From positions 1 through 64,000 of IMG/VR virus record IMGVR_UViG_3300048442_000818: a DNA stretch of 64,000 nucleotides; one strand, 5' to 3'. The notes under the pieces are model-generated. The model had not been told where the DNA came from and ran no database searches. It saw only the letters and a list, made by a program, of their open reading frames with translations. Positions 1-64,000 of this stretch are shown piece by piece. Every line of letters begins with the position of its first letter. Positions within the stretch are counted from its first letter, which is position 1. The translations under genes were made by a program, and so were the position numbers. The stretch is from a virus.

Positions 1-716
1 ACTCTGCCAGTAAATCCGTACAGGCTGCGGCTTATAAGCTCATCCTGGACCGTATGGTAGGTCAGCATAAGCTTCATCCTAACGTAGTGATCACAGCGGC
101 TGGTAACCTGTCTACTGACCGGGCTATTACTAATCCCATCAGTACAGCCATGCAGTCACGGGTTATTCACCTGGAAATGCAGATTAGTTTTGAAGAGTGG
201 CTTTATGATGTAGCTCTTAAGCAGAATTACGATAGTCGTATTATTGCTTACTTGAACCAATACAATTCAAAACTGATGGACTTCCGCCCTGACCATCAAG
301 AGAAAACTTTCTGCTGTCCCCGTACTTGGGAGTTTGCTAATAAACTGATCCAAGGAAAAGAACTTACTGATGAATTTGCTGTACTACTTGCTGGTACACT
401 TACCAGTGGTGTAGCAGTAGAGTTTGTTCAGTTTAGTCGTGTCTTCAAAAATATGATCTCTGTAGATCAAATCTGCAAAGATCCTGAGACATGTAATTTG
501 CCTACCGATACTTCTACTAAGTGGGCGGTTATTTCTCATATGATGGAAAAAGTAGATCATAAAAACTTTGAGTTTTTGTGTACCTACGCAAACCGTTTCA
601 CAGTGGACTTTCGTATTCTGTTCTATCGTTCAGTGTTGATTCGTCAACCTGATCTGCGGTCTCATCCTGCATTCACCCGAGCAATGTCTGAGTTGTCTCG
701 TTATCTTCATGGATAA
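1..716 (+). CDS. MoxR-like AAA+ ATPase (N4 gp24-like), 5' truncated by the window
   Basis: Frame 3 is open from the window start (SASKSVQAAAYKLILDR...). Motifs ITAAGN, AMQSR (Arg finger) and PRTW; adjacent to a vWA/metallopeptidase gene. Confidence 0.85.
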   Translation, partial: SASKSVQAAAYKLILDRMVGQHKLHPNVVITAAGNLSTDRAITNPISTAMQSRVIHLEMQISFEEWLYDVALKQNYDSRIIAYLNQYNSKLMDFRPDHQEKTFCCPRTWEFANKLIQGKELTDEFAVLLAGTLTSGVAVEFVQFSRVFKNMISVDQICKDPETCNLPTDTSTKWAVISHMMEKVDHKNFEFLCTYANRFTVDFRILFYRSVLIRQPDLRSHPAFTRAMSELSRYLHG

Positions 717-719
717 CCT

Positions 720-968
720 ATGCTGGTATCTCGGTATAATCTGAAAGATAAAAACCCTACGCTACTGGCTAATGTGCCAGGGCGTAGGAAATGGTTAGTT
801 AGCTTATATGTATCAGATGGTACAGAACAAATCACAAAAACTGTTCGTAATAAGCAACCCGCTACTCTCCCTGAATTTCTTGATCAAACATTAAAAGAGT
901 TACATGAGATGTACGATGAACTTGATCAGGTAATTGATGGGGGCTTTACCATTCGATTGTTGAGGTAA
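720..968 (+). CDS. hypothetical protein
   Basis: 82-aa ORF packed tightly in the operon. Confidence 0.65.
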   Translation: MLVSRYNLKDKNPTLLANVPGRRKWLVSLYVSDGTEQITKTVRNKQPATLPEFLDQTLKELHEMYDELDQVIDGGFTIRLLR

Positions 969-971
969 GTA

Positions 972-1151
972 ATGGACTTCATTAACAAAAAAGATGTTAT
1001 TGATCGGCCTTATATTGCTGGCTTTAAGGACCAGAAAGTTGCTCTTTATGCTCGCAGTCTAGCTGCTGCCAAGCAAACAGCAGTAGAACATTTCCGACCG
1101 AAAAAACGTGATAAAGGTCTTCTTTGGGTAGAACTTGTTGACAGGAAATAA
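972..1151 (+). CDS. small hypothetical protein (59 aa, MDFINKKDVIDRPY...), not in the ORF track
   Basis: GAGG RBS before ATG 972; TAA 1149-1151; fills the gap exactly. Confidence 0.7.
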   Translation: MDFINKKDVIDRPYIAGFKDQKVALYARSLAAAKQTAVEHFRPKKRDKGLLWVELVDRK

Positions 1152-1153
1152 TT

Positions 1154-2314
1154 ATGGATCTGCAACCTGCTGATGAAGATACACTCGATCTTAATCAACT
1201 CTCAAGAGAACTCGATAAAGCAAAATCCTCAGTGTTTCTTGGAAAGAATGCTGCTTTCCTTGGCTCACTAATGTGTACTTTGAATTTTGTTTGGACTCGT
1301 GGAATTCCATCAGCAGGTACAGATGCTGTTACGCTTTGGTGGAACCCAGATTGGTTTATGACACTGGATCCTAAAGTACGTGAAACTGTTCTTCTTCATG
1401 AACTGTGGCACGCTGCCAGACTTCACATGATTCGTGAAGGTAGCCGTAACCATGAAATCTGGAATTATGCCTGCGATATCCGAATCAATAATGACCTTGA
1501 AAACGAAGGTTATTCTTTCCTTGGGGTCGAAGACTGTTGGAAAGATCATTCAGTAGACCATAATGGCACTGCGGCTGAAGAGGATATTTATGATCTCCTC
1601 ATGCAGCACCAAAATCCGCCACCACCAAGTGGTAGTTGGGGTGATGGCAAATCAGACATGATTCCGATGTCTGAGTCCCAAAAACAGACGGCTGTTAATA
1701 ACGTCGTTCAGGCTGTACAACAGGCCAAAGTAGCTGGTCAAGCTGGTAATCTACCGGGTGGTATTGAAGAAACTCTGAAAAAGTTCCTTGAACCAGTGAT
1801 CCCATGGCAGAGTGTATTGATGCAATTCTTTACTGATTTGCTCAATGAAGATTTCACTTGGAAACGCCCAAACCGTCGTCACCAAAATATTTACCTCCCG
1901 TCACGCTATACCGATGATGGTCGATTAGAACATCTCATGTATTTCTTGGATGTGTCAGGCTCCATTAGGGAATCTGATCTACTTCGCTTTAATAGTGAAG
2001 TGAAATATATCCAAGAAACTCTCAAACCCCAAAAACTAACTCTTGTTCAGTTTGATACTAAAATCACTGATGTGAAAGAGTTTAAAGAAGATGATCCCTT
2101 TGATGAAATTAAAATCAAAGGTCGGGGTGGTACTTCATTTGTACCTGTTAAGCAATACATCGAAAAACATAAACCCACAGCAGCAATTATCTTTTCTGAT
2201 ATGTACTGTGCTCCTATGGAACCATTACAAGAAGAGATACCGATTATTTGGGTAGCTATTGATAATCGTGGTGCTACTGTTCCTTTCGGCAAGTTGATTC
2301 ATATCAGCGATTAG
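1154..2314 (+). CDS. metallopeptidase-like + vWA domain protein (N4 gp25-like)
   Basis: HELWH (HExxH), MIDAS DVSGS, GRGGT, FSD. Confidence 0.9.
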   Translation: MDLQPADEDTLDLNQLSRELDKAKSSVFLGKNAAFLGSLMCTLNFVWTRGIPSAGTDAVTLWWNPDWFMTLDPKVRETVLLHELWHAARLHMIREGSRNHEIWNYACDIRINNDLENEGYSFLGVEDCWKDHSVDHNGTAAEEDIYDLLMQHQNPPPPSGSWGDGKSDMIPMSESQKQTAVNNVVQAVQQAKVAGQAGNLPGGIEETLKKFLEPVIPWQSVLMQFFTDLLNEDFTWKRPNRRHQNIYLPSRYTDDGRLEHLMYFLDVSGSIRESDLLRFNSEVKYIQETLKPQKLTLVQFDTKITDVKEFKEDDPFDEIKIKGRGGTSFVPVKQYIEKHKPTAAIIFSDMYCAPMEPLQEEIPIIWVAIDNRGATVPFGKLIHISD

Positions 2315-2322
2315 GTGATAAC

Positions 2323-2814
2323 ATGGTTGTTAACTCAACAGATCTTCTTGAAGCTAAACCGATTAAAGGTATGTTTCATCGTAAAATAAAAGAACATGGT
2401 GTTAGTCATGGTCTCGGTGAAGCTGGTTATGATATCCGCATTAAACAAGATGTAACCTTTAAAAGAGGTTTTTCTGAACTAGTAACTTTAGTTGATGGTG
2501 AAAGATTTCCTGGTTGGTTTGTTATTGCTTCTGCTATTGAAGAATTTCAAATGCCCACCAACCTCATGGGTATTGTCCATGATAAGTCTACCTGGGCACG
2601 CCAGGGACTTTCTGTATTCAACACAGTGATTGAGCCAGGATGGAATGGATTCCTCACCCTTGAGCTTGTATATCACGGCCACCAAGATCTGGTGATCCCT
2701 GCTGGTTCAGGTATTGCTCAAGTCATCTTCCATGAGTTAGCATTGGAAACTCAGTACACAGGTCGTTATCAGAACCAAGGGGATAAACCTATCCCGGCCA
2801 AACGTGCTGAATAA
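2323..2814 (+). CDS. dcd: dCTP deaminase
   Basis: AGYDIR, DKSTWARQGL, IEPGWNGFLTLE, GIAQVIF, YTGRYQNQ; N4 gp26 position. Confidence 0.9.
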   Translation: MVVNSTDLLEAKPIKGMFHRKIKEHGVSHGLGEAGYDIRIKQDVTFKRGFSELVTLVDGERFPGWFVIASAIEEFQMPTNLMGIVHDKSTWARQGLSVFNTVIEPGWNGFLTLELVYHGHQDLVIPAGSGIAQVIFHELALETQYTGRYQNQGDKPIPAKRAE

Positions 2815-2821
2815 AGTTTAT

Positions 2822-2872
2822 CCGCAAAGGTAGGGATCCAACCCTTCCCCCAACCTATCTTTGCGGTTTTTT
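2822..2872 (+). terminator. intrinsic terminator / hairpin ahead of the tRNA cluster
   Basis: CCGCAAAGGTAGG...CCTATCTTTGCGG followed by T6. Confidence 0.65.
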
Positions 2873-2876
2873 ATTT

Positions 2877-2953
2877 CCGAGTTTAGCTCAGTTTGGTAGA
2901 GCACTTGCTTTGGGAGCAAGGGGTCGAAGGTTCAAGTCCTTCAACTCGGACCA
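2877..2953 (+). tRNA. tRNA-Pro (TGG)
   Basis: Acceptor CCGAGTT/AACTCGG, anticodon arm CTTGC-TT TGG GA-GCAAG, GGTTCAAG T-loop, encoded CCA. Confidence 0.95.
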
Positions 2954-2958
2954 ATTAT

Positions 2959-3033
2959 TGGCATGTAGCTCAGAGGTAGAGCAGGTGGCTGTTAACCACC
3001 CGGTCGTAGGTTCGATCCCTACCGTGCCAGCCA
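2959..3033 (+). tRNA. tRNA-Asn (GTT)
   Basis: Acceptor TGGCATG/CGTGCCA, arm GGTGG-CT GTT AA-CCACC, GGTTCGAT, CCA. Confidence 0.95.
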
Positions 3034-3039
3034 GTTAAT

Positions 3040-3124
3040 GCGACTGTGGCGGAATTGGTAGACGCACTAGATTTAGGTTCTAGCGCCCTATGGCGTGGGA
3101 GTTCAAGTCTCCCCAGTCGTACCA
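3040..3124 (+). tRNA. tRNA-Leu (TAG)
   Basis: Acceptor GCGACTG/CAGTCGT, arm CTAGA-TT TAG GT-TCTAG, long variable arm, CCA. Confidence 0.95.
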
Positions 3125-3129
3125 TTTAT

Positions 3130-3206
3130 GTTCCTGTAACTCAGTGGATTAGAGTAGTAGCCTTCTAAGCTATTTGTCGTAGGTTCAAATCCTACCAGGA
3201 ACGCCA
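3130..3206 (+). tRNA. tRNA-Arg (TCT)
   Basis: Acceptor GTTCCTG/CAGGAAC, arm GTAGC-CT TCT AA-GCTAT, CCA. Confidence 0.95.
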
Positions 3207-3208
3207 CT

Positions 3209-3282
3209 TTCTCCAGAACAGTATTACAAATGTTTTAATACTATTCAGTATCATAAAATATATTGAATGCTGTTCTGGAGAA
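3209..3282 (+). repeat. long imperfect inverted repeat (rod-like hairpin) inside the tRNA cluster
   Basis: TTCTCCAGAACAGTATT...AATGCTGTTCTGGAGAA, with inner ATGTTTTA/TAAAATAT and ATACT-ATTC-AGTAT. Confidence 0.85.
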
Positions 3283-3290
3283 CTTATTCA

Positions 3291-3377
3291 GCGAGTATGG
3301 TGAAATTGGTAGACACAAGAGACTTAAAATCTCTCGGCCTTATGGCTGTGCCGGTTCGAGTCCGGCTACTCGCACCA
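3291..3377 (+). tRNA. tRNA-Leu (TAA)
   Basis: Acceptor GCGAGTA/TACTCGC, arm AGAGA-CT TAA AA-TCTCT, long variable arm, CCA. Confidence 0.95.
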
Positions 3378-3416
3378 ATCTCTGTAGTTATCTTTTAAAA
3401 CAATCCTGAGGTGCAA

Positions 3417-5408
3417 ATGAATAATTTCAAACCTTTTGCAGAAGCCCTGTGTCTGCATTTTGATAGCATGTCTGAAAATGAGTTGTACTGTGTAGATATT
3501 CCAGGACAAACCATTTGGGAAATGTATCTTGAAGCATTCCCTGAAGGCACTAATCCCATTTATCGCGTTCGTACTGAACATGATGGATCATATGATCGAT
3601 CTGTAATTCGTAAGATTGGTAATCTCGTTGTTATTAATGAAGATGGTAGTTTTACTACTATCTGGGATATCCCCAATCTCTCTTACCCTTATAAAGAAGT
3701 TTGTGCAACTCTTGCTTTTATTATTAAGAGTGCAGCAATCAATAATGTGTTTCGTATTAAAGAGCGTATGTTGGGTTATACCCAAACTACTGAAAAATTG
3801 GAAGATGGTTCCAACCATATCTGGCACCACTTTCATACAAAAATTGCCAATAAACACTATGCTCAATCCCCTGCTGAAGCTCAAGGCAGTTTGCAAACAA
3901 CCGCTTCAGTATTGGAGCGTGGTCTGCATGAAATTAGCATTCCTGCTCTCGATACTATTCTTGATCTTATCGAAAGAGGATCATTATACCGTGGTGATGA
4001 GTTCAAAAATCAAATTGTTAATTTCCGTTCTTTGAAAAAACAATTTGATTACTGTAGTACAACTCAGGCTATTAGTATTATTGTTTGGAAAAACGTGCAT
4101 AATCCTGTTGCTCGTTTTCGTAACACAGTGATTGGTACTCTTGCGGTTGATTTGTCTAATCAAATTGATCTTGAACAAGCTGTACGTTCTTTTGAACAAA
4201 AAGTAGCACCCACTAATTACAAACGTCCAACCGCATTGATCACACAAGGTATGATCGATAATGCTGTTAAGAAGATCGAGGAACTTGATCTTGAAAGTTC
4301 ATTGCAGCGTCGTCTTGCTAAACTGTCTGATGTATCAGTAAATGATGTACTTTGGGTTGGTAACAACGCTAAAGACAAAATGAAAGACGATGGTTTAACT
4401 GAACTGCTACAAAGTGAGGTTAAAAGTAACGTCACTAAACAGGTTAATGAAAATATTTCCATTGAAGATTTTGTTAAGCATGTACTGCCTGTAACACAGT
4501 CAATGGAAGTGTTGATGAAGAATCGTCTTCAGAGCAACCTGATGACCCTCACAGCACCTGCTAATGAAGACGCACGTAACATCTTCAAATGGTCTAACCC
4601 CTTTGCATGGTCCTACAACGGCAACATCACCGATGCCATTAAGGAGAAGGTGAAATTAGCCGGTGGTAATGTCAAAGCTGACATTCGGGTATCTTTGGCT
4701 TGGTTCAATTACGATGACCTTGATATCCACTGTCATGGTCCCATGGGTCATGTTTACTTTGGATCCCGTAAAGGAATCCTTGATGTAGACATGAATGCTG
4801 GTGGTCGTGAAAGTCGTGAACCAGTAGAAAATCTTGCTTTTGATAATCCTCAAGATGGTCACTACAAAATTGAGGTGAATCAATATTCTCAACGTGAAGT
4901 ATGTGATATCGGCTTCACAATACAGTTTGTTTCTGACGGTATAAATGAACAGTATCATTACGATGGTATCGTCAAAAATAGAGTGAGTGTGCTGGAATTT
5001 TTTGTCAAGAACGGCAAAATTGTAGATCATAAAGTTTTGGATAAAAATCTCAAAACTGAAGGTACTCCTGAAAATATCTGGGGTATTCAGACAGAAACAT
5101 TTGTTCCTGTTAGTACTCTCATGCTATCTCCAAATTATTGGAATGGTGAGACTGTTGGTAACAAACATTGGTTCTTCCTTTTGGAAGGTTGTAAAACCAG
5201 TGAACCAGTACGTGGGATTTACAATGAGTTTTTGCATTCAGAACTGGATGAATACCGTAAAGTATTCGAGGTACTGGGTAATAAAACTAAATGTGAACCT
5301 GTGGATGAGCAAATGTCCGGTCTTGGATTCAGTTCCACTAAACGCGAAGAAGTAACTGTTCGTGTTAAAGGAACAAAACTCAATAAAACTTATCTCGTGA
5401 AATTCTAA
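3417..5408 (+). CDS. large conserved phage protein with a YfaP/DUF2135-like domain
   Basis: DDLDIHC...LDVDMNAGG...PVEN...GHYKIEVNQY. ATG 3417 after GAGGT (track start GTG 3411). Confidence 0.7.
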   Translation: MNNFKPFAEALCLHFDSMSENELYCVDIPGQTIWEMYLEAFPEGTNPIYRVRTEHDGSYDRSVIRKIGNLVVINEDGSFTTIWDIPNLSYPYKEVCATLAFIIKSAAINNVFRIKERMLGYTQTTEKLEDGSNHIWHHFHTKIANKHYAQSPAEAQGSLQTTASVLERGLHEISIPALDTILDLIERGSLYRGDEFKNQIVNFRSLKKQFDYCSTTQAISIIVWKNVHNPVARFRNTVIGTLAVDLSNQIDLEQAVRSFEQKVAPTNYKRPTALITQGMIDNAVKKIEELDLESSLQRRLAKLSDVSVNDVLWVGNNAKDKMKDDGLTELLQSEVKSNVTKQVNENISIEDFVKHVLPVTQSMEVLMKNRLQSNLMTLTAPANEDARNIFKWSNPFAWSYNGNITDAIKEKVKLAGGNVKADIRVSLAWFNYDDLDIHCHGPMGHVYFGSRKGILDVDMNAGGRESREPVENLAFDNPQDGHYKIEVNQYSQREVCDIGFTIQFVSDGINEQYHYDGIVKNRVSVLEFFVKNGKIVDHKVLDKNLKTEGTPENIWGIQTETFVPVSTLMLSPNYWNGETVGNKHWFFLLEGCKTSEPVRGIYNEFLHSELDEYRKVFEVLGNKTKCEPVDEQMSGLGFSSTKREEVTVRVKGTKLNKTYLVKF

Positions 5409-5420
5409 GGAGAAATATTC

Positions 5421-5828
5421 ATGGAAAAGCTATTTGAAAAAGCAAGCCGTGCTGCCTATCGTTTTCCTTCTGTAAAAGGTGAACTTACTGTTGAACAGCT
5501 CTGGCATATGCCTTTGCAATCAAACAGTAAATTCGATCTGGATAACGTAGCTCGTGCAGTGAATCAAGAACTCAAATCTGTAACTGAAGATAGCTTTGTT
5601 GAAACTCGTAGTAATCCCCGTAAGGGTTCACTGGAAAATAAGCTTGCTATTGTTAAGTATATTATCCAAGTGAAAATCGAAGAGAACAAAGCAAAGCGCG
5701 AAGCATCTCAACGTCAAGAAGAAATCCGTAAACTGGAAGATATTCTTGAACGTAAACGTCATCAAGAACTTGAAGGCAAAGAAGCTTCTGAGATTGAAAA
5801 ACGACTGGAAGAACTACGTAAAGGTTAA
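5421..5828 (+). CDS. conserved phage coiled-coil protein, partner of the upstream gene
   Basis: AAGGAG RBS; LFEKASR..YRFPS.KGELTVEQLW; charged coiled-coil C-terminus. Confidence 0.8.
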   Translation: MEKLFEKASRAAYRFPSVKGELTVEQLWHMPLQSNSKFDLDNVARAVNQELKSVTEDSFVETRSNPRKGSLENKLAIVKYIIQVKIEENKAKREASQRQEEIRKLEDILERKRHQELEGKEASEIEKRLEELRKG

Positions 5829-5853
5829 TCCTAGACGTAAGTGAACAGTACAC

Positions 5854-5888
5854 AGAAAAGCCAGAGATTTTCTCTGGCTTTTCTTTTT
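5854..5888 (+). terminator. intrinsic terminator (possibly bidirectional)
   Basis: Perfect 14-bp stem AGAAAAGCCAGAGA/TCTCTGGCTTTTCT with T tail. Confidence 0.85.
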
Positions 5889-5898
5889 AGAGATAACC

Positions 5899-6090
5899 AT
5901 GAGTACATTAATTGGATTTTTCATCCTATTAGTATTAGTGATCTTATATCAAAGACACATAACAGCTATAGCATGTGCTTTGTTAGGATTACTTTTCATT
6001 AACTTTTTGGGTGGAATCATTATAGGTTTCATAGTCTTCTGGTTAATGAAAGATAGTTCTGATCCAGAAGATGAAAACTTCAAACCCTGA
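5899..6090 (+). CDS. small membrane protein
   Basis: 63 aa, two or three hydrophobic stretches. Confidence 0.65.
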   Translation: MSTLIGFFILLVLVILYQRHITAIACALLGLLFINFLGGIIIGFIVFWLMKDSSDPEDENFKP

Positions 6091-6104
6091 ACCAAGGAAA
6101 AAAC

Positions 6105-7010
6105 ATGTTCCCTGCAACAGCTAAAATTATTGCTCACAGCATGAGTCCTGCTGAAATTCAACTAATTACTTTTCAACTGCGTTACTGGCGCCCAGTCCAC
6201 GCTGAATTGATGACACACCGTGTATTCAGCCGTAATGCTGGTAGTAGTCGTGCAAGGCCCAGTGCCAAGATCATTGAGCAAGTCCGACATGAACCATGGG
6301 GACCACTGCATTGGGGTAAGAATCAGCCCGGTATGCAAGCTAATACAGAGCTTACTGACTTTGAATTAACTCAAGCCCAAGAACAATGGTTCATGGCAGC
6401 GAATGACGCAGCCGATCACGCCAGTTCTTTGCTTAAACTTGGTGCGCACAAACAGGTAGTTAATCGTTTGTTGGAACCTTTCACCTACATTGATGTATTA
6501 GTGACAGCCACTGATTATAACAATTGGTATGCACTACGTGACCATCCGGATGCATACCCTGAAATCAGACAACTAGCTGTTGCTATGAAATCTGCTGTAG
6601 AGAGTAGTACCCCAAAGATCTTGGAACACGGTGAATGGCACTTGCCCTACATCACTGAGCATGATTGGGAATTAGCTCATGCTGAGCTTAAGAAGAATCG
6701 TATTGTTCGTAGTGAACCTACTAGCTACGAAAAAATGCAATTGCTTCGTAAAGTGAGTGCTGCCCGTTGTGCCCGTATTTCCTACAAAGCTTTTGATAAT
6801 TCCAGTAGCTTTGAAAAAGACCTGGAATTGTTCAATAAACTTCTTGTAGAAGAACCACTTCATGCATCTCCGGCTGAACATCAAGCTACTCCTGATTTCT
6901 ATGAACACACAAAGGATGGTCCACAATGGTCAAGCGAAGAACTCCATGGAAACTTCCGAGGGTGGATCCAGTTTCGCAAGATGCTGCCAAACGAGTCAGT
7001 TCAGTGGTAG
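6105..7010 (+). CDS. thyX: flavin-dependent thymidylate synthase
   Basis: HAELMTHRVFSRNAGSSRA (ThyX motif), HKQVVNRLLEPF, SAARCARISY, HASPAEHQA. Confidence 0.92.
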   Translation: MFPATAKIIAHSMSPAEIQLITFQLRYWRPVHAELMTHRVFSRNAGSSRARPSAKIIEQVRHEPWGPLHWGKNQPGMQANTELTDFELTQAQEQWFMAANDAADHASSLLKLGAHKQVVNRLLEPFTYIDVLVTATDYNNWYALRDHPDAYPEIRQLAVAMKSAVESSTPKILEHGEWHLPYITEHDWELAHAELKKNRIVRSEPTSYEKMQLLRKVSAARCARISYKAFDNSSSFEKDLELFNKLLVEEPLHASPAEHQATPDFYEHTKDGPQWSSEELHGNFRGWIQFRKMLPNESVQW

Positions 7011-7330
7011 AAGAAACATATTATGAAACAGTTTCAGAATATATAAATGAAGAGGCTGAAAGAAAAAATATCTACAATAAGAAGGTTAATCAAGCTACTC
7101 AATTTGCTAATGAACCTGACAGCCAATCTTATAATGATTGGGTTGCATTATTTTTTATGGGACTTACTTTAGCTGGTCTTGAGTTATTACCTATAGAAAC
7201 AGGAATTACACCTAGACCTTATTGGGTACGCGCTCCTTTACCTCCTCTCAGTGATCCAGATGCTTGGACAGTCAGTTGGATTATTGAGGTTGATGCTTTC
7301 CATGATGGAGTAAAGTCTAATGACTCTTAA
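7004..7330 (+). CDS. hypothetical protein (start uncertain; GTG 7004 likely)
   Basis: ORF fills the gap after thyX. Confidence 0.55.
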   Translation: MVEETYYETVSEYINEEAERKNIYNKKVNQATQFANEPDSQSYNDWVALFFMGLTLAGLELLPIETGITPRPYWVRAPLPPLSDPDAWTVSWIIEVDAFHDGVKSNDS

Positions 7331-7583
7331 TGAGTATTTAGCTTCAAAGAGAATTCTCACTGATCACATTAATGATAAAAACATGTCTTCCTGTTTTGGT
7401 GATAGTTGGACTGTAGAAGATCTATCTCAGCTAACTTTATTAGCTGCTATGAATGGATTAGTGCTAATAGACACTGAGAAAGCTTTTGAAATGGAACAAG
7501 AACCTTTGTTATGTGGGTTGATTAGAATCCCCACATATGGCTTTCATTACGTATATCCGGCAGACCAAATAAACAATTCTTAG
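7320..7583 (+). CDS. hypothetical protein
   Basis: GGAG RBS; 87 aa. Confidence 0.65.
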   Translation: MTLNEYLASKRILTDHINDKNMSSCFGDSWTVEDLSQLTLLAAMNGLVLIDTEKAFEMEQEPLLCGLIRIPTYGFHYVYPADQINNS

Positions 7584-7592
7584 GAGAAACCG

Positions 7593-10073
7593 ATGCGAGT
7601 ATCGCATGAACAAGATCATGTAACTCATGCTGTAGTTGGCGGCGAACAGTCAATTGATTTTGGTGTTTCAGATACCGCTGAATTCTACCATATGATGTCT
7701 AGTACTCTATACAGAGATCAAATCCTTGCTGTTGTTCGTGAGGTACTCTGTAATGCTTGGGACGCTCATATTGATAATGACATTATGGATAAACCTGTCA
7801 GAGTAACCCTAAACCCAAATGAACTTGTAATTCGGGATTTCGGTAAAGGTATTTCCAAACAGGATATTGGACCAATTTACGGTGTATATGGTCTATCTAC
7901 TAAAAAGAATGACGGTAAGCAAACTGGTGGTTTCGGTCTTGGCAGCAAATCTCCTTTTGCTTACACAGATCACTTTGATGTGGTTTCTTACCATCAAGGT
8001 ATCAAAACCATTTACAACATGAGTAAATCTTCTGCTCAAAAAATGGGTAAACCGAGTATTACACCTATTGCTTCTTTGCCCACTGAAGAATCTGGTTTGT
8101 CTGTTAAGATCAAAATTAAAGACCACAGCGATTTCACTCGTTTCAAACTCCTTATCCACCGTATTGCTTATAACGGTGATATGAATGTTGAGTTGAATGG
8201 TGAGCTATTACCAAAATTAGAATTTGATACAACAAAAAGTAACTATTTGGTAATTAAAAACACTCAGCTTATGGACACCAGTTCAACTATTTATGTTCGA
8301 TATGGTAATGTTATCTATCCTGTTGAATATGGTTCAGAAATCGAAAGTAAATATGATCAAATATCCGGTGTATTACGTAAGCTGGCTTCTAGGCAGACCG
8401 GCAGTTATCAAATCATTTTTCAAGCACCACCAAACAGTATCTCTGTAACTCCTAGTCGTGAATCACTTTCAATGCAGGAACATACAATAGATACTTTGAG
8501 AAAACTGTTTGATAATTTTATGAAACTCTATAAAACTGAGTTTTATCAATCATGTTCTAAAGCAGCTTTAAACAACATTGACGAGGCTATTCAAAGTAAA
8601 GATGTAGCTGCTTTGCTTAGTAAAAATGTTTGTTTACCGTCAAAAGACAACGCTGATAACGATTTTGAACCTAAAAAGCTCAATGATATCAATGAACTCG
8701 CTGACAAATATGTATCTGCAAATTATCCCGCAGGGATTGCCTTTAGAAGAAAGGATATTGCACGTCGTATTAACGGCTTAATTCGGGAAGGTGTTGTTGA
8801 CCGTGGTTTAGCTCAAAGTTATATAAAACAACTACAGAGAGCAACAACAATAAATACAGTACGTATGTACGGTCCAAGATTCCCCGATAGCTCTAACTGG
8901 TTGCAACGTAAAATTGTTTATCCCGTCATCAAAAAGATGGATGAAACTGAGTTCATGAGTCACAAAAAACTTTATGTTTTTGATGATGAGCTAACGGATC
9001 GTGGTTATAAATCCCGTGGTGAAAGAATCCCCATGGTTCCGGCAACTGGTGCAAATCTTGTTAATACCTTCACTGGTATGGTTTATCTAAGGAAAATTGT
9101 TGTTATTTCTTACGGTAAACTGGATATGTGGGCACGAGCCAAAAACAAAGATATATTTGACAAGCTAGGTAACCATCCTGGATTCTTGTTTTATCATACA
9201 GGACGTAAGATAAAAGAAAGAGAAGAAGCTGTTAAATTCTTCACTGATCTTGGTATGAATGTGATTGACCTAACTAAAGAAGCCAATCCATTTAGAAGTG
9301 ATACTCCTCAAAGAGCCACACCGAGAAAAAAGAAAAAGGGATTAGCTAAACTGAGTTCAGTGCATCAAGGCCCTAACCATACAATTGACATTCGTCAATC
9401 AAGGCTAGATTCAGCAGAACGTATCACTGAACCAAAATTTGCTATGTTCCTGCCAATTAATGAAAACGTATCAACTAAATCCATTGGTATATTTAATTCA
9501 ACTGACTCACGTATTATCGTCGAGTTATTTGGAGATGAGGGTGGTCTAGCAGTTAATAATAAACAGTTAGATACTTGGCTAAGTAAACCAAATATTAAAA
9601 CATTCAAAGAATACGTCGCAGAAAAAGTAATTAATTACCTGAAAAATAATAAGAATACAAAAGCACTTTGGGAATTTGATCTTGATCGTACCATACATTA
9701 TGGTAGTTCAGTGGATAGATTCAGATTTAGTGAGGACTTGTTAAAAGTAGTTTTCAATAATGCTGAATTAAGAATTAAACACAAACTACCTAATCCACCT
9801 ACACCAACTGAAATTAAATATTTCAGACTTTGGAAAAAAATATCTGATTCATATACATGGAGTCAGATGGATATAGTTAAAGACTATATTGATGAACTAG
9901 AAAAAATTCCTCTTTCTCCGGTTTGTAAGGGTCTTGTTGATAAAATCATTAAAAATGATTCAGCAGAATTTATTAAAGTTTATGCATTATCTAGTGCTTT
10001 AAATTCAACTGATAAAAAATCTAAGAGGTATAAAATTGCTCGTGAAATCTTTGACACTATCTTCGACAACTAA
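7593..10073 (+). CDS. rIIA: rIIA-like protein (GHKL ATPase N-terminus)
   Basis: REVLCNAWDAH, IRDFGKGI, STK, GGFGLGSKSPFAYTD. Confidence 0.92.
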   Translation: MRVSHEQDHVTHAVVGGEQSIDFGVSDTAEFYHMMSSTLYRDQILAVVREVLCNAWDAHIDNDIMDKPVRVTLNPNELVIRDFGKGISKQDIGPIYGVYGLSTKKNDGKQTGGFGLGSKSPFAYTDHFDVVSYHQGIKTIYNMSKSSAQKMGKPSITPIASLPTEESGLSVKIKIKDHSDFTRFKLLIHRIAYNGDMNVELNGELLPKLEFDTTKSNYLVIKNTQLMDTSSTIYVRYGNVIYPVEYGSEIESKYDQISGVLRKLASRQTGSYQIIFQAPPNSISVTPSRESLSMQEHTIDTLRKLFDNFMKLYKTEFYQSCSKAALNNIDEAIQSKDVAALLSKNVCLPSKDNADNDFEPKKLNDINELADKYVSANYPAGIAFRRKDIARRINGLIREGVVDRGLAQSYIKQLQRATTINTVRMYGPRFPDSSNWLQRKIVYPVIKKMDETEFMSHKKLYVFDDELTDRGYKSRGERIPMVPATGANLVNTFTGMVYLRKIVVISYGKLDMWARAKNKDIFDKLGNHPGFLFYHTGRKIKEREEAVKFFTDLGMNVIDLTKEANPFRSDTPQRATPRKKKKGLAKLSSVHQGPNHTIDIRQSRLDSAERITEPKFAMFLPINENVSTKSIGIFNSTDSRIIVELFGDEGGLAVNNKQLDTWLSKPNIKTFKEYVAEKVINYLKNNKNTKALWEFDLDRTIHYGSSVDRFRFSEDLLKVVFNNAELRIKHKLPNPPTPTEIKYFRLWKKISDSYTWSQMDIVKDYIDELEKIPLSPVCKGLVDKIIKNDSAEFIKVYALSSALNSTDKKSKRYKIAREIFDTIFDN

Positions 10074-10084
10074 GGAATATAACC

Positions 10085-11779
10085 ATGAGTAAAGTGATTG
10101 TCCGTATTGTTGCTATTGTTGTAGATAAGCAACACCTAACCATGTACAAGGAAGACGGTGATACCATTATCATTCGTCAAGGTGATCATCGTGTACGGAA
10201 AATTGTAGATGAGGTCACACCTATTATCGCTAAACAAGGATATGCAGATATTGATCTGTCCTCTGAATACAGTAACCCATACCAACGCTTTGAGGAGAAA
10301 TCGAACGGTTCTGTTCGTTTGTTCCGTGTAGCTAAAAACAAATTGAAAAGTTTGTTTGGTATGGATAACGATGAAAAACCTGTTGAAGTTGCTTCTATTG
10401 GAGTTGTACCTCATAAAGACTTTGATCAGGCGAAAGGTGAAAACCTCCACAACGCAGTAAATGAAATCATTGAAAATGCTGTTTCTGTTAGTGATCCCTC
10501 ATTTAATGAGGAAAGTGTATCCCAACAAGGTAAAATTACTGATAAGGAAAAACGTGGTTCAACGGAAGAATCTAATTACAGTGATACTGTTGTAGCACTT
10601 GTGAATGGTAAGATCATTCCCGGTATGGAAAAAATCAAATCCCAGTTTGCTCGTGCAACTAAATTAGGTTCAACCAAAGGTGTAGAGAATTTCCTACTTC
10701 GCCTTAGTTCTGTAATTGACGAACGTAAGCACTCTGTGGATGATCTGCTCAATTTCATGGAACGCGGTGATCTACCTATTGCTGATGATGGTTCCATACT
10801 GGTCTATAAAGTTCTACGTACAACATCTGAAAAAGATGTGTTTGTAGACTGTCATTCCAAGAAAGTAAAACAATGGGTTGGTGCTTATGTTTGTATGGAT
10901 CCATCCATGGTAGACCATGATCGCCGTAAGGCATGTTCTAACGGTCTGCATATTGCCCGCCGTGGTTACCTCTCTGGTGGCTTCACAGGTGATGTTTGTG
11001 TGCTTGCTAAGCTTGCACCTGAAGATGTGATTGCTGTTCCTGAGTACGACGCAGATAAGCTCAGGGCTTGTGGTTATCACATCATTGGTCTGCTCAGTGA
11101 TGAACACCATCAGCTCATTAAAAACCATAAGCCGATCAGTGAAACCACTAAAGGTAAGATCATTATTGGTAAAGCTATTGCTGGTGAGCATATTGGTAAA
11201 ACACATGAAGTTCGTATTACCAAACAACAAGGTGAAGGTGTCATTGTTACAGAGTTAATCAAAGACGCTAAGCCAGTTAAGACTACCAAAGCTAAACCAG
11301 TAGATGCTCTATCTGATGTGGATGAAGAAACCAATGATGAAGTTGTTGATCCCAAAAAAGTAGCAAAAGACTTCAATGATCTCACTCGTAAAGAACAAGT
11401 TAACAGACTTGTTGAACAAATTAACACTATGTTCAAGCGTGAACAGTGGGAAGAAGTAAAAGCACTTTGGGTTGTATTGCAAAGTACTAAACGTAAAAGC
11501 AAAGTGAGTTGGGAAAAATTAGGTGTTAGCTCTGCATTCCTAAAATCTATGGATTCTGTAGTTAAGCACTCTAACTCAGTTAAAGAAATTCCCAAAGCTA
11601 TTCCTAACAAACCAATCAATAAAACAAAAAGAGAAATCATTCATGAAATGATTCCACCAACTACTAAACAACAAGCTCTTGATATTATTTCTATCAAAAA
11701 GAAAGCTAAAAAAAGTTGGTCTAGTTTGGGAGTTACGGAAGAGCAAGTTAAACATATTGAGTCAATGTCTCAAAAATAG
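10085..11779 (+). CDS. rIIB: rIIB-like protein
   Basis: DLPIADDGSILVYK, VDHDRRKACSNGLHIA, PEDVIAVPEYD; follows rIIA. Confidence 0.9.
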   Translation: MSKVIVRIVAIVVDKQHLTMYKEDGDTIIIRQGDHRVRKIVDEVTPIIAKQGYADIDLSSEYSNPYQRFEEKSNGSVRLFRVAKNKLKSLFGMDNDEKPVEVASIGVVPHKDFDQAKGENLHNAVNEIIENAVSVSDPSFNEESVSQQGKITDKEKRGSTEESNYSDTVVALVNGKIIPGMEKIKSQFARATKLGSTKGVENFLLRLSSVIDERKHSVDDLLNFMERGDLPIADDGSILVYKVLRTTSEKDVFVDCHSKKVKQWVGAYVCMDPSMVDHDRRKACSNGLHIARRGYLSGGFTGDVCVLAKLAPEDVIAVPEYDADKLRACGYHIIGLLSDEHHQLIKNHKPISETTKGKIIIGKAIAGEHIGKTHEVRITKQQGEGVIVTELIKDAKPVKTTKAKPVDALSDVDEETNDEVVDPKKVAKDFNDLTRKEQVNRLVEQINTMFKREQWEEVKALWVVLQSTKRKSKVSWEKLGVSSAFLKSMDSVVKHSNSVKEIPKAIPNKPINKTKREIIHEMIPPTTKQQALDIISIKKKAKKSWSSLGVTEEQVKHIESMSQK

Positions 11780-11851
11780 TCCCTTCCGGGATACCTCTAG
11801 TTAAAGTTATACTGGGGGTATCCTCATTACTGAACCAGAAAGGAAAGCACC

Positions 11852-12268
11852 ATGTCTAATGCCTATCGTGCAAACCGTAAGGCGTCTGACGCTGACATCA
11901 TTCGCTTGAACAGCGTAGGGCTGTCCCTGGCGACGATTGCCCGAGCGTTAGACTGTCACCCCACAACGATCACTTTACGCCTCAGATCACTGAACATTGC
12001 CCCTGCTGATACACGTCGTTCTTTCATGGAGGACGTGTTTCTTTCCTTGGATCTACCAACCCAAGAGTGGTTAGCCGATGAGCTAAGCTCAGGCATGTCT
12101 GTGAAAGAGTATGTACGTGAATTAATCGTTCAAGAGCACCAACGACACCTTAAACCTAAGGAGAAACAATCTAATGAGCACTCTCTACAACATTCACGAA
12201 TGGTTTCAGAAAGCGGTACCCCAACCGACGGGCAAGAATCTAGCAGTACAAACGGGAGTACATCTTGA
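11852..12268 (+). CDS. helix-turn-helix protein conserved in N4-like phages
   Basis: GLSLATIARALDCHPTTITLRL HTH pattern; AAGGA RBS. Confidence 0.75.
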   Translation: MSNAYRANRKASDADIIRLNSVGLSLATIARALDCHPTTITLRLRSLNIAPADTRRSFMEDVFLSLDLPTQEWLADELSSGMSVKEYVRELIVQEHQRHLKPKEKQSNEHSLQHSRMVSESGTPTDGQESSSTNGSTS

Positions 12269-12614
12269 AGAAGTATGTGAATTCGTAAGGGAAATGCGTA
12301 CTAATGATCTTCATGCTAGAGCATTGATTAAAAATCTAAATGATAGTTTAAATGATCTAGCTGATTATCTTAAAACTAAAGACATTCAAATTGAATTCCC
12401 TGATCCAGTAGAAACACTGGATGCTTTGTGTGATCAAATTGTCACTTCCGTGGGCATTGGTTACATGCTTGATATGGATGTTCCTGGTGGTACAGAGGAA
12501 GTCACAGATTCTAATTGGTCCAAGTTTGTCGATTATGAACCACAATTCGATGAAAACGGTAAAATTGACAAAGGACCGGACTACTTCAAACCAGATCTCA
12601 CCTCTTATGTTTAA
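12174..12614 (+). CDS. MazG-like nucleoside triphosphate pyrophosphohydrolase
   Basis: HLEEVCEF, DALCDQIVT, SNWSKF, FDENGKI.KGP.Y..PDL. Confidence 0.85.
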   Translation: MSTLYNIHEWFQKAVPQPTGKNLAVQTGVHLEEVCEFVREMRTNDLHARALIKNLNDSLNDLADYLKTKDIQIEFPDPVETLDALCDQIVTSVGIGYMLDMDVPGGTEEVTDSNWSKFVDYEPQFDENGKIDKGPDYFKPDLTSYV

Positions 12615-12666
12615 TACTTAACAAGTTTGGGGATCCTTTTCTGGATCCCCCTCAAGGATAATTCCC

Positions 12667-13971
12667 ATGAATCAAGATTCTCGTGATCCTTTGAACCAAG
12701 GACAACAGGCCGCTGCTGACGGTTTTTTTCAGTTTCTCTTTGACGAAGGAAACGAGTTAATTATCAGTGGTCCTGGTGGTGTAGGTAAAACTTTCCTTAT
12801 GGGTCATCTCATTGATGAGATTATGCCCAGATACCATGAGACCTGTGCCTTGATGGGTATCAAAGCTCACTACCAAGATGTGGTGATGACCGCCACCACC
12901 AACCAAGCAGCAGAAGTTTTAGGTGCTGCTACCGGTAGACCTGCCACTACCATTCATTCCTTTCTTAACCTGAAAGTCACAGATGATTATGCTACTGGTA
13001 GAAGTATCTTAACTAAAACAGCAAACTGGAAAGTACACCATAACCTAATTATTTTTATTGATGAGGCTTATATGACTGATCGTGCTCTGTTGGCAAAATT
13101 ACGGGAAGGTACACATAATTGTAAGATCGTATTTGTTGGTGATCATTGTCAGTTGGCTCCCATCATGGAACCAGTAAGTGCAATATCCACACAGAACTTA
13201 CCTTTCTATGAACTAACTGAACCAATGCGCAATGGTGCTCAACCTGCATTAATGAGAGTTTGCCAACAATTACGAAACACTGTTGAGACTGGTGATTTTC
13301 ATCCAATACAAATTGTTCCCGGTGTCATTGATTACCTTGATAATGCTGAAATGGAACAAGAAGTAAATAGAGTCTTTACAGATCCAAACACTAATTCCCG
13401 TATCCTGGCTTATACCAATGCTCGTGTAGTGGCATATAACGATCATATTCGGGATATCCGTCAGCTAACTGAAACGTATACTCTGAATGAAAAACTAATT
13501 AATAACTCAGCAATTCGTATGCGTAACGGTATGCTGTCTGTTCAAGAAGAAGTTGAGATTATCCATCTTGATCATTCTTCACATAACGTAGAGATTGCTG
13601 AAGATGTGTTCCTACAGGTTATTGCGGCAGATATCAAAACACGTTTTGGTGATATCTATAAAGGTGTTCATTTACCTGTTGATAAAGACCACTTCAACGC
13701 TTTAATTAAATTCTATCGCAGACAAAAGAACTGGAATCGTTATTTCTATCTTAAAAATAACTTTCCTGATCTACGCCCGCGTGATGCGGTAACCGTACAC
13801 AAAGCTCAAGGTAGTACCTTTGATTCTGTATTTATTGATCTCGGTAACCTATCTACTTGTCACAATCCCAATCAAGCTGCTCGACTGCTGTACGTGGCTT
13901 TTACTCGTGCTTGCGGTAGAGTAGTGCTCTACGGGAAACTGGCTGATAAGTACGGAGGGGTTATCCAATAG
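12667..13971 (+). CDS. SF1 Dda/RecD-like DNA helicase
   Basis: Walker A GPGGVGKT, IDEA, GDHCQLAP, TVHKAQGST, LYVAFTRA. Confidence 0.93.
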   Translation: MNQDSRDPLNQGQQAAADGFFQFLFDEGNELIISGPGGVGKTFLMGHLIDEIMPRYHETCALMGIKAHYQDVVMTATTNQAAEVLGAATGRPATTIHSFLNLKVTDDYATGRSILTKTANWKVHHNLIIFIDEAYMTDRALLAKLREGTHNCKIVFVGDHCQLAPIMEPVSAISTQNLPFYELTEPMRNGAQPALMRVCQQLRNTVETGDFHPIQIVPGVIDYLDNAEMEQEVNRVFTDPNTNSRILAYTNARVVAYNDHIRDIRQLTETYTLNEKLINNSAIRMRNGMLSVQEEVEIIHLDHSSHNVEIAEDVFLQVIAADIKTRFGDIYKGVHLPVDKDHFNALIKFYRRQKNWNRYFYLKNNFPDLRPRDAVTVHKAQGSTFDSVFIDLGNLSTCHNPNQAARLLYVAFTRACGRVVLYGKLADKYGGVIQ

Positions 13972-13980
13972 GAGTTAATC

Positions 13981-14487
13981 ATGGGAGATGGTCAAATCCT
14001 CCAATGGATAGAAAGTATAAAAAGACAATTGTTCAAAGCTGAGCTTAGACGACATAACGAAATCATTGAAGAACTTAATGAACGTAATTCAAAAATCAAA
14101 CAAATTCAATATATAGGATTTACTCATAGAGGTGATTTCTTCATTCCAAAAAGCTGTCAACATATAAGAATAAAACCAAAGTTACCAACATTAGCTTTTG
14201 AATTAATACCAGAAGCTGAAAAATTCTTTTTAGAGCTGGATAAATTTAATTTGGATAGTAAACAGATACACCAGATACTTTTTAAGCTGCTAAACCCTTG
14301 TATGGATAAGCAAGATATAAGAGACGCTTTGCCTGAGTGTATTGTCGCTTTATTTCCAAAACTTTCAGCTATAGAAAGAAGAAATGAACCTCAATGGTCT
14401 ATCAGAAATAACCCTCGTGCTATAAAAGAGTATCAAAAAATACTCCCCAAAATTGAAATGTATTCGATGTCTCGTTTGCTGTATTAA
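13981..14487 (+). CDS. conserved N4-like hypothetical protein (gp38-like)
   Basis: Lies between helicase and polymerase; RDALPECIV motif. Confidence 0.7.
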   Translation: MGDGQILQWIESIKRQLFKAELRRHNEIIEELNERNSKIKQIQYIGFTHRGDFFIPKSCQHIRIKPKLPTLAFELIPEAEKFFLELDKFNLDSKQIHQILFKLLNPCMDKQDIRDALPECIVALFPKLSAIERRNEPQWSIRNNPRAIKEYQKILPKIEMYSMSRLLY

Positions 14488-14496
14488 GGAACTGCC

Positions 14497-17094
14497 ATGC
14501 GTTACCTGACGCTCACCGATCAAGAACAACCCAGCTATCCTCTAGCGCTATTGGTTCCCACTATCCGTAAAAACGAAATTCAACAAGAATATATAGATCC
14601 TTTTGGTATTCCTTATGAAGATGTGTTGATCATGGATCTTCACTACTCTCAGATTAAAAAGAAAACTCCTGTATCTGAAATCAAGGAGTATATCAAAAGT
14701 GAACTCGTACCGGCATTAACAGATATCAAAACTAAATATATTGTTGTTGCTGACGGGGATTATTTTAAAGTACTCACAGGTGTTACCAAAGTAGAAGTAA
14801 ATTTGGGTTATGTCTTAGATTGTGCTTTTGGTCCGTGGAAAGTTATCTACGTACCAAACTATCGATCTATTTTTTATGACCCAGAAAAAGTACGCAATAA
14901 AATTAAACAAGGCATGGATGCTTTGATTAGTCATGCTTCTAACCAGTATGTTGAACCGGGGAATAGTATTATTCACTTTGCTGAGTACCCCCGAACCAAT
15001 AAGGAAATTCAGCAATGGTTAGATAAACTTCTTGAGATGGATTGTGATCTAGCTATCGATATCGAAGCATTCGATTTGAAGCACCATAAAGCTGGTATCG
15101 GTACGATTACCTTCTGTTGGAATAAGCATGAAGGTATTGCTTTCCCTGTTGATTACGTAGAAATCCCAGGCGCTACAGAAGCACCTTTCGGTAAGCAGGT
15201 TAGAAATGATTCTATTCGTCAGATGCTGCGGATATTTTTTGAGCAGTATGTGCAGAAAGTAATTTACCACAATATCACTTATGACGTGTATATTTTGATT
15301 TATGAACTATACATGACAGAAATTCTTGATACTAAGGGATTACTTAAAGGTATTGAGGTATTGCTCAAAAACTGGGATGACACTAAGCTAATTACTTATT
15401 TAGCAACAAACTCATGTTCCGGTAATAAATTATCTCTTAAAGATCAAGCACAAGAATTTGCTGGTAACTATGCTAAAAGTGATATCTACGATATTACAAG
15501 AATACCTTTACCAGATCTTTTGAAATATAACCTTGTAGATGGTTTATCAACTTGGTATGTCCACGAGAAACATTGGAATACTATGATTGCTGATAAACAA
15601 GGTGATATATACGAAAGCCTGTTTAAAAAAGCTGCTACTGATATCATCCAAATGCAGCTTACAGGTATGCCTATTAACATGGATGAGGTTAAACGTGTAA
15701 AGAGTATTCTTGAAAGTGACGAAAAGAAAGCACTAGATACGCTGCACAGCAGTTCAATAGTTCAGCAATACACTTATCGTATGAACGAGAATTGGGTTAA
15801 ATGGAAGAACTCCACACTTAAAAAGAAAAGAGTTACTTTGGCTGATGCTAAGGAAGTATTTAATCCAAACTCAAATCCTCAATTACAAGATTTACTCTAT
15901 AATATGCTTGGTTTACCTGTCTTATCTTTAACAGACAGTAAACAACCTTCAACAGATAAAGATACTATTAAAGCTCTGTTGAATCATACAAGTGACAAAT
16001 TCATTAAAGAGTTCCTTAAAGCTTTACAGGATTTTTCTGCTGTTACCAAGATCCTCAGTAGCTTTATTCCAGCAATGGAAAATGCTGCTCAAGGATCTGA
16101 TGGTTGGCATTACCTGTTTGGGAACTTTAACCTCGGTGGAACAGTGTCAGGCCGGTTAAGTAGTTCAGATCCAAACCTACAAAACCTTCCTGCCACTGGG
16201 TCCAGATACGCCAAACTGATCAAGGGCTGCTTCCAGGCTCCTCCTGGTTGGCTCTTCTGTGGTCTGGATTTTGCATCCTTGGAAGACCGCATTTCAGCGC
16301 TTACCACCAAGGATCCTAACAAGCTTGCTGTCTACCTTGATGGGTATGATGGTCACAGTCTCCGTGCCTACACATACTTTAGTGAGCAGATGCCGGATAT
16401 TGATCCTGACTCAGTAGAAAGTATTAACTCGATCCAAGAAAAATATAAGAGTTACCGACAAGAAAGTAAGGCACCGACATTTGCACTAACGTACCAAGGA
16501 ACCTTCAAAACACTCATGACCAATTGCGGTTTCTCCGAAGAAGACGCTAAGATCATTGAGGCACGTTACCACGAGCTTTATCAGGTCAGTGACGCTTGGG
16601 TACAGGATAAGCTGAACCAAGCAAGCAAGGACGGTTATGTCACTGTGGCGTTCGGTTTACGGGTAAGGACACCACTGCTTAAGCAGGTAGTCATGGGTAA
16701 CAGCAAAACACCTTATGAAGCTATGGCAGAAGGCAGAACAGCAGGTAATGCATTAGGTCAATCATGGTGCTTACTGAATAGCCGAGCTAGTGGTGAGTTT
16801 ATGGAAAAGGTGCGCAAAAGTGAGCACAGACTAAATATTCGTCCTTGTGCTCATATCCATGATGCCCAGTATATGTTAGTGAAAGATGATATTAGTGCGG
16901 TGCTTTATGCTAACAAACATCTTGTTAAAGCAGTAGAATGGCAAGAGCACCCCGATATCGCTCACGATGAGGTTAAGCTGGGTGGGGAGTTTTCAATCTT
17001 CTGGCCTGATTGGTCAAAGGAGATTACTATCCCCAATGGAGCCACCGAATCAGTTGTTAGATCTGTAATCGAAAACCATCTGTTATCGGAGTAG
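14497..17094 (+). CDS. family A DNA polymerase with 3'-5' exonuclease
   Basis: DIEA (Exo I), TVSGRLSSSDPNLQNLP, DFASLEDR (motif A), RQESKAPTFALTYQG (motif B), HIHDA (motif C). Confidence 0.96.
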   Translation: MRYLTLTDQEQPSYPLALLVPTIRKNEIQQEYIDPFGIPYEDVLIMDLHYSQIKKKTPVSEIKEYIKSELVPALTDIKTKYIVVADGDYFKVLTGVTKVEVNLGYVLDCAFGPWKVIYVPNYRSIFYDPEKVRNKIKQGMDALISHASNQYVEPGNSIIHFAEYPRTNKEIQQWLDKLLEMDCDLAIDIEAFDLKHHKAGIGTITFCWNKHEGIAFPVDYVEIPGATEAPFGKQVRNDSIRQMLRIFFEQYVQKVIYHNITYDVYILIYELYMTEILDTKGLLKGIEVLLKNWDDTKLITYLATNSCSGNKLSLKDQAQEFAGNYAKSDIYDITRIPLPDLLKYNLVDGLSTWYVHEKHWNTMIADKQGDIYESLFKKAATDIIQMQLTGMPINMDEVKRVKSILESDEKKALDTLHSSSIVQQYTYRMNENWVKWKNSTLKKKRVTLADAKEVFNPNSNPQLQDLLYNMLGLPVLSLTDSKQPSTDKDTIKALLNHTSDKFIKEFLKALQDFSAVTKILSSFIPAMENAAQGSDGWHYLFGNFNLGGTVSGRLSSSDPNLQNLPATGSRYAKLIKGCFQAPPGWLFCGLDFASLEDRISALTTKDPNKLAVYLDGYDGHSLRAYTYFSEQMPDIDPDSVESINSIQEKYKSYRQESKAPTFALTYQGTFKTLMTNCGFSEEDAKIIEARYHELYQVSDAWVQDKLNQASKDGYVTVAFGLRVRTPLLKQVVMGNSKTPYEAMAEGRTAGNALGQSWCLLNSRASGEFMEKVRKSEHRLNIRPCAHIHDAQYMLVKDDISAVLYANKHLVKAVEWQEHPDIAHDEVKLGGEFSIFWPDWSKEITIPNGATESVVRSVIENHLLSE

Positions 17095-17129
17095 TGCTGT
17101 ACCTTAGTCTAAATAAAGGGGATCAGTCC

Positions 17130-17462
17130 ATGTCTGCAAAGCCTACCCCATTTAAACGGGGACAGACTTTTAGTTTCCTGTTGGAAATACCTGCTGAAAT
17201 TGATGATGGAGCTTTGAACAGTTGGAAACCAACTGCTCAATTGCGTCGAGAACGTGATAACACTCCTACCGGTAAAATTGCTGATATGAACTGCTTTTGG
17301 GCAGATCCAGGTATCAACAGATATCTAACTGTATATCACAATAACACAGGTAGCTGGCCTTTGGGTTTAGCAGAATTCGATGTTTTGCTTACTTCATCTG
17401 ATGGTCAGCAGTTACGATCTACAACAGCACTTTTCGATATTCAAAGAGGTATCACAAAATGA
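17130..17462 (+). CDS. putative fibre adaptor / virion structural protein
   Basis: RBS AAGGGGA, ATG 17130; FKRGQTF...[10 protein letters not shown]...[12 protein letters not shown] beta-rich pattern; translationally coupled to the collagen gene. Confidence 0.55.
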
Positions 17463-18598
17463 GTATTTCCCCTTCTGCACTGGAGGGGTTAAGCCTCTCC
17501 TTAGTTGGTACTCCCATTCAAGGGCCTCCAGGGAACCAAGGTCAAAAAGGTGACAAGGGTGACCCTGGTCCTGCTGGTCCTCAAGGCATAAAAGGAGATA
17601 AAGGCGATACCGGTGATACCGGACCCAAGGGGGATACTGGTTATCCTGGTCCTCAGGGTATCCAAGGCCCAATTGGACCAGAAGGTCCACAAGGCCCTCA
17701 GGGTCCACAAGGTGAAAAAGGTGATTCAGGTCAAGGTCTGATACCCCGTGGTGATTTTGTTTTAGGTGAAACTTATAACCCAAATGAGTATGTATTCTCC
17801 CTTGGTTCTGGGGGTGTTACATCTATGTTCATTTGCCAATCTACAGTTTCATTTGTTGCAGATGAAACACCATTAAATGACCCCACTAATTGGACCGAAT
17901 TTGAAGCACCAGCCGGTGCTGATGGTAAGTCTGTTGAGTTACAAAAAAATGCTACGCATATCCAATGGCGCCAGGAAGGTGGTAATTGGCAAGATCTTAT
18001 TGCTGTAGCCGATCTTCAAGGACCACAGGGCATTCAGGGTGAGCAAGGCCCTGCTGGTGACCCTGGAACGGATGGTATAGATGGTGAAGACGGTAAGACC
18101 ATCTACACTGTGTCCGGTGCTCCAAGTGCTGCTACAGGCGTTGATGGTGATTACGCTATTGATCCAACTGCACAAATGTTCTATGGCCCTAAAGACTCTG
18201 GATCCTGGCCTGCTGGTGTCAGTATTAAAGGGGAAAAAGGTGATCCTGGGGATGGTACTACTGTTGATGAAAGTCAGTTCCTTAAAAAAGTAACACCACC
18301 CATTGTTCAATCAGGTACTGCACTGACTGTTACCGCTGCTTGGACAGGTGAAGTTGTTGAGTTAACGGCTGCCACTAACCAAACAATCACACTTCCAGAA
18401 GATGCTACAGAAAACTTACCTGTTGGTTCCCAAGGTGTATTTTGGGTAACAGGTGATGGTGTACCAACTTTCCAAATTGAGGGTACAGATCAACTTATCT
18501 CGTTCAATGATTTAGTAACCGCTGCTGGTAAAAACAGTTGGGTTACATGGTACAAAGCCGCATCTGGTCGTTGGACTCTTGGAGGACAGTTAGCATGA
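17459..18598 (+). CDS. collagen-like (Gly-X-Y) fibre protein
   Basis: About 24 consecutive G-X-Y triplets plus a second run of about 9; beta-rich C-terminal domain ending WTLGGQLA. Confidence 0.85.
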
Positions 18599-20265
18599 TG
18601 TTACCAATGCTCCATGGATTATTGTCCTCTAAAGCAGGTATTGTACCCCCAGCTGAAGCTGAAGCACCTACTGGTTTCTTAACAGGTGATACTCTTATTG
18701 AATCAAGCACATCAACACTAACACCTGCACGTCCTGTAGGTGGAGGTGATGGTACATATTATGCCTGGATTATGCACCGAGACACTCTGACTTTACCTGC
18801 TGGTTGGGAAGAAGTAGCTACTCAGTTTGTTGGTAATCAGGAACTAAACCAAGCACTGACAGTAGCTAAAGCCCCTGCGTCAGTAACTAATATGACTTTT
18901 ACCCAAGCAAGTGCTCAACGGTTTCTCGGTGTGGTTTTAGAAACAATAGGTGGTAGTGATTGGATTGAAACAATTACAAGCCAAGATGGTATTAATGTAA
19001 ATGGTTGGCATGTTGGGTCAACAATCACACCTCCCGGTAAAGGTATTGTTATGTCGGGTAGTTGCTCCACCCTTGCAAATACTAGTGGAGCAACTGAATA
19101 TATGAGTACTCTACCTAGAATTACTCCTTATGATGTTGACGATAACCGTCTCTGTGTTGCTACAGGTAATGTAGTTAAAAATAATGAAGTAACACCAGAA
19201 TTTTATTCTGAACCTTCTAATACCGAATTAGCAGAAATTTCTATCACTTTAACCGATAATTCAGAAACTCCAGAAGAATTTTCAACAATACCTTTTATTA
19301 CTCGATGGAAAGCTGGGGCATTTGGTGAAGACTTTATAGTGTTACCTCTAGTTTCAGGTGGTAATTATGATTTTTGGGTAGATTGGGGTTTTGGGGTAGT
19401 AGACCATATAACATCCTATGATGATGCTAAAAACTCATTTCCATTTGCCGACAGCAGTACACCAACATATGATGTTAAAATTTATGGTGAATGTGATCGT
19501 TGGCAATTTGGCAGTGTTTCTGCTGCCAGAGATTCATTTAAAGATGTCATTCAATGGGGTGATGTTGAGTGGTCTACTTGTTTTGAAATGTTTAATAATG
19601 TTGATTTTGGTGTAGATGTACTTACCGCCACAGATATACCGAATACCACAAATGTAACTGATTTTAGTTATATGTTTGCTCAAAGTAACGGCTTGACAGT
19701 TGCGCCCGACCTAGATATGGGTCAGGCTTTAAACGCTAGTAATATGTTTTATCTGTCAGACATAGAACAGACACCGTACTACAACACCGCGCTTTGCCAA
19801 GACTTCGGGTATATGTTCTACGGCCTGAACAATTTATCTGGGTTTGGTGGTCTGGATACTTCATCCGCAATTGAAACCAATGACATGTTTTTTGACTGCG
19901 AGGGTCTAACCTCCGTCAATATAAATACAACCACAGTTGAAAATTTCTCAGGCATGTTTGCCAATAACGCAAGCATTATAGACTGCGGTACGTTAGACAT
20001 AGGTAACAATGGTAGTACTATCCTCAACGTTTTCAATAATACCATTAACCTAACAACTTTCCGCATATTAAATGCCAATTCCGAGCTGCAATTAGAAGAT
20101 ACTGCCGTAACTTGGGCAACTATATCGCAGCTTTGGGATGATCTACCTGTTGTAAGTGGAGAGCTTTACCATAGGATTAATATACAAGGCACTCCAGCAG
20201 TGTCCGATCCAAACTACGATCCTCAACCGGCCATAGATAAAGGATGGACAGTTACAGACGCATAA
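18595..20265 (+). CDS. putative adhesin / fibre tip with DUF285 (BspA-like) repeats
   Basis: GGAGGA RBS, ATGA overlap; [22 protein letters not shown]..., repeated xxxMFxx units; ends AIDKGWTV. Confidence 0.75.
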
Positions 20266-20317
20266 GCTTACTGGTAAAGTGGTAGACCTTTTTCTGGTTC
20301 TACTGCTGAACTCACCC

Positions 20318-20342
20318 AGGGGGTCTAAGGATCCCCTTTTTT
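20318..20342 (+). terminator. intrinsic terminator after the fibre cassette
   Basis: AGGGGGTC-TAAG-GATCCCCT followed by a T run. Confidence 0.6.
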
Positions 20343-20360
20343 AACTCTGGAGATGTACTA

Positions 20361-20744
20361 ATGAATGATCCCACTCTCAAACACCACCATCATCTTATTA
20401 CCGGTGAAATTGTATTTACTGGTAATAATGATGAGGTTAATGCTATCCGAGTTAACGGAGTACTTATCGATCCTGAAATCAGTATTCCTACCCGTTTACT
20501 TGGCAAAGCTCAGCAAATTCTTCAGTTAAATTTCCATCAGAAAATGCAAGACGATAAAATCAAAGTTCTTGATGTTATCTTACTAAACTTCACCTATTTA
20601 GGTCATATGACTCAAGAAGAGTTTCATAAAGACCCTGAGGGTATGAAGCGTCAAGAGAAGAAAGAATCTGCTGAAAATAAACCAGATCTTTCTGTTGTTG
20701 GAACCAAAGAGGGGAACGACAATGGTTCAGAAGGCCAAGAATAA
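20361..20744 (+). CDS. conserved N4-like hypothetical protein
   Basis: GGAG RBS; YLGHMTQEEF motif; replication-block position. Confidence 0.7.
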   Translation: MNDPTLKHHHHLITGEIVFTGNNDEVNAIRVNGVLIDPEISIPTRLLGKAQQILQLNFHQKMQDDKIKVLDVILLNFTYLGHMTQEEFHKDPEGMKRQEKKESAENKPDLSVVGTKEGNDNGSEGQE

Positions 20745-21054
20745 AACAATCAATGCAGCACTGGATAACCAGCAAAATAACCTATCCGGTGGCTTTACTA
20801 ATTACTATCTCGCTCAAGTAGATAATCCACAGCGGGATGAACAAGAACCTTATCAAGCTGAATGTGAGGATATCATTGAAGCTCTTGAGATGAATCCTGA
20901 TGAAGCCAATATTTTTAAAGAAATTTGGCGTACAGCTAATGCTCGAAAGGGTAACGGCAAACCAGGTAATACACCCCTAAGAGCAGCAGAAAAGTATGTT
21001 CACTACTCTCGTCGTATTTATCGACGTGCTTTAAGAACAGCTAAAGCTCAGTAA
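20722..21054 (+). CDS. DUF3310/SaV-like protein
   Basis: ECEDIIEALEMN..EANIFK.IWR...AEK; RBS GAGGGG before ATG 20722. Confidence 0.6.
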   Translation: MVQKAKNKTINAALDNQQNNLSGGFTNYYLAQVDNPQRDEQEPYQAECEDIIEALEMNPDEANIFKEIWRTANARKGNGKPGNTPLRAAEKYVHYSRRIYRRALRTAKAQ

Positions 21055-21061
21055 CATCCCC

Positions 21062-21089
21062 AAGCCGTAATCTCCGGTTACGGCTTTTT
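21062..21089 (+). terminator. intrinsic terminator
   Basis: AAGCCGTAA-TCTCCGG-TTACGGCTT plus TTT. Confidence 0.75.
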
Positions 21090-21107
21090 ATTCCAAGGAG
21101 ATATTCC

Positions 21108-22076
21108 ATGGTTGTAACCAATAAGGGAGATATCCCTATCGGTTTAGCTGTGTGGTTGCTGCATGATGAGTATGACTACGTTAATGAGTCAAATTACATC
21201 TCAGTAACCCAATTAATGAAACCACTGAGACACATCATTCTACCTCGCAGAGTACCCGCAGAAGACCGTGTAGCAGACCTGGAAGATTACACCTCTCGTG
21301 CTTTGGGTAACTCTATCCATGATTCTATTGAGAAAGCCTGGATCAAGGGTTATGAGCGCAGCCTTAAGCTACTAGGTTACCCAGACAGTATGATTAAACG
21401 TGTCTGTGTAAATCCCACAGACGAAGAATTGGCAACTATTGAAAACCCCATTCCTGTTTACCTGGAACAACGTAGTATCCGTGAGTTTGGTAAATACAAA
21501 CTTGGTGGTAAATATGACATGGTTGCTGAAGGTATTGTTCACGATAACAAATCAACTTCAGCATATACATGGTTATTTGGAACCAGAGATGAAGAGCACC
21601 GTCTTCAGGGTAGTCTTTATCGTTGGCTCAATCCAAAGAGAATCACTGAAGATTTTATCCGTATTAACTTTATCTTCACTGATTGGCAAAAAGCTCAAGC
21701 TGCTCAAAATCCCAAGTATCCCCAAAAGCGTTTACTTCATAAAGACATTCCTCTTCTGTCTATTCAAGAAACAGAAGATTGGATCCAAGCTAAACTTAAT
21801 TTGGTAGAGAAATACATCGATAGTCCTGAAAAGGATATTCCTGAATGCACAGATGAAGAACTCTGGCGTTCAGAAACTCAGTATAAGTACTACGCTAACC
21901 CCGAGAAGACCACTGGTCGATCCACTAAGAATTTCTCTGATCCAGCATCAGCAAAGAAATACATGATGGAGAAAGGTGGTAAAGGTGTAATCGTCACTGT
22001 TCCTGGTGAGGTTAAGCGTTGTAATTACTGTGATGCTTTCCCTATCTGCACCCAAAAGGACAAGTACTTCTCATGA
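21108..22076 (+). CDS. PD-(D/E)XK (Cas4/RecB-like) nuclease, N4 gp42-like
   Basis: GGKYD...DNKST, QGSLYRWL, C-terminal C..C...C. Confidence 0.85.
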   Translation: MVVTNKGDIPIGLAVWLLHDEYDYVNESNYISVTQLMKPLRHIILPRRVPAEDRVADLEDYTSRALGNSIHDSIEKAWIKGYERSLKLLGYPDSMIKRVCVNPTDEELATIENPIPVYLEQRSIREFGKYKLGGKYDMVAEGIVHDNKSTSAYTWLFGTRDEEHRLQGSLYRWLNPKRITEDFIRINFIFTDWQKAQAAQNPKYPQKRLLHKDIPLLSIQETEDWIQAKLNLVEKYIDSPEKDIPECTDEELWRSETQYKYYANPEKTTGRSTKNFSDPASAKKYMMEKGGKGVIVTVPGEVKRCNYCDAFPICTQKDKYFS

Positions 22077-24220
22077 TTGATCTAACTGGAGTCAGTCACC
22101 ATCCCGCAATTGAAGAAATTGTGGAGGTGCTCTGTAATAAAACTCAGAATACTGATCGTGGTTTCTTTAGGACTGAAGTGGCTTACTTTTTGGCCAAGCT
22201 TGCTAGCAATATGCGGGCAACCGTTGTCACGAAGGATCGTGGCGAGATTCCAGTAAATCTGTACGCACTAGCTTTAGCTACTTCTGGCTTCGGTAAAGGC
22301 CATTCAGTGAACGTCATGGAAAATGAGTTCATCAGGGGCTTTAAGAAAAGATTCACAGAAGATACTATGCCAATTATCGCAGAGAAACATCTCTGGGATA
22401 TTGCCAATGATCGTGCTCTCCGCAAAGGTACTGACCAACAAGAAGAATACGATAAGGTAGAGGGCGAGTATAGGCGTGCTGGTGCGTTCCCGTTTACTTT
22501 TGACAGTGGTACCCCACCTGCTGTTAAACAGCTACGCCACAAGCTACTTCTGGCAGGCTGTGGCTCAATCAATCTACAGATTGATGAAATCGGTTCTAAC
22601 CTGCTTGGTTCAGTAGATGTTCTTACTTTGTTCCTGGAGCTTTATGACCAGGGTATTGTGAAACAGAAACTAACCAAAAATACCAATGAGAACCAACGGA
22701 GTGAGGAGATCGATGGTAAAACCCCAACGAACGCTCTGTTATTTGGTACCCCAAGCAAGCTGTTAGATGGTGGTCAGACCGAAGATCAGTTCTATTCTTT
22801 CCTGGAAACAGGGTATGCACGCCGATGTATCTTTGGGTATGGACAACATGATCGAAAAGCCTTTAACTCGATGTCCCCTGAAGAGATCTACAAGCGGTTG
22901 ATCCAGCCAGCAAACCACAATCTGGTGAACAAATGGGCAAATCAGTTTGATAAATTAGCTGATCCCGCCATGTTCGGTTGGAAAATGGTAGTAGAAGATG
23001 ATGTAGCTATACGTCTCTTGGAATACAAAATTGCATGTGAAATGTCTGCTGACAACATGGCAGATCATGAAGAGATACGTAAAGCAGAACTCAGTCATCG
23101 GTACTTCAAGGCACTCAAATTAGCAGGTGCTTATGCTTTCATTGATGAAAGTAGTGAAGTGGAGATGGATCACTTAATGCAAGCAATTCTCTTGGTGGAA
23201 GAGTCTGGTGCTGCTTTTCAGACAATTCTCAATAGAGAAAAAACTTACGTTAAGTTGGCCAAATATATTGCTTCTGTTGGTTCAGAAGTAACCCATGCTG
23301 ATTTGTTGGAAGCATTGCCATTTTATAAATCAGGTAATGCTGCCCGTAATGAAATGATGACTTTAGCGACAGCATGGGGTTACAAAAAGCATATCATCAT
23401 TAAGAAATCTTTTATTGATGGTATTGAATTCTTCAAGGGTGAAACTTTGGAGGAAACTGATCTAAATGAAATGGTGGTGGCTTACAGTGATCATTGGGCT
23501 TATCACTATTTGGGTGAGCGTGTTCCTTTTGATCAACTGCACGTAATGACTCAAGCAAAAGGAATGCATTGGGCAAACCATTTCTTTAAAAATGGCCACA
23601 GAGCCGAAGAGAATGTCTTTGCTGGTTTCAACATGGTCGTTATTGATGTCGATGGCGATATCAGCTTAGATGCTGCCCATGAACTTATGAAAGAATATAA
23701 GTTCATGACTTATACCACTAAACGACACACTGAGGAGGAGAATAGATTCAGACTTATTCTTCCCATCAACTACATGTTGGAATTGGATTCTGAAGAGTAT
23801 AAAGAATTCATGAACAATGTGATGGGATGGTTACCGTTTAAAACAGATGATTCAGCTAACCAGAGATCCAAGAAGTGGGAGAGTTTCGATGGAAACTACC
23901 ATTATAATTTTGATGGTGAAATTCTGGATGCTTTGAAGTTCATTCCTAAAACAAGTAAGAATGAATCTTATAAAAAGCAATTCCAGCAAGTGCAGTCCTT
24001 GGATAATCTGGAGCGTTGGTTCGCTCAACGCATCAGTACAGGTAATCGTAATAAGCAAATGCTGAAATACGCATTAGCTCTTGTTGATAATGGAATGAGC
24101 CTTGTGGATGTTAATAAACAGGTTCATGAATTTAACAGCAAAATCAACAATCCACTTGATGCTTCAGAGATCGAATCAACGATCATGATTACTGTGGCAA
24201 AACGCTATCAACGCACCTAA
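22073..24220 (+). CDS. DNA primase (N4 gp43-like)
   Basis: SGFGKG, IDEIG, IDVDG, YTTKRH, C-terminal GNRN (PriCT-like). Confidence 0.88.
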   Translation: MIDLTGVSHHPAIEEIVEVLCNKTQNTDRGFFRTEVAYFLAKLASNMRATVVTKDRGEIPVNLYALALATSGFGKGHSVNVMENEFIRGFKKRFTEDTMPIIAEKHLWDIANDRALRKGTDQQEEYDKVEGEYRRAGAFPFTFDSGTPPAVKQLRHKLLLAGCGSINLQIDEIGSNLLGSVDVLTLFLELYDQGIVKQKLTKNTNENQRSEEIDGKTPTNALLFGTPSKLLDGGQTEDQFYSFLETGYARRCIFGYGQHDRKAFNSMSPEEIYKRLIQPANHNLVNKWANQFDKLADPAMFGWKMVVEDDVAIRLLEYKIACEMSADNMADHEEIRKAELSHRYFKALKLAGAYAFIDESSEVEMDHLMQAILLVEESGAAFQTILNREKTYVKLAKYIASVGSEVTHADLLEALPFYKSGNAARNEMMTLATAWGYKKHIIIKKSFIDGIEFFKGETLEETDLNEMVVAYSDHWAYHYLGERVPFDQLHVMTQAKGMHWANHFFKNGHRAEENVFAGFNMVVIDVDGDISLDAAHELMKEYKFMTYTTKRHTEEENRFRLILPINYMLELDSEEYKEFMNNVMGWLPFKTDDSANQRSKKWESFDGNYHYNFDGEILDALKFIPKTSKNESYKKQFQQVQSLDNLERWFAQRISTGNRNKQMLKYALALVDNGMSLVDVNKQVHEFNSKINNPLDASEIESTIMITVAKRYQRT

Positions 24221-24283
24221 CCATTAGGGATAATCAGTTCTTTCTTTGGTTTTGAACTGGTTATCCCACAACAGGAGATTGAT

Positions 24284-25021
24284 ATGTCTCACGACCCGAA
24301 TGAACCCAATGACCAGCTAGTACTGGTAGTTGGTTATTCAGCCACGGGTAAGAGTGCTTCTCTTAGAAATATCAGAGATCAGGATAAGTGGCTTTATCTG
24401 AATACTGAATCTGGTAAGCGCTTACCCTTCAAAAATAAGTTTCAATCATTTCGTATTTCAGATCCTTATCAAGTGTTTGAGGCATTTGATCATGGTACAG
24501 ATAATCCTGATGTTAATGGTAACATTGTTGACTCACTTACCTTCCTCATGGATATGTATGAGTCTCAGTACGTATTGGGATCTTCTAATACCATGCAAGG
24601 TTGGAGTAATTTCCAACAATACTTTAAAGAGTTGATGCAACAGAAGGTCACTCTGTTTAATAAACCAACTATTTTCACTGCCCATGTTCGTGATGACCTT
24701 GATGAAAAAAGTATGGAAATGAAAACTTCCGTACCCATTAAAGGTGCATTAAAGAACAATGGTGTGGAAGCTTATTTCTCCACGGTGGTAGCTGCTAAAA
24801 AAGTATCCATCAAAGAATTGGAGAAATATGGGAGTAACCTGTTAACCATTACTGAGGAAGAGAAGGATTTGGGCTATAAGCACGTATTCCAGACTCGACC
24901 TACAGCAAAAACAACAGGCGAAAGGATTCGATCTCCCATGGGACTCTTTGATAAGAGTCAAACGTATATGGACAATGATGTTCAGCTTCTGCTGGATCAT
25001 CTAAATGATTTCTACGATTAA
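24284..25021 (+). CDS. Sak4-like AAA ssDNA-annealing ATPase (gp44-like)
   Basis: GYSATGKS, VDSLT, FTAH. Confidence 0.85.
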   Translation: MSHDPNEPNDQLVLVVGYSATGKSASLRNIRDQDKWLYLNTESGKRLPFKNKFQSFRISDPYQVFEAFDHGTDNPDVNGNIVDSLTFLMDMYESQYVLGSSNTMQGWSNFQQYFKELMQQKVTLFNKPTIFTAHVRDDLDEKSMEMKTSVPIKGALKNNGVEAYFSTVVAAKKVSIKELEKYGSNLLTITEEEKDLGYKHVFQTRPTAKTTGERIRSPMGLFDKSQTYMDNDVQLLLDHLNDFYD

Positions 25022-25051
25022 CTACCTACCTTTGCAAAGGAAGTAATTATC

Positions 25052-25792
25052 ATGAGTATGTTTAATAATCTAACCAATGAAGGTCTCGAAGAAACTCAAG
25101 ACCGCCTTGGTGGTTTTGCTCCACTGGAAACTGGTATTTACACCGGTGAAATTAAAGCATTGTACGGTGGTAAATCAGCCGGTGGTGCTACCAGTCTTAC
25201 AGTCATTGTTGATTTTGAGGGTCGTGAGTACCGGGAAACCCTGTATGTCACTAACCGTAAGGGAGAAAACTTCTTCCTGAATAAAGACGACAATACCAAA
25301 AAAGTACCTTTACCGGGCTTCACTGTTGCAGATGACATTTGTTTGATTGCAACTGGTGAGCCACTTGCGAACCAGGAACCAGAAGAGAAAGTAATCAAGG
25401 TATTCGATTTCGATGCCAAAAAGGAACTGCCTACCAATGTTCCAATGATTACTGCTGCTATCGGTCAAAAGATCTCTCTGGGTATCGTCAAGCAAACCGT
25501 TAATAAGAACGAAAAGCAAGGCGATGAATGGGTACCTACTGCTGAAACTCGTGACGAAAATGTCATTGAGAAGGTATTCCATCCTGAGCTAAAACTGACT
25601 GTTGCAGAAGCACGTAATGGTCAGGAAGAAGCTAAGTTCTGGGATGCCTGGATCCAGAAGAACGAAGGTCAGACCCGAGACAAGCGTAAGCTTAAAGGTG
25701 ATCAAGGTGGTGTAACCGGTGCTCCTAAAGCCGGTGGTTCAGCCCCAGCATCATCCGGTCAACCACGTAAAAGCCTGTTTGGTGATAAGTAA
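25052..25792 (+). CDS. ssb: single-stranded DNA-binding protein (N4 gp45-like)
   Basis: Synteny; PLPGF motif; C-terminal KSLFG. Confidence 0.85.
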   Translation: MSMFNNLTNEGLEETQDRLGGFAPLETGIYTGEIKALYGGKSAGGATSLTVIVDFEGREYRETLYVTNRKGENFFLNKDDNTKKVPLPGFTVADDICLIATGEPLANQEPEEKVIKVFDFDAKKELPTNVPMITAAIGQKISLGIVKQTVNKNEKQGDEWVPTAETRDENVIEKVFHPELKLTVAEARNGQEEAKFWDAWIQKNEGQTRDKRKLKGDQGGVTGAPKAGGSAPASSGQPRKSLFGDK

Positions 25793-25842
25793 GTTTTAGG
25801 GGGTGTATTACACCCCCAACTCTCACCTAAACAGGATGAGAT

Positions 25843-26664
25843 ATGTGGACAATCGAATTACCAATCCGAGTACCAATATCCAAAAAGAAGTTTTTCCTAA
25901 TCAATTTGAATATGTACCGTAATGCTCACTTCCAAACACTGAACAAAGCTAAAAAGGTGTTTGCTGAACAGGTATCTCCGTTATTAAAAGGAATACCACA
26001 CATGAGCGGTTGTACCATGGAATTTGTTCTATATCCTGGTTCCCATCGTCTATGTGATGTGAGTAATATATGTTCAGTCGTGGATAAGTTTTTCTGCGAT
26101 ACGTTGGTAACTTGTGGTCATTTACCTGATGACAACTACAATTACCTAACTGATATACGGTACAGGTTTGGAAAGGTGGATAAAATGAATCCTCGGGTTG
26201 AAGTCACTATTTCACCAGTGGGGGAAACCTCACCCATTAATCAGAATCAAAAGGAACAAGACATGCAAATCATCCTCGTCCAAGCCGAAGTAGAACAGGC
26301 TATCAAAGATTACATCAGTGAACGTCTCACTCTCAGTGATGGTACTGAAATCCAAATCGATCTGTCCGCTACTCGTGGTGCAGATGGTATTAAAGCTACC
26401 ATCGATTTGGTTGAAGGCCCCTCTCCTGTGGTAGAGAAAGACAAAGGTGTAAGTACCGATCAACCACAGAAAGCAGAAGCACAGGTTAAAACTGAAGAAG
26501 TAAAGTCTGAAGAGCCAGAAGCAGTTGAAGCCCCTGCTACCAAAGAACCAGAGCCAGATGCTGTTGAAGCTGTTGAAGCTAGTGAAGGCAAAGAAGAAGA
26601 TAAAGAGGAAGAGGTTAAACCAAAAAGCCTATTCTCTAATCTGAGTAAGCCTAAAAATAACTAG
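25843..26664 (+). CDS. RusA-like Holliday junction resolvase fused in frame to an N4 gp46-like domain with an acidic tail
   Basis: NLNMYRNAH, DVSN...KFFCD...DDN, NPRVEV. Internal RBS AAGGA + ATG at 26263 (MQIILVQAEVEQAI). Confidence 0.75.
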   Translation: MWTIELPIRVPISKKKFFLINLNMYRNAHFQTLNKAKKVFAEQVSPLLKGIPHMSGCTMEFVLYPGSHRLCDVSNICSVVDKFFCDTLVTCGHLPDDNYNYLTDIRYRFGKVDKMNPRVEVTISPVGETSPINQNQKEQDMQIILVQAEVEQAIKDYISERLTLSDGTEIQIDLSATRGADGIKATIDLVEGPSPVVEKDKGVSTDQPQKAEAQVKTEEVKSEEPEAVEAPATKEPEPDAVEAVEASEGKEEDKEEEVKPKSLFSNLSKPKNN

Positions 26665-26685
26665 TACAGTTATTTTATAGCAGAT

Positions 26686-26716
26686 ATAAAAAGCCCCCTG
26701 TAAGGGGGCTTTTTAT
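26686..26716. terminator. bidirectional intrinsic terminator
   Basis: ATAAAAAGCCCCC-TGTAA-GGGGGCTTTTTAT, perfect 13-bp stem. Confidence 0.9.
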
Positions 26717-26728
26717 TTGGAGAAGTAA

Positions 26729-26965
26729 ATGAATACTTATTATCATTTTCAACGTAGAAAACTAAAATCCTGGTATTCAATAATTATTGAAACAGATGAG
26801 GAAAACGAAAGTAAATATGTGTTCTTTACATCAAAAATACATAAGACAAAAAAACTTAAATTACCTATTTCATTTTCATTAGAATTTACAGATCAACAGA
26901 TACTTAATGATCGTGATTTAGGAACTCAGTTATATAATAGATATGGAACAGATATTACTGAATAA
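26729..26965 (+). CDS. AT-rich hypothetical protein (78 aa)
   Basis: GGAG RBS; ORF fills the space between two terminators exactly. Confidence 0.65.
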   Translation: MNTYYHFQRRKLKSWYSIIIETDEENESKYVFFTSKIHKTKKLKLPISFSLEFTDQQILNDRDLGTQLYNRYGTDITE

Positions 26966-26996
26966 AAGCCCCCTATCCTTGGGGGCTTTTTATTTT
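26961..26996. terminator. bidirectional terminator at the convergence of + and - gene blocks
   Basis: AATAAAAGCCCCC-TATCCTT-GGGGGCTTTTTATT. Confidence 0.9.
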
Positions 26997-26998
26997 GG

Positions 26999-29900
26999 TT
27001 AGTCCATCAGACTATACCAGGGGTTCAGTTCCCAACTGTTCCAACCCATTTCAGGACCAATTGAGTAACCAAGACTACCATCCATAGCTTGAGTGAAGAT
27101 GTTATCATTTACTGGTAAACCAACACTGCTGGGTGCAGGTAGAGTTGATGCTACTAAGAAATGTAGAGGATTGTTTCTAAGAGTACTTAAGGCAATCTTA
27201 GCAATACGGATCTTGTAGTTGTAAAACCACAGTAGACCCATATTCTCCATATACCCTCTCCAACGTCCCGGTAAGCGATCATAGTTCGCAAACTCGGTAG
27301 TTACCCTACCCAAAGCATCAGCACTACTCATTTTCTTACGTTGAGTTAAATCATCGTAGAGTACTGCTTTAGCTACAAAGTCACTGTACTGTACAGACTT
27401 TTGAAGAGCCTGGAACAGTGGAGTGTCTTTCATGATTAAACCATACCGGGCAGCCGTTCTGAGTTTGGGGGGCAGCTTATCAATCTGCTTACTGAAGTAG
27501 CTGTACAGATTACCAGTAGTCAGTTCCAGATCTTCAGAAGACATACCGATATCCGCAATAGTGCTGAATTCCCCTGCCTGGATCAAAGGCCAGATACTCA
27601 GACGCTGATTAGAGTCAGTGATGGATCGGATCTCAGCACGCAGTTTACGCTCCCGTACAAAGTCTTGGCCTACCGCCCTGAGTTCAGCTTCCAAATCAAT
27701 CTGACGTAAGCGGTTCTTCACATAAGCATTGATCTCTACCAGCTTAGCTGGATACCCACGTTTGATATCCCGTACCGGTACACCTCTACTCACCAACTGG
27801 TAAGTGGTTGAAATGAAGTTATACACCGGTACTACCACCGATCTAACAATAATGTTAGTACGAATATCAGACATTATATTTTGTGTGAATTGTTCACCTT
27901 TCACTAGAGTTTTATAAGCATCTGGTCCCATTAAACCAACAAAGAAGTTTCTCCAAGCTTCATTAGTTAATGGATCTCTGTTGTTGCTATTGGTCCAGAA
28001 ATCACCAACAGAAGGGTTACGATAACCTACTGCATCTTCTAGCATATCTTTACGAACCCAGAATTCATCCCCAAATTTGCGATGAATATAATCTCTAGTA
28101 TCGTCAGAGAATAAATTCACAGCATCTCTTTGTACTGGGCTAAGATTAGAACCAAAAAGGTTCACATACTCGTTGATTTTATCACGGCTAATTTTCATAT
28201 CAGCCGTATACATATCATGGAGTCTATCAATAGAAGTCTCGTTGAAAATTTGAGACATCTTTTCTTCAACCTGACGACCTCGCCAAACACCTAACATCCG
28301 GCTTAGGTCTTGTGATTCAGGTTCCAAACGGGCTTTCTGTGCTGGATCCACTGACTGCTCGTAAGCAAAGATTTGGCCTCTCTCATCGAATACAGGCATC
28401 AGGTTCTCAACATCACCCTGTTCTTGAGACAGTCTGCGAGTGATTCGGGTCACATCAGCACGCCCAAAGATACGACCTGCCACCAGATCAGAGGTGAGAC
28501 CTGTATGGGGATCAACTCCTGAAGCCGTACGGTTGATGTTCTGAATAAAGCCTTGAGCATAAGCAGTACGACCAGAAATAGGAGTAAAGTAGTAGCTCTT
28601 GCTTGAGCGTCGGTTATCCACATTACTACCGTTATACGGACCCATGTTCACATAACCACGGATCCGCATATTGGACTCCTGGGCATTCTCTTCAATACGT
28701 AGAGATGCACCAGGGCTTTGCTCAGCCGGTATATGGCCTTTGTAGTGGTTCACCAGGGCCTTACCCTTGTTTGCCTTACGAAGCTCTGTTCTACGCTGTC
28801 CTTGAAGGTATCCCAGCACGAAGTTGAGACCATTGCTCTCATCCTGAACCAAGGAGGCCATAGCCTGCTTATCCTGGGTGGATAAACCATCCACAGCGTA
28901 CAGAGTGATCAGTTGATCAATAGACCGTTGTATGGAGCTGTCAGGTGCCTTCCAGCCTGCTTGTCTGGATTCACCAAATAGGTTTGAGATCGCATAAGCA
29001 TTACGAAGCAGACTGACCCCTGTTTTACCGGTGTTCATGAAAGTGGCAAGTTGCTTCATCTTTCTTTGGTAAATAGGCCAGTGAGCAGTATCACTCTGCT
29101 GAATGAGTCCTTCCAGATCGTTGATCAAAGCATCCAGTGAAGTTTGGCTCTGGAATAGATCCACGATATCTTGCGCAGGCATTGTTTCCATCAGGGCTGC
29201 CAGATCCGTTTTACCCATAGAACGGTACATTGAGGACCATTCTTCCTGAGACAGCTTTCGACTGAATTTGTTATGCAGCACTCGTGGAATTTCATCTCTA
29301 AAGTTCTGACGTAATTGCTGCACTGCTGCCCTGACAGTTTTGATCATGTCATAGACTTGAGCATTGCCTTCGGTACGATCTACAAGGTTGTTCACCAAAT
29401 CATAGAACGGCTTCCAGATCCGACCACGGTTCATTAATCCCATCAGTTCTTGGGATACCATGTCGGCTCGTTCTTCAGAGGCAATGGACGAAGCCAGCTT
29501 TAGGAAGTTACCTGCGAGTTTAGTTGGAAGACTCTGGGATTCCTGTCCTTTGGTTCCAAGTTTGTAACCGGTATCTGCAAGGGTTTGCATACCGTTTACC
29601 ATCCAATCGTTTACAGCGTCATATTTATTACCAATCTTATCTGTTACCTCGCGGATAGTGGTCTGCTCATCCAAAGCAGCTTTGGTAATCTGATTCATCA
29701 AATTATCCATAGCCGCTTTGACATTGGCAGCATCACGCTGACCTGACATACGATTTGACAGTGAATCTGATGCAGTGACCAATAAGTTATCCAAAGCAGC
29801 ATCCATAGTTTTTTGATCTGACTTAACAGATTTTGGAACCTGCATATTTGCTAAGATATCTCTAAACTCTTGGTTCACAGTGGATAGTGCAATGAACACA

Positions 29901-32900
29901 GGTAACAGAGTAGTGCGCCCATATGCATCTGTTTGACGATTTACTCGACCCAAAATAGTGTTGTATTTTTCTTGCGCATAATAGCGATCAGCATCAGGGT
30001 TACGAGAATTCTCTGGCATAAAGCTATCAACACTCAGGTTTTTAGTTACATGAGTGTATAGCTCCTGCATTTGAGCCAAAGCGTTAGGATCCAATTTAGC
30101 TTCAGTAGCCAGAGTAGCTACGATTGTTTTGAATGTGGTGGCTTCATTGATATCCATATTGAAGTGAGCACTTACTGCATCATTCAGAGCATCAATGGCT
30201 ACTTGGCCTGATTCTGAAAGGAGGCGGTTCTGCTGCACTTCGCGTTCGGTATCGGGATACTCATCTAAGAGATCAACAATCTTGGTTTGAAGAGCATTAC
30301 GGATATCTCGTAAGCGGGTATTATTCCCATAGGTTGCATGGAATAACGTACCTTCCTGGAATACAGAAGATAGATTTGGCTGAGTACGAATAATGATACC
30401 GGTGTTGAATTGTAGATTACTCAACACATCATCAGCGTGTTTAGGAGCGTGCTTACGACCCCAAACTAATTTCTTGATTTCTTGCCACAGATCTTTAGCA
30501 AGTTGAACTAACTTGTTCGTTTTTGTTTTCTTCAGTCGATTAGTGATCTGTTCGTTAGTAAGACCCCATGCCATAAACTCGTTAAGGGCTTTAGCCTGTG
30601 AGGCAGCAGGATCCATATTCAGATCATTCTGAGCACTCTCAATAGCAGCTCTAGCATTATCAAATGCCATGTACATTTCGTTAGGTAAACCACTTTCCAG
30701 ATCCATGGAAAGAAAATCATTGAGCATGATCTCCATTCGCTCAATAGCCCTTCTTGCTTCTGGATCCACTTTTTCACCACGATAATATGAAAGCAGTGTT
30801 TCATAGGTAGAAGCGTGAACCATTTCGTGGACCAAGGTTTCAGTGGTTGGGTTGATCAGATAAATCACCCGTTCCGCTACTGAAATCACACCGTGAGCCG
30901 TAGCATCTCCCGTGTTAATTGAACTCAAGCCAGTTTCACGTTGGTATGCAGCAATTTGCTCAGGTGTACCAGCAATGATTTTGTAATCTTTGGTTCCCAG
31001 ATTACGAATGATTTGAGCATAGATATCTCTTTGTGGTTGGGTCATGTTGACCAACCGACCGAGATTTTTCAGGGCTGTCCAGCTAATTACACGTACACCT
31101 GAAGCTTTATGTTCACGGCCCACTTTCTGAATATCTTCAGACATGCCATCAGCTACAGGAGCTTCTTCTGTAGCTTGCTGTTTGCCTGAAATTTTCTCTT
31201 GATAACGAGCATTCAATTCATCAGCAATTTGTTCAGGTGTCATCTGTGCATCAAGAGTTACAGTTCCATTCACATAAGGTGAGGCAGCACCAGCCATATG
31301 ATCAATAGAATGAAGAACATCACTCATTACCTGACGACGAATAGAGACACTATCTTCCGCTTGCTGAAGAAATTTACCTTTCCTATCCAACATATCCAAG
31401 ATAGCTTGAGAAGTAGCTACTTCTTCTTCTGGATCCAGATAAGGAAACAAGGCACGGGTAAAATCTCTATGCATCGGTGTATCTTTCACCTGCATATCAT
31501 TCTTTAACATATCTTCGATTAGATCTTTTGATTTCATAAATTGTTTATAGGAATCATTGACTGCCTTAAACGGATTACCATTGATCCAGGAGTCATACAC
31601 AGCCTTATTGGCTTTTTCACTGTATTCAGTGATTTTATCCAAAGGCATGTTGATACCATCAAAGATATCAAGGGTATTGTTCATTTCAGTATCCAGAGAA
31701 GTTCTCTGGATCATGTTAGCGTCACCCATACCAATGGTTAGGAACGGAATACCCGCAACACCAGCATTGGCTGGGGCATAAGCGTAAGCATCCGTTCTCA
31801 TGGTTCCATCAAGAGCACGACTGAATGCTGGACCACCTTCAAGCATCTGAGTCTTAGCAATTAGAAATACTTGACCTTGTGTTTGAACCAAAGGAGATAC
31901 TTTGAATATTTCTTTGTAGATTGCAGTGAAGTCTTTACGAGAAAGGAAATCACCAGGACGGTAGGTAGGATCATTTTTCTTACGATCCTCTAACCGTTCA
32001 TTAATCAATCTACGGAACAGATACTCCAAAACAATAGACTGTGATTGGGTTGCTTGACGGATTTTATCAACAGACCTCATAAGAGGAGCACCAACTGTAT
32101 CTTCAATACCAAACCGCAGAGGTCTAACAAAACCTTCAAGCATGTTTTGTTTGATACTTTGGATCTGTTCTGGTGTAAAAGTGAACTCTACTGGATCCGC
32201 AGACTGACGTGTGCGATCTGAAGGTTCTAAGAAGTATTCACCACTTCTCTGGTTATAGCGTATTTTATTGGCTAACAGGGTATTTAAAGCATCAACAAAC
32301 TGACGACCCTGTTTTTCAGGATTTGGTTCATTAGGGAATAGAGCTTCACCCAAGGTAATTTTAGGATAAGCTTCTCTTGCCTGGGCAAATTGAGACATTT
32401 TACTGTAAATGTCTTTCACCATTTGGGATGTAAGATTACCAGCAATACCTGAGATTGAAGAACCATACACCAAAATGGTAAGTGGGTTCTTGGCAATACC
32501 ACGGTCAAGCTCAAAGGATCCTGGCTCACCTAATTCAACATCACCGTTGTACTTAACACCCGGTAATGTGACATTCATCAATGTCATCAATGCCTTAACG
32601 TTACCTAGTAGCCCATCAGATTTCTTATTACGACCCAGTACATTGATAAGGGTACGTAGATGCTTATCTGAATTGATCGTAGCTGTTTTGTACAAATCAA
32701 CAGGATCTCTTTGGCTGAGTTCAGCCATAGTTTGGCGAGTGCCGATAGAGACACCACCTTTAGAAATATTCTGGATCCACTCAGGAGTAAACCGGCCTGG
32801 GGTCATTAACATCATAGCGTTGATTGGGCCATCGGTTACACCATCCCCCTCAAGATATATTGAGGTACGGAAAGATTCTCTCTCACCTAACGGAGTTTGT

Positions 32901-35900
32901 GTTAACCGTGCGTATTCCATAAGAGCATTCAAAGCTACAGGCGTAACATCAATACCCGCAGAATCAAGATGACCCTTCAGAATATAAGCATCCAGAGGAT
33001 TTACCTCAGTAGTTATTAATGAGTTGGTATCAGTGCCACTTACCCAATCGTTGATCAGATCCAGAGCAGGGACCAAAGGACCAGTAAGTAAGTTTTGTAC
33101 TTGCTCAACTGTATCTTCTAAAAGTTGATTATGAACTTTAATATCTAATGCTTGACCAATAGAAAGTAAGAAATGATTGTAAATAGTACTGTTTTCATTA
33201 GACAAATCAACAGTACTCCACGTAGGTAGAATAGCCTCACGAACTGCTTTATCTGATTGAGGGTTGTAAGCACCCAGCATCTGCATACGCCCAACACGGG
33301 AAATATTATAAGCGTACCGAATTGGCATCTCAGAAACCGATACACCTTCTGTTTCAGCACGGTTAACCATACGATCAACCGTATTAAATAGGTGATTGTA
33401 TGCAGAAGTAATAGTGCGATTTTTACCTTCAATAGATTTAGCATGGTTTATATTAAGGGTTTGATTATCACCCGCTGATTCACCAAGCAGAGTTAACATA
33501 CCCTCTCTACCGAAAGCAGAGTATAGATTTACCATTGGAATATTCAGATAAAAAGGTACTTTTTGTTTGTTCTCAATCGCTTCTTTTTGTTTTATAGTGT
33601 TAGCTACTTCTGGGTTATTCATCTGACGCTGGGCAACAGGAATTTCCTGATCACCAATGTAGAACACTTCTTCTGGACTAATTAGAACAGCATCATCAAT
33701 AGCAGTTGGGTAAGCATGAATTGGATTACCTTCCATTGGTGATACAAGATACCGATTAGGTGTTTTATCTGAATCCAGACCAAAGGATTTCAGGTCAACG
33801 GTAGTGACACCCATCATACCCGTATCAATAAAAGCCCTGATCATTTCAGCAGCTACTGCTTCAGGAATACCCTCAGAATAAGCAATGTCCGCATCAGCAG
33901 TAGCCGTTACACCCCAGTATTCTTTGATCTTGTTAGCAAGAGATCGCTTCACCTGCTCAAGACTCATACCCTCATTGAGAAGGCGTATGACCTCATAAGG
34001 TACGATTTCAGCGTCCACACCAGTGATAGCAGAGATGTCTGAATCATCCATTGGAGTGTGGTACTGGTTAGATGTCAGTAACCACTGAATAGCTGCTAAA
34101 GCAGCAGTCTCTAACAATTCTGGGTTGTATTGGTAACCTTCTGGTGTTTCATCAACAATATTAAGTGCTTTACCTCTAGCCCATCTTTGAATATCAGCAT
34201 CAGTTTCTAATACATCACGGATCGTTCTTTTATCTTTATTTGAAGACCATGAATAACGACTATTTAAGAAACGATCTAAATTAGCAGACATAGCTGACAT
34301 AAGACCACCGACAGATTGAACACTTTTAATCTGTGCAGCAGTAAGATCATTAGTTTCACTCTTTATCAGGTATTCACTTGCTTTTGGATCATTGCGTAAC
34401 AAAGTTTGATATTCAGATGCGATCTCAGGAGTTAAAGTGTATTTAGGGGTATTACCCATAAATTCAATCAAACTCCCGGATGAAGATAAAGCATCTTGAA
34501 CCAAGAGGATGGGGGATCCTTCTTGACCGATTAATCGAGTAGGTGCTTCTTCTGTGTTCGGTAATCTGAACACTTTTTTGAAGAAGTTTTCACCGCGAGT
34601 AAGTAGATTTGGGTATAGGGAATCCAAACCTGTAGTGGGGGTATCTACCGGTTCAGCCTCAGCAGAAACAGGTTCTGGGGTGGATTCCTCTATAGTGGTA
34701 TCCACTTCTTCCTGGGGCTGTGTTTGAACAGGCTCTGGATCAGGTTGAGTTTCAGTAACTGGCTCAGGTTCTGGCTGTGCTTCTTGTTCTTGCACCTCTG
34801 GTTCAGGTTCAGCCGGTTTATTGATCTCAGCAAACGCCTCCGCAGGGGTAAGCTTACGGATATCAGCATCTGTTAAGCCACGCTCTCTTAATTGAGCACG
34901 CATAGCTTGCGTGATCATTACGGGTACGCTGGCTGTAGTGGTTTTTTGTGTTGGCGTATCTTTTGTGATTTGCTGTACCTGATCGGGGTTAAATACTACA
35001 ACCTCCTCGTAACGGAACTCAGGGTCTGCATAAAGTAAGCCGTCATACCCTTCCGTTATTAAGGCATCACGTTGTTCTGGTGTGATGCCTGTAATCACTA
35101 TGGGATCATTATCTTTAACCAAATAAGGATTTTGAATGTTTACCCGGAAAGTGAGTGTTACTCCCCCTTCTTGCATTCCTTGGGAATATGCAATGTTTTT
35201 TGTAGTGTAAAACCCAACGAGAGTACCCGTGTTGTTTCCTATAAAATGCACAGTAGAAGGTCGTTCACGTTCAGCAATCACTTTAAAATTTTCTGCTTCT
35301 ACTGCCCTTGTTGTGTGGTAAGTCAACCCTTTTACTACGCTATCCGGAAAAATGTGATCGTATGCAGAAGTATCAGAAATAATCTCTGATTTTGGTTCAG
35401 CTTTTTTTAATTCAGAATTAGAGGTTGACTTATTTTGTTGATTTTTCGTAAATATTTCACGTAATCTTTCAGCATTAGCAACAGCAGTAGATTTACGACG
35501 TTCAAGATCAGATTTTATCTGCTCATACCTACTATCATTTTTATCTACACCGGGATTTATATTGAGATTACGTGCATATCTTTCTGCCCTAAGTACTATA
35601 TATTCTGCAAGATCAAAACGATCATTATTAATTGCTGTATTTAGTTGTGCAAAAGTTTCTGGGTTTGAGGGATCAATTACTGGAGCAACTACCGCATCAT
35701 ATAGAGTTTTTTCTATTTCTGGGCTGTTTTGTCCTGGCGCACGATCACCCCTTATATATATTTGTTCATTCTTTTCAAAATCTAATTGTGCTTCGAGAGT
35801 CTCAATACGTAGTTCTGACCCTGACTCAAGAGTAGATTCTGCCTGTTCTTGCTGTTGTTCTGGCTCTGCTGTTACTTCAGCTTGTCTTTGTCCAGGTACA

Positions 35901-38749
35901 ACACGCTCACCGGAACGGAAAGCATCAACAACTTCTTGTGGTGTGCCTTCTAATGCTGGATCTAAAAATAGGGGTTCAAATTTCTCATTACCAAGCTCTG
36001 GGAATGCATCAACTAAACCATTGTAAATATTCACAAGAGTTTCTTGCTCAGCTTGTACTGACTTAACCAGTTCTACTGATTTAGCTGATTTCCAGTTAAC
36101 ATACATGCCTTTGCTATCTGCTTTAGGGTTATTAGATGACAATAACCACTCACGGGTAACAGGTACCAATGACATATACGGAACAGCTTCAGCATTAGGA
36201 TTGCCGTTATCAAAGTGTTCATTAGCTGCTCTAACTTTGTTTTGCATGTGTTGTACAAACAAACCAAAGTCTTCCAGACGAGCACTAGCAATATCAGGAC
36301 GATTACCACGAACAGCCTCAACAATACCTTTGGTATGCTGTAAAGCTGATCTGGCATTCTCCCTTCTTGGATCATTACTTGCTACGATCTGACTAGAAAC
36401 TACGTCTTTAGCGGTTTGCAGACCACTATCAGCAATTTTCTTCTCAAGCTTTTGACGCTCACGAAGTAAGTCATAACTAACCTGTAATGCTTGACGTTGT
36501 GAGTTAGTTAACTCTAAACGACCCTCTTCAGCGTGCTTAAGAATACCTTCAATCACTTCAGGGTTGCCCTGGTCAGGCATTAGTTCAGCCATGGCAACGG
36601 CTGTACGGACACGGCGTTGACCTTCTTCCGTGTTGACGTTTCTTTCCGTAACAGGCTTCAGTGATTTAGTTACAGCACCACTTTTAGCGGATGCATCTAA
36701 AGCACGCATAGCTCTCATTACAGAAGCATTCTTTTCCAGATCCCAGATTAACCGGTCATATCGAAGCAATGTATCTCTGGCTTCGTGATCCTCAGGGATT
36801 TTTTCCATGATAGCCGGTTCAGCTTCTTTCAGGTCCAGAAGTGGCTGCATTAGCTCCTGTAGCACTGCTGCGGCTTGGATCTGTTCTGGGCCTTCGGGTA
36901 GGCGGGCTACTTCACGAGCTACTTCCTGAATTGCTTCAACACGGTTTGTGGCCGTGGCTGTCACTTCACGAAGATTTTCTGGCACAGATTCAGGGTCAAA
37001 CTGCATAGACTGAACCAAGGAAGAAACGTAAGCATTGCCTTCTGCACGCTCTTCTGGAGTGGCTTCTACGGTGTTGATCGTATCAGACAGGTCTTGTGCT
37101 GTTTCAGCCGTCTGTTGTGCTGTAGCGGCTGCCTGCTCTCTCATGGCTTCATCACCAACAGGTGATTGCTGCTGTACCTGCTGACGAATTTTGTCACCTC
37201 TTTCAACGATAGCGTTGAAAGCAGGCTTACCTGCTTCAATAGCAGAAGAGATAGCCTTACGAGTTATTTTGTAAGTAGGTTCAGCAACAGTTCTAGTTGC
37301 TTGGGCAGCAGCACCAGGAGATCTAATAGCACCGGCGGAAGTTACACCGTAAGCAGCACCTTCACCGACTTGACGGCCCACATCAGCAGATAATGACTGC
37401 TCAGGGTCAACATATTCCTGACTAGCTAAATTCTCGGCCACACCGCTGACAGCGCCCTGTAATGCTTCTTCTCCAGGTTCTCTAAGTAGAACATCACCTG
37501 CTAACTGTCGAGCGCCAACAGCACGGAAAGGTGCTTCACCGATTCGTGAGATTGTACCTAAGCCTGCTGCAATAGGAGCTGTTCGGGTAGCAGCATAAAG
37601 ACCAGCTTCATTAGCCAAATGTGTTTTGGCTTGTTCCTGGGCTGTTGCTTCATCCATACCCTGGTCAAGAAAGTTTTGCTTCAGTTCACGATAAGGTTGT
37701 GATGTCTGTTCCAGTTGTTCTACCGGAGTAGACATAATCTCGGTATTGACCTGTTGGTAGACACCACCACCTTCCATAGCACCAATAGCAGCAGGCCAAG
37801 CAGAAGCACTGGCTAAATCACGAGTACGATCTGCTACCCTGGCAGCCGACATAGTGTCAGTTGCCCTGTCCAATTCAGCAGCTAAACGGGTAGAAACACT
37901 TCCTGCCACACCACCTGTGACAGCCCGACCAATGGCTTTAAGACCTTTGGTAATGACACCACCACCAACAATGGAACCAACACCCTCAGATGTACCTGAA
38001 AGCAACATGGTTGGGTCCGACACAGCATTGGCAATGGCATCAACAGCATCACTACCGACACGTTTAAGACCAGATACTAGTTCACCATCACCGGCTGCTA
38101 AATTAGCTTGATACTCAGCTTCATTATCTCTTTCAGCTAAATTTTGACGAGCTTCGTAATTACGACGAGCAGCACTTAACTGTTCTGATTGAGTGCCTTG
38201 TACCCATTCATTAGCGCTATTCATACCGTCAGTAATAGAAGCACCTAATTCAGCATCCAGTAAACCACCGCCCACTGCGGCAATACCACCAATGCTATTG
38301 CCCACACCAGCGGCTATCCCAGAAGCAGTGTCCCACAGTGCTTCACCAGTTGTACGGTCATAACCGGCTCTATCACGGCTTACCTCGGAAGAAGCAGCAG
38401 AAAACTGTCTAATCAATTCTGGTGCATCAGCCCCGTACTTCAAATATAACGAGGGGGTATCTAGGGTTCTGAGATCTTCCTCTAATTCACCCATGCTGGC
38501 AGCACCCATTTGGTTACCACGGCCAGCAGCAGCTTGATACATATCGGGGTTTATTTGGGGTAGTACACTACTGATTTGATCTTGCTTTTGGGCTGAAGCC
38601 TGGGTAATAGAATTCTTCTTTTCTCCTAGAGCACGTTGGAAAGCATTGTTCATAATCCCCCGTTCATCCACAGATAGTGGAGTTGCTCCTTGAGTTGGGG
38701 TAGTAGAAGACGTAACTGCTTGATCCAAGAGGGTCTGAAAATCTGCCAT
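26999..38749 (-). CDS. virion-encapsidated RNA polymerase (N4 gp50-like vRNAP), about 3916 aa
   Basis: SRVGRMQ, EGDGVTDGP (motif A), RGIAKNPLTILVYG (motif B), IFDG (motif C). No Cys seen after Met30 (ATG 38749). Confidence 0.96.
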   Translation of the reverse strand: MADFQTLLDQAVTSSTTPTQGATPLSVDERGIMNNAFQRALGEKKNSITQASAQKQDQISSVLPQINPDMYQAAAGRGNQMGAASMGELEEDLRTLDTPSLYLKYGADAPELIRQFSAASSEVSRDRAGYDRTTGEALWDTASGIAAGVGNSIGGIAAVGGGLLDAELGASITDGMNSANEWVQGTQSEQLSAARRNYEARQNLAERDNEAEYQANLAAGDGELVSGLKRVGSDAVDAIANAVSDPTMLLSGTSEGVGSIVGGGVITKGLKAIGRAVTGGVAGSVSTRLAAELDRATDTMSAARVADRTRDLASASAWPAAIGAMEGGGVYQQVNTEIMSTPVEQLEQTSQPYRELKQNFLDQGMDEATAQEQAKTHLANEAGLYAATRTAPIAAGLGTISRIGEAPFRAVGARQLAGDVLLREPGEEALQGAVSGVAENLASQEYVDPEQSLSADVGRQVGEGAAYGVTSAGAIRSPGAAAQATRTVAEPTYKITRKAISSAIEAGKPAFNAIVERGDKIRQQVQQQSPVGDEAMREQAAATAQQTAETAQDLSDTINTVEATPEERAEGNAYVSSLVQSMQFDPESVPENLREVTATATNRVEAIQEVAREVARLPEGPEQIQAAAVLQELMQPLLDLKEAEPAIMEKIPEDHEARDTLLRYDRLIWDLEKNASVMRAMRALDASAKSGAVTKSLKPVTERNVNTEEGQRRVRTAVAMAELMPDQGNPEVIEGILKHAEEGRLELTNSQRQALQVSYDLLRERQKLEKKIADSGLQTAKDVVSSQIVASNDPRRENARSALQHTKGIVEAVRGNRPDIASARLEDFGLFVQHMQNKVRAANEHFDNGNPNAEAVPYMSLVPVTREWLLSSNNPKADSKGMYVNWKSAKSVELVKSVQAEQETLVNIYNGLVDAFPELGNEKFEPLFLDPALEGTPQEVVDAFRSGERVVPGQRQAEVTAEPEQQQEQAESTLESGSELRIETLEAQLDFEKNEQIYIRGDRAPGQNSPEIEKTLYDAVVAPVIDPSNPETFAQLNTAINNDRFDLAEYIVLRAERYARNLNINPGVDKNDSRYEQIKSDLERRKSTAVANAERLREIFTKNQQNKSTSNSELKKAEPKSEIISDTSAYDHIFPDSVVKGLTYHTTRAVEAENFKVIAERERPSTVHFIGNNTGTLVGFYTTKNIAYSQGMQEGGVTLTFRVNIQNPYLVKDNDPIVITGITPEQRDALITEGYDGLLYADPEFRYEEVVVFNPDQVQQITKDTPTQKTTTASVPVMITQAMRAQLRERGLTDADIRKLTPAEAFAEINKPAEPEPEVQEQEAQPEPEPVTETQPDPEPVQTQPQEEVDTTIEESTPEPVSAEAEPVDTPTTGLDSLYPNLLTRGENFFKKVFRLPNTEEAPTRLIGQEGSPILLVQDALSSSGSLIEFMGNTPKYTLTPEIASEYQTLLRNDPKASEYLIKSETNDLTAAQIKSVQSVGGLMSAMSANLDRFLNSRYSWSSNKDKRTIRDVLETDADIQRWARGKALNIVDETPEGYQYNPELLETAALAAIQWLLTSNQYHTPMDDSDISAITGVDAEIVPYEVIRLLNEGMSLEQVKRSLANKIKEYWGVTATADADIAYSEGIPEAVAAEMIRAFIDTGMMGVTTVDLKSFGLDSDKTPNRYLVSPMEGNPIHAYPTAIDDAVLISPEEVFYIGDQEIPVAQRQMNNPEVANTIKQKEAIENKQKVPFYLNIPMVNLYSAFGREGMLTLLGESAGDNQTLNINHAKSIEGKNRTITSAYNHLFNTVDRMVNRAETEGVSVSEMPIRYAYNISRVGRMQMLGAYNPQSDKAVREAILPTWSTVDLSNENSTIYNHFLLSIGQALDIKVHNQLLEDTVEQVQNLLTGPLVPALDLINDWVSGTDTNSLITTEVNPLDAYILKGHLDSAGIDVTPVALNALMEYARLTQTPLGERESFRTSIYLEGDGVTDGPINAMMLMTPGRFTPEWIQNISKGGVSIGTRQTMAELSQRDPVDLYKTATINSDKHLRTLINVLGRNKKSDGLLGNVKALMTLMNVTLPGVKYNGDVELGEPGSFELDRGIAKNPLTILVYGSSISGIAGNLTSQMVKDIYSKMSQFAQAREAYPKITLGEALFPNEPNPEKQGRQFVDALNTLLANKIRYNQRSGEYFLEPSDRTRQSADPVEFTFTPEQIQSIKQNMLEGFVRPLRFGIEDTVGAPLMRSVDKIRQATQSQSIVLEYLFRRLINERLEDRKKNDPTYRPGDFLSRKDFTAIYKEIFKVSPLVQTQGQVFLIAKTQMLEGGPAFSRALDGTMRTDAYAYAPANAGVAGIPFLTIGMGDANMIQRTSLDTEMNNTLDIFDGINMPLDKITEYSEKANKAVYDSWINGNPFKAVNDSYKQFMKSKDLIEDMLKNDMQVKDTPMHRDFTRALFPYLDPEEEVATSQAILDMLDRKGKFLQQAEDSVSIRRQVMSDVLHSIDHMAGAASPYVNGTVTLDAQMTPEQIADELNARYQEKISGKQQATEEAPVADGMSEDIQKVGREHKASGVRVISWTALKNLGRLVNMTQPQRDIYAQIIRNLGTKDYKIIAGTPEQIAAYQRETGLSSINTGDATAHGVISVAERVIYLINPTTETLVHEMVHASTYETLLSYYRGEKVDPEARRAIERMEIMLNDFLSMDLESGLPNEMYMAFDNARAAIESAQNDLNMDPAASQAKALNEFMAWGLTNEQITNRLKKTKTNKLVQLAKDLWQEIKKLVWGRKHAPKHADDVLSNLQFNTGIIIRTQPNLSSVFQEGTLFHATYGNNTRLRDIRNALQTKIVDLLDEYPDTEREVQQNRLLSESGQVAIDALNDAVSAHFNMDINEATTFKTIVATLATEAKLDPNALAQMQELYTHVTKNLSVDSFMPENSRNPDADRYYAQEKYNTILGRVNRQTDAYGRTTLLPVFIALSTVNQEFRDILANMQVPKSVKSDQKTMDAALDNLLVTASDSLSNRMSGQRDAANVKAAMDNLMNQITKAALDEQTTIREVTDKIGNKYDAVNDWMVNGMQTLADTGYKLGTKGQESQSLPTKLAGNFLKLASSIASEERADMVSQELMGLMNRGRIWKPFYDLVNNLVDRTEGNAQVYDMIKTVRAAVQQLRQNFRDEIPRVLHNKFSRKLSQEEWSSMYRSMGKTDLAALMETMPAQDIVDLFQSQTSLDALINDLEGLIQQSDTAHWPIYQRKMKQLATFMNTGKTGVSLLRNAYAISNLFGESRQAGWKAPDSSIQRSIDQLITLYAVDGLSTQDKQAMASLVQDESNGLNFVLGYLQGQRRTELRKANKGKALVNHYKGHIPAEQSPGASLRIEENAQESNMRIRGYVNMGPYNGSNVDNRRSSKSYYFTPISGRTAYAQGFIQNINRTASGVDPHTGLTSDLVAGRIFGRADVTRITRRLSQEQGDVENLMPVFDERGQIFAYEQSVDPAQKARLEPESQDLSRMLGVWRGRQVEEKMSQIFNETSIDRLHDMYTADMKISRDKINEYVNLFGSNLSPVQRDAVNLFSDDTRDYIHRKFGDEFWVRKDMLEDAVGYRNPSVGDFWTNSNNRDPLTNEAWRNFFVGLMGPDAYKTLVKGEQFTQNIMSDIRTNIIVRSVVVPVYNFISTTYQLVSRGVPVRDIKRGYPAKLVEINAYVKNRLRQIDLEAELRAVGQDFVRERKLRAEIRSITDSNQRLSIWPLIQAGEFSTIADIGMSSEDLELTTGNLYSYFSKQIDKLPPKLRTAARYGLIMKDTPLFQALQKSVQYSDFVAKAVLYDDLTQRKKMSSADALGRVTTEFANYDRLPGRWRGYMENMGLLWFYNYKIRIAKIALSTLRNNPLHFLVASTLPAPSSVGLPVNDNIFTQAMDGSLGYSIGPEMGWNSWELNPWYSLMD

Positions 38750-38800
38750 GAGAACGGTACCCAATGTGAATATATGTTTGGAAGTAACTCTACCATAGAT

Positions 38801-38836
38801 TTGAAAAAAAGAAGCCCCACCAATGCAGGGCTTCAA
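38801..38836 (-). terminator. intrinsic terminator upstream of vRNAP
   Basis: Minus strand GAAGCCC-N10-GGGCTTC followed by T7. Confidence 0.75.
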
Positions 38837-38862
38837 GTATTACAAGGTAGAGTTTACATGCC

Positions 38863-40728
38863 CTACTCAATCATAAACCCTCCAGGCATATGCCGCATCA
38901 TACTATTTAATCGTTCTGTGCGGGTAGGCTCTTCACGGGTTTCCACTTCTTCTGGTTGTGTCACTGTTCTTGTTGGCATTAACGTGTCACTAGAAGCAGC
39001 ACCTTGCTGTAGCGTCCTAAGTCTCTGTTCTGCAATATCAAGTTGAGCTTTAGCCTGCCTCACTGAACCAGCTAAACCAGGACGGCTTCGGGCTGCATTT
39101 ACCAGAGTTTGGTATTCTTGATAAACCGCATTGTACTGCTGTTGGGCAGCTTCTACCTGCTGACTGATTGCTGCAACAGTCTCGTTGGCATCTTGGACTT
39201 GTGGTCCAGCACCTTGAAGATATCGATCAATTTGTTCAGAAAAACGCTCATCATTTATTCTTCGATCATTGCCAAGGTTGGGGGTCCGTCCTGTGATAGC
39301 TTGCCCTATTCCACCAAGACCTATTTCACCAAGAAATCCCAAACGACCAATATAATCGAGTACACCACCAATACCAGTTTCTGTTGGCATACCGCTGTTA
39401 AGTAACATTCTACCAATTTCTTTAGGTGGTATTTGACCACCATTTTCCTGATAAACTCTATTAATAGTTCTTTCTAGGAATTCTCCTGAAGTACCAGCAA
39501 AAGGACTATTTTCACCTGATAATTGTTGTGCAACATCATAAGGTGAAGCTGTATCAGGTAGTTCATCCAAAATAGGTGCAGAAAAGTTACCTGTTCTAAT
39601 TTGGTTTTCTGAAACACGTTCATTCAGTCTACGCTGTAGAGCAGAAGTCCCGAGGTTATTAGCAATGGTTTGCTGTTGTTTTTGTTGGCTCCAATCATCG
39701 ACGTTACCTGGACCAGCGTTATAGGCAGCCAAGGCTTTATCAACGTCCCCATCGTAGCGTTCAAGCATAGCACCCAGGTAATCACGTCCTACCCGTGCAA
39801 GCTCTTCTGGTGAGTTGTTTTCAGCCGGTCTGACGCCATAACCGGGATCTGTAGCAGTAGCAGGCATGACTTGCATCTCGCCTTGGGCACGCTCACCAGT
39901 ACGGGTAACTGGACCCTGAATTAAACTACCATCAGGGTTATATCGACGGTTACCTGATTCTTGTTGTAGTACATGAGGTACCAAAGCTTCTAGTTTTTCT
40001 TGGTTACTTTTACCAGATAAATCACCAGCAGCTTGTGTAATATTAGCCACATAGTTACGAGTTTCCTCAAAGGGGATACTTTGAACGAAACTGGAACCAA
40101 CGGGGGAAGTTGCAGGGTTAGAGCCACCAGAAGCTGCACTGGAACCAGAAGAACCAGTAACCGGACCCATTACGTTTCCATAACCGTTACCTTCCAGAAG
40201 GGCGGTAATACGGTTAGCTTGACTTGGGGTGTACTGACCAGATTGAAGACCTTGAGCGATGATGGCATTGGCTGCTTCAGCATTAGGCGCTCTCTGGACA
40301 ATATCCATATAAGCAGCTTCAGCCGCAGCATTTGTTTCATTAGCCTTACGCTCACGATCACGAGTGTATTGGGTCCAATCCTGATTTGATTGTGTAATAT
40401 CACGTTGATCTTGAGCAGTAGCACGCTGTAGCAACGTATCAGCACGGCGATCCGTTGACCGTAGTGCTTCAAGTGAAGCTCTGTTATTTAGACCATCAAC
40501 TAGTGATCCATTCTGTAGTGCTGCTCTATAGGCTTCTGGATCCTGAATAGAATTAGCACGTTGAATCAAAGCACGATCTGCTGCATCAGTTTGAGCACCG
40601 GTATAAGTATCAACACCACTTTGGGCACTGGATACAGCACGATTTAATAGATCAGCCGCAGTACGAGTACCGTAAATAGCTGACCCAAAACTGGGTGCTG
40701 AAACATTACGCCACGTTAGAGTAGCCAT
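38863..40728 (-). CDS. ejection protein (gp51-like) with a lytic transglycosylase domain
   Basis: QQESG, AQGEMQVMPATA, ALAAYNAGPG, IPFEETRNYV; N-terminal LTWRNV. Confidence 0.85.
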   Translation of the reverse strand: MATLTWRNVSAPSFGSAIYGTRTAADLLNRAVSSAQSGVDTYTGAQTDAADRALIQRANSIQDPEAYRAALQNGSLVDGLNNRASLEALRSTDRRADTLLQRATAQDQRDITQSNQDWTQYTRDRERKANETNAAAEAAYMDIVQRAPNAEAANAIIAQGLQSGQYTPSQANRITALLEGNGYGNVMGPVTGSSGSSAASGGSNPATSPVGSSFVQSIPFEETRNYVANITQAAGDLSGKSNQEKLEALVPHVLQQESGNRRYNPDGSLIQGPVTRTGERAQGEMQVMPATATDPGYGVRPAENNSPEELARVGRDYLGAMLERYDGDVDKALAAYNAGPGNVDDWSQQKQQQTIANNLGTSALQRRLNERVSENQIRTGNFSAPILDELPDTASPYDVAQQLSGENSPFAGTSGEFLERTINRVYQENGGQIPPKEIGRMLLNSGMPTETGIGGVLDYIGRLGFLGEIGLGGIGQAITGRTPNLGNDRRINDERFSEQIDRYLQGAGPQVQDANETVAAISQQVEAAQQQYNAVYQEYQTLVNAARSRPGLAGSVRQAKAQLDIAEQRLRTLQQGAASSDTLMPTRTVTQPEEVETREEPTRTERLNSMMRHMPGGFMIE

Positions 40729-40738
40729 TTACGTCTCC

Positions 40739-41131
40739 TTATCGACGTAGACGATTCTGGTCGATGTATTGTTGGGTTTGCTCGGCAGACTGGCCTTCCA
40801 TTGCACCACGGGCACGGGCACGATCTTCTAGGGTAGTGTTGTAAGATTTGATCTGATTAGCCAAATTAGTATTAGTTACATCTTTGGTGTAATCCAATTG
40901 ATCACGGGCAATTTTGTTAGCTTGCCATGCACCCCAAAGATTACCAATAGTACCTAGACCATCTAGGCCCATTTTAAAAGTGGGGGCATTTAAGCCAAAT
41001 TCAAAACCTCCGTTTTGACCCATCTGATTACCATTAAACAAGTTACCTTTATTTTGTTGTTGCATAGCTTGATTAACAGCACTCATCGGCACATTACCGA
41101 AACCTTGAATAGTTAGAAAATCTTCATTCAT
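40739..41131 (-). CDS. small virion/ejection protein (gp52-like)
   Basis: Synteny; NLANQIKSYNTTLEDRARAR. Confidence 0.8.
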   Translation of the reverse strand: MNEDFLTIQGFGNVPMSAVNQAMQQQNKGNLFNGNQMGQNGGFEFGLNAPTFKMGLDGLGTIGNLWGAWQANKIARDQLDYTKDVTNTNLANQIKSYNTTLEDRARARGAMEGQSAEQTQQYIDQNRLRR

Positions 41132-41141
41132 GATCCAACTC

Positions 41142-43838
41142 CTAGATAGTTGGTAATTCTGAGTTGATGGTGATATCGGTGAAGTTGGTGAGTAGGGATA
41201 TACTCATATCCGCAACGTCACTCCCCACCATCATGGTACGTTCTAAAAACGAGGCAGCAGGCTCATTAAAACTACCACGAATGTCGGTAAGGATTGTAGG
41301 GTCGAAAATACCAGGACCATATCCAATATTTTTAGCATAGAGTTCCTCTAGTTGTTTAGATTGTCTCTCATACTCATATTGAATTTCTTGGGATTCCTGA
41401 AGAGTTTCGCTGGCTTCAGCCGACATATAATCAGCATACCCATTACCCACTGAACTCATGATACTCATAATACTATCAGCACGCATCATATTAGCGTAAC
41501 TGGTTGCCAGATTCCCACCATTAGCAAGTGAAGTACCAACCCGCATTGCAATCACAGAAGCTACAGCAGCGACAATAGCACCTATCTTTTCACCAAATAG
41601 TGCTACAGCCCCAGCTTGGATGATCCTCATTAGAACCATGGCAGCAATAGCATTAGCAACAGCACCCACCACAATAGCCGCCATGCCCGTAAACCCTAAT
41701 GAAGCACCAACGCCAGCAGCCGTACCTAATAGACCTGCACCTAAACCACCCGTGTAAACAGCAACAACAACAGCAACTACAATAAGAACTACTTTAAAGA
41801 TACCTCTTTCATACCACCGCTGTTTAACAATCTCATAGCTATTAAATACCATGAAACAACAAGCAGTAGACATTTGAGTAGCATCTTTAAGACTCATTTC
41901 TTTATAGATACCTTCATGAATAGGAATAATAAAGCCTGATTCATCATTATCACGTAAAGCATCTTCAGCATATGTAGTCACATATTTACGACCATATACT
42001 CGATTATAGTGAACTAATCCATTTATTTCTAAACGTCTCCAAGTGTTTTCTGTTACTTGGTGATTTAGGTAAATTGCTGTTACTGAGTCGTATACTTCAA
42101 TACCATAGTTAGGAATACCTGATGTATTTAATTCTAAGGTTCTTTGTGTAAAATCTCTTGTTGGTCCAATTTCAAACCAAAATTCATCTTCCTCAGCATC
42201 AGGTTTAAGCAATCCTGTACCAAATTCTTCAGTAATAAAGTTCCATCGAATATCCATATCATAACGGAGAATTGGTAAATTATCCGCTGCAATGCTTAAC
42301 CTGTTATTGGGCATTTCAGGATAAGGTAATCTTTCTGGTTCTGGCTCCACAGAACTAAATCGACCTCTGCTTTTTTGATTTCCACGCCAAGTGAGCCATT
42401 CTTCCCAAGATTGATCAGCCGCTTCCCAGCGATCAACCCAAGATAAATGATCAGCTTTATTTGTTAATCTTGGGTCATTCATAATTGATTCAAAGAATCT
42501 ATAAATATATTTTCTACAAGCCTGTTCTTCAACATTAAGTGATACACCGAATACAGCAAAGGCATAATCGATATCTTCTAATGAATCATTGTCTGCAATG
42601 ATGGATTGCAAATCACTATAGTCAGCACCGGTTGCTTTTTGTAGTGCTCTTTTAGCACGAGGATAAATAGAATTAGGCCACCGACGAGACACAAACTGAT
42701 TATCTACCCGCATAGGTATAAAGGGTAAGAATGAACCACTATGCTCAGTCGGGATATCAAATAATGCATCTAATTCAGCATTACTAGAGTCTTTACCATA
42801 AATGAATACTTGAGTTGGGCCTGCGGAATAGTAAGTAGTAGTCTGTGAATCAATTCTATAAGATTTATCTAAGACTAACGTATCTGTCACAGTAGTTGTA
42901 GTAGTTGTTTTGGTAACACCACCACCTACATCTTCTTCTTCTGTAGTTACGGTTGTTTCTTGGGTAATGGATCCAGTTTGGTCTAAATACATAGTTTCAT
43001 TTTTAGTTTCAATAGTATCAGTTAGACCGTCATTATCTACTGGAGTACTCTTTAACCAAATTTCATGAATAATATCGTAAGTTTGATTATCTGTGGTTGT
43101 TTGCTCATCAGTAGTGCCAGGGGAACCATCCGAGTAAGTAACTTCGGTTGTCACCACAGTATCTAAATCAACTGATTCAGTTGAATTTGTGTCACTATCA
43201 AAAGTCCAATCTGTAGTGTCAGGGAAAGGATCACTTGGATTTAGGTCAACAGTATCACCCGGAACCAAAGGGCCTACGATATTTTCTTCTGTTACATAAT
43301 ACGTTGAATACAAATATTGGTTATAGGGATCAAAACCAACGGGAGAAAAAGAAATAGGAGTATGGGATTCATCATCCCAAGTGATTGTAATTGTGTTGGT
43401 ATCCCCATTAATATCTGAGGTATACGGAGTACTACGTAATAGTGGATAATTTTCCGCTATATATTGATCAGCCCACATACCAAAATCGGCTGAACCAGTA
43501 TAAGCAGATTGCACTACAACACTGCTTCCGCTGTTGTGGGGGATTTCTTCTTTAAGTACGGTAGTATCAATTGAGTCACCTACTCTAATTGAACCAGAAC
43601 GAATACCCACAGCATTTGAGTATCCACTTGTTCTGGCCCAACGAGCGAAGTTACGTAGCTTTATACCCGGTCCTTGGATATAACTGTCAGTGATGGTGTT
43701 ACCCAGAGATTCACTCCCTGTAATAACACCACCAATAACAGTAGTTTTTAAATAATCAGGTCTACCTGATTCTGGTCCTGCAAGGTTATAAACCACAGAA
43801 CCAACAAAAACTTTTTTCTTACTACCAAAAATACTCAC
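41142..43838 (-). CDS. virion structural protein (gp53-like) with C-terminal hydrophobic helices
   Basis: Synteny; SVVYNLAG; DIDYAF; WYERGIFKVVLIVVAVVV. Confidence 0.8.
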   Translation of the reverse strand: MSIFGSKKKVFVGSVVYNLAGPESGRPDYLKTTVIGGVITGSESLGNTITDSYIQGPGIKLRNFARWARTSGYSNAVGIRSGSIRVGDSIDTTVLKEEIPHNSGSSVVVQSAYTGSADFGMWADQYIAENYPLLRSTPYTSDINGDTNTITITWDDESHTPISFSPVGFDPYNQYLYSTYYVTEENIVGPLVPGDTVDLNPSDPFPDTTDWTFDSDTNSTESVDLDTVVTTEVTYSDGSPGTTDEQTTTDNQTYDIIHEIWLKSTPVDNDGLTDTIETKNETMYLDQTGSITQETTVTTEEEDVGGGVTKTTTTTTVTDTLVLDKSYRIDSQTTTYYSAGPTQVFIYGKDSSNAELDALFDIPTEHSGSFLPFIPMRVDNQFVSRRWPNSIYPRAKRALQKATGADYSDLQSIIADNDSLEDIDYAFAVFGVSLNVEEQACRKYIYRFFESIMNDPRLTNKADHLSWVDRWEAADQSWEEWLTWRGNQKSRGRFSSVEPEPERLPYPEMPNNRLSIAADNLPILRYDMDIRWNFITEEFGTGLLKPDAEEDEFWFEIGPTRDFTQRTLELNTSGIPNYGIEVYDSVTAIYLNHQVTENTWRRLEINGLVHYNRVYGRKYVTTYAEDALRDNDESGFIIPIHEGIYKEMSLKDATQMSTACCFMVFNSYEIVKQRWYERGIFKVVLIVVAVVVAVYTGGLGAGLLGTAAGVGASLGFTGMAAIVVGAVANAIAAMVLMRIIQAGAVALFGEKIGAIVAAVASVIAMRVGTSLANGGNLATSYANMMRADSIMSIMSSVGNGYADYMSAEASETLQESQEIQYEYERQSKQLEELYAKNIGYGPGIFDPTILTDIRGSFNEPAASFLERTMMVGSDVADMSISLLTNFTDITINSELPTI

Positions 43839-43840
43839 GA

Positions 43841-44680
43841 TTATACTTCCAAATCGTTGTTTGATTTAATCTTACCTAAGATTTCATCAACACTAGCATT
43901 TTCAAAGTTTGGTGGCGGTAACAGACCTTCATCGATGGTTTTCTGGGTAATCCAGGCGTCAGTGAATAGCTTAGCAGCTTTGATTTCATCGTTGCGCTGG
44001 TAACTGGTAATTTGTTGCGTATACAGGTCTTTCTGCTTACCTAACACACCAGCAACTGATCCACCATCAGTACGGGTATCACTGGTTTGAGCACGTTGAG
44101 CTTCTGTCTGCTCAGTTACCATGAGAAGCTGCTGAGGCAGCATACTATCAATATTAAATTGACCGGCTGCGTAGGTAACATCTTCAGTTGCTAGTTTTAA
44201 TTTAGTTAGCGCAAAATTAGCTTTATTAACTAACGCTTCAAGATGTAAAGAAGCATACTGCACTTTAGCTGTTTCAAGTTGAACTCTTGCAGTAATTGCT
44301 TGAGCTTGAGCTTGTACAGCTTGCCAATAGGAAGCATCTCTACCAAGCAAAAATTGAACAGCATTACTCATTGCACCTTGAGTTAGCTGAATAAATGCTT
44401 TGGTATACTCACCACCCGAAATACGACCCTTCTCGTATTCAATTTTAAGGTGGGCTGCAAAACCAGACATTAATGCATCAAAGGTACCTGCCCCGTTAAC
44501 TTCACGAGTTGTTAGATCTTCATTGGTTACCTTAATGATGGGTTGGTACATCTCTGAATCTGTACCACCAGGGATCTGGAATTCAGGACCAGAGAAATCG
44601 ATATCAGGGATACTGACATCTTCCCCAGCCAGTAAAGCGGCTAGGAGTTCATTTGCTGATACATCGCCACCATATGTCAT
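43841..44680 (-). CDS. virion structural protein (gp54-like)
   Basis: Synteny; GTFDALM, GKQKDLY..Q. Confidence 0.8.
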   Translation of the reverse strand: MTYGGDVSANELLAALLAGEDVSIPDIDFSGPEFQIPGGTDSEMYQPIIKVTNEDLTTREVNGAGTFDALMSGFAAHLKIEYEKGRISGGEYTKAFIQLTQGAMSNAVQFLLGRDASYWQAVQAQAQAITARVQLETAKVQYASLHLEALVNKANFALTKLKLATEDVTYAAGQFNIDSMLPQQLLMVTEQTEAQRAQTSDTRTDGGSVAGVLGKQKDLYTQQITSYQRNDEIKAAKLFTDAWITQKTIDEGLLPPPNFENASVDEILGKIKSNNDLEV

Positions 44681-44770
44681 GGGGATTCCTTCACTCTTTG
44701 TAGTTCAAATACACAAACGGCCCTACAGATTATATCTGAGGGCCGTCCACGTTACCGCTTACTATGACCT

Positions 44771-45463
44771 TTAATTCAAACTACCAGCAGCGGTTTGTGC
44801 AGAGGCCAGTTTTTCAAGTTCCTCTTTGGTCAGAGGAGGTAAAACCTCAAGAGCAAATTCCTGTGCCCAACTCTGCTCAACTTTGATTTGGTTGTTATTA
44901 CGACGATCCTTGAAGGTACGGATATTCAAGAATTTACGGGACTTCAGGTTTTTGTAAATACAATATGGTACATGGTAACCGTTTTCAGTTACTTCACCAA
45001 AGGGCACAAATTTACGTACAGTACCCATATACTCATTTGCAACAGTGATAATTTCACCCGGAAGATCCTTTTTCTTTGGATCCAGGTTAGTAATTCGTAG
45101 CCGTACTAGCTTTAGATTTTCTTCAGCTAGTTTTTGTCGAAGCGTTTTACGCTTCTTTTTCGGTGCTGGGGTGGATACCTCGGGATCTTCCATTGAAGGT
45201 ACGTTAGTGCCTCCACCCGATTGAGTAGTATTGCCCTGATCTTTATCACCGGACATTTTAGCTTGAATACGTTCTTTAAGCGTTTCAATGCCGATATTAT
45301 TGGAAAATTCAACACCCATCATACGAGCACGTTGTTTGAGCAAGGAAAGCTCATCAACACTATCATCGTTACTGTTTTGGGTTTGTTCCTTTGCTTGTTT
45401 GGTTTTATCTTCTTCTTTCATTTCAGCTTGCTCATTAGTATTGAGATTCTGATCTTCACTCAT
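44771..45463 (-). CDS. conserved protein (gp55-like)
   Basis: AAGGA RBS before ATG 45463; LKQRARMMG..FSNNIG, RITNLDPKK.DLPGEI. Confidence 0.8.
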   Translation of the reverse strand: MSEDQNLNTNEQAEMKEEDKTKQAKEQTQNSNDDSVDELSLLKQRARMMGVEFSNNIGIETLKERIQAKMSGDKDQGNTTQSGGGTNVPSMEDPEVSTPAPKKKRKTLRQKLAEENLKLVRLRITNLDPKKKDLPGEIITVANEYMGTVRKFVPFGEVTENGYHVPYCIYKNLKSRKFLNIRTFKDRRNNNQIKVEQSWAQEFALEVLPPLTKEELEKLASAQTAAGSLN

Positions 45464-45531
45464 GGTCTTATTCCTTAGGTTCAGAATGGATTGAACCAAG
45501 GGGAGCGAACTCCCCCTGGATCAGTTGCCCA

Positions 45532-46761
45532 TTATACCGGGGCGACGGTTTTGATTAGACCAATACGCTCAGGGCGCTTAACCAGGATACCGTAGTACCA
45601 CTTGATGGAACTGAAGCCAGTTTCACCATATGGATCATTACGGTCAGCGGTTTCACGACCCGGCATTTTAGTCAGTACGTTGAACTTCACAGTTTTACCA
45701 TCAGTTTGGAAGCCGATGGTGGTGAAGCTGTCATCGCCCACAACCAAAATGGGGAATACATCATAGCGCTCAGTACCGCCAACGGTAGAAGAACGATAAC
45801 CAGGGTTATCATCTACTTCAGCGCCAACGCCAGCCCAATGAAGCATCTCAGGAACCTGAACAAAACGGAAAGCATCAATAGAGCCAATCTCACCGTTAAG
45901 GATATTACCGGCATCAGCGTAGTGTTGAACTTCAACAAACGCTTTATTACCGAACAGATCCTGCATTTCTTTCAGCAGAGGTACCAACTCAGAACCCACA
46001 TAAGCTACCCGGCCAGCCGGAATAACTTTGGTATCGATCATCCGTGAACCAGTGATGATCTTGGTTTGCTTCGGAGTCCGGTTGTCAGTCAGGATTTGAT
46101 CCAGACGCATAAGGTTCCGGTAGCTAACCAGAGAAGCCGGTACAACCGCATTTGGATCGGTATCATCTTCTTCACCGGTAACCTCATCATCGCTGGTGGC
46201 AGCACCAGCATAGAGGGTTACACCAGCACTGGAGAGCAGGTCTTTCTGGAGTACAGCTTCAGTAAGCTGAACTGCACCATTCATCAATTCCCGGCTCAGG
46301 TGGTCCTTCAGGCTGTCATCAGAATCAAAATCCATAGATTCTTGGGTGAACTCATAGAAGAAACCAAACTTATGGATGGAACCTTCACGAGTTAGACGAG
46401 TGAAACCAATCCGGTTTACTCGGCCACCGTTCTCAGTAAGAGTCGGCAGTTTAGAGGTAATGGTGCCCACATCACGACTGGAACCATAGAGGTTACCATC
46501 AGCGATACTAACACCGTTTGCATCGATACCTTGATCGTTGATGTTACGATCATCAAGCAGAGGCACATACTCGTAAACCTTGATGGTTTTACCGTAGTGC
46601 TTCGGCATATTGGTAACACTCGCTAGAGGCATAAAATACTGCTCTTTGCGAGATTCGATGATGGACTTCTTCAGGTAGAAGAAGGTGTTCATTTGATCAG
46701 AACCGTCACCATCAACGGTGGACTTCTGACCATCAATCGGAGCGTTATAGTTAAGAGTCAT
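45532..46761 (-). CDS. major capsid protein (N4 gp56-like)
   Basis: [47 protein letters not shown]. Confidence 0.96.
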
Positions 46762-46772
46762 GACCTAATTCC

Positions 46773-48077
46773 TTAAAGGCGATCTGCCATTTTTTTGAGA
46801 AACTCGTCATCTGACATTGCCAGAGGATTAACGATTTTCTCGGCTTTTTGGGTTGTACTGCGCGTTGCAGACGCTGCACTCGCTTTATCTCCATTCTTTA
46901 CTTGCGGTTTAGGCTGCTGAACTCTGGTAGCAACAGGAGTCTTTTCTGGAACTGGATCCTGTTGTTGTACCTGTTTTTGGGGGTTATTTTGAACCAGATC
47001 GGCAAAAGCGCCTGCTTGATTCATTTCATCCCCTACAGCTTTATACGCCGTAATGAACGATGTTTGAGCGGGAATAGCCCCAAGAGCTTTACGGCGTTCA
47101 ACCTCATTAGCGATACGTTCATAGATACCGTTTTCGCGTTGAGAGTGGATTACCGACATTAACTCAGGTGACTTCCACAACACTTCCTTACTGGCTTGAT
47201 CCCATTGGGAATTGATCGTTTGAAGAGTTTCCGTACCGCTTGGATTAGATCTAAGATCTTCCAATGCATTAACGAATGCAGCCTCTTCATCCGACACCCT
47301 GTGATTGCCTTCTCGGTAAGTCGGTTCTTGATTGGTATCGATATCCATAGGATCGATACCGGCCTCTTTGATGAGCTTTTTAATGGCTTCAGGGTTCTTC
47401 TTATCCAAATCAATTAGATAAGACAGTTTACCTTCATCCAGTAGCTCATTATTTTCCAGCATGAGCAGAACTTTTCGATACGGCGTAATAGCCTGCATCT
47501 TTTTGGTGTAGTTAGCACCCATCTGCATCAACTGAATTGCCTCTTCAGGCGAATTAAGTTGGATGGTTTTTCCATTTGCTTTTAATGGAGCCATCACTTG
47601 TTTGTAGAAAGCTTCATAATCTGGAGCTTCCTCTTTTTTATCCTTGTCTTCCTTTTCTTTACTTTCTGGATCCTTATCCTGTTCCTCTTTGGATTTAGGA
47701 TCAGGATCTTGTTTGTCAGGATCTTTATCGTCCTTTTTATCTTTGGGGTCAACCCCATCATCCTCTTTTTTAGAGGTGTCTTTAGGATCAACTACACTAT
47801 CATCATCTTTAGGGTCAGTGTTAGCTGGATCATCTTCATCACTTACAGTACCAGCTTCATGCTCAGGATCTTTATTTGGATCCTCTTCAGGATCTACCTC
47901 AGGCGGATCATCCTGGATTTTATCGGGATCTGGGTCATCATCAGTATTGGTATTATCTGGATCTGGAGTTACCTCACCAGGATCCTCCCCACCCGCCGAA
48001 GCAGGTGGGGAGTTCATGGTCAGGAACTCATCATCAGACATACCTAAGATGTCTTGATCTTCGTTCCTGGTACCCAT
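46773..48077 (-). CDS. gp57-like protein (often annotated tape measure; scaffold-like), acidic low-complexity N-terminus
   Basis: LKANGK, MQMGANYTKKMQ; MSDDEFL at both termini. Confidence 0.8.
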   Translation of the reverse strand: MGTRNEDQDILGMSDDEFLTMNSPPASAGGEDPGEVTPDPDNTNTDDDPDPDKIQDDPPEVDPEEDPNKDPEHEAGTVSDEDDPANTDPKDDDSVVDPKDTSKKEDDGVDPKDKKDDKDPDKQDPDPKSKEEQDKDPESKEKEDKDKKEEAPDYEAFYKQVMAPLKANGKTIQLNSPEEAIQLMQMGANYTKKMQAITPYRKVLLMLENNELLDEGKLSYLIDLDKKNPEAIKKLIKEAGIDPMDIDTNQEPTYREGNHRVSDEEAAFVNALEDLRSNPSGTETLQTINSQWDQASKEVLWKSPELMSVIHSQRENGIYERIANEVERRKALGAIPAQTSFITAYKAVGDEMNQAGAFADLVQNNPQKQVQQQDPVPEKTPVATRVQQPKPQVKNGDKASAASATRSTTQKAEKIVNPLAMSDDEFLKKMADRL

Positions 48078-48409
48078 TATTCACCCTCCTCCTGTCGAGC
48101 AGCTTCAATCTCATACTCAAGACCTTGAATGCTGCTTTCTGCTTGATTACCTAGAGTAACAACTACAGACAGGTAACGACGGAGATGACCAGCAGCTTGA
48201 GCAAGAGCAATGGCATCGGCACGTTCACGATCACCCAGGTTAGGATCAGCACTGGTTTGGGCGTAACGAGCACACTCATTAACACAGAATTCTTCGAGAA
48301 TTAGTTTCTTAAACTCTCGGTTACTATGGAGTTTAAGAGCCATTTCACGACGATTCATCAGTTGCTTGGCTTCTTCAAGTTGCTTTTCGAGTGCAAAGAC
48401 TTCAGACAT
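48077..48409 (-). CDS. gp58-like hypothetical protein
   Basis: Synteny; NREFKKLILEEF. Confidence 0.75.
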   Translation of the reverse strand: MSEVFALEKQLEEAKQLMNRREMALKLHSNREFKKLILEEFCVNECARYAQTSADPNLGDRERADAIALAQAAGHLRRYLSVVVTLGNQAESSIQGLEYEIEAARQEEGE

Positions 48410-48448
48410 GGCTGGTTGGTCCTTTTAGGTCCAGTTAATTAATACAGG

Positions 48449-50677
48449 TCAAGGTTGTATTGGTGGATTTTGCCTTGCCAATACATCTTGACCCCATGGG
48501 GACTCAGACGGATTGCCTTGGTCCTGTTCCCTTAATATATCACTAAGTTGGTTGAAACCGATAGCAGCTTCGATATCGGGATCACGTTCACCTTCTTTTC
48601 TTGCTTCAGTGAGCGCCTTAGTGACCTCAAGGTTCTGATTACCCTGAGACTGAGCTTGTTGCTTATCCATCTCACGGGCGTGTTTTGTACCTGTCTCTTG
48701 TTCAACAAAATCAAGATCAGCTTGGTCTTTCTTAGCTGCTGCTTCTGCTGCTTTGGCATTATTGAGATTAATCTCACTCTGAATCTCTTGATTCTCTAAT
48801 CTCAATTTCTCAACTTCTAATTGAGCTTTCTCTTGCTCAACTGGATCAGGTGTTGGTTCCCAATTCTTCAATTGATGTGCCAAAGACGGCATACGTTTCA
48901 ATGTAGCAATTTCAGACAGAATAGTCATGCTAATTTTAGGATCCATGTTTGGACCCATGGTTTGTAGCATAAAGCCTAGATCCTGCGCTTTAGCGTCATC
49001 AACCTCAGCAGTTGCAATATCTACTTCAAGATCGAAATTGCCTTTAAGATCCTCACGATTAACCGTAACGAAATCATCATTGGTAACTCTAACAACTTCT
49101 TCTTCAGAAAGAAACTCTGAGTTCATAGCAATGATTTTAGTGCCGATCTCAGACATCCCTTTGGCTAAACGACGGAGAATAGCCATTTCACGCTTAGAAG
49201 CTGCATCTAATACGCTACGGGTATTAGCTGCTACATCCCCGTAACTGTCACCAGAAATACCCCCACTGAACGATTTGACCCCTGTTAGAGCTTCTGCTTC
49301 TTGGTTCTGGAGATTAAGCATCAGCATGGCTGATTGGGGGATTTCAGGGTATTTATGTTCAATGATGCCCTGGTTAGTAGGCATATTGGGGTTGAATTCA
49401 TAATCCTGACCGTTCTCATACCGACGACGGTTTAATGGATCCAACATGCCCTTAGCAAAGCCTTGCTGACTGTTTGCTGAACGACCCAGTAGATCGATCA
49501 TACCCCGTGTTACAGCGCCTAGAATCGCTTGGTTATCCCCAAGCATCTCAGCATCAGGTTCACCGTACAGATCACGTTTGATGGGCAAATAGGGAACCAG
49601 AACAAAGGGGAGTTTATTGTCTGGGAATGGGTTTAATTCCATCCGAATAAGTGTATCCCCGATCCAGGTAGCAACAAACGGAACTAACTCACCATCATCC
49701 TCAAGATCATAGAAACCCCAGTATTCGTAAGCGACTACTTTTTTACGCATCGCATCACTGAAGTTATATTCTTGGGGTGTGGTGGTTTCGTGGTCCGGTT
49801 GAGAAAGAGGAGTACTACCTTCCCAGTTAACTCGATCTAAATTTTTATACCGTTTACCTTCTTTTTTTAACTCTGCTTGATTTGTTTCAAATGAAACAAT
49901 AACAAATAGGGCTTTATCTAAATCACCATTACAAGAGGGATCAATAACCACATTGGCTGGATTCATGATCTCAACAGTAGGACGATTTTCAATAACCTTT
50001 TCAGATTCAATCTCTTCTTCACCCACCTGAACAGCAACAGTAATTAGTTCCTGTTCTTCATAAAGTTCAACAGCCGCTTTTAGTGCAGGGCTAACCTGTT
50101 CGTTGAACATTCGTGGATTTTCAAGTTTAGTTTCCAATGCTTGCTGGAAAATCTGAAGATCTTGCTCATCAGTAATTTCATAATGTTCCCATACAGGAAC
50201 AGTAGAATTTACAGTTTTAGTGACACGTTTCCAACCTAGACGAGCAACACACGTACCTTCATCAACTGTTGAACGCACGTAATCATCAATTAATTTAACT
50301 CTGTTTAGTTTAGTACGGAATTGCCAATTAAGTACTAATTCATTCTGTCTTGCACTATCTGTATCTTCCCAAGTAACGGGGTCAACTTTGAACAATCTAT
50401 CTGAACTAAGAAATGGCTCAGATAAAGCAGAGTATCGCCACTCAGCTTGGCGACGAACAAGCTTGGGTTGAACACTAGAACGTCCTTTTACTTTAGGGGG
50501 ACGTGCTTTACCCCGGATCTTAAGTAGATCAGTCCATTCTTCGATACGCTGTAACTGAGCATCATGAGAAGGTTTGGCTTGTTCCAAATCTTGCTTAAGA
50601 GTCAGCAATGTAGGTTCGTTCTTCCAATTCGTCATTTTTTTAGCGAACGGAGTACGGGGTAATTGACTATTGTCCAT
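48449..50677 (-). CDS. portal protein (N4 gp59-like)
   Basis: [39 protein letters not shown]. Confidence 0.94.
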
Positions 50678-51221
50678 TGGTTCCGCCTACAGTTTCGTCG
50701 CTTAGGAGAGTTCGATCATTCATGATCTGTTCGCCTAATCGTCTGAGTTGGTTTTCACGGAGTCTAAGAGTGTCCCTGAGTTCTCGTACCAAATATCTAC
50801 CCTCTTCAAGAGATTGGTCGAGTTCGGCTGCATGGCTTGCAAGACTTCTACACTCAGCGGCTCCACTTTCGGCCTGACGTTGATATACTCTGGCTCGCTC
50901 GGTACTGTTCTGCAACCTACGCTCATACTCAGAACGCTGATTAGCAATAGCCACTTCATATTCGCGTTGAGCTTCAGATAGTTCATGGGTAATCCTCGTA
51001 TTTTCTTCCCGAAACTCTTCTTCTTTATCAGCAATGATATCTTTTAATCGCTTAATTTCTTTGCGCTCTGCTTTTTTGGCTTCATCCCATTTATCTTGAA
51101 CTTCATTTGAACCATGGGAAACACCTGCATCATAGAGTTTATACGCCCCATACCCAATAAGGGCAATCACCATTAGGTATGGTAAGGCTTTCAAAAGATA
51201 TTTACCGATTAGCGGACCCAT
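50667..51221 (-). CDS. Rz-like i-spanin
   Basis: N-terminal TM helix followed by coiled coil; follows the endolysin. Confidence 0.85.
50735..50959 (-). CDS. Rz1-like o-spanin lipoprotein embedded in the i-spanin gene
   Basis: [16 protein letters not shown] lipobox in an alternative frame; Pro-containing mature part. Confidence 0.85.
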   Translation of the reverse strand: MKWLLLISVLSMSVGCRTVPSEPEYINVRPKVEPLSVEVLQAMQPNSTNLLKRVDIWYENSGTLLDSVKTNSDD

Positions 51222-51825
51222 AATCTTGGCAAGCCTTTAAAGGTACGTTACTAATTCTATGATCTACCCACCCCACAGTAAATTGGGGTAAGTGATCAAG
51301 TTCCATGTAATATACAGCTTGTTGTGCATCAATTAACTTAATAATCAATTCACAAGCTTTCACATCACCACGAATACGTTCAAGAGATTCATACGCATTA
51401 ATTGTTGCTGGACCTACTCTACCATCAACACTTATTTCTAGGTAGTCCAAACCATCTCTGTTTAACGAGTTCAATGCTTTTTGGAACCAACGGGATGGAC
51501 GGGTAGGGCCGGTATTCACACCAGCATCAATTAATTTATGAGCTACTGCTGGTTGAATCTGAACCAGGGGAAGAAATCCCGGCTTGTCTATGTAATCTTC
51601 GTAGTAGATCTCTTGAGCAAACTCTTTGGGGAGGTTCTGCATTGGTCCCACATAACCGTGGTTACGTGCTACCTCTTCTGTGATGCCGTGGTTAGTGGCT
51701 CCACCAGGATCATCGGGATTGTTAACGTAACCCCCTTCCACATTAAAAATAGCGGCAATAATTAATGCACCGATACCGGCAACACTACCGCCTATTAGAC
51801 CTTTTTTTGTGGTAGAGCGCTTCAT
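51202..51825 (-). CDS. endolysin, glycoside hydrolase family 108 with a SAR-like N-terminal segment
   Basis: EGGYVNNPDDPGGATNHGIT; VDGRVGPAT; GWV..RI; Gly/Ala-rich hydrophobic N-terminus after basic residues. Confidence 0.92.
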   Translation of the reverse strand: MKRSTTKKGLIGGSVAGIGALIIAAIFNVEGGYVNNPDDPGGATNHGITEEVARNHGYVGPMQNLPKEFAQEIYYEDYIDKPGFLPLVQIQPAVAHKLIDAGVNTGPTRPSRWFQKALNSLNRDGLDYLEISVDGRVGPATINAYESLERIRGDVKACELIIKLIDAQQAVYYMELDHLPQFTVGWVDHRISNVPLKACQDYGSANR

Positions 51826-52154
51826 AGACCTCGTTCCCTGATAGCAGCTAATTGAGCTTCGTGAAGCTCTTTACGGCGTCTCTCTTCAGCTAGTTGTAAC
51901 TCACGTTTGAACTCAATTTGTTCTGTTTCTCTGCGATCCCTTCTACGTTGAAAATAATAGTTAATCAAGAAACCGAGGACAGTTACAAGAATACCAATCA
52001 GAACAGCAGCAGCATTGCTGGTAAACCAACCGAAAATACTAGCCATGGTACCCCCTCCCATACCCCATTTAGATGCTATCGAAGATACCGTGGCATCTAC
52101 TGCTGTATCTTGAAGAGACATACGATTCCCCAAAGGTTTGCTGTTAGTGTTCAT
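51822..52154 (-). CDS. holin
   Basis: TM segment AAAVLIGILVTVLGFLINYYF followed by a basic tail; precedes the endolysin; GAGG RBS before ATG 52154. Confidence 0.75.
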   Translation of the reverse strand: MNTNSKPLGNRMSLQDTAVDATVSSIASKWGMGGGTMASIFGWFTSNAAAVLIGILVTVLGFLINYYFQRRRDRRETEQIEFKRELQLAEERRRKELHEAQLAAIRERGL

Positions 52155-52226
52155 TGGAATCCTCATCCTGTGAGGGATTGTTACATTTTAGAGGGTTTCT
52201 GTGTACAAAAATATCCTCTAAAACAC

Positions 52227-55145
52227 CTATTCAGATTCATCTGGGTTAGCGTAAACCACTAGATTCCCCGATGTTGCATAGAATGTTTGGGTATCGCTAC
52301 TGTAATTTAATTGGGAGCGTCTTGGAACATAAGTGTAATCACTCAATACCCAGGATTCTCCAGGCAGCTTCATTGCTAGATTTGTTGGGGAAGAGTAAGT
52401 AGATGCCCACATAACTTGGTCATTTGCACCAATATCACTGATACCCCAAGAATCTTCTGTTAAATCCCATAATAATTGTTCAAACTGCCAATCTTGACCT
52501 AATAAATTGCAACTAACAACTTTACGGTTAGTAGTTAAAATATAGATTCTACCATCAAATTGTACCGTCTTGTTAAAATTTAAACCTGCCAAATCACCTG
52601 TTAACTCAGGAAGTATTGTTACATTTTTACTTGACGGATCGTAAATATAACGCCCACCACCTAATACTAAATAAGTGTTATCACTTAATTTATGTGAACA
52701 ATTTAGTCTACCCTGGTTAACTAACTCACTTGGTCCGTAGAACAATTCCCACTTGTCTACTTGAGAACTATCTGGTGATACTGTTCCAAATAAATTAATA
52801 CCATTCATTGTTCTACAGAACAGTAATCTATCTCCTGTTGTATCATATGGGATAATAACAGGGAATTGTGTTGTAGAACCTCTTAGAAAATCATCATAGG
52901 GAAAACTCACATCACCATTGGGATTTTGAGCATATAAACCAATGCCGGCAGTTATATATAAACTATCCCCAACACTGATTATATCTCCATTATTTGTTAA
53001 TGAGTCTGTGAATTCACCAAATACATTTATATTGGTGTACTCATCCCAAACATCTAAAGCAGTGTTACTAATAAAATGAGTTGGTGATATAGCATCTTCT
53101 TTTAGTATTACTCTATTATCTGATAGTACTTTATAACGACCAGGTTCAAACTCACGTTCACCACCAAACGGAGTAGGTATTTTTGGTATAATTGAGTTAT
53201 TGGTGACAAGTTCCCAAACAAGGAAATTATTTTCCCAACTGCTTGAGGAAATTCCTGTTGATTTAAACAGATAAAGTTCCCCATCTGAATCTTTTGTTTG
53301 GGTCATATAGGCAGTATCACCTATAATAAAGGTAAAGGAGTTACCCATATATTCTGGGTATGGTGGACCACTTATAGGTGAAACTCCTTCACCACCATTC
53401 CAGTTAACAAAGTCTGAAGTACTGTAGACATAACTAGTATCAGGGAAGTAGAAATAATCCCCATAACAAAAAATACCATATACGAATTTTGCAACTCTGT
53501 GCCAAGATAAACCATCACTGGTGTAGAAAACAGATGCCCGTAATTGAGATGTATCCGTTGTAGTGACAAATGCGGTATAGGATCCATTACCAACAATATT
53601 ACCTAATACTTCAAATTCAAAACCACTGGTGTTAAAACCATTATCAAATGAATTTGCTTTGGTCCAGGTATCACCATTATCATTGCTTACAAGAAATCTT
53701 TCTGCATAGTAAGCATTATCCTGACTACCAGTAAATTTATTATGTACAGCATATATTTTGTTACCAAATACATGAAAATTAAAGTTACTGCTAATAGTTG
53801 AATCTATATCTGATACATATACTTCAGTATAAGAATTATTTTTTAGTTTTAAAAATACAATTCTAATATCGTCTTCAGATATAAACTTACTAGCAGTGAT
53901 TAATAAACCACCGTCATTAGTTCCTGTACCACTACCTAGAGAATATGGATGCTCTGTGCAGGCCCCATTAACCGGTTCATAGATTGAACCGTTTAATTTG
54001 TATGTATTTTCTCCAGAGACAAAAAGCTCATTATTTGCTTTTTGAAAGTTAGTCAGTCTAGCTGTATCAACAGTAAAAGCCTCTGATCTGATACTAATTG
54101 TTATTGGGTTCTCTTCACCAAAATTCAAAGTATCTTTAAAAGGTGCTCTATTTTTTGTTGAATCTTTATTTACTAGGTAATGTACTTTACCTGCATAAGA
54201 AATAGTATCTAAAATTTCTTCATTACCTAAATCTACATCCAACACTTTAATCCATTCTGGAATGTCTGGATGAGATTCATATGTTGCTGTGTCAGGGTAG
54301 CTATAACTGAACTCATCAGGTAGCTGAGTTAATTTAGCAGTAAAATCAATGTTACGGGGTTGTCCATAATCAATAGCAGTAATATTGGTAGTGCCCATAT
54401 TAGGTAAATATTCAGTGATACTACTTAAAATAGCTACACTTGTTAATAAATTACCATCTACATAAAATAAAACTGAATTTGTTGATGGTTTAAATTGTAA
54501 TGCAAAAACAGTTGTTAGGGGTACTTCAATTCGGCCAATACCACCTGAACCATCTGCATACATCAACTGGATAATGCTTGTGTCCTCTGAAGACACAGTT
54601 AAGTAAGCAACACCAGCACCAATCTCTGTCAGGGTCCAAGTGAAATTAGCACCCGATAGTGTATTAAATTGGAATTCTATGACTGAATTTGGGGGTGTTT
54701 CTGCGACAAGATCTGGGTACTCAACCATACCGCCCACACCCACCCCAAAAGTGCTTGCTGGAGCAGATGCTGAACCAGTAACAGTGAACCCCCAGTCTGT
54801 TTGTTCTACTGAACTGTTTTCCCCAATAGCCTGCCAAATGATTGGATATTCCAGAGAAGGTTTTATATAGGCAGGGATACTTACAACACCCTCACCATCA
54901 GAAATATTTGCATTTTCTGGTGATGTTAATAGCACGCTAAATTGCGTATCTACTGTGGCAGGTGATTGATCCACTATTGGAATGAAAATATCCTTTTCAG
55001 TTTCTCCTGGGCGAAACGTAAGTACCCCGGACTTCACTTCATAGAAATCCGGGGCAATGGCTGTACCGTCTTGAGTGGTATATTCCACTGTAACTGTTTC
55101 AGGAGTCATCTCACTCAAAACAACAGTGAACCGTGCTTGTTTCAT
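52227..55145 (-). CDS. putative adhesin / tail appendage protein: Calx-beta N-terminus and Asp-box beta-propeller-like region
   Basis: FTVVLS..VTVEYTTQDGTA..GVLTFRPGETEK; SNDNGDTW, TSDGLSW, STSDFVNW. Confidence 0.75.
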   Translation of the reverse strand: MKQARFTVVLSEMTPETVTVEYTTQDGTAIAPDFYEVKSGVLTFRPGETEKDIFIPIVDQSPATVDTQFSVLLTSPENANISDGEGVVSIPAYIKPSLEYPIIWQAIGENSSVEQTDWGFTVTGSASAPASTFGVGVGGMVEYPDLVAETPPNSVIEFQFNTLSGANFTWTLTEIGAGVAYLTVSSEDTSIIQLMYADGSGGIGRIEVPLTTVFALQFKPSTNSVLFYVDGNLLTSVAILSSITEYLPNMGTTNITAIDYGQPRNIDFTAKLTQLPDEFSYSYPDTATYESHPDIPEWIKVLDVDLGNEEILDTISYAGKVHYLVNKDSTKNRAPFKDTLNFGEENPITISIRSEAFTVDTARLTNFQKANNELFVSGENTYKLNGSIYEPVNGACTEHPYSLGSGTGTNDGGLLITASKFISEDDIRIVFLKLKNNSYTEVYVSDIDSTISSNFNFHVFGNKIYAVHNKFTGSQDNAYYAERFLVSNDNGDTWTKANSFDNGFNTSGFEFEVLGNIVGNGSYTAFVTTTDTSQLRASVFYTSDGLSWHRVAKFVYGIFCYGDYFYFPDTSYVYSTSDFVNWNGGEGVSPISGPPYPEYMGNSFTFIIGDTAYMTQTKDSDGELYLFKSTGISSSSWENNFLVWELVTNNSIIPKIPTPFGGEREFEPGRYKVLSDNRVILKEDAISPTHFISNTALDVWDEYTNINVFGEFTDSLTNNGDIISVGDSLYITAGIGLYAQNPNGDVSFPYDDFLRGSTTQFPVIIPYDTTGDRLLFCRTMNGINLFGTVSPDSSQVDKWELFYGPSELVNQGRLNCSHKLSDNTYLVLGGGRYIYDPSSKNVTILPELTGDLAGLNFNKTVQFDGRIYILTTNRKVVSCNLLGQDWQFEQLLWDLTEDSWGISDIGANDQVMWASTYSSPTNLAMKLPGESWVLSDYTYVPRRSQLNYSSDTQTFYATSGNLVVYANPDESE

Positions 55146-55156
55146 TTTTATACCCT

Positions 55157-56002
55157 TCAGATTGTAATACCTGAACCAGTGAGGGGAATACTGAGTACTT
55201 GTCTTGGTAAATCTTCCCTTGATAGATACACAATAATGTATCCGTTATATTCTCTTACTTCGGTTGGTTGGAAACCAATTTCTATAGTATTTGTGTCATT
55301 TGGTTCCATAGTAGTATCTACTAGGCTGCCCCCCGACACTAAAGTGAATACACCAGTAACGGTCACAGAATCGATAACAAAACTGACATTACCAGAATTT
55401 TCCAGAGTTACTGCTAGAACTTCACTATCTACAAGATTGACTTCTATATCACCAAAATCCAACGATTCAGGTGTTATGGAGGCAGCCATAACTTGAGGTT
55501 CAGGATCAGGATCTGGATCAGATTCGTCAATGACACCATCCAAGATGCTTAAGGTTTCTGCTTGGGGTTCAGGTGAGTTAGTAGCACCATACCCAATGAA
55601 CTCAATGAATTCTTTGCCTCTGGCATCACCAGTATCAATGTAAACACCGCCAGTGTTTAAACCTACATTTTTAGGTTTAAAAGTGACATTGAGTTCAAAT
55701 GTTTCATCAGGTTCCAGAGTTGCCGGTGCGTTATGACTAACAATAAATGCACCCACAGGGGTGATATCGACAATATTTAATGGTCGGTAGCCTGTATTGC
55801 GTACTGTCCCTGTTTGGGACGTAGATAACTCATCGACCATTAAGGTACCGAAGGTCATCTTAGAGGGAGTTACATCAGCATCATAGGGATACTCATCACG
55901 ATGCATATCATGAATTACACGACTGGAGGCATCCCGATTAGGGCTATAGGCATCAATCGGGATATAACCCTCTGGCTTATCGCCGTAAGGACCATGTGTC
56001 AT
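55157..56002 (-). CDS. virion protein with two ASH / choice-of-anchor-D Ig-like domains
   Basis: VTPSKMTFG..VRNTG..L.P.E...V.FKP and ITPESLDFG..LENSG..FQP. Confidence 0.75.
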   Translation of the reverse strand: MTHGPYGDKPEGYIPIDAYSPNRDASSRVIHDMHRDEYPYDADVTPSKMTFGTLMVDELSTSQTGTVRNTGYRPLNIVDITPVGAFIVSHNAPATLEPDETFELNVTFKPKNVGLNTGGVYIDTGDARGKEFIEFIGYGATNSPEPQAETLSILDGVIDESDPDPDPEPQVMAASITPESLDFGDIEVNLVDSEVLAVTLENSGNVSFVIDSVTVTGVFTLVSGGSLVDTTMEPNDTNTIEIGFQPTEVREYNGYIIVYLSREDLPRQVLSIPLTGSGITI

Positions 56003-56937
56003 TATGGATTCTCCAATGTCTCAATACGGGTTGCCAGGGCTTCAATGGTGGCCTGTAAATCACCAGCAGTAACCCCACCATCACCAGCAGCAATCGTTAC
56101 AGTAGTACCGTCTTGGGTTCCTGTATGTTTAGTCCGATTCAGTAGATATGCGTCTGTTTGGTTAGCTGTGGCGTTCTCTTGTATAGCTGCCAGTTTATCT
56201 TTCTCAGCTTGAGAGTAGACAACTAAGTTACCTAACTCAGCATAAATTGCCATAAGCTGTGTCATGTTATCTTCAATGGCAAGAAGCTCAGTCAGGCTAC
56301 CGTGTACAGCTAAAAGCTCAGTGATATTAGAACCAATAGGAACAAGATCAGTGAGGTTATCACTGATTGTCTGAAGCATTGCCAAGTTAGATTGGATATC
56401 TAACAAAGCTGTCATATTGGTTTCAATGTTCAATAGCTCAGTTAAGTTAGTGTGTAGATCAACCAACTTAGTTAGGTCATTAAATAGAGCAGTTAGTTTG
56501 GGAATTTCAGGAACTAAAGCCTCAATTTCATCTAGTACACCATAGATTGCCAATAATTGGCTCATATTAGTGAATAGACTGTTTATTTGTTGTAGGTTAG
56601 CTTCAACCTCTGAAATAGGACCAAGATTGTTAGCAACTTGCACAACTTTAGTGATATCACCCGATACTGCTTCAATATCATTAATATTTTCATGAACAAT
56701 TAGCAGTTGTTCTTCAATTGCAGCAATCTGTTGGATGACTTCGAGATTACCAACAATAGTGGCAATATCTTCTAACTGTTGGCTGACGTTATAGACTTCT
56801 TCCAAGTGATGAGAAACATGCTTTACAAAAGCAATGTTCAATGCCAGAAATTTCACGGTGTCATACGCATTGCCGATCATCTTATCAACAAGCGGATCCG
56901 TGCCACCATAAGGGTCATTTACTGTTCTTAAGCCCAT
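56002..56937 (-). CDS. tail fibre / appendage stalk protein with ~10-residue helical repeats
   Basis: N-terminal DPLVDKMIGNAYDTVK; repeats NLTELLNIET/NITELLAVHG...; NRTKHTGTQ motif. Confidence 0.7.
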   Translation of the reverse strand: MGLRTVNDPYGGTDPLVDKMIGNAYDTVKFLALNIAFVKHVSHHLEEVYNVSQQLEDIATIVGNLEVIQQIAAIEEQLLIVHENINDIEAVSGDITKVVQVANNLGPISEVEANLQQINSLFTNMSQLLAIYGVLDEIEALVPEIPKLTALFNDLTKLVDLHTNLTELLNIETNMTALLDIQSNLAMLQTISDNLTDLVPIGSNITELLAVHGSLTELLAIEDNMTQLMAIYAELGNLVVYSQAEKDKLAAIQENATANQTDAYLLNRTKHTGTQDGTTVTIAAGDGGVTAGDLQATIEALATRIETLENP

Positions 56938-56939
56938 GA

Positions 56940-57644
56940 TTAAACCCATCCTCTTCTTTGGAATCGAGTATTGGTAGTTGAGATACTAGTGCTGACCAGA
57001 TCATGTTCTTCTGCATCAGCGCAGATATTCTCGTAGTAGATATAGAACTCTTGGGATTTGGCGGTGGTTTCCTGGGTATTCATGTTGCCAAAAATTTTTG
57101 AGGCAATGAACGCAGTAAGGGCACCATGGAGTACATCAGGTAAGTCCACCTCATCTTCCAGATTTTCATGGGAAAGGGGTGGGTGCTTTGCTTGATATAG
57201 TACACTTAAAGCAACTCCAGGTTTTACGTGGGGAACCTGAAGTACTTTAGCTTGTGGGGTAAATAGTGAATCACAGCGTTCACTATCATTCAATGGAAGC
57301 TTACAATTTAAGCTGTCATAGACTTCTAAAATTCTAATTACATCTTCTAGGAAAGGTTCTCTACCCAAATCTTTAATATATGGGTAAGAAGTTTCTTCTG
57401 GATTCCAATTAGTTTCAGCGAACCGTTTTGTAAGATGGTAGTTAGTAATACCCTCTACCATCTCAACAATCACATCTTTTTCACTTAGAACAAATCGAGA
57501 GTATAAACGTAGCAAACCCTCGTTAGCATGAATAATCACCTTTTCTTGGTGTTCTTCTGCAATTGTCCCAGTGCCGTCTACTGATAGGGATAAGTTACTC
57601 AATTCCCCGTAGGATAGCTTTTTAAATAACTCTGCTACGTTCAT
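56940..57644 (-). CDS. virion protein (N4 gp67-like adaptor)
   Basis: LSYGELSN, NEGLLRLYSRF, NTRFQRRGWV. Confidence 0.85.
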   Translation of the reverse strand: MNVAELFKKLSYGELSNLSLSVDGTGTIAEEHQEKVIIHANEGLLRLYSRFVLSEKDVIVEMVEGITNYHLTKRFAETNWNPEETSYPYIKDLGREPFLEDVIRILEVYDSLNCKLPLNDSERCDSLFTPQAKVLQVPHVKPGVALSVLYQAKHPPLSHENLEDEVDLPDVLHGALTAFIASKIFGNMNTQETTAKSQEFYIYYENICADAEEHDLVSTSISTTNTRFQRRGWV

Positions 57645-57657
57645 ACGTTATGTGTCC

Positions 57658-59247
57658 TCACACGATATAGGAAGATAGGCCATTTACTTCCCGTGGCTGC
57701 TGATCATCATCCCAAATTTCTGTTTCCATTGGTGAAGCAGGCACTGCGTCTGAGGGCTTCCAGGCTTTAATAAATCCAAGCATTGAAATGGCATCAATAC
57801 AGTCATCTTTACCTTTGATACCACTGATCGTTGCTAACCGGATCTGTTGCATGGTTTGGCCCATAATGGTGGAAGATTTCATCTCTTCCGGGAAATACAT
57901 TTTCCCAGCCTTAAACCAAGGCACCACCAAATTGAATCGGGACAGTTTATCTTGGATGGGTCGGATACCCGGTTGACCGCTCTTCTCTGAAGAAGCAAAG
58001 TTAAACCAAATATTTCGAGTTACCATCTCGCTCTGGAGCCAATTAATAAAAGCTCCTTGCTGACCTGTTACCTCAATACCAACTTGCTGTGGCTTGTACA
58101 ACTGTACTAAACGAAACAGGTCATTGATAGTGTGATCCATGGTCTGGCGCTCACAAATACCATCTACCCAGAACCAGTCACCATTAGCATTGTACGCCCA
58201 AACAAATATAACAGAGAAGTCTGCTGTTTGTTTTTTTGAGGTCGCAAAGTCAGTGGTAATGTAGAAATTGAAAATTCCCTGGTTAGACAACAACTTACTG
58301 CGACTATACCAACGAATTTCTTCGTCCTGTACTAGCCTTTCATCCGAAGAGCTAATACGTAACATCAGTTCCTGGTAAAACCCTGACAGTTTACCAGTCT
58401 TTTCTGCCAGATCGTACTGACTCTTAATGTAGTCGTAGGTAAAGCGATCTGGCCATGCACTGGAGAATTCTGATTCCTCACAAGGGAATTTCTCACAGAC
58501 AGGCCATACGTTCACGTCCCAAGCACCCGATTCTACTGCTTCAATCAAGATATCTTCCTGATTAAAGGGAGTACCATTAAACACCACTTTACGACGGTCA
58601 GGATCTAGCGCGTGGTTCACACCCTTATAAACAGTGTCCTTAATAGCCATCATAGATGCTTTAGAATTCGCATCATCATCACTGACCAAATCATCCAACA
58701 CCGCCAGCATCGGACGTTTACCAAAGATTTTGGTACCACGGAGACTTGTTTTGGCCCCGAACATACGGATACCCAACAACTCACCATTACGGTTACCAAA
58801 CTCAATATAGCTATCTGTAAAGTGACTATGAGGAATCCACTGTTGGGCAAACTCTGAGTTGTTATATCTAAACTCAATATTCTTACGTGCTGACTTAACA
58901 CCATTTTCCATAGAATCCGAAATGTAGATCATTCCATCCACAGGACCAAATCCAGGAATATAGTGGAACATACCTAAGAATAGACTTAGGTATTCCATAA
59001 ATAGAGTAGTCTTACTTGCACCCCGAAAACATAGATTAGCTACATAAGGGCTGGGTTCCACCAACTTATCTAGCATTTTTAGGTGTACAGGGGGGGTTCT
59101 GTGAGATTCCCCCTCTTTACCATTTACTAGCTTAATGAAGTTCATAAATGTCAGTGAGAATTCCGTAGGTACATATTCTCTGGAATTCAGACTATCGTAA
59201 TTAACTTCATCTAACCATTCATCGAGACTTTGCTTACGGAGTGCCAT
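57658..59247 (-). CDS. terL: terminase large subunit
   Basis: FRGASKTT, VLDDL, GTPF, TDFATS..ADFS, DDCID; GAAGGAG RBS before ATG 59247. Confidence 0.95.
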   Translation of the reverse strand: MALRKQSLDEWLDEVNYDSLNSREYVPTEFSLTFMNFIKLVNGKEGESHRTPPVHLKMLDKLVEPSPYVANLCFRGASKTTLFMEYLSLFLGMFHYIPGFGPVDGMIYISDSMENGVKSARKNIEFRYNNSEFAQQWIPHSHFTDSYIEFGNRNGELLGIRMFGAKTSLRGTKIFGKRPMLAVLDDLVSDDDANSKASMMAIKDTVYKGVNHALDPDRRKVVFNGTPFNQEDILIEAVESGAWDVNVWPVCEKFPCEESEFSSAWPDRFTYDYIKSQYDLAEKTGKLSGFYQELMLRISSSDERLVQDEEIRWYSRSKLLSNQGIFNFYITTDFATSKKQTADFSVIFVWAYNANGDWFWVDGICERQTMDHTINDLFRLVQLYKPQQVGIEVTGQQGAFINWLQSEMVTRNIWFNFASSEKSGQPGIRPIQDKLSRFNLVVPWFKAGKMYFPEEMKSSTIMGQTMQQIRLATISGIKGKDDCIDAISMLGFIKAWKPSDAVPASPMETEIWDDDQQPREVNGLSSYIV

Positions 59248-59920
59248 CTTCGGTCTCTCCTTCAATTAATCTCTGGTCAGCGATTTCTTTTGTGCTAACA
59301 CCCCCAGAGATTAGATTTCTTTGTTTTGTGGCCAGTTCTACCAACATATCCTTGAGTTCATTCATACCAGATTGTTCTCCCATATCAATGTTAACCAGAG
59401 GCCCTGCCTCTTTAGGCTTAGCTAGGTGGGTTAATACACTGTTTGCAGCTTGTGTACGGACCATCTCACTTTGAGCATTGGTCATCAAATCAACTTGAGT
59501 ATTGATCGCTTTCTGATATGCATCCTGGTTCAGTACCCAACTGGGTACCAATGTCTGTTCCAGGATCAGGTTTACCAACTTACCTCTATTGTAGGCAGAC
59601 ACGTAAGCAGCAATGTCTTTTGAGCTTGTCCCTTTTGCGACTAACTGAGCGTGCCTTTGAGGAAACGTCCTGAAGTAAGCATCTTGATTACTCATCCCCA
59701 TAAGCTTGAAGCTGACATAGGTCACAGCATGGAGGTAGTCTTCTGTTTTGAATTTCCCCTCCTGCAAAACTTTGGTGTAGGAGATAAAGTTCTCCCTCAC
59801 CTGCTCTGCAACAATTGGATCCTGAACAATCGTATTGATCTTGTTCACCAAAGAAGGGGTGGCAGCATTTTTCAAGTTTGCGGGGAGTGCCCGTGCTACT
59901 TGATCCACTGTCAAAGTCAT
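59234..59920 (-). CDS. terminase small subunit (N4 gp69-like)
   Basis: Synteny; AYFRTFPQR, AANSVLTHL. Confidence 0.8.
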   Translation of the reverse strand: MTLTVDQVARALPANLKNAATPSLVNKINTIVQDPIVAEQVRENFISYTKVLQEGKFKTEDYLHAVTYVSFKLMGMSNQDAYFRTFPQRHAQLVAKGTSSKDIAAYVSAYNRGKLVNLILEQTLVPSWVLNQDAYQKAINTQVDLMTNAQSEMVRTQAANSVLTHLAKPKEAGPLVNIDMGEQSGMNELKDMLVELATKQRNLISGGVSTKEIADQRLIEGETEDGTP

Positions 59921-59994
59921 TTCTAGTTACCTCTGTTCAAATATATGCTGTGGGGCGCTCAGACCACCCAAGGGTGGTCTTCGCGTTTTTGTCA

Positions 59995-60771
59995 TTATAC
60001 TCTACTTAACCTGATACTCAGAATAGTACAGTATTGAACCATTGTGCCAAGCTGATCTTTCAACAGTTTTTGGTCTTCTTCAGGTAGCTTATTAATAGTG
60101 TCACCTACCAAAAAAGCCTCTAATTTACCGATCTTCTGATTAAGCTCAGCGTATTCTTTACGCAAACGATCTGCATAAGTGGCCCCGGTACTGTCAAAAG
60201 CCTCATAGCTTTGCTCAAAGACATCTTGGGGGGACCAGCTCACGTAACCGCCAAACCCATCTACGTTCTTGGCTCCACCATCGGCGTACATCACCAAATA
60301 ACCAGGATCATCCCCATTTTCATCAGAAGGCAGTTCCCAACTACGGAGATCGTTATACGTCTGACGACTCATCGGTACCGCATAAACTACCTTAGTACCG
60401 ATATAGGTCTTTGGATCCCCAAACTTAAACAGGAGGTCATCCATGCTTAGTGGGGTAGACTGTTCTACCAGACTGGCTTTGTTCCGAAGGGCATACCCTT
60501 CCAATCCCCAGATCTTTTCACGGGCATTCTTACGAGCCACGTCCCGGCCCACATCTGCATCAAAATTGGCAGGGCTGGCACAGGCACTCTCACCCGTCAC
60601 GGTGTACCCATTCTTCAAGGTAAGCAGACAGATCGTCTGACAGGTACCAGGGAAGACGTAGTAATCCTCAGTTACAATCTGATCATCCACGTCGCTAGGC
60701 TTGATCCGAGGAGCAGTAAGACCCTTGCTCTGGATCATCTCTTCAATCGTATTTTCCTGTTCAGTACTCAT
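59995..60771 (-). CDS. three-domain protein: N4 Gp49/Sf6 gp66 family + YIGTK...SWSP domain + crAss001_48-like helical domain
   Basis: TICLLTLKNGYTVTGESACASPANFDADVGR; TYIGTK..PM..GYLVMY..YVSWSPQDVFEQSY; RLRKEYAELNQKIGKLEAFL..QL.TM.QY..IL..R; AGAGG RBS before ATG 60771. Confidence 0.85.
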   Translation of the reverse strand: MSTEQENTIEEMIQSKGLTAPRIKPSDVDDQIVTEDYYVFPGTCQTICLLTLKNGYTVTGESACASPANFDADVGRDVARKNAREKIWGLEGYALRNKASLVEQSTPLSMDDLLFKFGDPKTYIGTKVVYAVPMSRQTYNDLRSWELPSDENGDDPGYLVMYADGGAKNVDGFGGYVSWSPQDVFEQSYEAFDSTGATYADRLRKEYAELNQKIGKLEAFLVGDTINKLPEEDQKLLKDQLGTMVQYCTILSIRLSRV

Positions 60772-60940
60772 GGTGTAACCTCTCTGTTGTGTTGTCGTCG
60801 AATGACACGTAGACTTTAGACCACATTTAGCCACCAAACAATACTTCACCACTAGGGTAAGAGGTAGACGGAGCCTATTGTCTTGTGCCAAGACCATCAG
60901 GAGTGTTGGCTATCTACTAATAACAAACAACACCTAAGAC

Positions 60941-60969
60941 TTGAACCAAGGGAAAAACGGGGCTAATCT
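60941..60969 (+). promoter_or_regulatory. candidate sigma70 promoter
   Basis: TTGAAC-N17-TAATCT. Confidence 0.45.
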
Positions 60970-60975
60970 CGTATG

Positions 60976-61115
60976 TGTTAGGCGTGAGAAGCGGCAACAG
61001 GCCCCAGCAAAGAGGTGGGCTGAATAACCCTTTGCAGGTAGAGCTGCCCTGCTAGCACAGCACCTCCAGGCAGTGATCTACTACTAAGCCCTCTACCCAA
61101 ATAGAGGGCTTTTTT
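60976..61115 (+). ncRNA. candidate structured small RNA
   Basis: Lies between the promoter-like site and a terminator; stems GCAAAG/CTTTGC and GTAGA-GCTGCC/GGCAGT-TCTAC; no credible ORF. Confidence 0.35.
61086..61115 (+). terminator. intrinsic terminator
   Basis: AAGCCCTCTA-CCCAAA-TAGAGGGCTT plus T run. Confidence 0.85.
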
Positions 61116-61135
61116 ATGCCCCATATAAAGTAGGT

Positions 61136-61234
61136 ACTCAGAATTCCCCTTCACGAATAAATCTCCTCCTCGCAGGGACTAGCGTCCCTGCTCAGTCGTC
61201 GCTTTATTTGCTCAGGGGAATTCTTCGCGTTTTG
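61136..61234. repeat. nested hairpin with a repeated internal-loop motif
   Basis: AATTCCC/GGGAATT, GAATAAA/TTTATTT and AGGGAC/GTCCCT stems separated by RCTCAG / CYTCRC pairs. Confidence 0.8.
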
Positions 61235-61297
61235 ATAAAAAAGAGTTGTAATGTGTGATTCTTGATGTAAGATGGAATCTCTAACCAACTAGGAGAT

Positions 61298-61639
61298 ATG
61301 AAAATGTTTACTCCCGCTTTCGAGAATGATGACGTGCTAGCTGCTCACACTACCTCCAAAAGAGGCCGTAAGCCTAGTGAATTGTTCGTACAACTTCGTG
61401 ATATGCCTGTATCAGACACTTGGTATGAAGTAGATGGTGAAGTATATCCTGATGCACAGAAATTCCGTGCTAAGGTATATCGCTATGCCAAAAACGGTGC
61501 CGGCAAATTCAAAGTCCGTGCTACTCCAGAAGGTACTTTCATTAAGAAAGTTTCTGGTCCGGGTTCTAATCAGGAAGTTGCACAAGCTACTCCCGACACT
61601 GAATCTGAAGATCAACATGATGGTCAAGCAGATGAATGA
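61298..61639 (+). CDS. hypothetical protein, possibly DNA binding
   Basis: AGGAG RBS; KRGRKPS basic motif; upstream TTGTAA-N16-TAAGAT. Confidence 0.75.
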   Translation: MKMFTPAFENDDVLAAHTTSKRGRKPSELFVQLRDMPVSDTWYEVDGEVYPDAQKFRAKVYRYAKNGAGKFKVRATPEGTFIKKVSGPGSNQEVAQATPDTESEDQHDGQADE

Positions 61640-61657
61640 TCTATAAAACAGATCATG

Positions 61658-61689
61658 AAAAAAGCCCCTTAATTGGGGCTTTTTTTTTT
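61658..61689 (+). terminator. intrinsic terminator
   Basis: AAAAAAGCCCC-TTAATT-GGGGCTTTTT with a long T tail. Confidence 0.85.
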
Positions 61690-61902
61690 GTCTATACTTC
61701 AAACTTACCTCGTGATAGTAGGTACCTCCAAAATATATTGAGTAGTACTTCAAATTTATATCGTGATATTTGGAGCAATTCAGATTTTTTTATAGTTATG
61801 TACGGTTGTAGTGTTTCACACTATTCACACCCATCACACTAAAGTACCCCCCCGGTGTACGTATATATCTCACACTGGTCCTACCCTACCCCATGTGAGC
61901 TT

Positions 61903-61921
61903 GCGGCTGCGCCGCTTCTGG
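61903..61921 (+). promoter_or_regulatory. vRNAP early hairpin promoter
   Basis: GCGGC-TGC-GCCGC-TTCT-GG. Template strand forms a 5-bp stem with a C-GCA-G triloop, and N4 spacing puts +1 at G61920, upstream of the gp1-like gene. Confidence 0.75.
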
Positions 61922-61987
61922 TGATTCATTGTGTACGTGTGTGTGGTTTCTTTGGTTCCAGTAACTGAGAACCATACTACTAACTTA

Positions 61988-62347
61988 ACTCTAGGAGAAA
62001 CTCATATCATGGCTAACTCACGCATGACCATCAGTGCTGTATTGGGCATGGTTCAGTCCACTGCTCAGACCATTACCAACTCACTCAACGCTGTCAACGA
62101 CGGTGTGGAGATGATCAACAATGCAGTGTCTGATGCTGCTGAACGTCAACAGATCCGCTCTGATAACGACATGGCAATGTACGAATCAGTGTATGTTGCT
62201 GAGAAAGCTCTTGAGCTTGACCAGAGTCGTGATCACATTCGTTCTTACATCTCTCAGTCTGAACAGCACAAAAGTGGTTACGAATCAGCTTTAACCGAAC
62301 TTCAACAAGCTGTAGCCCAACGCAAATCCAAGCGTGGTAATAAGTAA
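61988..62347 (+). CDS. early protein, N4 gp1-like
   Basis: AGGAG RBS before ATG 61988; first gene after the hairpin promoter; helical, resembles gp1 as recalled. Confidence 0.65.
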   Translation, partial: TLGETHIMANSRMTISAVLGMVQSTAQTITNSLNAVNDGVEMINNAVSDAAERQQIRSDNDMAMYESVYVAEKALELDQSRDHIRSYISQSEQHKSGYESALTELQQAVAQRKSKRGNK

Positions 62348-62356
62348 CCGATAACC

Positions 62357-62400
62357 TAACGGCTCTACTCTCTATCTTGAGTACTTGAGTAGAGTCGTTA
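62357..62400 (+). other. intergenic hairpin (terminator or processing site)
   Basis: TAACGGCTCTACTC...GAGTAGAGTCGTTA. Confidence 0.55.
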
Positions 62401-62445
62401 ATTCTCCCTTCAACTTACCTCTACTTATCTTGGGAGTATTGACTC

Positions 62446-62619
62446 ATGTCTCCATTCTCTCCATGTGACCCTGACAAGCTGACTCATGCTTCCTTGCTTG
62501 AGCTAGAGATCTACTTTGGTCTGCCTGCTGACCAAGCTCAACAGCTACTGGATCAAGGTATGTCCTTGAGTGAAATCAAGGAGTTGCAACGTCAACGGTA
62601 TCAACAAACTGTCCACTAA
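62446..62619 (+). CDS. small early hypothetical protein (57 aa)
   Basis: GGGAG RBS; MSPFSPCDPDKLTHASLLELE... Confidence 0.6.
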   Translation: MSPFSPCDPDKLTHASLLELEIYFGLPADQAQQLLDQGMSLSEIKELQRQRYQQTVH

Positions 62620-62631
62620 GAGGCTACTCTT

Positions 62632-62763
62632 ATGCGTGAATATCTCATCCTGCTCATCGTTGTAATGTTTATCCTCTTCGGTGCGCTGTACTTCACTTCA
62701 CCAATGCAACTGTTGCCTGAATGTCAGGGGCGTCAAGTTCCTCTGTTCTGTGTGCAAGACTGA
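62632..62763 (+). CDS. small early membrane protein (43 aa)
   Basis: GAGG RBS; MREYLILLIVVMFILFGALYF. Confidence 0.6.
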   Translation: MREYLILLIVVMFILFGALYFTSPMQLLPECQGRQVPLFCVQD

Positions 62764-62828
62764 CTTCTGTTCTTTTGGTTGGTTATAAACCTCAAACTCT
62801 TTACCTATAAATCTGGAGTAACATTCTC

Positions 62829-63221
62829 ATGGCTATTGATTTCGATAAAACTTTCGGTGCTCGTGCTGCTGGTAACAAACCTGCTCAACAGGCTGACCGT
62901 CCCAAATCTCAGTACTGGCTGAACTTGGGTTATACCTCTGACGTGGAAGACGAAGACGGCTCCATGCGCTTCGTATCTCTGCCCATTGGTATTCCTCTGG
63001 ACAACCAGGAACGGCTTCCCACAAACAGCCGTAACCAGGAGTTCGCTGCGTTTCAGTCAGCACGTAACGATCTTCTGGACCAGATCCAGGAAGTCGCTAA
63101 AAGCCTGGAACCGGGCGAATACCGTACTCTCAACCTTGAGATCCAACTGCGTCGTGTCAACGATGACGCTCCTGAGATCTCTGCTGATGCGAATCCGTTC
63201 ACCAAGAAGCTCGATCTCTGA
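62829..63221 (+). CDS. N4 gp2-like ssDNA-binding activator of phage RNAP II
   Basis: DRPKSQYWLNLGY, FVSLPIGIPLD, RNDLL, L.PGE, QLRRV. Confidence 0.9.
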   Translation: MAIDFDKTFGARAAGNKPAQQADRPKSQYWLNLGYTSDVEDEDGSMRFVSLPIGIPLDNQERLPTNSRNQEFAAFQSARNDLLDQIQEVAKSLEPGEYRTLNLEIQLRRVNDDAPEISADANPFTKKLDL

Positions 63222-63229
63222 ACCATCCT

Positions 63230-63265
63230 AGAACCATCTCTTGTAACTAAGAGGTGGTTCTTTTT
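63230..63265 (+). terminator. intrinsic terminator after the gp2-like gene
   Basis: AGAACCATCTCTT-GTAACT-AAGAGGTGGTTCT plus T run. Confidence 0.8.
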
Positions 63266-63368
63266 ATTCAATTCTTGATAGTGGATAGAGTAGACATAAA
63301 TATAGGTGCGATAAACTAAGTTCTACTTTTGAGCACTTTTTGACTAATCCAACTGAAAGGATAAGACC

Positions 63369-63548
63369 ATGGACCAAGATGCTATTTATGCTGGTGTAGT
63401 GTGCCCTCAATGTGGGCCTGTGGACCTGACATTCCGTCAATACATGGACCAAATTTGTAAACCTGATGCTCTCTGGAAATGCCCTAAGTGTGGTCAGGAC
63501 TCTGACTTCGATGATGAGCGTTTTGAAGAGATTCAGGGTATTAACTAA
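63369..63548 (+). CDS. small zinc-ribbon protein (59 aa), not in the ORF track
   Basis: AAGGA RBS; CPQC...CPKC. Confidence 0.75.
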   Translation: MDQDAIYAGVVCPQCGPVDLTFRQYMDQICKPDALWKCPKCGQDSDFDDERFEEIQGIN

Positions 63549-63563
63549 TAAGTGAGAACAAAC

Positions 63564-63749
63564 ATGAAATTCATTAAATGGGTTATCAAACTGAGATTCA
63601 GTATCATTGATCTATTGACTTACGGTATGTTCATAGCACTACTGCAACATGATATGTTTGCTATTGCTATGTTCACAATGATCATTGGTATTGGTACCTC
63701 TGTATTTCTTGAGGGTAGATATGGACACCTACTAAAAAGGAACTACTAA
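63564..63749 (+). CDS. small membrane protein
   Basis: Hydrophobic ORF, ATG 63564. Confidence 0.6.
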   Translation: MKFIKWVIKLRFSIIDLLTYGMFIALLQHDMFAIAMFTMIIGIGTSVFLEGRYGHLLKRNY

Positions 63750-63880
63750 TGTTTCATAGATCAACAACTAAACCCAGTCTCAAGATAAAACTCATCAGTG
63801 CTTTGATTGTTATCATGATGTTGTCAATCCAAGGCACCATTCTCTATGTAATTGGTCATTTCATTATTAAATACTGGTAG
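63749..63880 (+). CDS. small membrane protein (43 aa)
   Basis: TAATG coupling, AAGGA RBS, one TM helix. Confidence 0.55.
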   Translation: MFHRSTTKPSLKIKLISALIVIMMLSIQGTILYVIGHFIIKYW

Positions 63881-63900
63881 ATATAAATAGGAGAAAGATC

Positions 63901-64000
63901 ATGTCCAAGACGCTTATCTATGCGGGCATCGGTAGCCGCCAAACACCAGAGCCTGTGCTGGCCTCCATGTATTCGATAGCACAACAATTGTCTGACTTCT
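63901..64000 (+). CDS. DprA/SLOG-like protein, 3' truncated
   Basis: AGGAG RBS; YAGIGSRQTP. Confidence 0.7.
   Translation, partial: MSKTLIYAGIGSRQTPEPVLASMYSIAQQLSDF

Follow-up and report, generated by a model that had tools for sequence, protein, structure and literature searches.

An ART-PolyVal-type ADP-ribosyltransferase domain within the virion RNA polymerase of an uncultured N4-like phage

The virion RNA polymerase (vRNAP) of an uncultured N4-like phage carries, ~460 residues N-terminal of its polymerase core, a compact domain that is a genuine but divergent member of the ART-PolyVal family of ADP-ribosyltransferases (ARTs). In this study we analysed a stretch of 64,000 nucleotides (the window) of the phage record, which is 73,830 bp long and rated 100% complete. 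We consider it nearly certain that the segment is a true ART-PolyVal homologue ('N4-ART', H-Y-[E/D] type, related to Tox-ART-HYD2). With moderate confidence, based on the sequence and on a structural model, we regard the domain as an active ADP-ribosyltransferase directed at host proteins. What is novel here is a rare sub-clade of this domain outside roseophages, in which Thr, Ala or Ser takes the place of the Gly after the catalytic His.

The product of the open reading frame (ORF) is a Schitoviridae (N4-like) vRNAP, a giant, Cys-free protein with a single-subunit RNA polymerase core of N4 type, encoded at the ejection-operon position. The gene and its surroundings are laid out as follows:

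26999..38749, minus strand: vRNAP ORF, 3916 aa from the ATG at 38749, matching PHROG 2206 and four vRNAP Pfam domains
31292..33589, minus strand: RNA polymerase core, residues 1721-2486 (Pfam)
30815..30829, minus strand: H-E-x-x-H motif in a zincin-like metallopeptidase region C-terminal of the core, residues 2641-2645
38863..41131, minus strand: two genes directly 5' of the vRNAP gene, at the N4 gp51 and gp52 positions

PHROG 2206 ('virion RNA polymerase') matches the ORF with 2682 bits, and the Pfam matches of the core are vRNAP_dom_2 (residues 1721-1840), vRNAP_plug (1858-1950), N4_RNAP_helical (2048-2247) and vRNAP_dom (2331-2486). The core shares 41% identity with the phage N4 core, but only 23-26% with roseophage cores. 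The reading frame is open further upstream, up to a TTG at 38836, and the ORF spans ~11.8 kb; the ATG at 38749 is the more likely start, and counting from the TTG would place the ART domain at residues 1163-1290. Gene order is canonical for Schitoviridae, with primase, Sak4, SSB and RusA converging on the vRNAP gene. Together with the two genes 5' of it, the vRNAP gene sits where the conserved three-gene ejection operon is expected. The gp51-position protein (621 aa) contains a lytic transglycosylase region, and its PHROG matches are to a virion structural protein and an endolysin-type domain, while the gp52-position protein (130 aa) matches PHROG families of unknown function. In the published model of this operon the vRNAP is ejected with its operon partners (PMC11445570). 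The H-E-x-x-H motif is kept in all nine aligned vRNAPs, and Iyer et al. 2017 (PMC5512222) read the zincin region that bears it as a protease with a possible role in polyvalent-protein processing. A Pfam search of the vRNAP at E <= 1 revealed no NADAR, Macro or Nudix domain and no second zincin.

The original prediction had located the segment inside the vRNAP ORF, N-terminal to the core, at 34968-35360. The quoted peptide is indeed encoded there, though on the minus strand; the ends given were out of frame and the interval ~10 nt too long. The corrected domain and the features around it are:

34967..35350, minus strand: ART-PolyVal-type ADP-ribosyltransferase domain, residues 1134-1261, ~128 aa (ATG numbering)
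34610..35869, minus strand: variable insert ('cargo' region) holding the ART, residues 961-1380, ~420 aa
35351..35443, minus strand: low-complexity linker before the ART, residues 1103-1133, rich in N, Q, S, K and E
34628..34816, minus strand: acidic Pro/Glu-rich linker after the ART, residues 1312-1374, 78% P/E/Q/T/D

The insert was mapped by a full-length MAFFT alignment of nine vRNAPs. The flanks, before residue ~960 and after residue ~1381, align well across the set. Within residues 961-1320, six other Schitoviridae proteins of the set (N4, inbricus, Pokken, ZQ2, HN01 and Frozen) have 0-12 aligned positions in most 60-residue blocks, and only 0-7 in the block 1141-1200, which holds the N-terminal half of the ART. 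This supports that the ART sits in a stretch that is absent from N4-type vRNAPs. The linker end of the ART model, at its N-terminus, has a pLDDT below 50, and the acidic linker one of 30-40 in a model of the whole 420-residue insert; the quality of the latter model (pLDDT 41.6) is too low for reliable conclusions on further modules. In this otherwise poor model, a three-helix motif that follows the ART (residues 1275-1311) reaches a pLDDT of 61-73 and looks, by eye, HeH/SAP-like.

The family assignment is carried by profile comparisons. The ART domain matches Pfam PF18760 (ART-PolyVal) with an E-value of 1.3e-4 over profile positions 10-139 of 140, scoring 23.2 bits as a 217-residue piece, 16.9 bits within the whole protein and 18.7 bits in the genome search. 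The curated gathering cut-off is 31.2 bits, an operational database rule and not a biological feature. A local HMM built from 27 bona fide ART-PolyVal repeats of other proteins finds residues 1144-1259 with 29.9 bits (E 5e-10), and hhalign comparison of the window-type sub-family with the bona fide ART-PolyVal set gives 99.5% probability (E 1.4e-22). Among 1.84 billion representative proteins, phmmer found only 17; ART-PolyVal is matched by 13 of the 14 relatives scanned, nine of them above the Pfam cut-off. With ~50% identity over the domain, P0002 is the closest relative among vRNAPs, and it clears this cut-off with 32.3 bits. Since the profile-profile and transitive evidence agree, we file the domain as a divergent member despite its own Pfam shortfall, and the expected family match is borne out. 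Searches of other kinds returned little: with the segment as query, tblastn against 50,697 phage records gave nothing at E <= 1e-3 and, at E <= 10, weak matches only, to crAss-like and unrelated phages; megablast of the 8.8-kb region gave no match, a search for related loci in IMG/VR a single 28-residue match, and a homologue search limited to proteins of 83-265 aa none. PDB sequence searches, run with the segment and with an alignment in which the N-terminal half of the domain was misaligned, gave no meaningful match.

The motif series on which the original prediction relied is present as Y-H-T-T, G-F-Y-T-T, N-P-Y, G-Y-D-G and E-E-V-V-V-F-N-P-D-Q. The active-site His, Tyr and Glu of ART-PolyVal are all found and lie in predicted strands; their codons are:

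35315..35317, minus strand: codon of His1145, predicted strand-1 NAD-binding His (Y-H-T-T)
35207..35209, minus strand: codon of Tyr1181, predicted strand-2 Tyr (G-F-Y-T-T)
35003..35005, minus strand: codon of Glu1249, predicted strand-5 catalytic Glu (second E of E-E-V-V-V-F)

His1145, located in model strand 22-27, is kept in all aligned relatives whose sequence extends over this site. Tyr1181 (strand 60-63) is Tyr in six of six window-type members and in most bona fide members, and Glu1249, which opens strand 129-132, is Glu in at least 90% of the aligned sequences and Asp in P0007. In the numbering of a 151-aa fragment, the invariant or near-invariant positions among relatives are H25, N87, P88, G114, D116, G117, E129, F133 and Q137. 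The three predicted catalytic residues are thus conserved, along with N-P-Y and G-Y-D-G, across a sub-family whose members are only 36-51% identical. The position that follows the catalytic His differs: the six window-type members all have Thr (Thr1146 here), Ala or Ser, whereas the five single-domain ART-PolyVal proteins and three roseophage vRNAPs aligned have Gly. Gly is also usual at this place in PARPs and diphtheria toxin, and NAD+ binding could therefore be altered by its replacement. In known ARTs this Gly contacts NAD through its backbone, so that a side chain there need not abolish NAD binding.

At the structural level, the AlphaFold2 model of the domain (pLDDT 78.4, pTM 0.73) has an ADP-ribosyltransferase fold, as anticipated. 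The top list of the Foldseek search against the PDB consists almost entirely of PARP13, tankyrase and PARP1-4, with a probability of ~1.0; the matches are individually middling (E >= 1.6e-3), PARP13 being the best. In a fold search independent of Foldseek, nearly all of the best 50 matches are ART-superfamily chains, among them PARP2, ParT, diphtheria toxin, NatT, Arr and Tpt1. The best structural match there is PARP2 (Z 7.7, rmsd 4.2 Å, 120 residues aligned) and every Z is at most 7.7; the weight of the fold evidence lies in the uniformity of the match list and not in any single Z. Moreover, the BFVD search gave 32 matches at E <= 1e-3, many of them named ART-PolyVal and one of them a roseophage vRNAP.

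The composition of the segment is ordinary. It had been described as richer in CpG than its flanks, but it contains 13 CpG in 384 nt against 11.4 +/- 3.2 in 384-nt windows of the ORF (63rd percentile), and the flanking 500 nt at lower coordinates have the same CpG density (17 CpG). The CpG observed/expected ratio is 0.78, compared with 0.64 +/- 0.16 across ORF windows (81st percentile), and the GC content is 41.7% against 43.2% for the ORF. The argument for a later acquisition, which was drawn from this supposed enrichment, therefore fails. The segment does lack Cys, as does the whole 3916-aa vRNAP; Cys is also absent from all 16 other giant proteins sampled, 15 of them vRNAPs, and its absence is a published trait of Schitoviridae vRNAPs (PMC11445570). 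It is a family trait and no special property of the ART segment.

The ART is patchily distributed among Schitoviridae vRNAPs, as had been suspected: ART HMMs match three of 13 sampled isolates, all three Rhodovirinae. The window-type sub-family comprises six full-domain members and one fragment among the 1.84 billion representative proteins, and its NAD-site motif is H-[T/A/S]-T in place of H-G-[S/T]. The domain tree, whose deep nodes lack resolution, groups the window-type ARTs in a clade (support 99/98) that is separate from that of the Rhodovirinae. It is conceivable, though we think it improbable, that the window-type ART is a separate sub-family captured independently by non-roseophage Schitoviridae at the same pre-core linker, as a case of convergent ART loading. 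In that case the domain might, in addition, differ in its substrate or acceptor, for which nucleic acid, the ejection machinery and a dinucleotide other than NAD+ are candidates.

The variable, linker-rich stretch that separates the polymerase core from the conserved ejection region at the N-terminus carries a compact ART of the H-Y-[E/D] clade, whose relatives include PARPs and diphtheria-type toxins. Judging by homology with N4 and DEV, we expect the vRNAP to travel inside the capsid and to leave it together with the DNA, which would bring a ready-made ART into the cell. In the mechanism that we infer, His1145 and Tyr1181 would bind NAD+ there, and Glu1249 would catalyse the attachment of ADP-ribose to a macromolecule of the host, most likely a protein, as soon as infection begins. 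The ART may remain attached next to the polymerase, or the zincin-type protease region of the vRNAP may cut it free. Virion-packaged ARTs have been presented as a general phage strategy (PMC9503650), and in the literature found, only Iyer et al. 2017 (PMC5512222) brings together N4-like phages, an ADP-ribosyltransferase and the vRNAP.

An active ART could also act on something other than a host protein, which we find possible but unlikely: on nucleic acid (DarT/Tpt1-like), by attaching NAD-capped RNA onto proteins (T4 ModB-like), or, close to where the DNA enters, on the ejection machinery or the vRNAP itself. An N4 virion contains only a few copies of the vRNAP, which would argue against bulk modification of abundant host proteins and favour a local or self target. 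The ART is tethered ~460 residues from a DNA-dependent RNA polymerase, and its fold neighbours include the nucleic-acid-directed Tpt1 and the Arr-type small-molecule ARTs. The HeH/SAP-like motif behind the ART would suit a nucleic-acid target, but it is absent from P0002 and P0003 and has no supporting Pfam family. Protein, nucleic-acid and RNAylation chemistries are all listed for related viral ARTs (PMC9503650). However, the best structural matches are protein-modifying PARPs, and the authors who defined the family group N4-ART with protein-modifying ARTs (PMC5512222).

To a similarly small degree, the domain might be a catalytically dead or repurposed ART fold, with a role as structural spacer, in packaging or ejection, or as a sensor that binds NAD/ADP-ribose, as in the pseudo-PARPs PARP13 and TASOR. 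The replacement of the Gly after the catalytic His throughout the sub-clade would fit this reading, as would the sub-threshold Pfam score and the fold matches, headed in Foldseek by the inactive PARP13 domain and including TASOR. So would the literature, in which a match of family name or accession in titles and abstracts found no activity assay for any ART-PolyVal domain. Yet His, Tyr, Glu, N-P-Y and G-Y-D-G are all retained in spite of the low identity within the sub-family. This is in contrast to PARP13, which has lost triad residues, and a side chain in place of a Gly that acts by backbone contact may be tolerated. Finally, a chance motif match in a fast-evolving linker, with no ART domain at all, is very improbable: the window's own Pfam score and the empty tblastn search would fit it, but the independent HMM and the ART-PolyVal matches of the relatives speak against it, and the hhalign result and fold matches that are almost exclusively ART, those in BFVD included, effectively refute it.

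If the domain is an active, host-protein-directed ART, as we prefer, the phage would deliver a host-modifying enzyme before any of its genes is expressed. This would be relevant to the takeover of cells by N4-like phages and possibly to their evasion of NAD-linked defences. The gain is incremental, since the idea and the fusion have already been published (2017, 2022). Our work adds an ART-vRNAP fusion beyond roseophages, a rare sub-clade and a map of the variable pre-core region. The 128-residue module, compact and bounded by linkers, would also be a convenient construct for a first ART-PolyVal activity assay.

Comparison with known systems starts with the roseophages. The novelty that the original prediction implied does not hold, as Iyer et al. 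2017 (PMC5512222) described the ART-vRNAP fusion with a T4 Alt-like early role and took the roseophage RPP1 protein as prototype of the N4-ART family; the window protein is thus a divergent example of an already described fusion type. This prototype, the vRNAP of Roseovarius Plymouth podovirus 1 (RPP1, CBX87992.1), has PF18760 in common with the window ART. In roseophages and in the window the carrier is an N4-like vRNAP, the predicted role is that of an injected early effector, and the ART lies before the core (residues 1023-1129 in RPP1, 929-1038 in DSS3phi2, 966-1067 in DS-1410Ws-06 and 1134-1261 in the window). Each also has a zincin, which is the H-E-x-x-H region in the window and an M90/SprT-like match in RPP1; the latter is an extra one located just after the ART, which the window vRNAP lacks by Pfam. 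BLASTP between the two ARTs gives no significant alignment beyond the G-Y-D-G motif. Roseophage ARTs have H-G-T where the window type has H-[T/A/S]-T, and they align with Phe and an ambiguous strand-5 residue where the window type keeps Tyr and Glu. The N4-type relatives, whose cores are closer to that of the window protein, carry no ART.

The analogy with T4 Alt, drawn by Iyer et al. themselves (PMC5512222), lies in an ART that is present in the virion, is delivered with the DNA and acts before phage gene expression, features that for the window protein are predicted. Alt belongs to the R-S-E (Alt/VIP2) clade (PMC5512222), whereas the window ART is of the H-Y-E clade. Alt is a separate protein with experimentally established activity and targets, whereas the window ART is a module of a polymerase and its activity is predicted. 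Membership of the Alt/VIP2 family was considered and rejected, as the triad is H-Y-E and no Alt/VIP2-type Pfam family matches at E <= 1.

The closest solved structures are PARP catalytic domains (PARP1/2/3/4, tankyrases and PARP13), which have H-Y-E on strands 1, 2 and 5. They are only 12-18% identical to the window ART, and the window protein has no PF00644 match and structural Z values of at most 7.7. The window ART and PARPs share a clade-level fold, and membership of the PARP family is not claimed. With ~128 residues against ~200 or more in PARPs, the window ART lacks the helical regulatory and acceptor-loop elements and, unlike PARPs, nothing points to polymer formation by it.

ART-PolyVal domains also occur in other large, virion-delivered proteins, namely the virion RNA polymerase proteins of crAss-like phages, MuF fusions and polyvalent proteins with several ARTs. 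CrAss-like phages gave weak tblastn matches (E 9e-5), and the BFVD matches include crAss-like, MuF-fusion and polyvalent proteins. Up to 11-16 ART copies stand in tandem in two of the related proteins (P0008 and P0010), compared with the single copy of the window vRNAP. This vRNAP, large and multidomain with an ART and a zincin-type protease region, is itself a polyvalent protein with the architecture described for that class (PMC5512222).

The 11.8-kb open reading frame that carries the segment is a virion RNA polymerase (vRNAP) gene by all tests applied to its sequence. It matches PHROG 2206 with 2682 bits, four Pfam vRNAP domains span residues 1721-2486 of the product, and the core, 41% identical to that of phage N4, matched 234 Schitoviridae records. 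The source IMG/VR virus record is 73,830 bp long, with a completeness rating of 100%. Plus-strand genes for primase, Sak4, SSB and RusA converge on the vRNAP gene in the canonical N4-like order, and the two minus-strand genes 5' of it stand where N4 has gp51 (lytic transglycosylase region) and gp52. Where the gene starts is ambiguous. The open frame reaches back to a TTG at 38836, and the extension that this adds (window 38749-38836, minus strand) holds the only Cys of the frame; the ATG at 38749, before which no clear Shine-Dalgarno sequence was seen, yields a Cys-free vRNAP as in all its relatives. Residues are numbered here from the ATG.

Window 26999-38749, minus strand: vRNAP open reading frame, assigned by PHROG, Pfam and N4 identity
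Window 34967-35350, minus strand: ADP-ribosyltransferase (ART) domain peptide, residues 1134-1261 from the ATG at 38749 or 1163-1290 from the TTG at 38836

The segment is a divergent ART-PolyVal module, an H-[T/A/S]-T variant carried on an N4-like vRNAP outside the roseophages. Pfam ART-PolyVal (PF18760) matches it over profile positions 10-139 of 140 (E 1.3e-4), with a score of 23.2 bits that is below the curated cut-off of 31.2 bits. Only 17 of 1.84 billion representative proteins were found at E <= 1e-3 by phmmer with a 151-aa fragment; ART-PolyVal was matched by 13 of the 14 relatives scanned, 9 of them above the Pfam cut-off. Among 5.8 billion proteins searched by word index, two further full-length vRNAPs, P0002 (32.3 bits, above the cut-off) and P0003, were found to carry this module. 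A local HMM, built solely from 27 full-length repeats of ART-PolyVal in unrelated multi-ART proteins, finds residues 1144-1259 of the window vRNAP (29.9 bits, E 5e-10), and hhalign aligned the six domains of the window-type sub-family with these repeats at a probability of 99.5% (E 1.4e-22).

Several metagenomic proteins (P0008, 4536 aa; P0010, 2077 aa; P0013; P0014; P0009) contain between 6 and about 16 ART-PolyVal domains in tandem, in some cases together with a GNAT acetyltransferase; a 12-copy case was already noted by Iyer et al. 2017 (PMC5512222). Among isolate and reference phages, tblastn with the segment gave only crAss-like matches below E 1e-2 (cr55_1, cr1_1, cr130_1 and cr85_1, E 9e-5 to 1e-2), and a weaker match (E 0.5) coincides with a gene whose annotation is putative RNA-polymerase subunit.

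The active site of polyvalent-protein ARTs comprises a His in strand 1, a Tyr in strand 2 and an acidic residue in strand 5 (PMC5512222). The candidate catalytic residues of the segment are:

His1145: motif Y-H-T-T, model strand 22-27
Tyr1181: motif G-F-Y-T-T, model strand 60-63
Glu1249: second E of E-E-V-V-V-F, model strand 129-132

All three are conserved, together with the family motifs N-P-Y and G-Y-D-G, in relatives that share only 36-51% identity. The His is followed by Gly in the rest of the aligned ART-PolyVal members, single-domain proteins and roseophage vRNAPs alike, and by Thr, Ala or Ser in each of the six window-type members. Gly is usual after the catalytic His of PARPs and diphtheria toxin.

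The AlphaFold2 model of the fragment, computed from a 12-sequence alignment, has a mean pLDDT of 78.4 and a pTM of 0.73. Foldseek against the PDB returned almost only PARP-type ART domains (PARP13, tankyrases, PARP1-4), with probabilities of about 1.0 and E-values of 1.6e-3 or weaker. In a Foldseek-independent search of 48,161 chains, members of the ART superfamily make up almost the entire top 50, among them PARP2 (Z 7.7, rmsd 4.2 A over 120 residues), ParT, diphtheria and cholix-type toxins, NatT, MbcT, Arr and Tpt1. The weight of this evidence lies in the uniformity of the list, single Z values being middling. A viral predicted-structure library gave 32 matches at E <= 1e-3, many annotated ART-PolyVal or PolyVal ADP-ribosyltransferase and one a roseophage vRNAP. 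Pfam, even with a score below its cut-off, and AlphaFold2 with Foldseek both point to an ART; together with the HMM, hhalign and the conserved His, Tyr and Glu, they agree with the ART-PolyVal identity of the original prediction.

In a full-length alignment of nine vRNAPs, residues ~961-1380 are hardly matched, if at all, in N4, inbricus, Pokken, ZQ2, HN01 and Frozen, whereas the regions before ~960 and after ~1381 align well; the ART block is common to P0002, P0003 and the window vRNAP. The domain is preceded by an N/Q/S/K-rich low-complexity stretch and followed by a short helical motif and a 63-aa linker, of which 78% is P, E, Q, T or D. Because of this alignment gap and these low-complexity bounds, the segment can fairly be described as a module inserted into a variable linker, which bears out the insertion first proposed.

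Window 34817-34927, minus strand: three-helix motif, 37 aa, residues 1275-1311, directly after the ART and before the acidic linker

By eye, this motif is similar to DNA-binding motifs of the HeH/SAP type. Only two parts of a 420-aa model reach pLDDT >= 60, this motif (blocks 61-73) and a helical segment at model residues 121-150 (61-65). P0002 and P0003 lack the motif, and Pfam gives it no support.

The suggestion that CpG enrichment marks a late acquisition fails: the segment has 13 CpG in 384 nt, against 11.4 +/- 3.2 in 384-nt windows of the ORF (63rd percentile), and an observed/expected ratio of 0.78 against 0.64 +/- 0.16 (81st percentile). With a GC content of 41.7% (43.2% for the whole ORF), its composition relative to the ORF gives no sign of recent acquisition. 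The absence of Cys is genuine and is not specific to the segment: none of the 17 sampled giant proteins, which include 16 vRNAPs, contains Cys, and this lack has been published as a trait of Schitoviridae ejection proteins (PMC11445570). The remaining observations were real, and their novelty was overestimated, since Iyer et al. 2017 (PMC5512222) described N4-like RNAPs fused to an NAD+-dependent ART, with the roseophage RPP1 vRNAP (CBX87992.1) as example; in the literature searched, only that paper brings N4-like phages, ADP-ribosyltransferase and vRNAP together.

The ART is patchy among Schitoviridae vRNAPs, a point that had been proposed for examination. Local ART HMMs detected an ART in 3/13 sampled isolate vRNAPs (RPP1, DSS3phi2 and DS-1410Ws-06, all Rhodovirinae), and not in those of N4, inbricus, Pokken, ZQ2, HN01, Frozen, RHEph16, Fifi011, KpCHEMY26 and Vibrio phi 1. 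The RPP1 ART, as a tblastn query against a phage collection, matched 15 roseophage records. In the domain tree, window-type ARTs form their own clade (support 99/98), separate from the roseophage clade. As the deep nodes are not resolved, capture independent of the roseophage ART is no more than possible. The nearest tree relative of the window ART, residues 349-464 of P0005 (3783 aa, ENA metagenome), lies near the N-terminus of a Cys-free protein in which Pfam recognises no vRNAP domain, and which may represent another type of giant protein for injection, with the same ART sub-family.

Sequence and modelling establish the identity, predicted fold, triad, position and linkers of the domain. 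We lean towards a functional mono-ADP-ribosyltransferase that enters the cell with the vRNAP. Homology with N4 and DEV suggests that the domain is packaged and ejected with the polymerase. It would modify a host protein at the start of infection, either tethered beside the polymerase or freed by the zincin region, whose H-E-x-x-H motif is conserved at residue 2641 and which is a likely processing protease in vRNAPs (Iyer et al. 2017, PMC5512222). That the ART fold is repurposed or inactive would fit the altered residue next to the His and the resemblance to pseudo-PARPs, but appears unlikely given the conserved triad; an active ART directed at nucleic acid, RNAylation or itself is an equally improbable reading. 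Chance resemblance to ARTs is effectively excluded by the hhalign match, the ART-filled top 50 and the 32 viral-library matches. The finding is valuable chiefly for offering a clean construct with which to test the ART-PolyVal family biochemically for the first time; the literature searched, with only three papers that give the family name or Pfam accession, yielded no published activity assay.

Several known systems offer a comparison. The "N4-like" ART family is among the commonest viral ARTs, and virion packaging of ARTs has been argued to be widespread (Iyer et al. 2022, PMC9503650). A solved ejection protein, chain B of the cyanophage A4 pre-ejectosome (PDB 9k3a, residues 1418-1601), is as good a match to the ART model as the PARPs are (Z 7.4, rmsd 3.2 A over 104 residues; Foldseek E 2.2e-3). 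The terms ADP-ribosyl, ART domain and PARP appear nowhere in the structure paper (PMC12002296), and a packaged ART-like domain in cyanophage A4 may have passed without remark. The RPP1 ART is the prototype of the polyvalent-protein family and is related to Tox-ART-HYD2 (PMC5512222); the window ART has no BLASTP similarity to it beyond G-Y-D-G. In RPP1 a Peptidase_M90/SprT-like zincin match (residues 1252-1387) immediately follows the ART, whereas the window vRNAP has no second zincin there. The window core is 41% identical to N4 and only 23-26% to the roseophages, and the vRNAP gene with its two 5' genes lies in the same place as the conserved three-gene "ejection operon" (Lokareddy et al. 2024, PMC11445570).

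Follow-up and report, generated by a model that had tools for sequence, protein, structure and literature searches.

The gene located at positions 59,995 to 60,771 (minus strand) of the window, i.e., the whole stretch of 64,000 nucleotides analyzed here, probably codes for a sponge of immune signals that combines several modules and stems from an uncultivated N4-like phage (Schitoviridae). Its product (P0001; 258 amino acids plus stop codon) is composed of an N-terminal Acb4 domain, a conserved middle domain lacking a Pfam name, and a C-terminal Sequestin domain. Neutralization of CBASS and Thoeris signals by one and the same polypeptide is well founded by homology and represents an already published idea. 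As a whole, the gene is one more example of the published class of multi-sponge fusions of N4-like phages and thus ordinary by itself. Both sponge families and the direct Acb4–Sequestin fusion have been published as well; still of interest is the middle domain, which is widespread and shows the highest conservation within the protein.

Gene Structure and Genomic Setting

A reading of this DNA from its letters alone had described an open reading frame of three small domains at this position, and this description was confirmed by translation, Pfam analysis, and AF2 modeling, with the proposed domain boundaries being right to within a few codons. A Shine–Dalgarno-like motif (AGAGAGG; 60,779–60,785, minus strand) was read off the sequence 7 nt before the ATG at position 60,771. 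A 300-amino-acid version starting from the upstream in-frame ATG at position 60,897 was also considered, but the shorter protein was preferred, because the homologues start at the position corresponding to 60,771 and the ribosome-binding site fits this start. Searching the NCBIfam collection with the whole 258-amino-acid protein yielded no match, and a megablast comparison of the gene with 50,697 phage records likewise gave none, i.e., no near-identical phage was found.

The gene is located on the late-gene strand upstream of the terminase genes and outside the primase-to-vRNAP region, which has been described as an anti-defence hot spot of N4-like phages. The next gene encodes a small-terminase-like protein (59,234–59,920). 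Between it and the stop codon, a GC-rich hairpin of eight pairs, five of them G–C, was detected by a terminator-like scan (59,961–59,980). The scan called it on the plus strand alone; in the minus-strand orientation, i.e., that of the gene, the stem lacks a subsequent U run, and the hairpin is listed here without a strand. An Rfam scan of positions 59,800 to 61,500 returned nothing close to any gathering score.

Enquatrovirinae and P22-like phages encode the same domains as adjacent, separate genes, and N4 itself possesses individual genes for Acb4 (gp48) and for a protein combining the middle domain with Tad2 (gp49). These arrangements would suit an origin of the three-domain reading frame by a frameshift or by an assembly join of separate neighboring genes. 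However, the frame is open from end to end without a stop, and the full-length AF2 model (pLDDT 94.2) features three folded domains and is confident across the domain junctions. Moreover, the same continuous architecture was found at similar length (250–272 amino acids) in approximately 70 independent homologous clusters from different samples, on contigs of 70–77 kb, and also in the isolated phages RHph_X3_15 (Rhizobium), Arace01 (Pseudomonas), and Philippe (Stenotrophomonas). An artefact is, therefore, considered extremely improbable.

The Acb4 Domain

The N-terminal domain matched the Pfam family PF13876 (Phage_gp49_66) over residues 23–98 (60,478–60,705, minus strand) with an E-value of 4.6e-27 and 94.8 bits compared to the curated cut-off of 27; the structural domain comprises residues 1–104 (60,460–60,771). 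This result bears out the assignment to the N4 Gp49/Sf6 gp66 family in the sequence-only reading. The accompanying statement that Acb4 belongs to this family also proved correct, as PF13876 represents the family of Acb4 cyclic-dinucleotide sponges (bioRxiv 10.1101/2024.12.30.630793). The sole significant PDB match, both by sequence (phmmer E 0.0011; profile E 1e-9) and by fold (Foldseek E 3.4e-4, TM 0.66–0.73 on the target, rmsd 1.5 Å over 69 columns), was the SPO1 Acb4 structure 9E4W. Both proteins feature a dsRBD-like alpha-beta-beta-beta-alpha fold and can be superposed, but SPO1 Acb4 is a single-domain protein of 96 amino acids sharing only approximately 23% identity with the domain analyzed here. 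Higher identities were obtained for the Acb4 half of Ab09 gp59 (45%) and for N4 Acb4 (41%).

Ligand contacts in SPO1 Acb4 involve the residues K36, F48, E49, V56, Y57, F62, N63, I66, T70, and K81. Four of the nine mappable contacts are kept or conservatively replaced (F48 by Y56, F62 by F70, N63, a backbone contact, by D71, and I66 by V74), whereas the others are changed (K36 to C44, E49 to T57, V56 to C, Y57 to A, and T70 to V); K81 falls beyond the aligned stretch. Since the guanine-reading residues K36 and E49 correspond to C44 and T57, the ligand preference may differ from that of SPO1 Acb4. Binding of 3'3'-cGAMP was observed for all eight Acb4 homologues tested so far and, in the case of phages infecting Gram-negative bacteria, binding of 3'3'-cAA as well; these latter homologues differ from SPO1 Acb4 in specificity. 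For N4 Acb4, binding of c-di-AMP at 111 nM has been described. By analogy with these relatives, the Acb4 domain would form a tetramer sequestering CBASS-type cyclic dinucleotides, namely 3'3'-cGAMP and cUA; signals of the c-di-AMP type, which are bound by the Gram-negative homologues, are probable further ligands.

The Sequestin Domain

The C-terminal domain (residues 198–257; 60,001–60,180, minus strand) was assigned to PF21825, formerly named crAss001_48, covering model positions 2–61 of 61 (E 8.4e-18, 64.5 bits, cut-off 24.8), and thus is the crAss001_48-like hairpin that had been recognized in the sequence-only reading. In the AF2 model, it forms a short all-helical hairpin with helices at residues 199–222 and 231–257 (pLDDT 91–98). 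Literature searches under the name crAss001_48, and under Tad2 together with gp49, found no papers. [quoted passage not shown]

The residues R202, E206, Q240, and R254 do not vary among 59 homologues. In the Sequestin half of Ab09 gp59, to which the domain is approximately 28% identical, they are matched by R, E, Q, and R, respectively. Their spacing (4/34/14) closely resembles that of R8, E12, Q47, and R61 in SequestinA (4/35/14), a comparison based on spacing. The hairpin is a putative antiparallel dimer that would trap 3'cADPR (1''-3' gcADPR), the signal of type I Thoeris.

For the whole protein, ligand binding, oligomeric state, and inhibition of defence systems are deduced from the published relatives. 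The Acb4 and Sequestin domains are joined via a beta-barrel of approximately 70 amino acids that is predicted to self-associate as a dimer. The earlier expectation that one polypeptide neutralizes several messengers stands, by homology, for CBASS and Thoeris, while nothing points to Pycsar or His-ADPR. Likewise, the proposal that both the second and the third domain act as anti-defence modules was substantiated for the third one, which belongs to a proven sponge family. For the second one, the result obtained with a relative was unfavorable, as the N-domain of RyR Tad is inactive on its own against type I Thoeris.

The Middle Domain: Distribution and Conservation

The middle domain spans approximately 70 amino acids (residues 120–190; 60,202–60,414, minus strand) and was modeled as a small beta-barrel (pLDDT 94.8) preceded by a short helix (residues 113–117). 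Its motif (YIGTK..PM..GYLV.Y..YVSWSP..VFE) matches phrog_9467 and phrog_872, whereas neither Pfam nor NCBIfam returned a match for it. An exhaustive phmmer search recovered 1,377 representatives of clusters formed at 50% identity (E ≤ 1e-3), this number being a lower bound. The domain was detected in at least 546 IMG/VR loci and in approximately 130–150 INPHARED records, its carriers being phages of Proteobacteria, Bacteroides, and Clostridium.

The domain proved real, and the supposition that it is often fused to DUF2829/Tad2 was confirmed, as it represents the N-terminal domain of the DUF2829/Tad2 proteins of N4 (gp49; HMM match with E 2.5e-33), KP8, 24-32N, and Huey. DUF2829 (PF11195) itself, noted as missing from the protein, was indeed detected neither there (E ≤ 1) nor elsewhere in the 73.8-kb genome. 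Among 144 cluster representatives, the fusion partners were Tad2 (43), Sequestin (43), Acb4 (32), and the Acb2/Tad1 hairpin (3). RyR Tad is a further partner, since the domain matched residues 2–68 of CB1 gp68 (hmmsearch E 3.6e-7; BLASTP 35% identity, E 6e-6). The order of the domains differs from protein to protein. Except where it stands alone, and in a few cases in which the remainder of the protein has no Pfam match, the middle domain is accompanied by a known sponge domain. The stand-alone clusters comprise proteins of 75–120 amino acids and 58–166 members each, and in nine of their representatives, the 18 near-invariant residues are almost completely retained. A published Acb4–Tad2 fusion, Pm86, has been described with an 'unmodelled linker', in which the middle domain may reside, but Pm86 did not appear among the matches listed. 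A C-terminal domain common to gp06 of the Rhodoferax phage P26218 and to locus L018 was noted as a candidate for a further sponge domain.

Within the protein, the middle domain is the best conserved part, with a mean identity of 66% compared to 49% for Acb4 and 35% for Sequestin. The main family carries the signature K-R-Y-N-R-W-P-E...Y-S-W-S-P, and ten of its near-invariant residues (R136, N140, R143, W145, P148, E151, D164, N169, G175, and Y189) are missing in the RyR-Tad subfamily. Two identities proposed for the domain were rejected. Lockin, an elongated beta protein, assembles into hexamers and does not occur in INPHARED phages, in which the middle domain is present. The extra domain labelled 'PDB 6E3C', which was left out of a Tad2 survey, refers to the OB-fold decoration protein Dec of phage L, and 6E3C was not found among the fold-search matches of the middle domain.

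The Middle Domain: Dimer Model and Possible Functions

Modeling of the middle domain as a homodimer resulted in a score of 0.63 versus 0.01 for the best of three controls. By rough counts obtained with alignments built in this analysis, this mark was reached by 20 out of 30 proteins solved as one-chain pairs and by 1 out of 23 single chains. The runs agreed in at least 84% of the contacts (pLDDT 80–82). The tightest contacts were predicted between residues 128–132 of one copy and 120–124 of the other, i.e., in the beta1/beta2 region, and a loop comprising residues 163–175, a conserved extra of the main family, was placed inside the interface. The crystal structure of the RyR Tad N-domain (CB1 gp68) represents a dimer domain-swapped via beta1, with which the modeled beta1/beta2 contacts are consistent.

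As regards its role, a function restricted to assembly or clamping appears quite plausible, although not quite an even chance. A third small-molecule binding site in the protein is conceivable and can be proposed tentatively, whereas an interaction with a protein of the host or the phage seems unlikely and some other role rather more so. A purely structural role fails to explain the presence of the domain, because Acb4, Tad2, and Sequestin all oligomerize without it. A third anti-defence module, i.e., a small homodimeric sponge or, less likely, an enzyme, would enable the protein to neutralize three signal classes, with His-ADPR, N7-cADPR, cA3/cA4, cCMP/cUMP, or the decoy signal of a guard system as candidate signals. 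The pattern of fusions to Tad2, Sequestin, Acb4, Acb2/Tad1, and RyR Tad argues for such a module, since PF21825 was itself discovered as a 3'cADPR sponge owing to its frequent fusion with Acb4 and Tad2. The variable domain order, the stand-alone clusters retaining the conserved residues, and the strong conservation point in the same direction. In addition, the ten or so polar or aromatic residues listed above are not needed for folding or dimerization, because the RyR-Tad subfamily folds and dimerizes without them. However, the sole tested relative, CB1 gp68 residues 1–86, was inactive by itself when tested against type I Thoeris, the conserved 163–175 loop may merely enlarge the interface, and seventy residues are few for a sponge. 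As the tested subfamily lacks these near-invariant residues of the main family, its inactivity leaves room for a third activity. Altogether, the third module is regarded as rather doubtful, and the same holds for the broader proposal that the middle domain represents an unrecognized autonomous anti-defence family, that is, a small homodimer binding either an immune signal or a component of a guard system that senses sponges.

The fold comparisons bear on a further explanation, according to which the domain would be an SH3/Tudor-like adaptor binding a host or phage protein and either bringing the sponge to its target or shielding it, with the signal-producing enzyme, a sponge-sensing guard system, or RNA polymerase as candidate targets. 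Small SH3/Tudor-like barrels were the only structural resemblances obtained: VIA-align against 48,161 chains placed DUF1653 (3be3) on top with Z 4.3, followed by Tudor-like barrels of CarD, Mfd, and UvrD, SH3, and CAP-Gly barrels. Several of these bind RNA polymerase (the N-domains of CarD/CdnL, the RID of Mfd, and the C-terminal Tudor domain of UvrD/PcrA), and the very high conservation over phages of such different hosts would suit a conserved protein target. However, all Z values were at or below 4.3, a range taken by the program to indicate a common arrangement and not kinship, and Foldseek returned no PDB match for the domain at E ≤ 0.001. A PDB sequence-profile search returned Acb4 alone and nothing for the middle domain, and SPO1 Tad2 was dismissed as a fold relative (Foldseek E ~2, TM ~0.3, not meaningful). 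The adaptor is, therefore, judged to be distinctly unlikely.

A ligand or target specific to the middle domain would mean that phages possess one more counter-defence activity, and a very common one. Should it act as a dimer clamp only, it would still provide a cheap marker for new sponge domains by fusion, following the logic that applied to Sequestin. If it represents an autonomous family, at least five sponge families contain a domain that has been overlooked as 'linker' or 'N-domain of unknown function', and it would offer a search hook for more sponge domains, e.g., the C-terminal domain of P26218 gp06 and L018.

Comparison with Known Systems

Compared to N4 gp49 and the other two-domain Tad2 (DUF2829) proteins, which carry the middle domain at their N-terminus, the protein of the window shares the accessory N-domain alone, whereas the Tad2 domain is absent. 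RyR Tad of the Pectobacterium phage CB1 (gp68) possesses an N-domain (residues 1–68) homologous to the middle domain, and its domain-swapped dimer agrees with the dimer model. However, this N-domain lacks the ten conserved main-family positions as well as the 163–175 loop, and it is followed by an RyR Repeat12-like gcADPR-binding C-terminal domain (PF02026), for which the protein of the window has no match.

The expectation that sponge domains fuse with one another is borne out by gp59 of the Pseudomonas phage Ab09, a 147-amino-acid Acb4–Sequestin fusion that forms a tetramer and binds gcADPR tightly, cGAMP more weakly, and also 2'3'-cAA (bioRxiv 10.64898/2026.06.04.730250). Like the protein of the window, Ab09 gp59 and the fusion of YH6 (bioRxiv 10.1101/2025.07.12.664507) originate from N4-like phages and contain Acb4 followed by Sequestin. 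In Ab09 gp59, Acb4 (residues 1–83) is joined directly to Sequestin (residues 84–147), whereas the protein analyzed here contains approximately 100 extra residues (99–200) harboring the middle domain. Moreover, its gene adjoins the terminase genes, unlike Ab09 gp59, which resides in the primase-to-vRNAP hot spot.

Domain Architecture of the Probable Sponge Gene

The minus-strand ORF at positions 59995-60771 represents an uninterrupted frame encoding 258 aa upon translation, and a ribosome-binding site (AGAGAGG) is located 7 nt 5' of its ATG at 60771. An in-frame ATG further upstream, at 60897, would extend the protein to 300 aa (window 60772-60897), the 42 added residues having no counterpart in the homologues. 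Since the homologues start where ATG 60771 does, the 258-aa form is regarded as the real gene. Pfam assigned PF13876 (Phage_gp49_66) to residues 23-98 (E 4.6e-27) and PF21825 (crAss001_48) to residues 198-257 (E 8.4e-18), both well over the curated cut-off; residues 99-197 received no match in this whole-protein Pfam search, and the 258-aa protein none in NCBIfam. The same three-way division was obtained with PHROGs, phrog_9467 and phrog_872 (function unassigned) covering residues 121-194. The full-length AlphaFold2 model, based on an alignment of 59 homologues, reached a mean pLDDT of 94.2 and featured three folded units, namely helices with three strands and a long helix (residues 1-104), a small beta-barrel with two short helices (residues 113-190), and a helical hairpin (residues 199-257), lower confidence being limited to the short linker 191-198. 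Because the divisions by Pfam, PHROGs, and AlphaFold2 agree, the three domains and their coordinates, as proposed in the sequence-only reading of this DNA, proved to be correct.

Acb4 and Sequestin Domains

PF13876 corresponds to the Acb4 family, whose SPO1 member acts as a tetramer that soaks up 3'3'-cGAMP and related CBASS signals; cGAMP was bound by all eight Acb4 homologues tested, and 3'3'-cAA also by those of phages infecting Gram-negative hosts (bioRxiv 10.1101/2024.12.30.630793). For N4 Acb4, binding of c-di-AMP at 111 nM was described, and this protein sets off the guard system PanDA (bioRxiv 10.64898/2026.08.10.743972). The Acb4 structure 9E4W was the only solved structure related to the 258-aa protein, by sequence (phmmer E 0.0011, profile E 1e-9) as well as by fold (Foldseek E 3.4e-4, TM 0.66-0.73 on the target, rmsd 1.5 Å over 69 columns). 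After transfer of the SPO1 contact residues via the phmmer alignment to 9E4W, the aromatic and adenine-pocket positions were found to be kept or conservatively replaced (F48 by Y56, F62 as F70, I66 by V74, N63 by D71), and the guanine-reading K36 and E49 of SPO1 are C44 and T57 in the window's protein. Membership in the Acb4 family is clear, but given this mixed conservation the ligands preferred may differ from those of SPO1 Acb4. Regarding nomenclature, the PF13876 protein in the GenBank record of N4 (EF056009, compared here as locus L005, 1606-2459) is gp48, and gp49 consists of the middle domain and Tad2 (DUF2829), though the Pfam family is called 'N4 Gp49', which is potentially misleading. 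In a number of recent phage entries, including Escherichia phage Huey (locus L003, 1492-2607), PP889499, PV933157, and PQ310662, Acb4 and middle-domain-Tad2 homologues are labelled 'anti-CRISPR protein', a label that nothing in this analysis backs.

PF21825 is now named Sequestin (bioRxiv 10.1101/2025.07.12.664507) and was discovered through its fusions, no other Pfam family being joined so frequently to Acb4 (91 fusions) and Tad2 (60 fusions). Type I Thoeris was inhibited by 10 of the 13 members tested, with 3'cADPR being bound, and none of the tested Sequestins inhibited type II Thoeris, CBASS, or Pycsar; the modelled pocket of SequestinA is lined by R8, E12, Q47, and R61, the last three of which are required for activity, R8A still being active (bioRxiv 10.1101/2025.07.12.664507). 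In the 59 three-domain homologues, R202, E206, Q240, and R254 are invariant with nearly the spacing of SequestinA (4/34/14 vs. 4/35/14), and they align with the R, E, Q, and R of the Sequestin half of Ab09 gp59. The latter, a 147-aa Acb4-Sequestin fusion from an N4-like phage of P. aeruginosa, is a tetramer that binds 1''-3' gcADPR tightly, 3'3'-cGAMP more weakly, and also 2'3'-cAA; its inhibition is strong for type I Thoeris and partial for type II-A CBASS, and it triggers Panoptes (bioRxiv 10.64898/2026.06.04.730250).

Both flanking domains are, accordingly, already published sponge families, the idea of a dual CBASS and Thoeris sponge is present in the literature, and the window's gene is a further member of a published class, the fusion being unsurprising to a specialist. 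The main proposal of the sequence-only reading, that a single polypeptide soaks up CBASS and Thoeris signals, is well supported by homology to Acb4, Sequestin, and Ab09 gp59. In the assembly we envisage, the Acb4 domains would form a tetramer core with four cyclic-dinucleotide sites, two dimers would arise from the middle domains, and the C-terminal hairpins would build two antiparallel Sequestin dimers, providing four sites for gcADPR. During infection, such an assembly would lower the signals of CBASS and type I Thoeris and would itself be expected to activate guard systems, e.g., Panoptes or PanDA.

Conservation, Distribution, and Possible Role of the Middle Domain

The middle domain (residues 120-190; positions 60202-60414) carries a near-invariant signature: in 145 sequences, Y139, R143, G157, and W179 are invariant, and K127, R136, N140, W145, P148, E151, Y162, D164, N169, G175, Y176, S178, P181, F185, and Y189 are conserved in at least 90%. 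Modelled by itself, it reached a pLDDT of 94.8, and the predicted fold is without a convincing relative among solved structures: Foldseek returned nothing at E≤0.001, and the top VIA-align match was DUF1653 (Z 4.3), followed by Tudor/SH3-like barrels. Among predicted viral structures, the matches comprised its own family and one Yersinia phage 'RyR domain' protein, and nothing else.

The middle-domain profile also matched gp68 of Pectobacterium phage CB1 (residues 2-68, E 3.6e-7; BLASTP 35% identity, E 6e-6), published as 'RyR Tad', in which gcADPR is sequestered by a C-terminal RyR Repeat12-like domain. The N-domain of RyR Tad alone was inactive against type I Thoeris, and its crystal contained a domain-swapped dimer with beta1 inserted in the partner protomer. 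For the window's middle domain, a homodimer model consistent with this arrangement was obtained; it scored 0.63, as compared to 0.01 for the best of three controls. A mark at this level was reached by 20 of 30 proteins solved as same-chain pairs vs. 1 of 23 solved as single chains, a calibration that is rough, since a custom alignment was used. Contact agreement between runs was at least 84% (pLDDT 80-82), the closest contacts being those of residues 128-132 of one copy with residues 120-124 of the other. Self-association of the middle domain is thereby supported, though not shown.

When 1.84 billion cluster representatives were searched exhaustively with phmmer, proteins of 86-354 aa matched the middle domain, numbering 1,377 at E≤1e-3, of which 657 also passed E≤1e-10. 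Within the best 144 matches, the co-occurring domains were Tad2 (43), Sequestin (43), Acb4 (32), and the Acb2/Tad1 hairpin (3). ESM Atlas clusters featured the same spread of architectures: Acb4-middle-Sequestin (56 cluster members), middle-Tad2 (68), middle-Sequestin (50), middle-Tad2-Sequestin (89), middle-Acb2/Tad1 hairpin (121), and stand-alone proteins of 75-120 aa (58-166 members per cluster). A pattern scan of IMG/VR gave 546 confirmed loci encoding the domain. Tabulation of the ORFs in the best 80 of these with four domain profiles revealed middle-Tad2 (65), middle-Sequestin (5), Acb4-middle-Sequestin (4), Acb4-middle (1), middle-Acb4 (1), and the middle domain joined to sequence outside the four profiles (4); a separate Acb4 gene was located within 3 kb in about one third of these 80 loci. 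The variant with an inserted middle domain is common in databases, and the statement of the sequence-only reading that DUF2829 is a frequent fusion partner of this domain was right, as deduced from the fusion tallies and from N4 gp49.

Further fusion partners were also observed. Rhodoferax phage P26218 gp06 (locus L007:1522-2067) and an ORF of another compared locus (L018:2941-3453) share 55% identity over 151 aa and combine the middle domain with a common C-terminal domain of ~80 aa (motif YAW-x-WHCNIAM). This domain went unmatched in Pfam and, by fusion logic, is a candidate sponge-type partner of an undescribed kind. In a further locus (L024:271-732), the middle domain is followed by ~75 Pfam-less residues unlike the other partners found, representing another uncharacterised fusion partner. 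In locus L016 (3040-4064), a middle-domain-Sequestin gene is directly followed by a gene in which WDGH (PF25311, E 2e-43) is fused to Tad2, WDGH being another domain that travels with sponges.

As to the role of the middle domain, assembly or clamping only is the reading we tentatively place first, followed by a putative third small-molecule site as a serious possibility; binding of a putative protein partner appears unlikely, and any other role more unlikely still. That the domain may do more than clamp is suggested by its mean pairwise identity of 66% in the 59 three-domain homologues, vs. 49% for Acb4 and 35% for Sequestin, and by stand-alone proteins retaining nearly the whole signature. 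Moreover, the RyR-Tad subfamily (CB1 gp68 and a 70-aa EK8 ORF) keeps the core K127, A-x-P-M, the GYLV-x-Y strand, and SWSP-x-x-VF, but lacks R136, N140, R143, W145, P148, E151, D164, N169, G175, Y189, and the loop of residues 163-175. Because this subfamily folds and dimerises in the crystal, these residues are dispensable for fold and dimer, and the published negative result is not automatically transferable to the main family. However, the extra loop lies partly inside the predicted dimer interface and may therefore merely strengthen the dimer, and nothing points directly to a ligand pocket. Since Acb4, Tad2, and Sequestin oligomerise alone, a pure clamp would be hard to account for by selection, though it is not thereby refuted. 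No naming or assay of the main-family domain was found in the searchable literature; it offers a specific lead amenable to testing, and more sponge domains could perhaps be sought with it.

Genome Context and Comparison with Related Phages

The IMG/VR source record (73,830 bp, CheckV completeness 100%) encodes a virion RNA polymerase of 3,945 aa (26999-38836) and a large terminase with 72-77% identity to those of Erwinia phage phiEaP8, Pseudomonas phages Zuri and Arace01, and Rhizobium RHph phages; the source phage is an uncultivated N4-like member of the Schitoviridae. The probable sponge gene opens a minus-strand series after a 526-bp non-coding stretch and is followed by two terminase genes, a small-terminase-like one (59234-59920) and that of the large terminase (57658-59265), a GC-rich hairpin separating its stop codon from the next gene. 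It is located on the late-gene strand, and its position is probably the right genome end. On the minus strand, the upstream stretch (60772-61297) has strong structure (MFE -168.9 kcal/mol, z -4.4 vs. shuffles). It includes an imperfect long hairpin, which GAATTCCCCT/AGGGGAATTC close, and a perfect 11-bp hairpin (61086-61111) with a terminator score on the plus strand; Rfam families gave no match to it. The physical end of the genome, or phage promoters, may be located in this stretch.

The stretch from primase to virion RNA polymerase was described as an anti-defence hot spot of N4-like phages (bioRxiv 10.64898/2026.06.04.730250). Between the primase gene (22073-24220) and the polymerase gene of the window, no recognisable sponge gene was found, and Tad2 is absent from the whole 73,830-bp genome. 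This stretch (22073-26998) holds only a Sak4-like AAA_24 gene and two Pfam-less ORFs of 246 aa (25052-25792) and 273 aa (25843-26664). In N4, KP8, G7C-like phages, and Ab09, Acb4/Tad2 genes are located immediately before the virion RNA polymerase gene, unlike the window's gene, whose orthologue is similarly placed in several related isolates, e.g., RHph_X3_15 and Philippe, near the right genome end on the strand of the terminase genes. Phages of Gram-positive hosts also carry the middle domain. In Clostridium phage CP51 (locus L008:1498-1962) and Pseudomonas phage phiAH14a (locus L009:1495-1965), middle-domain-Acb4 and middle-domain-Tad2 genes are located between head-morphogenesis and scaffold/capsid genes, indicating sponge genes inserted in structural modules, like the window's gene beside the terminase genes.
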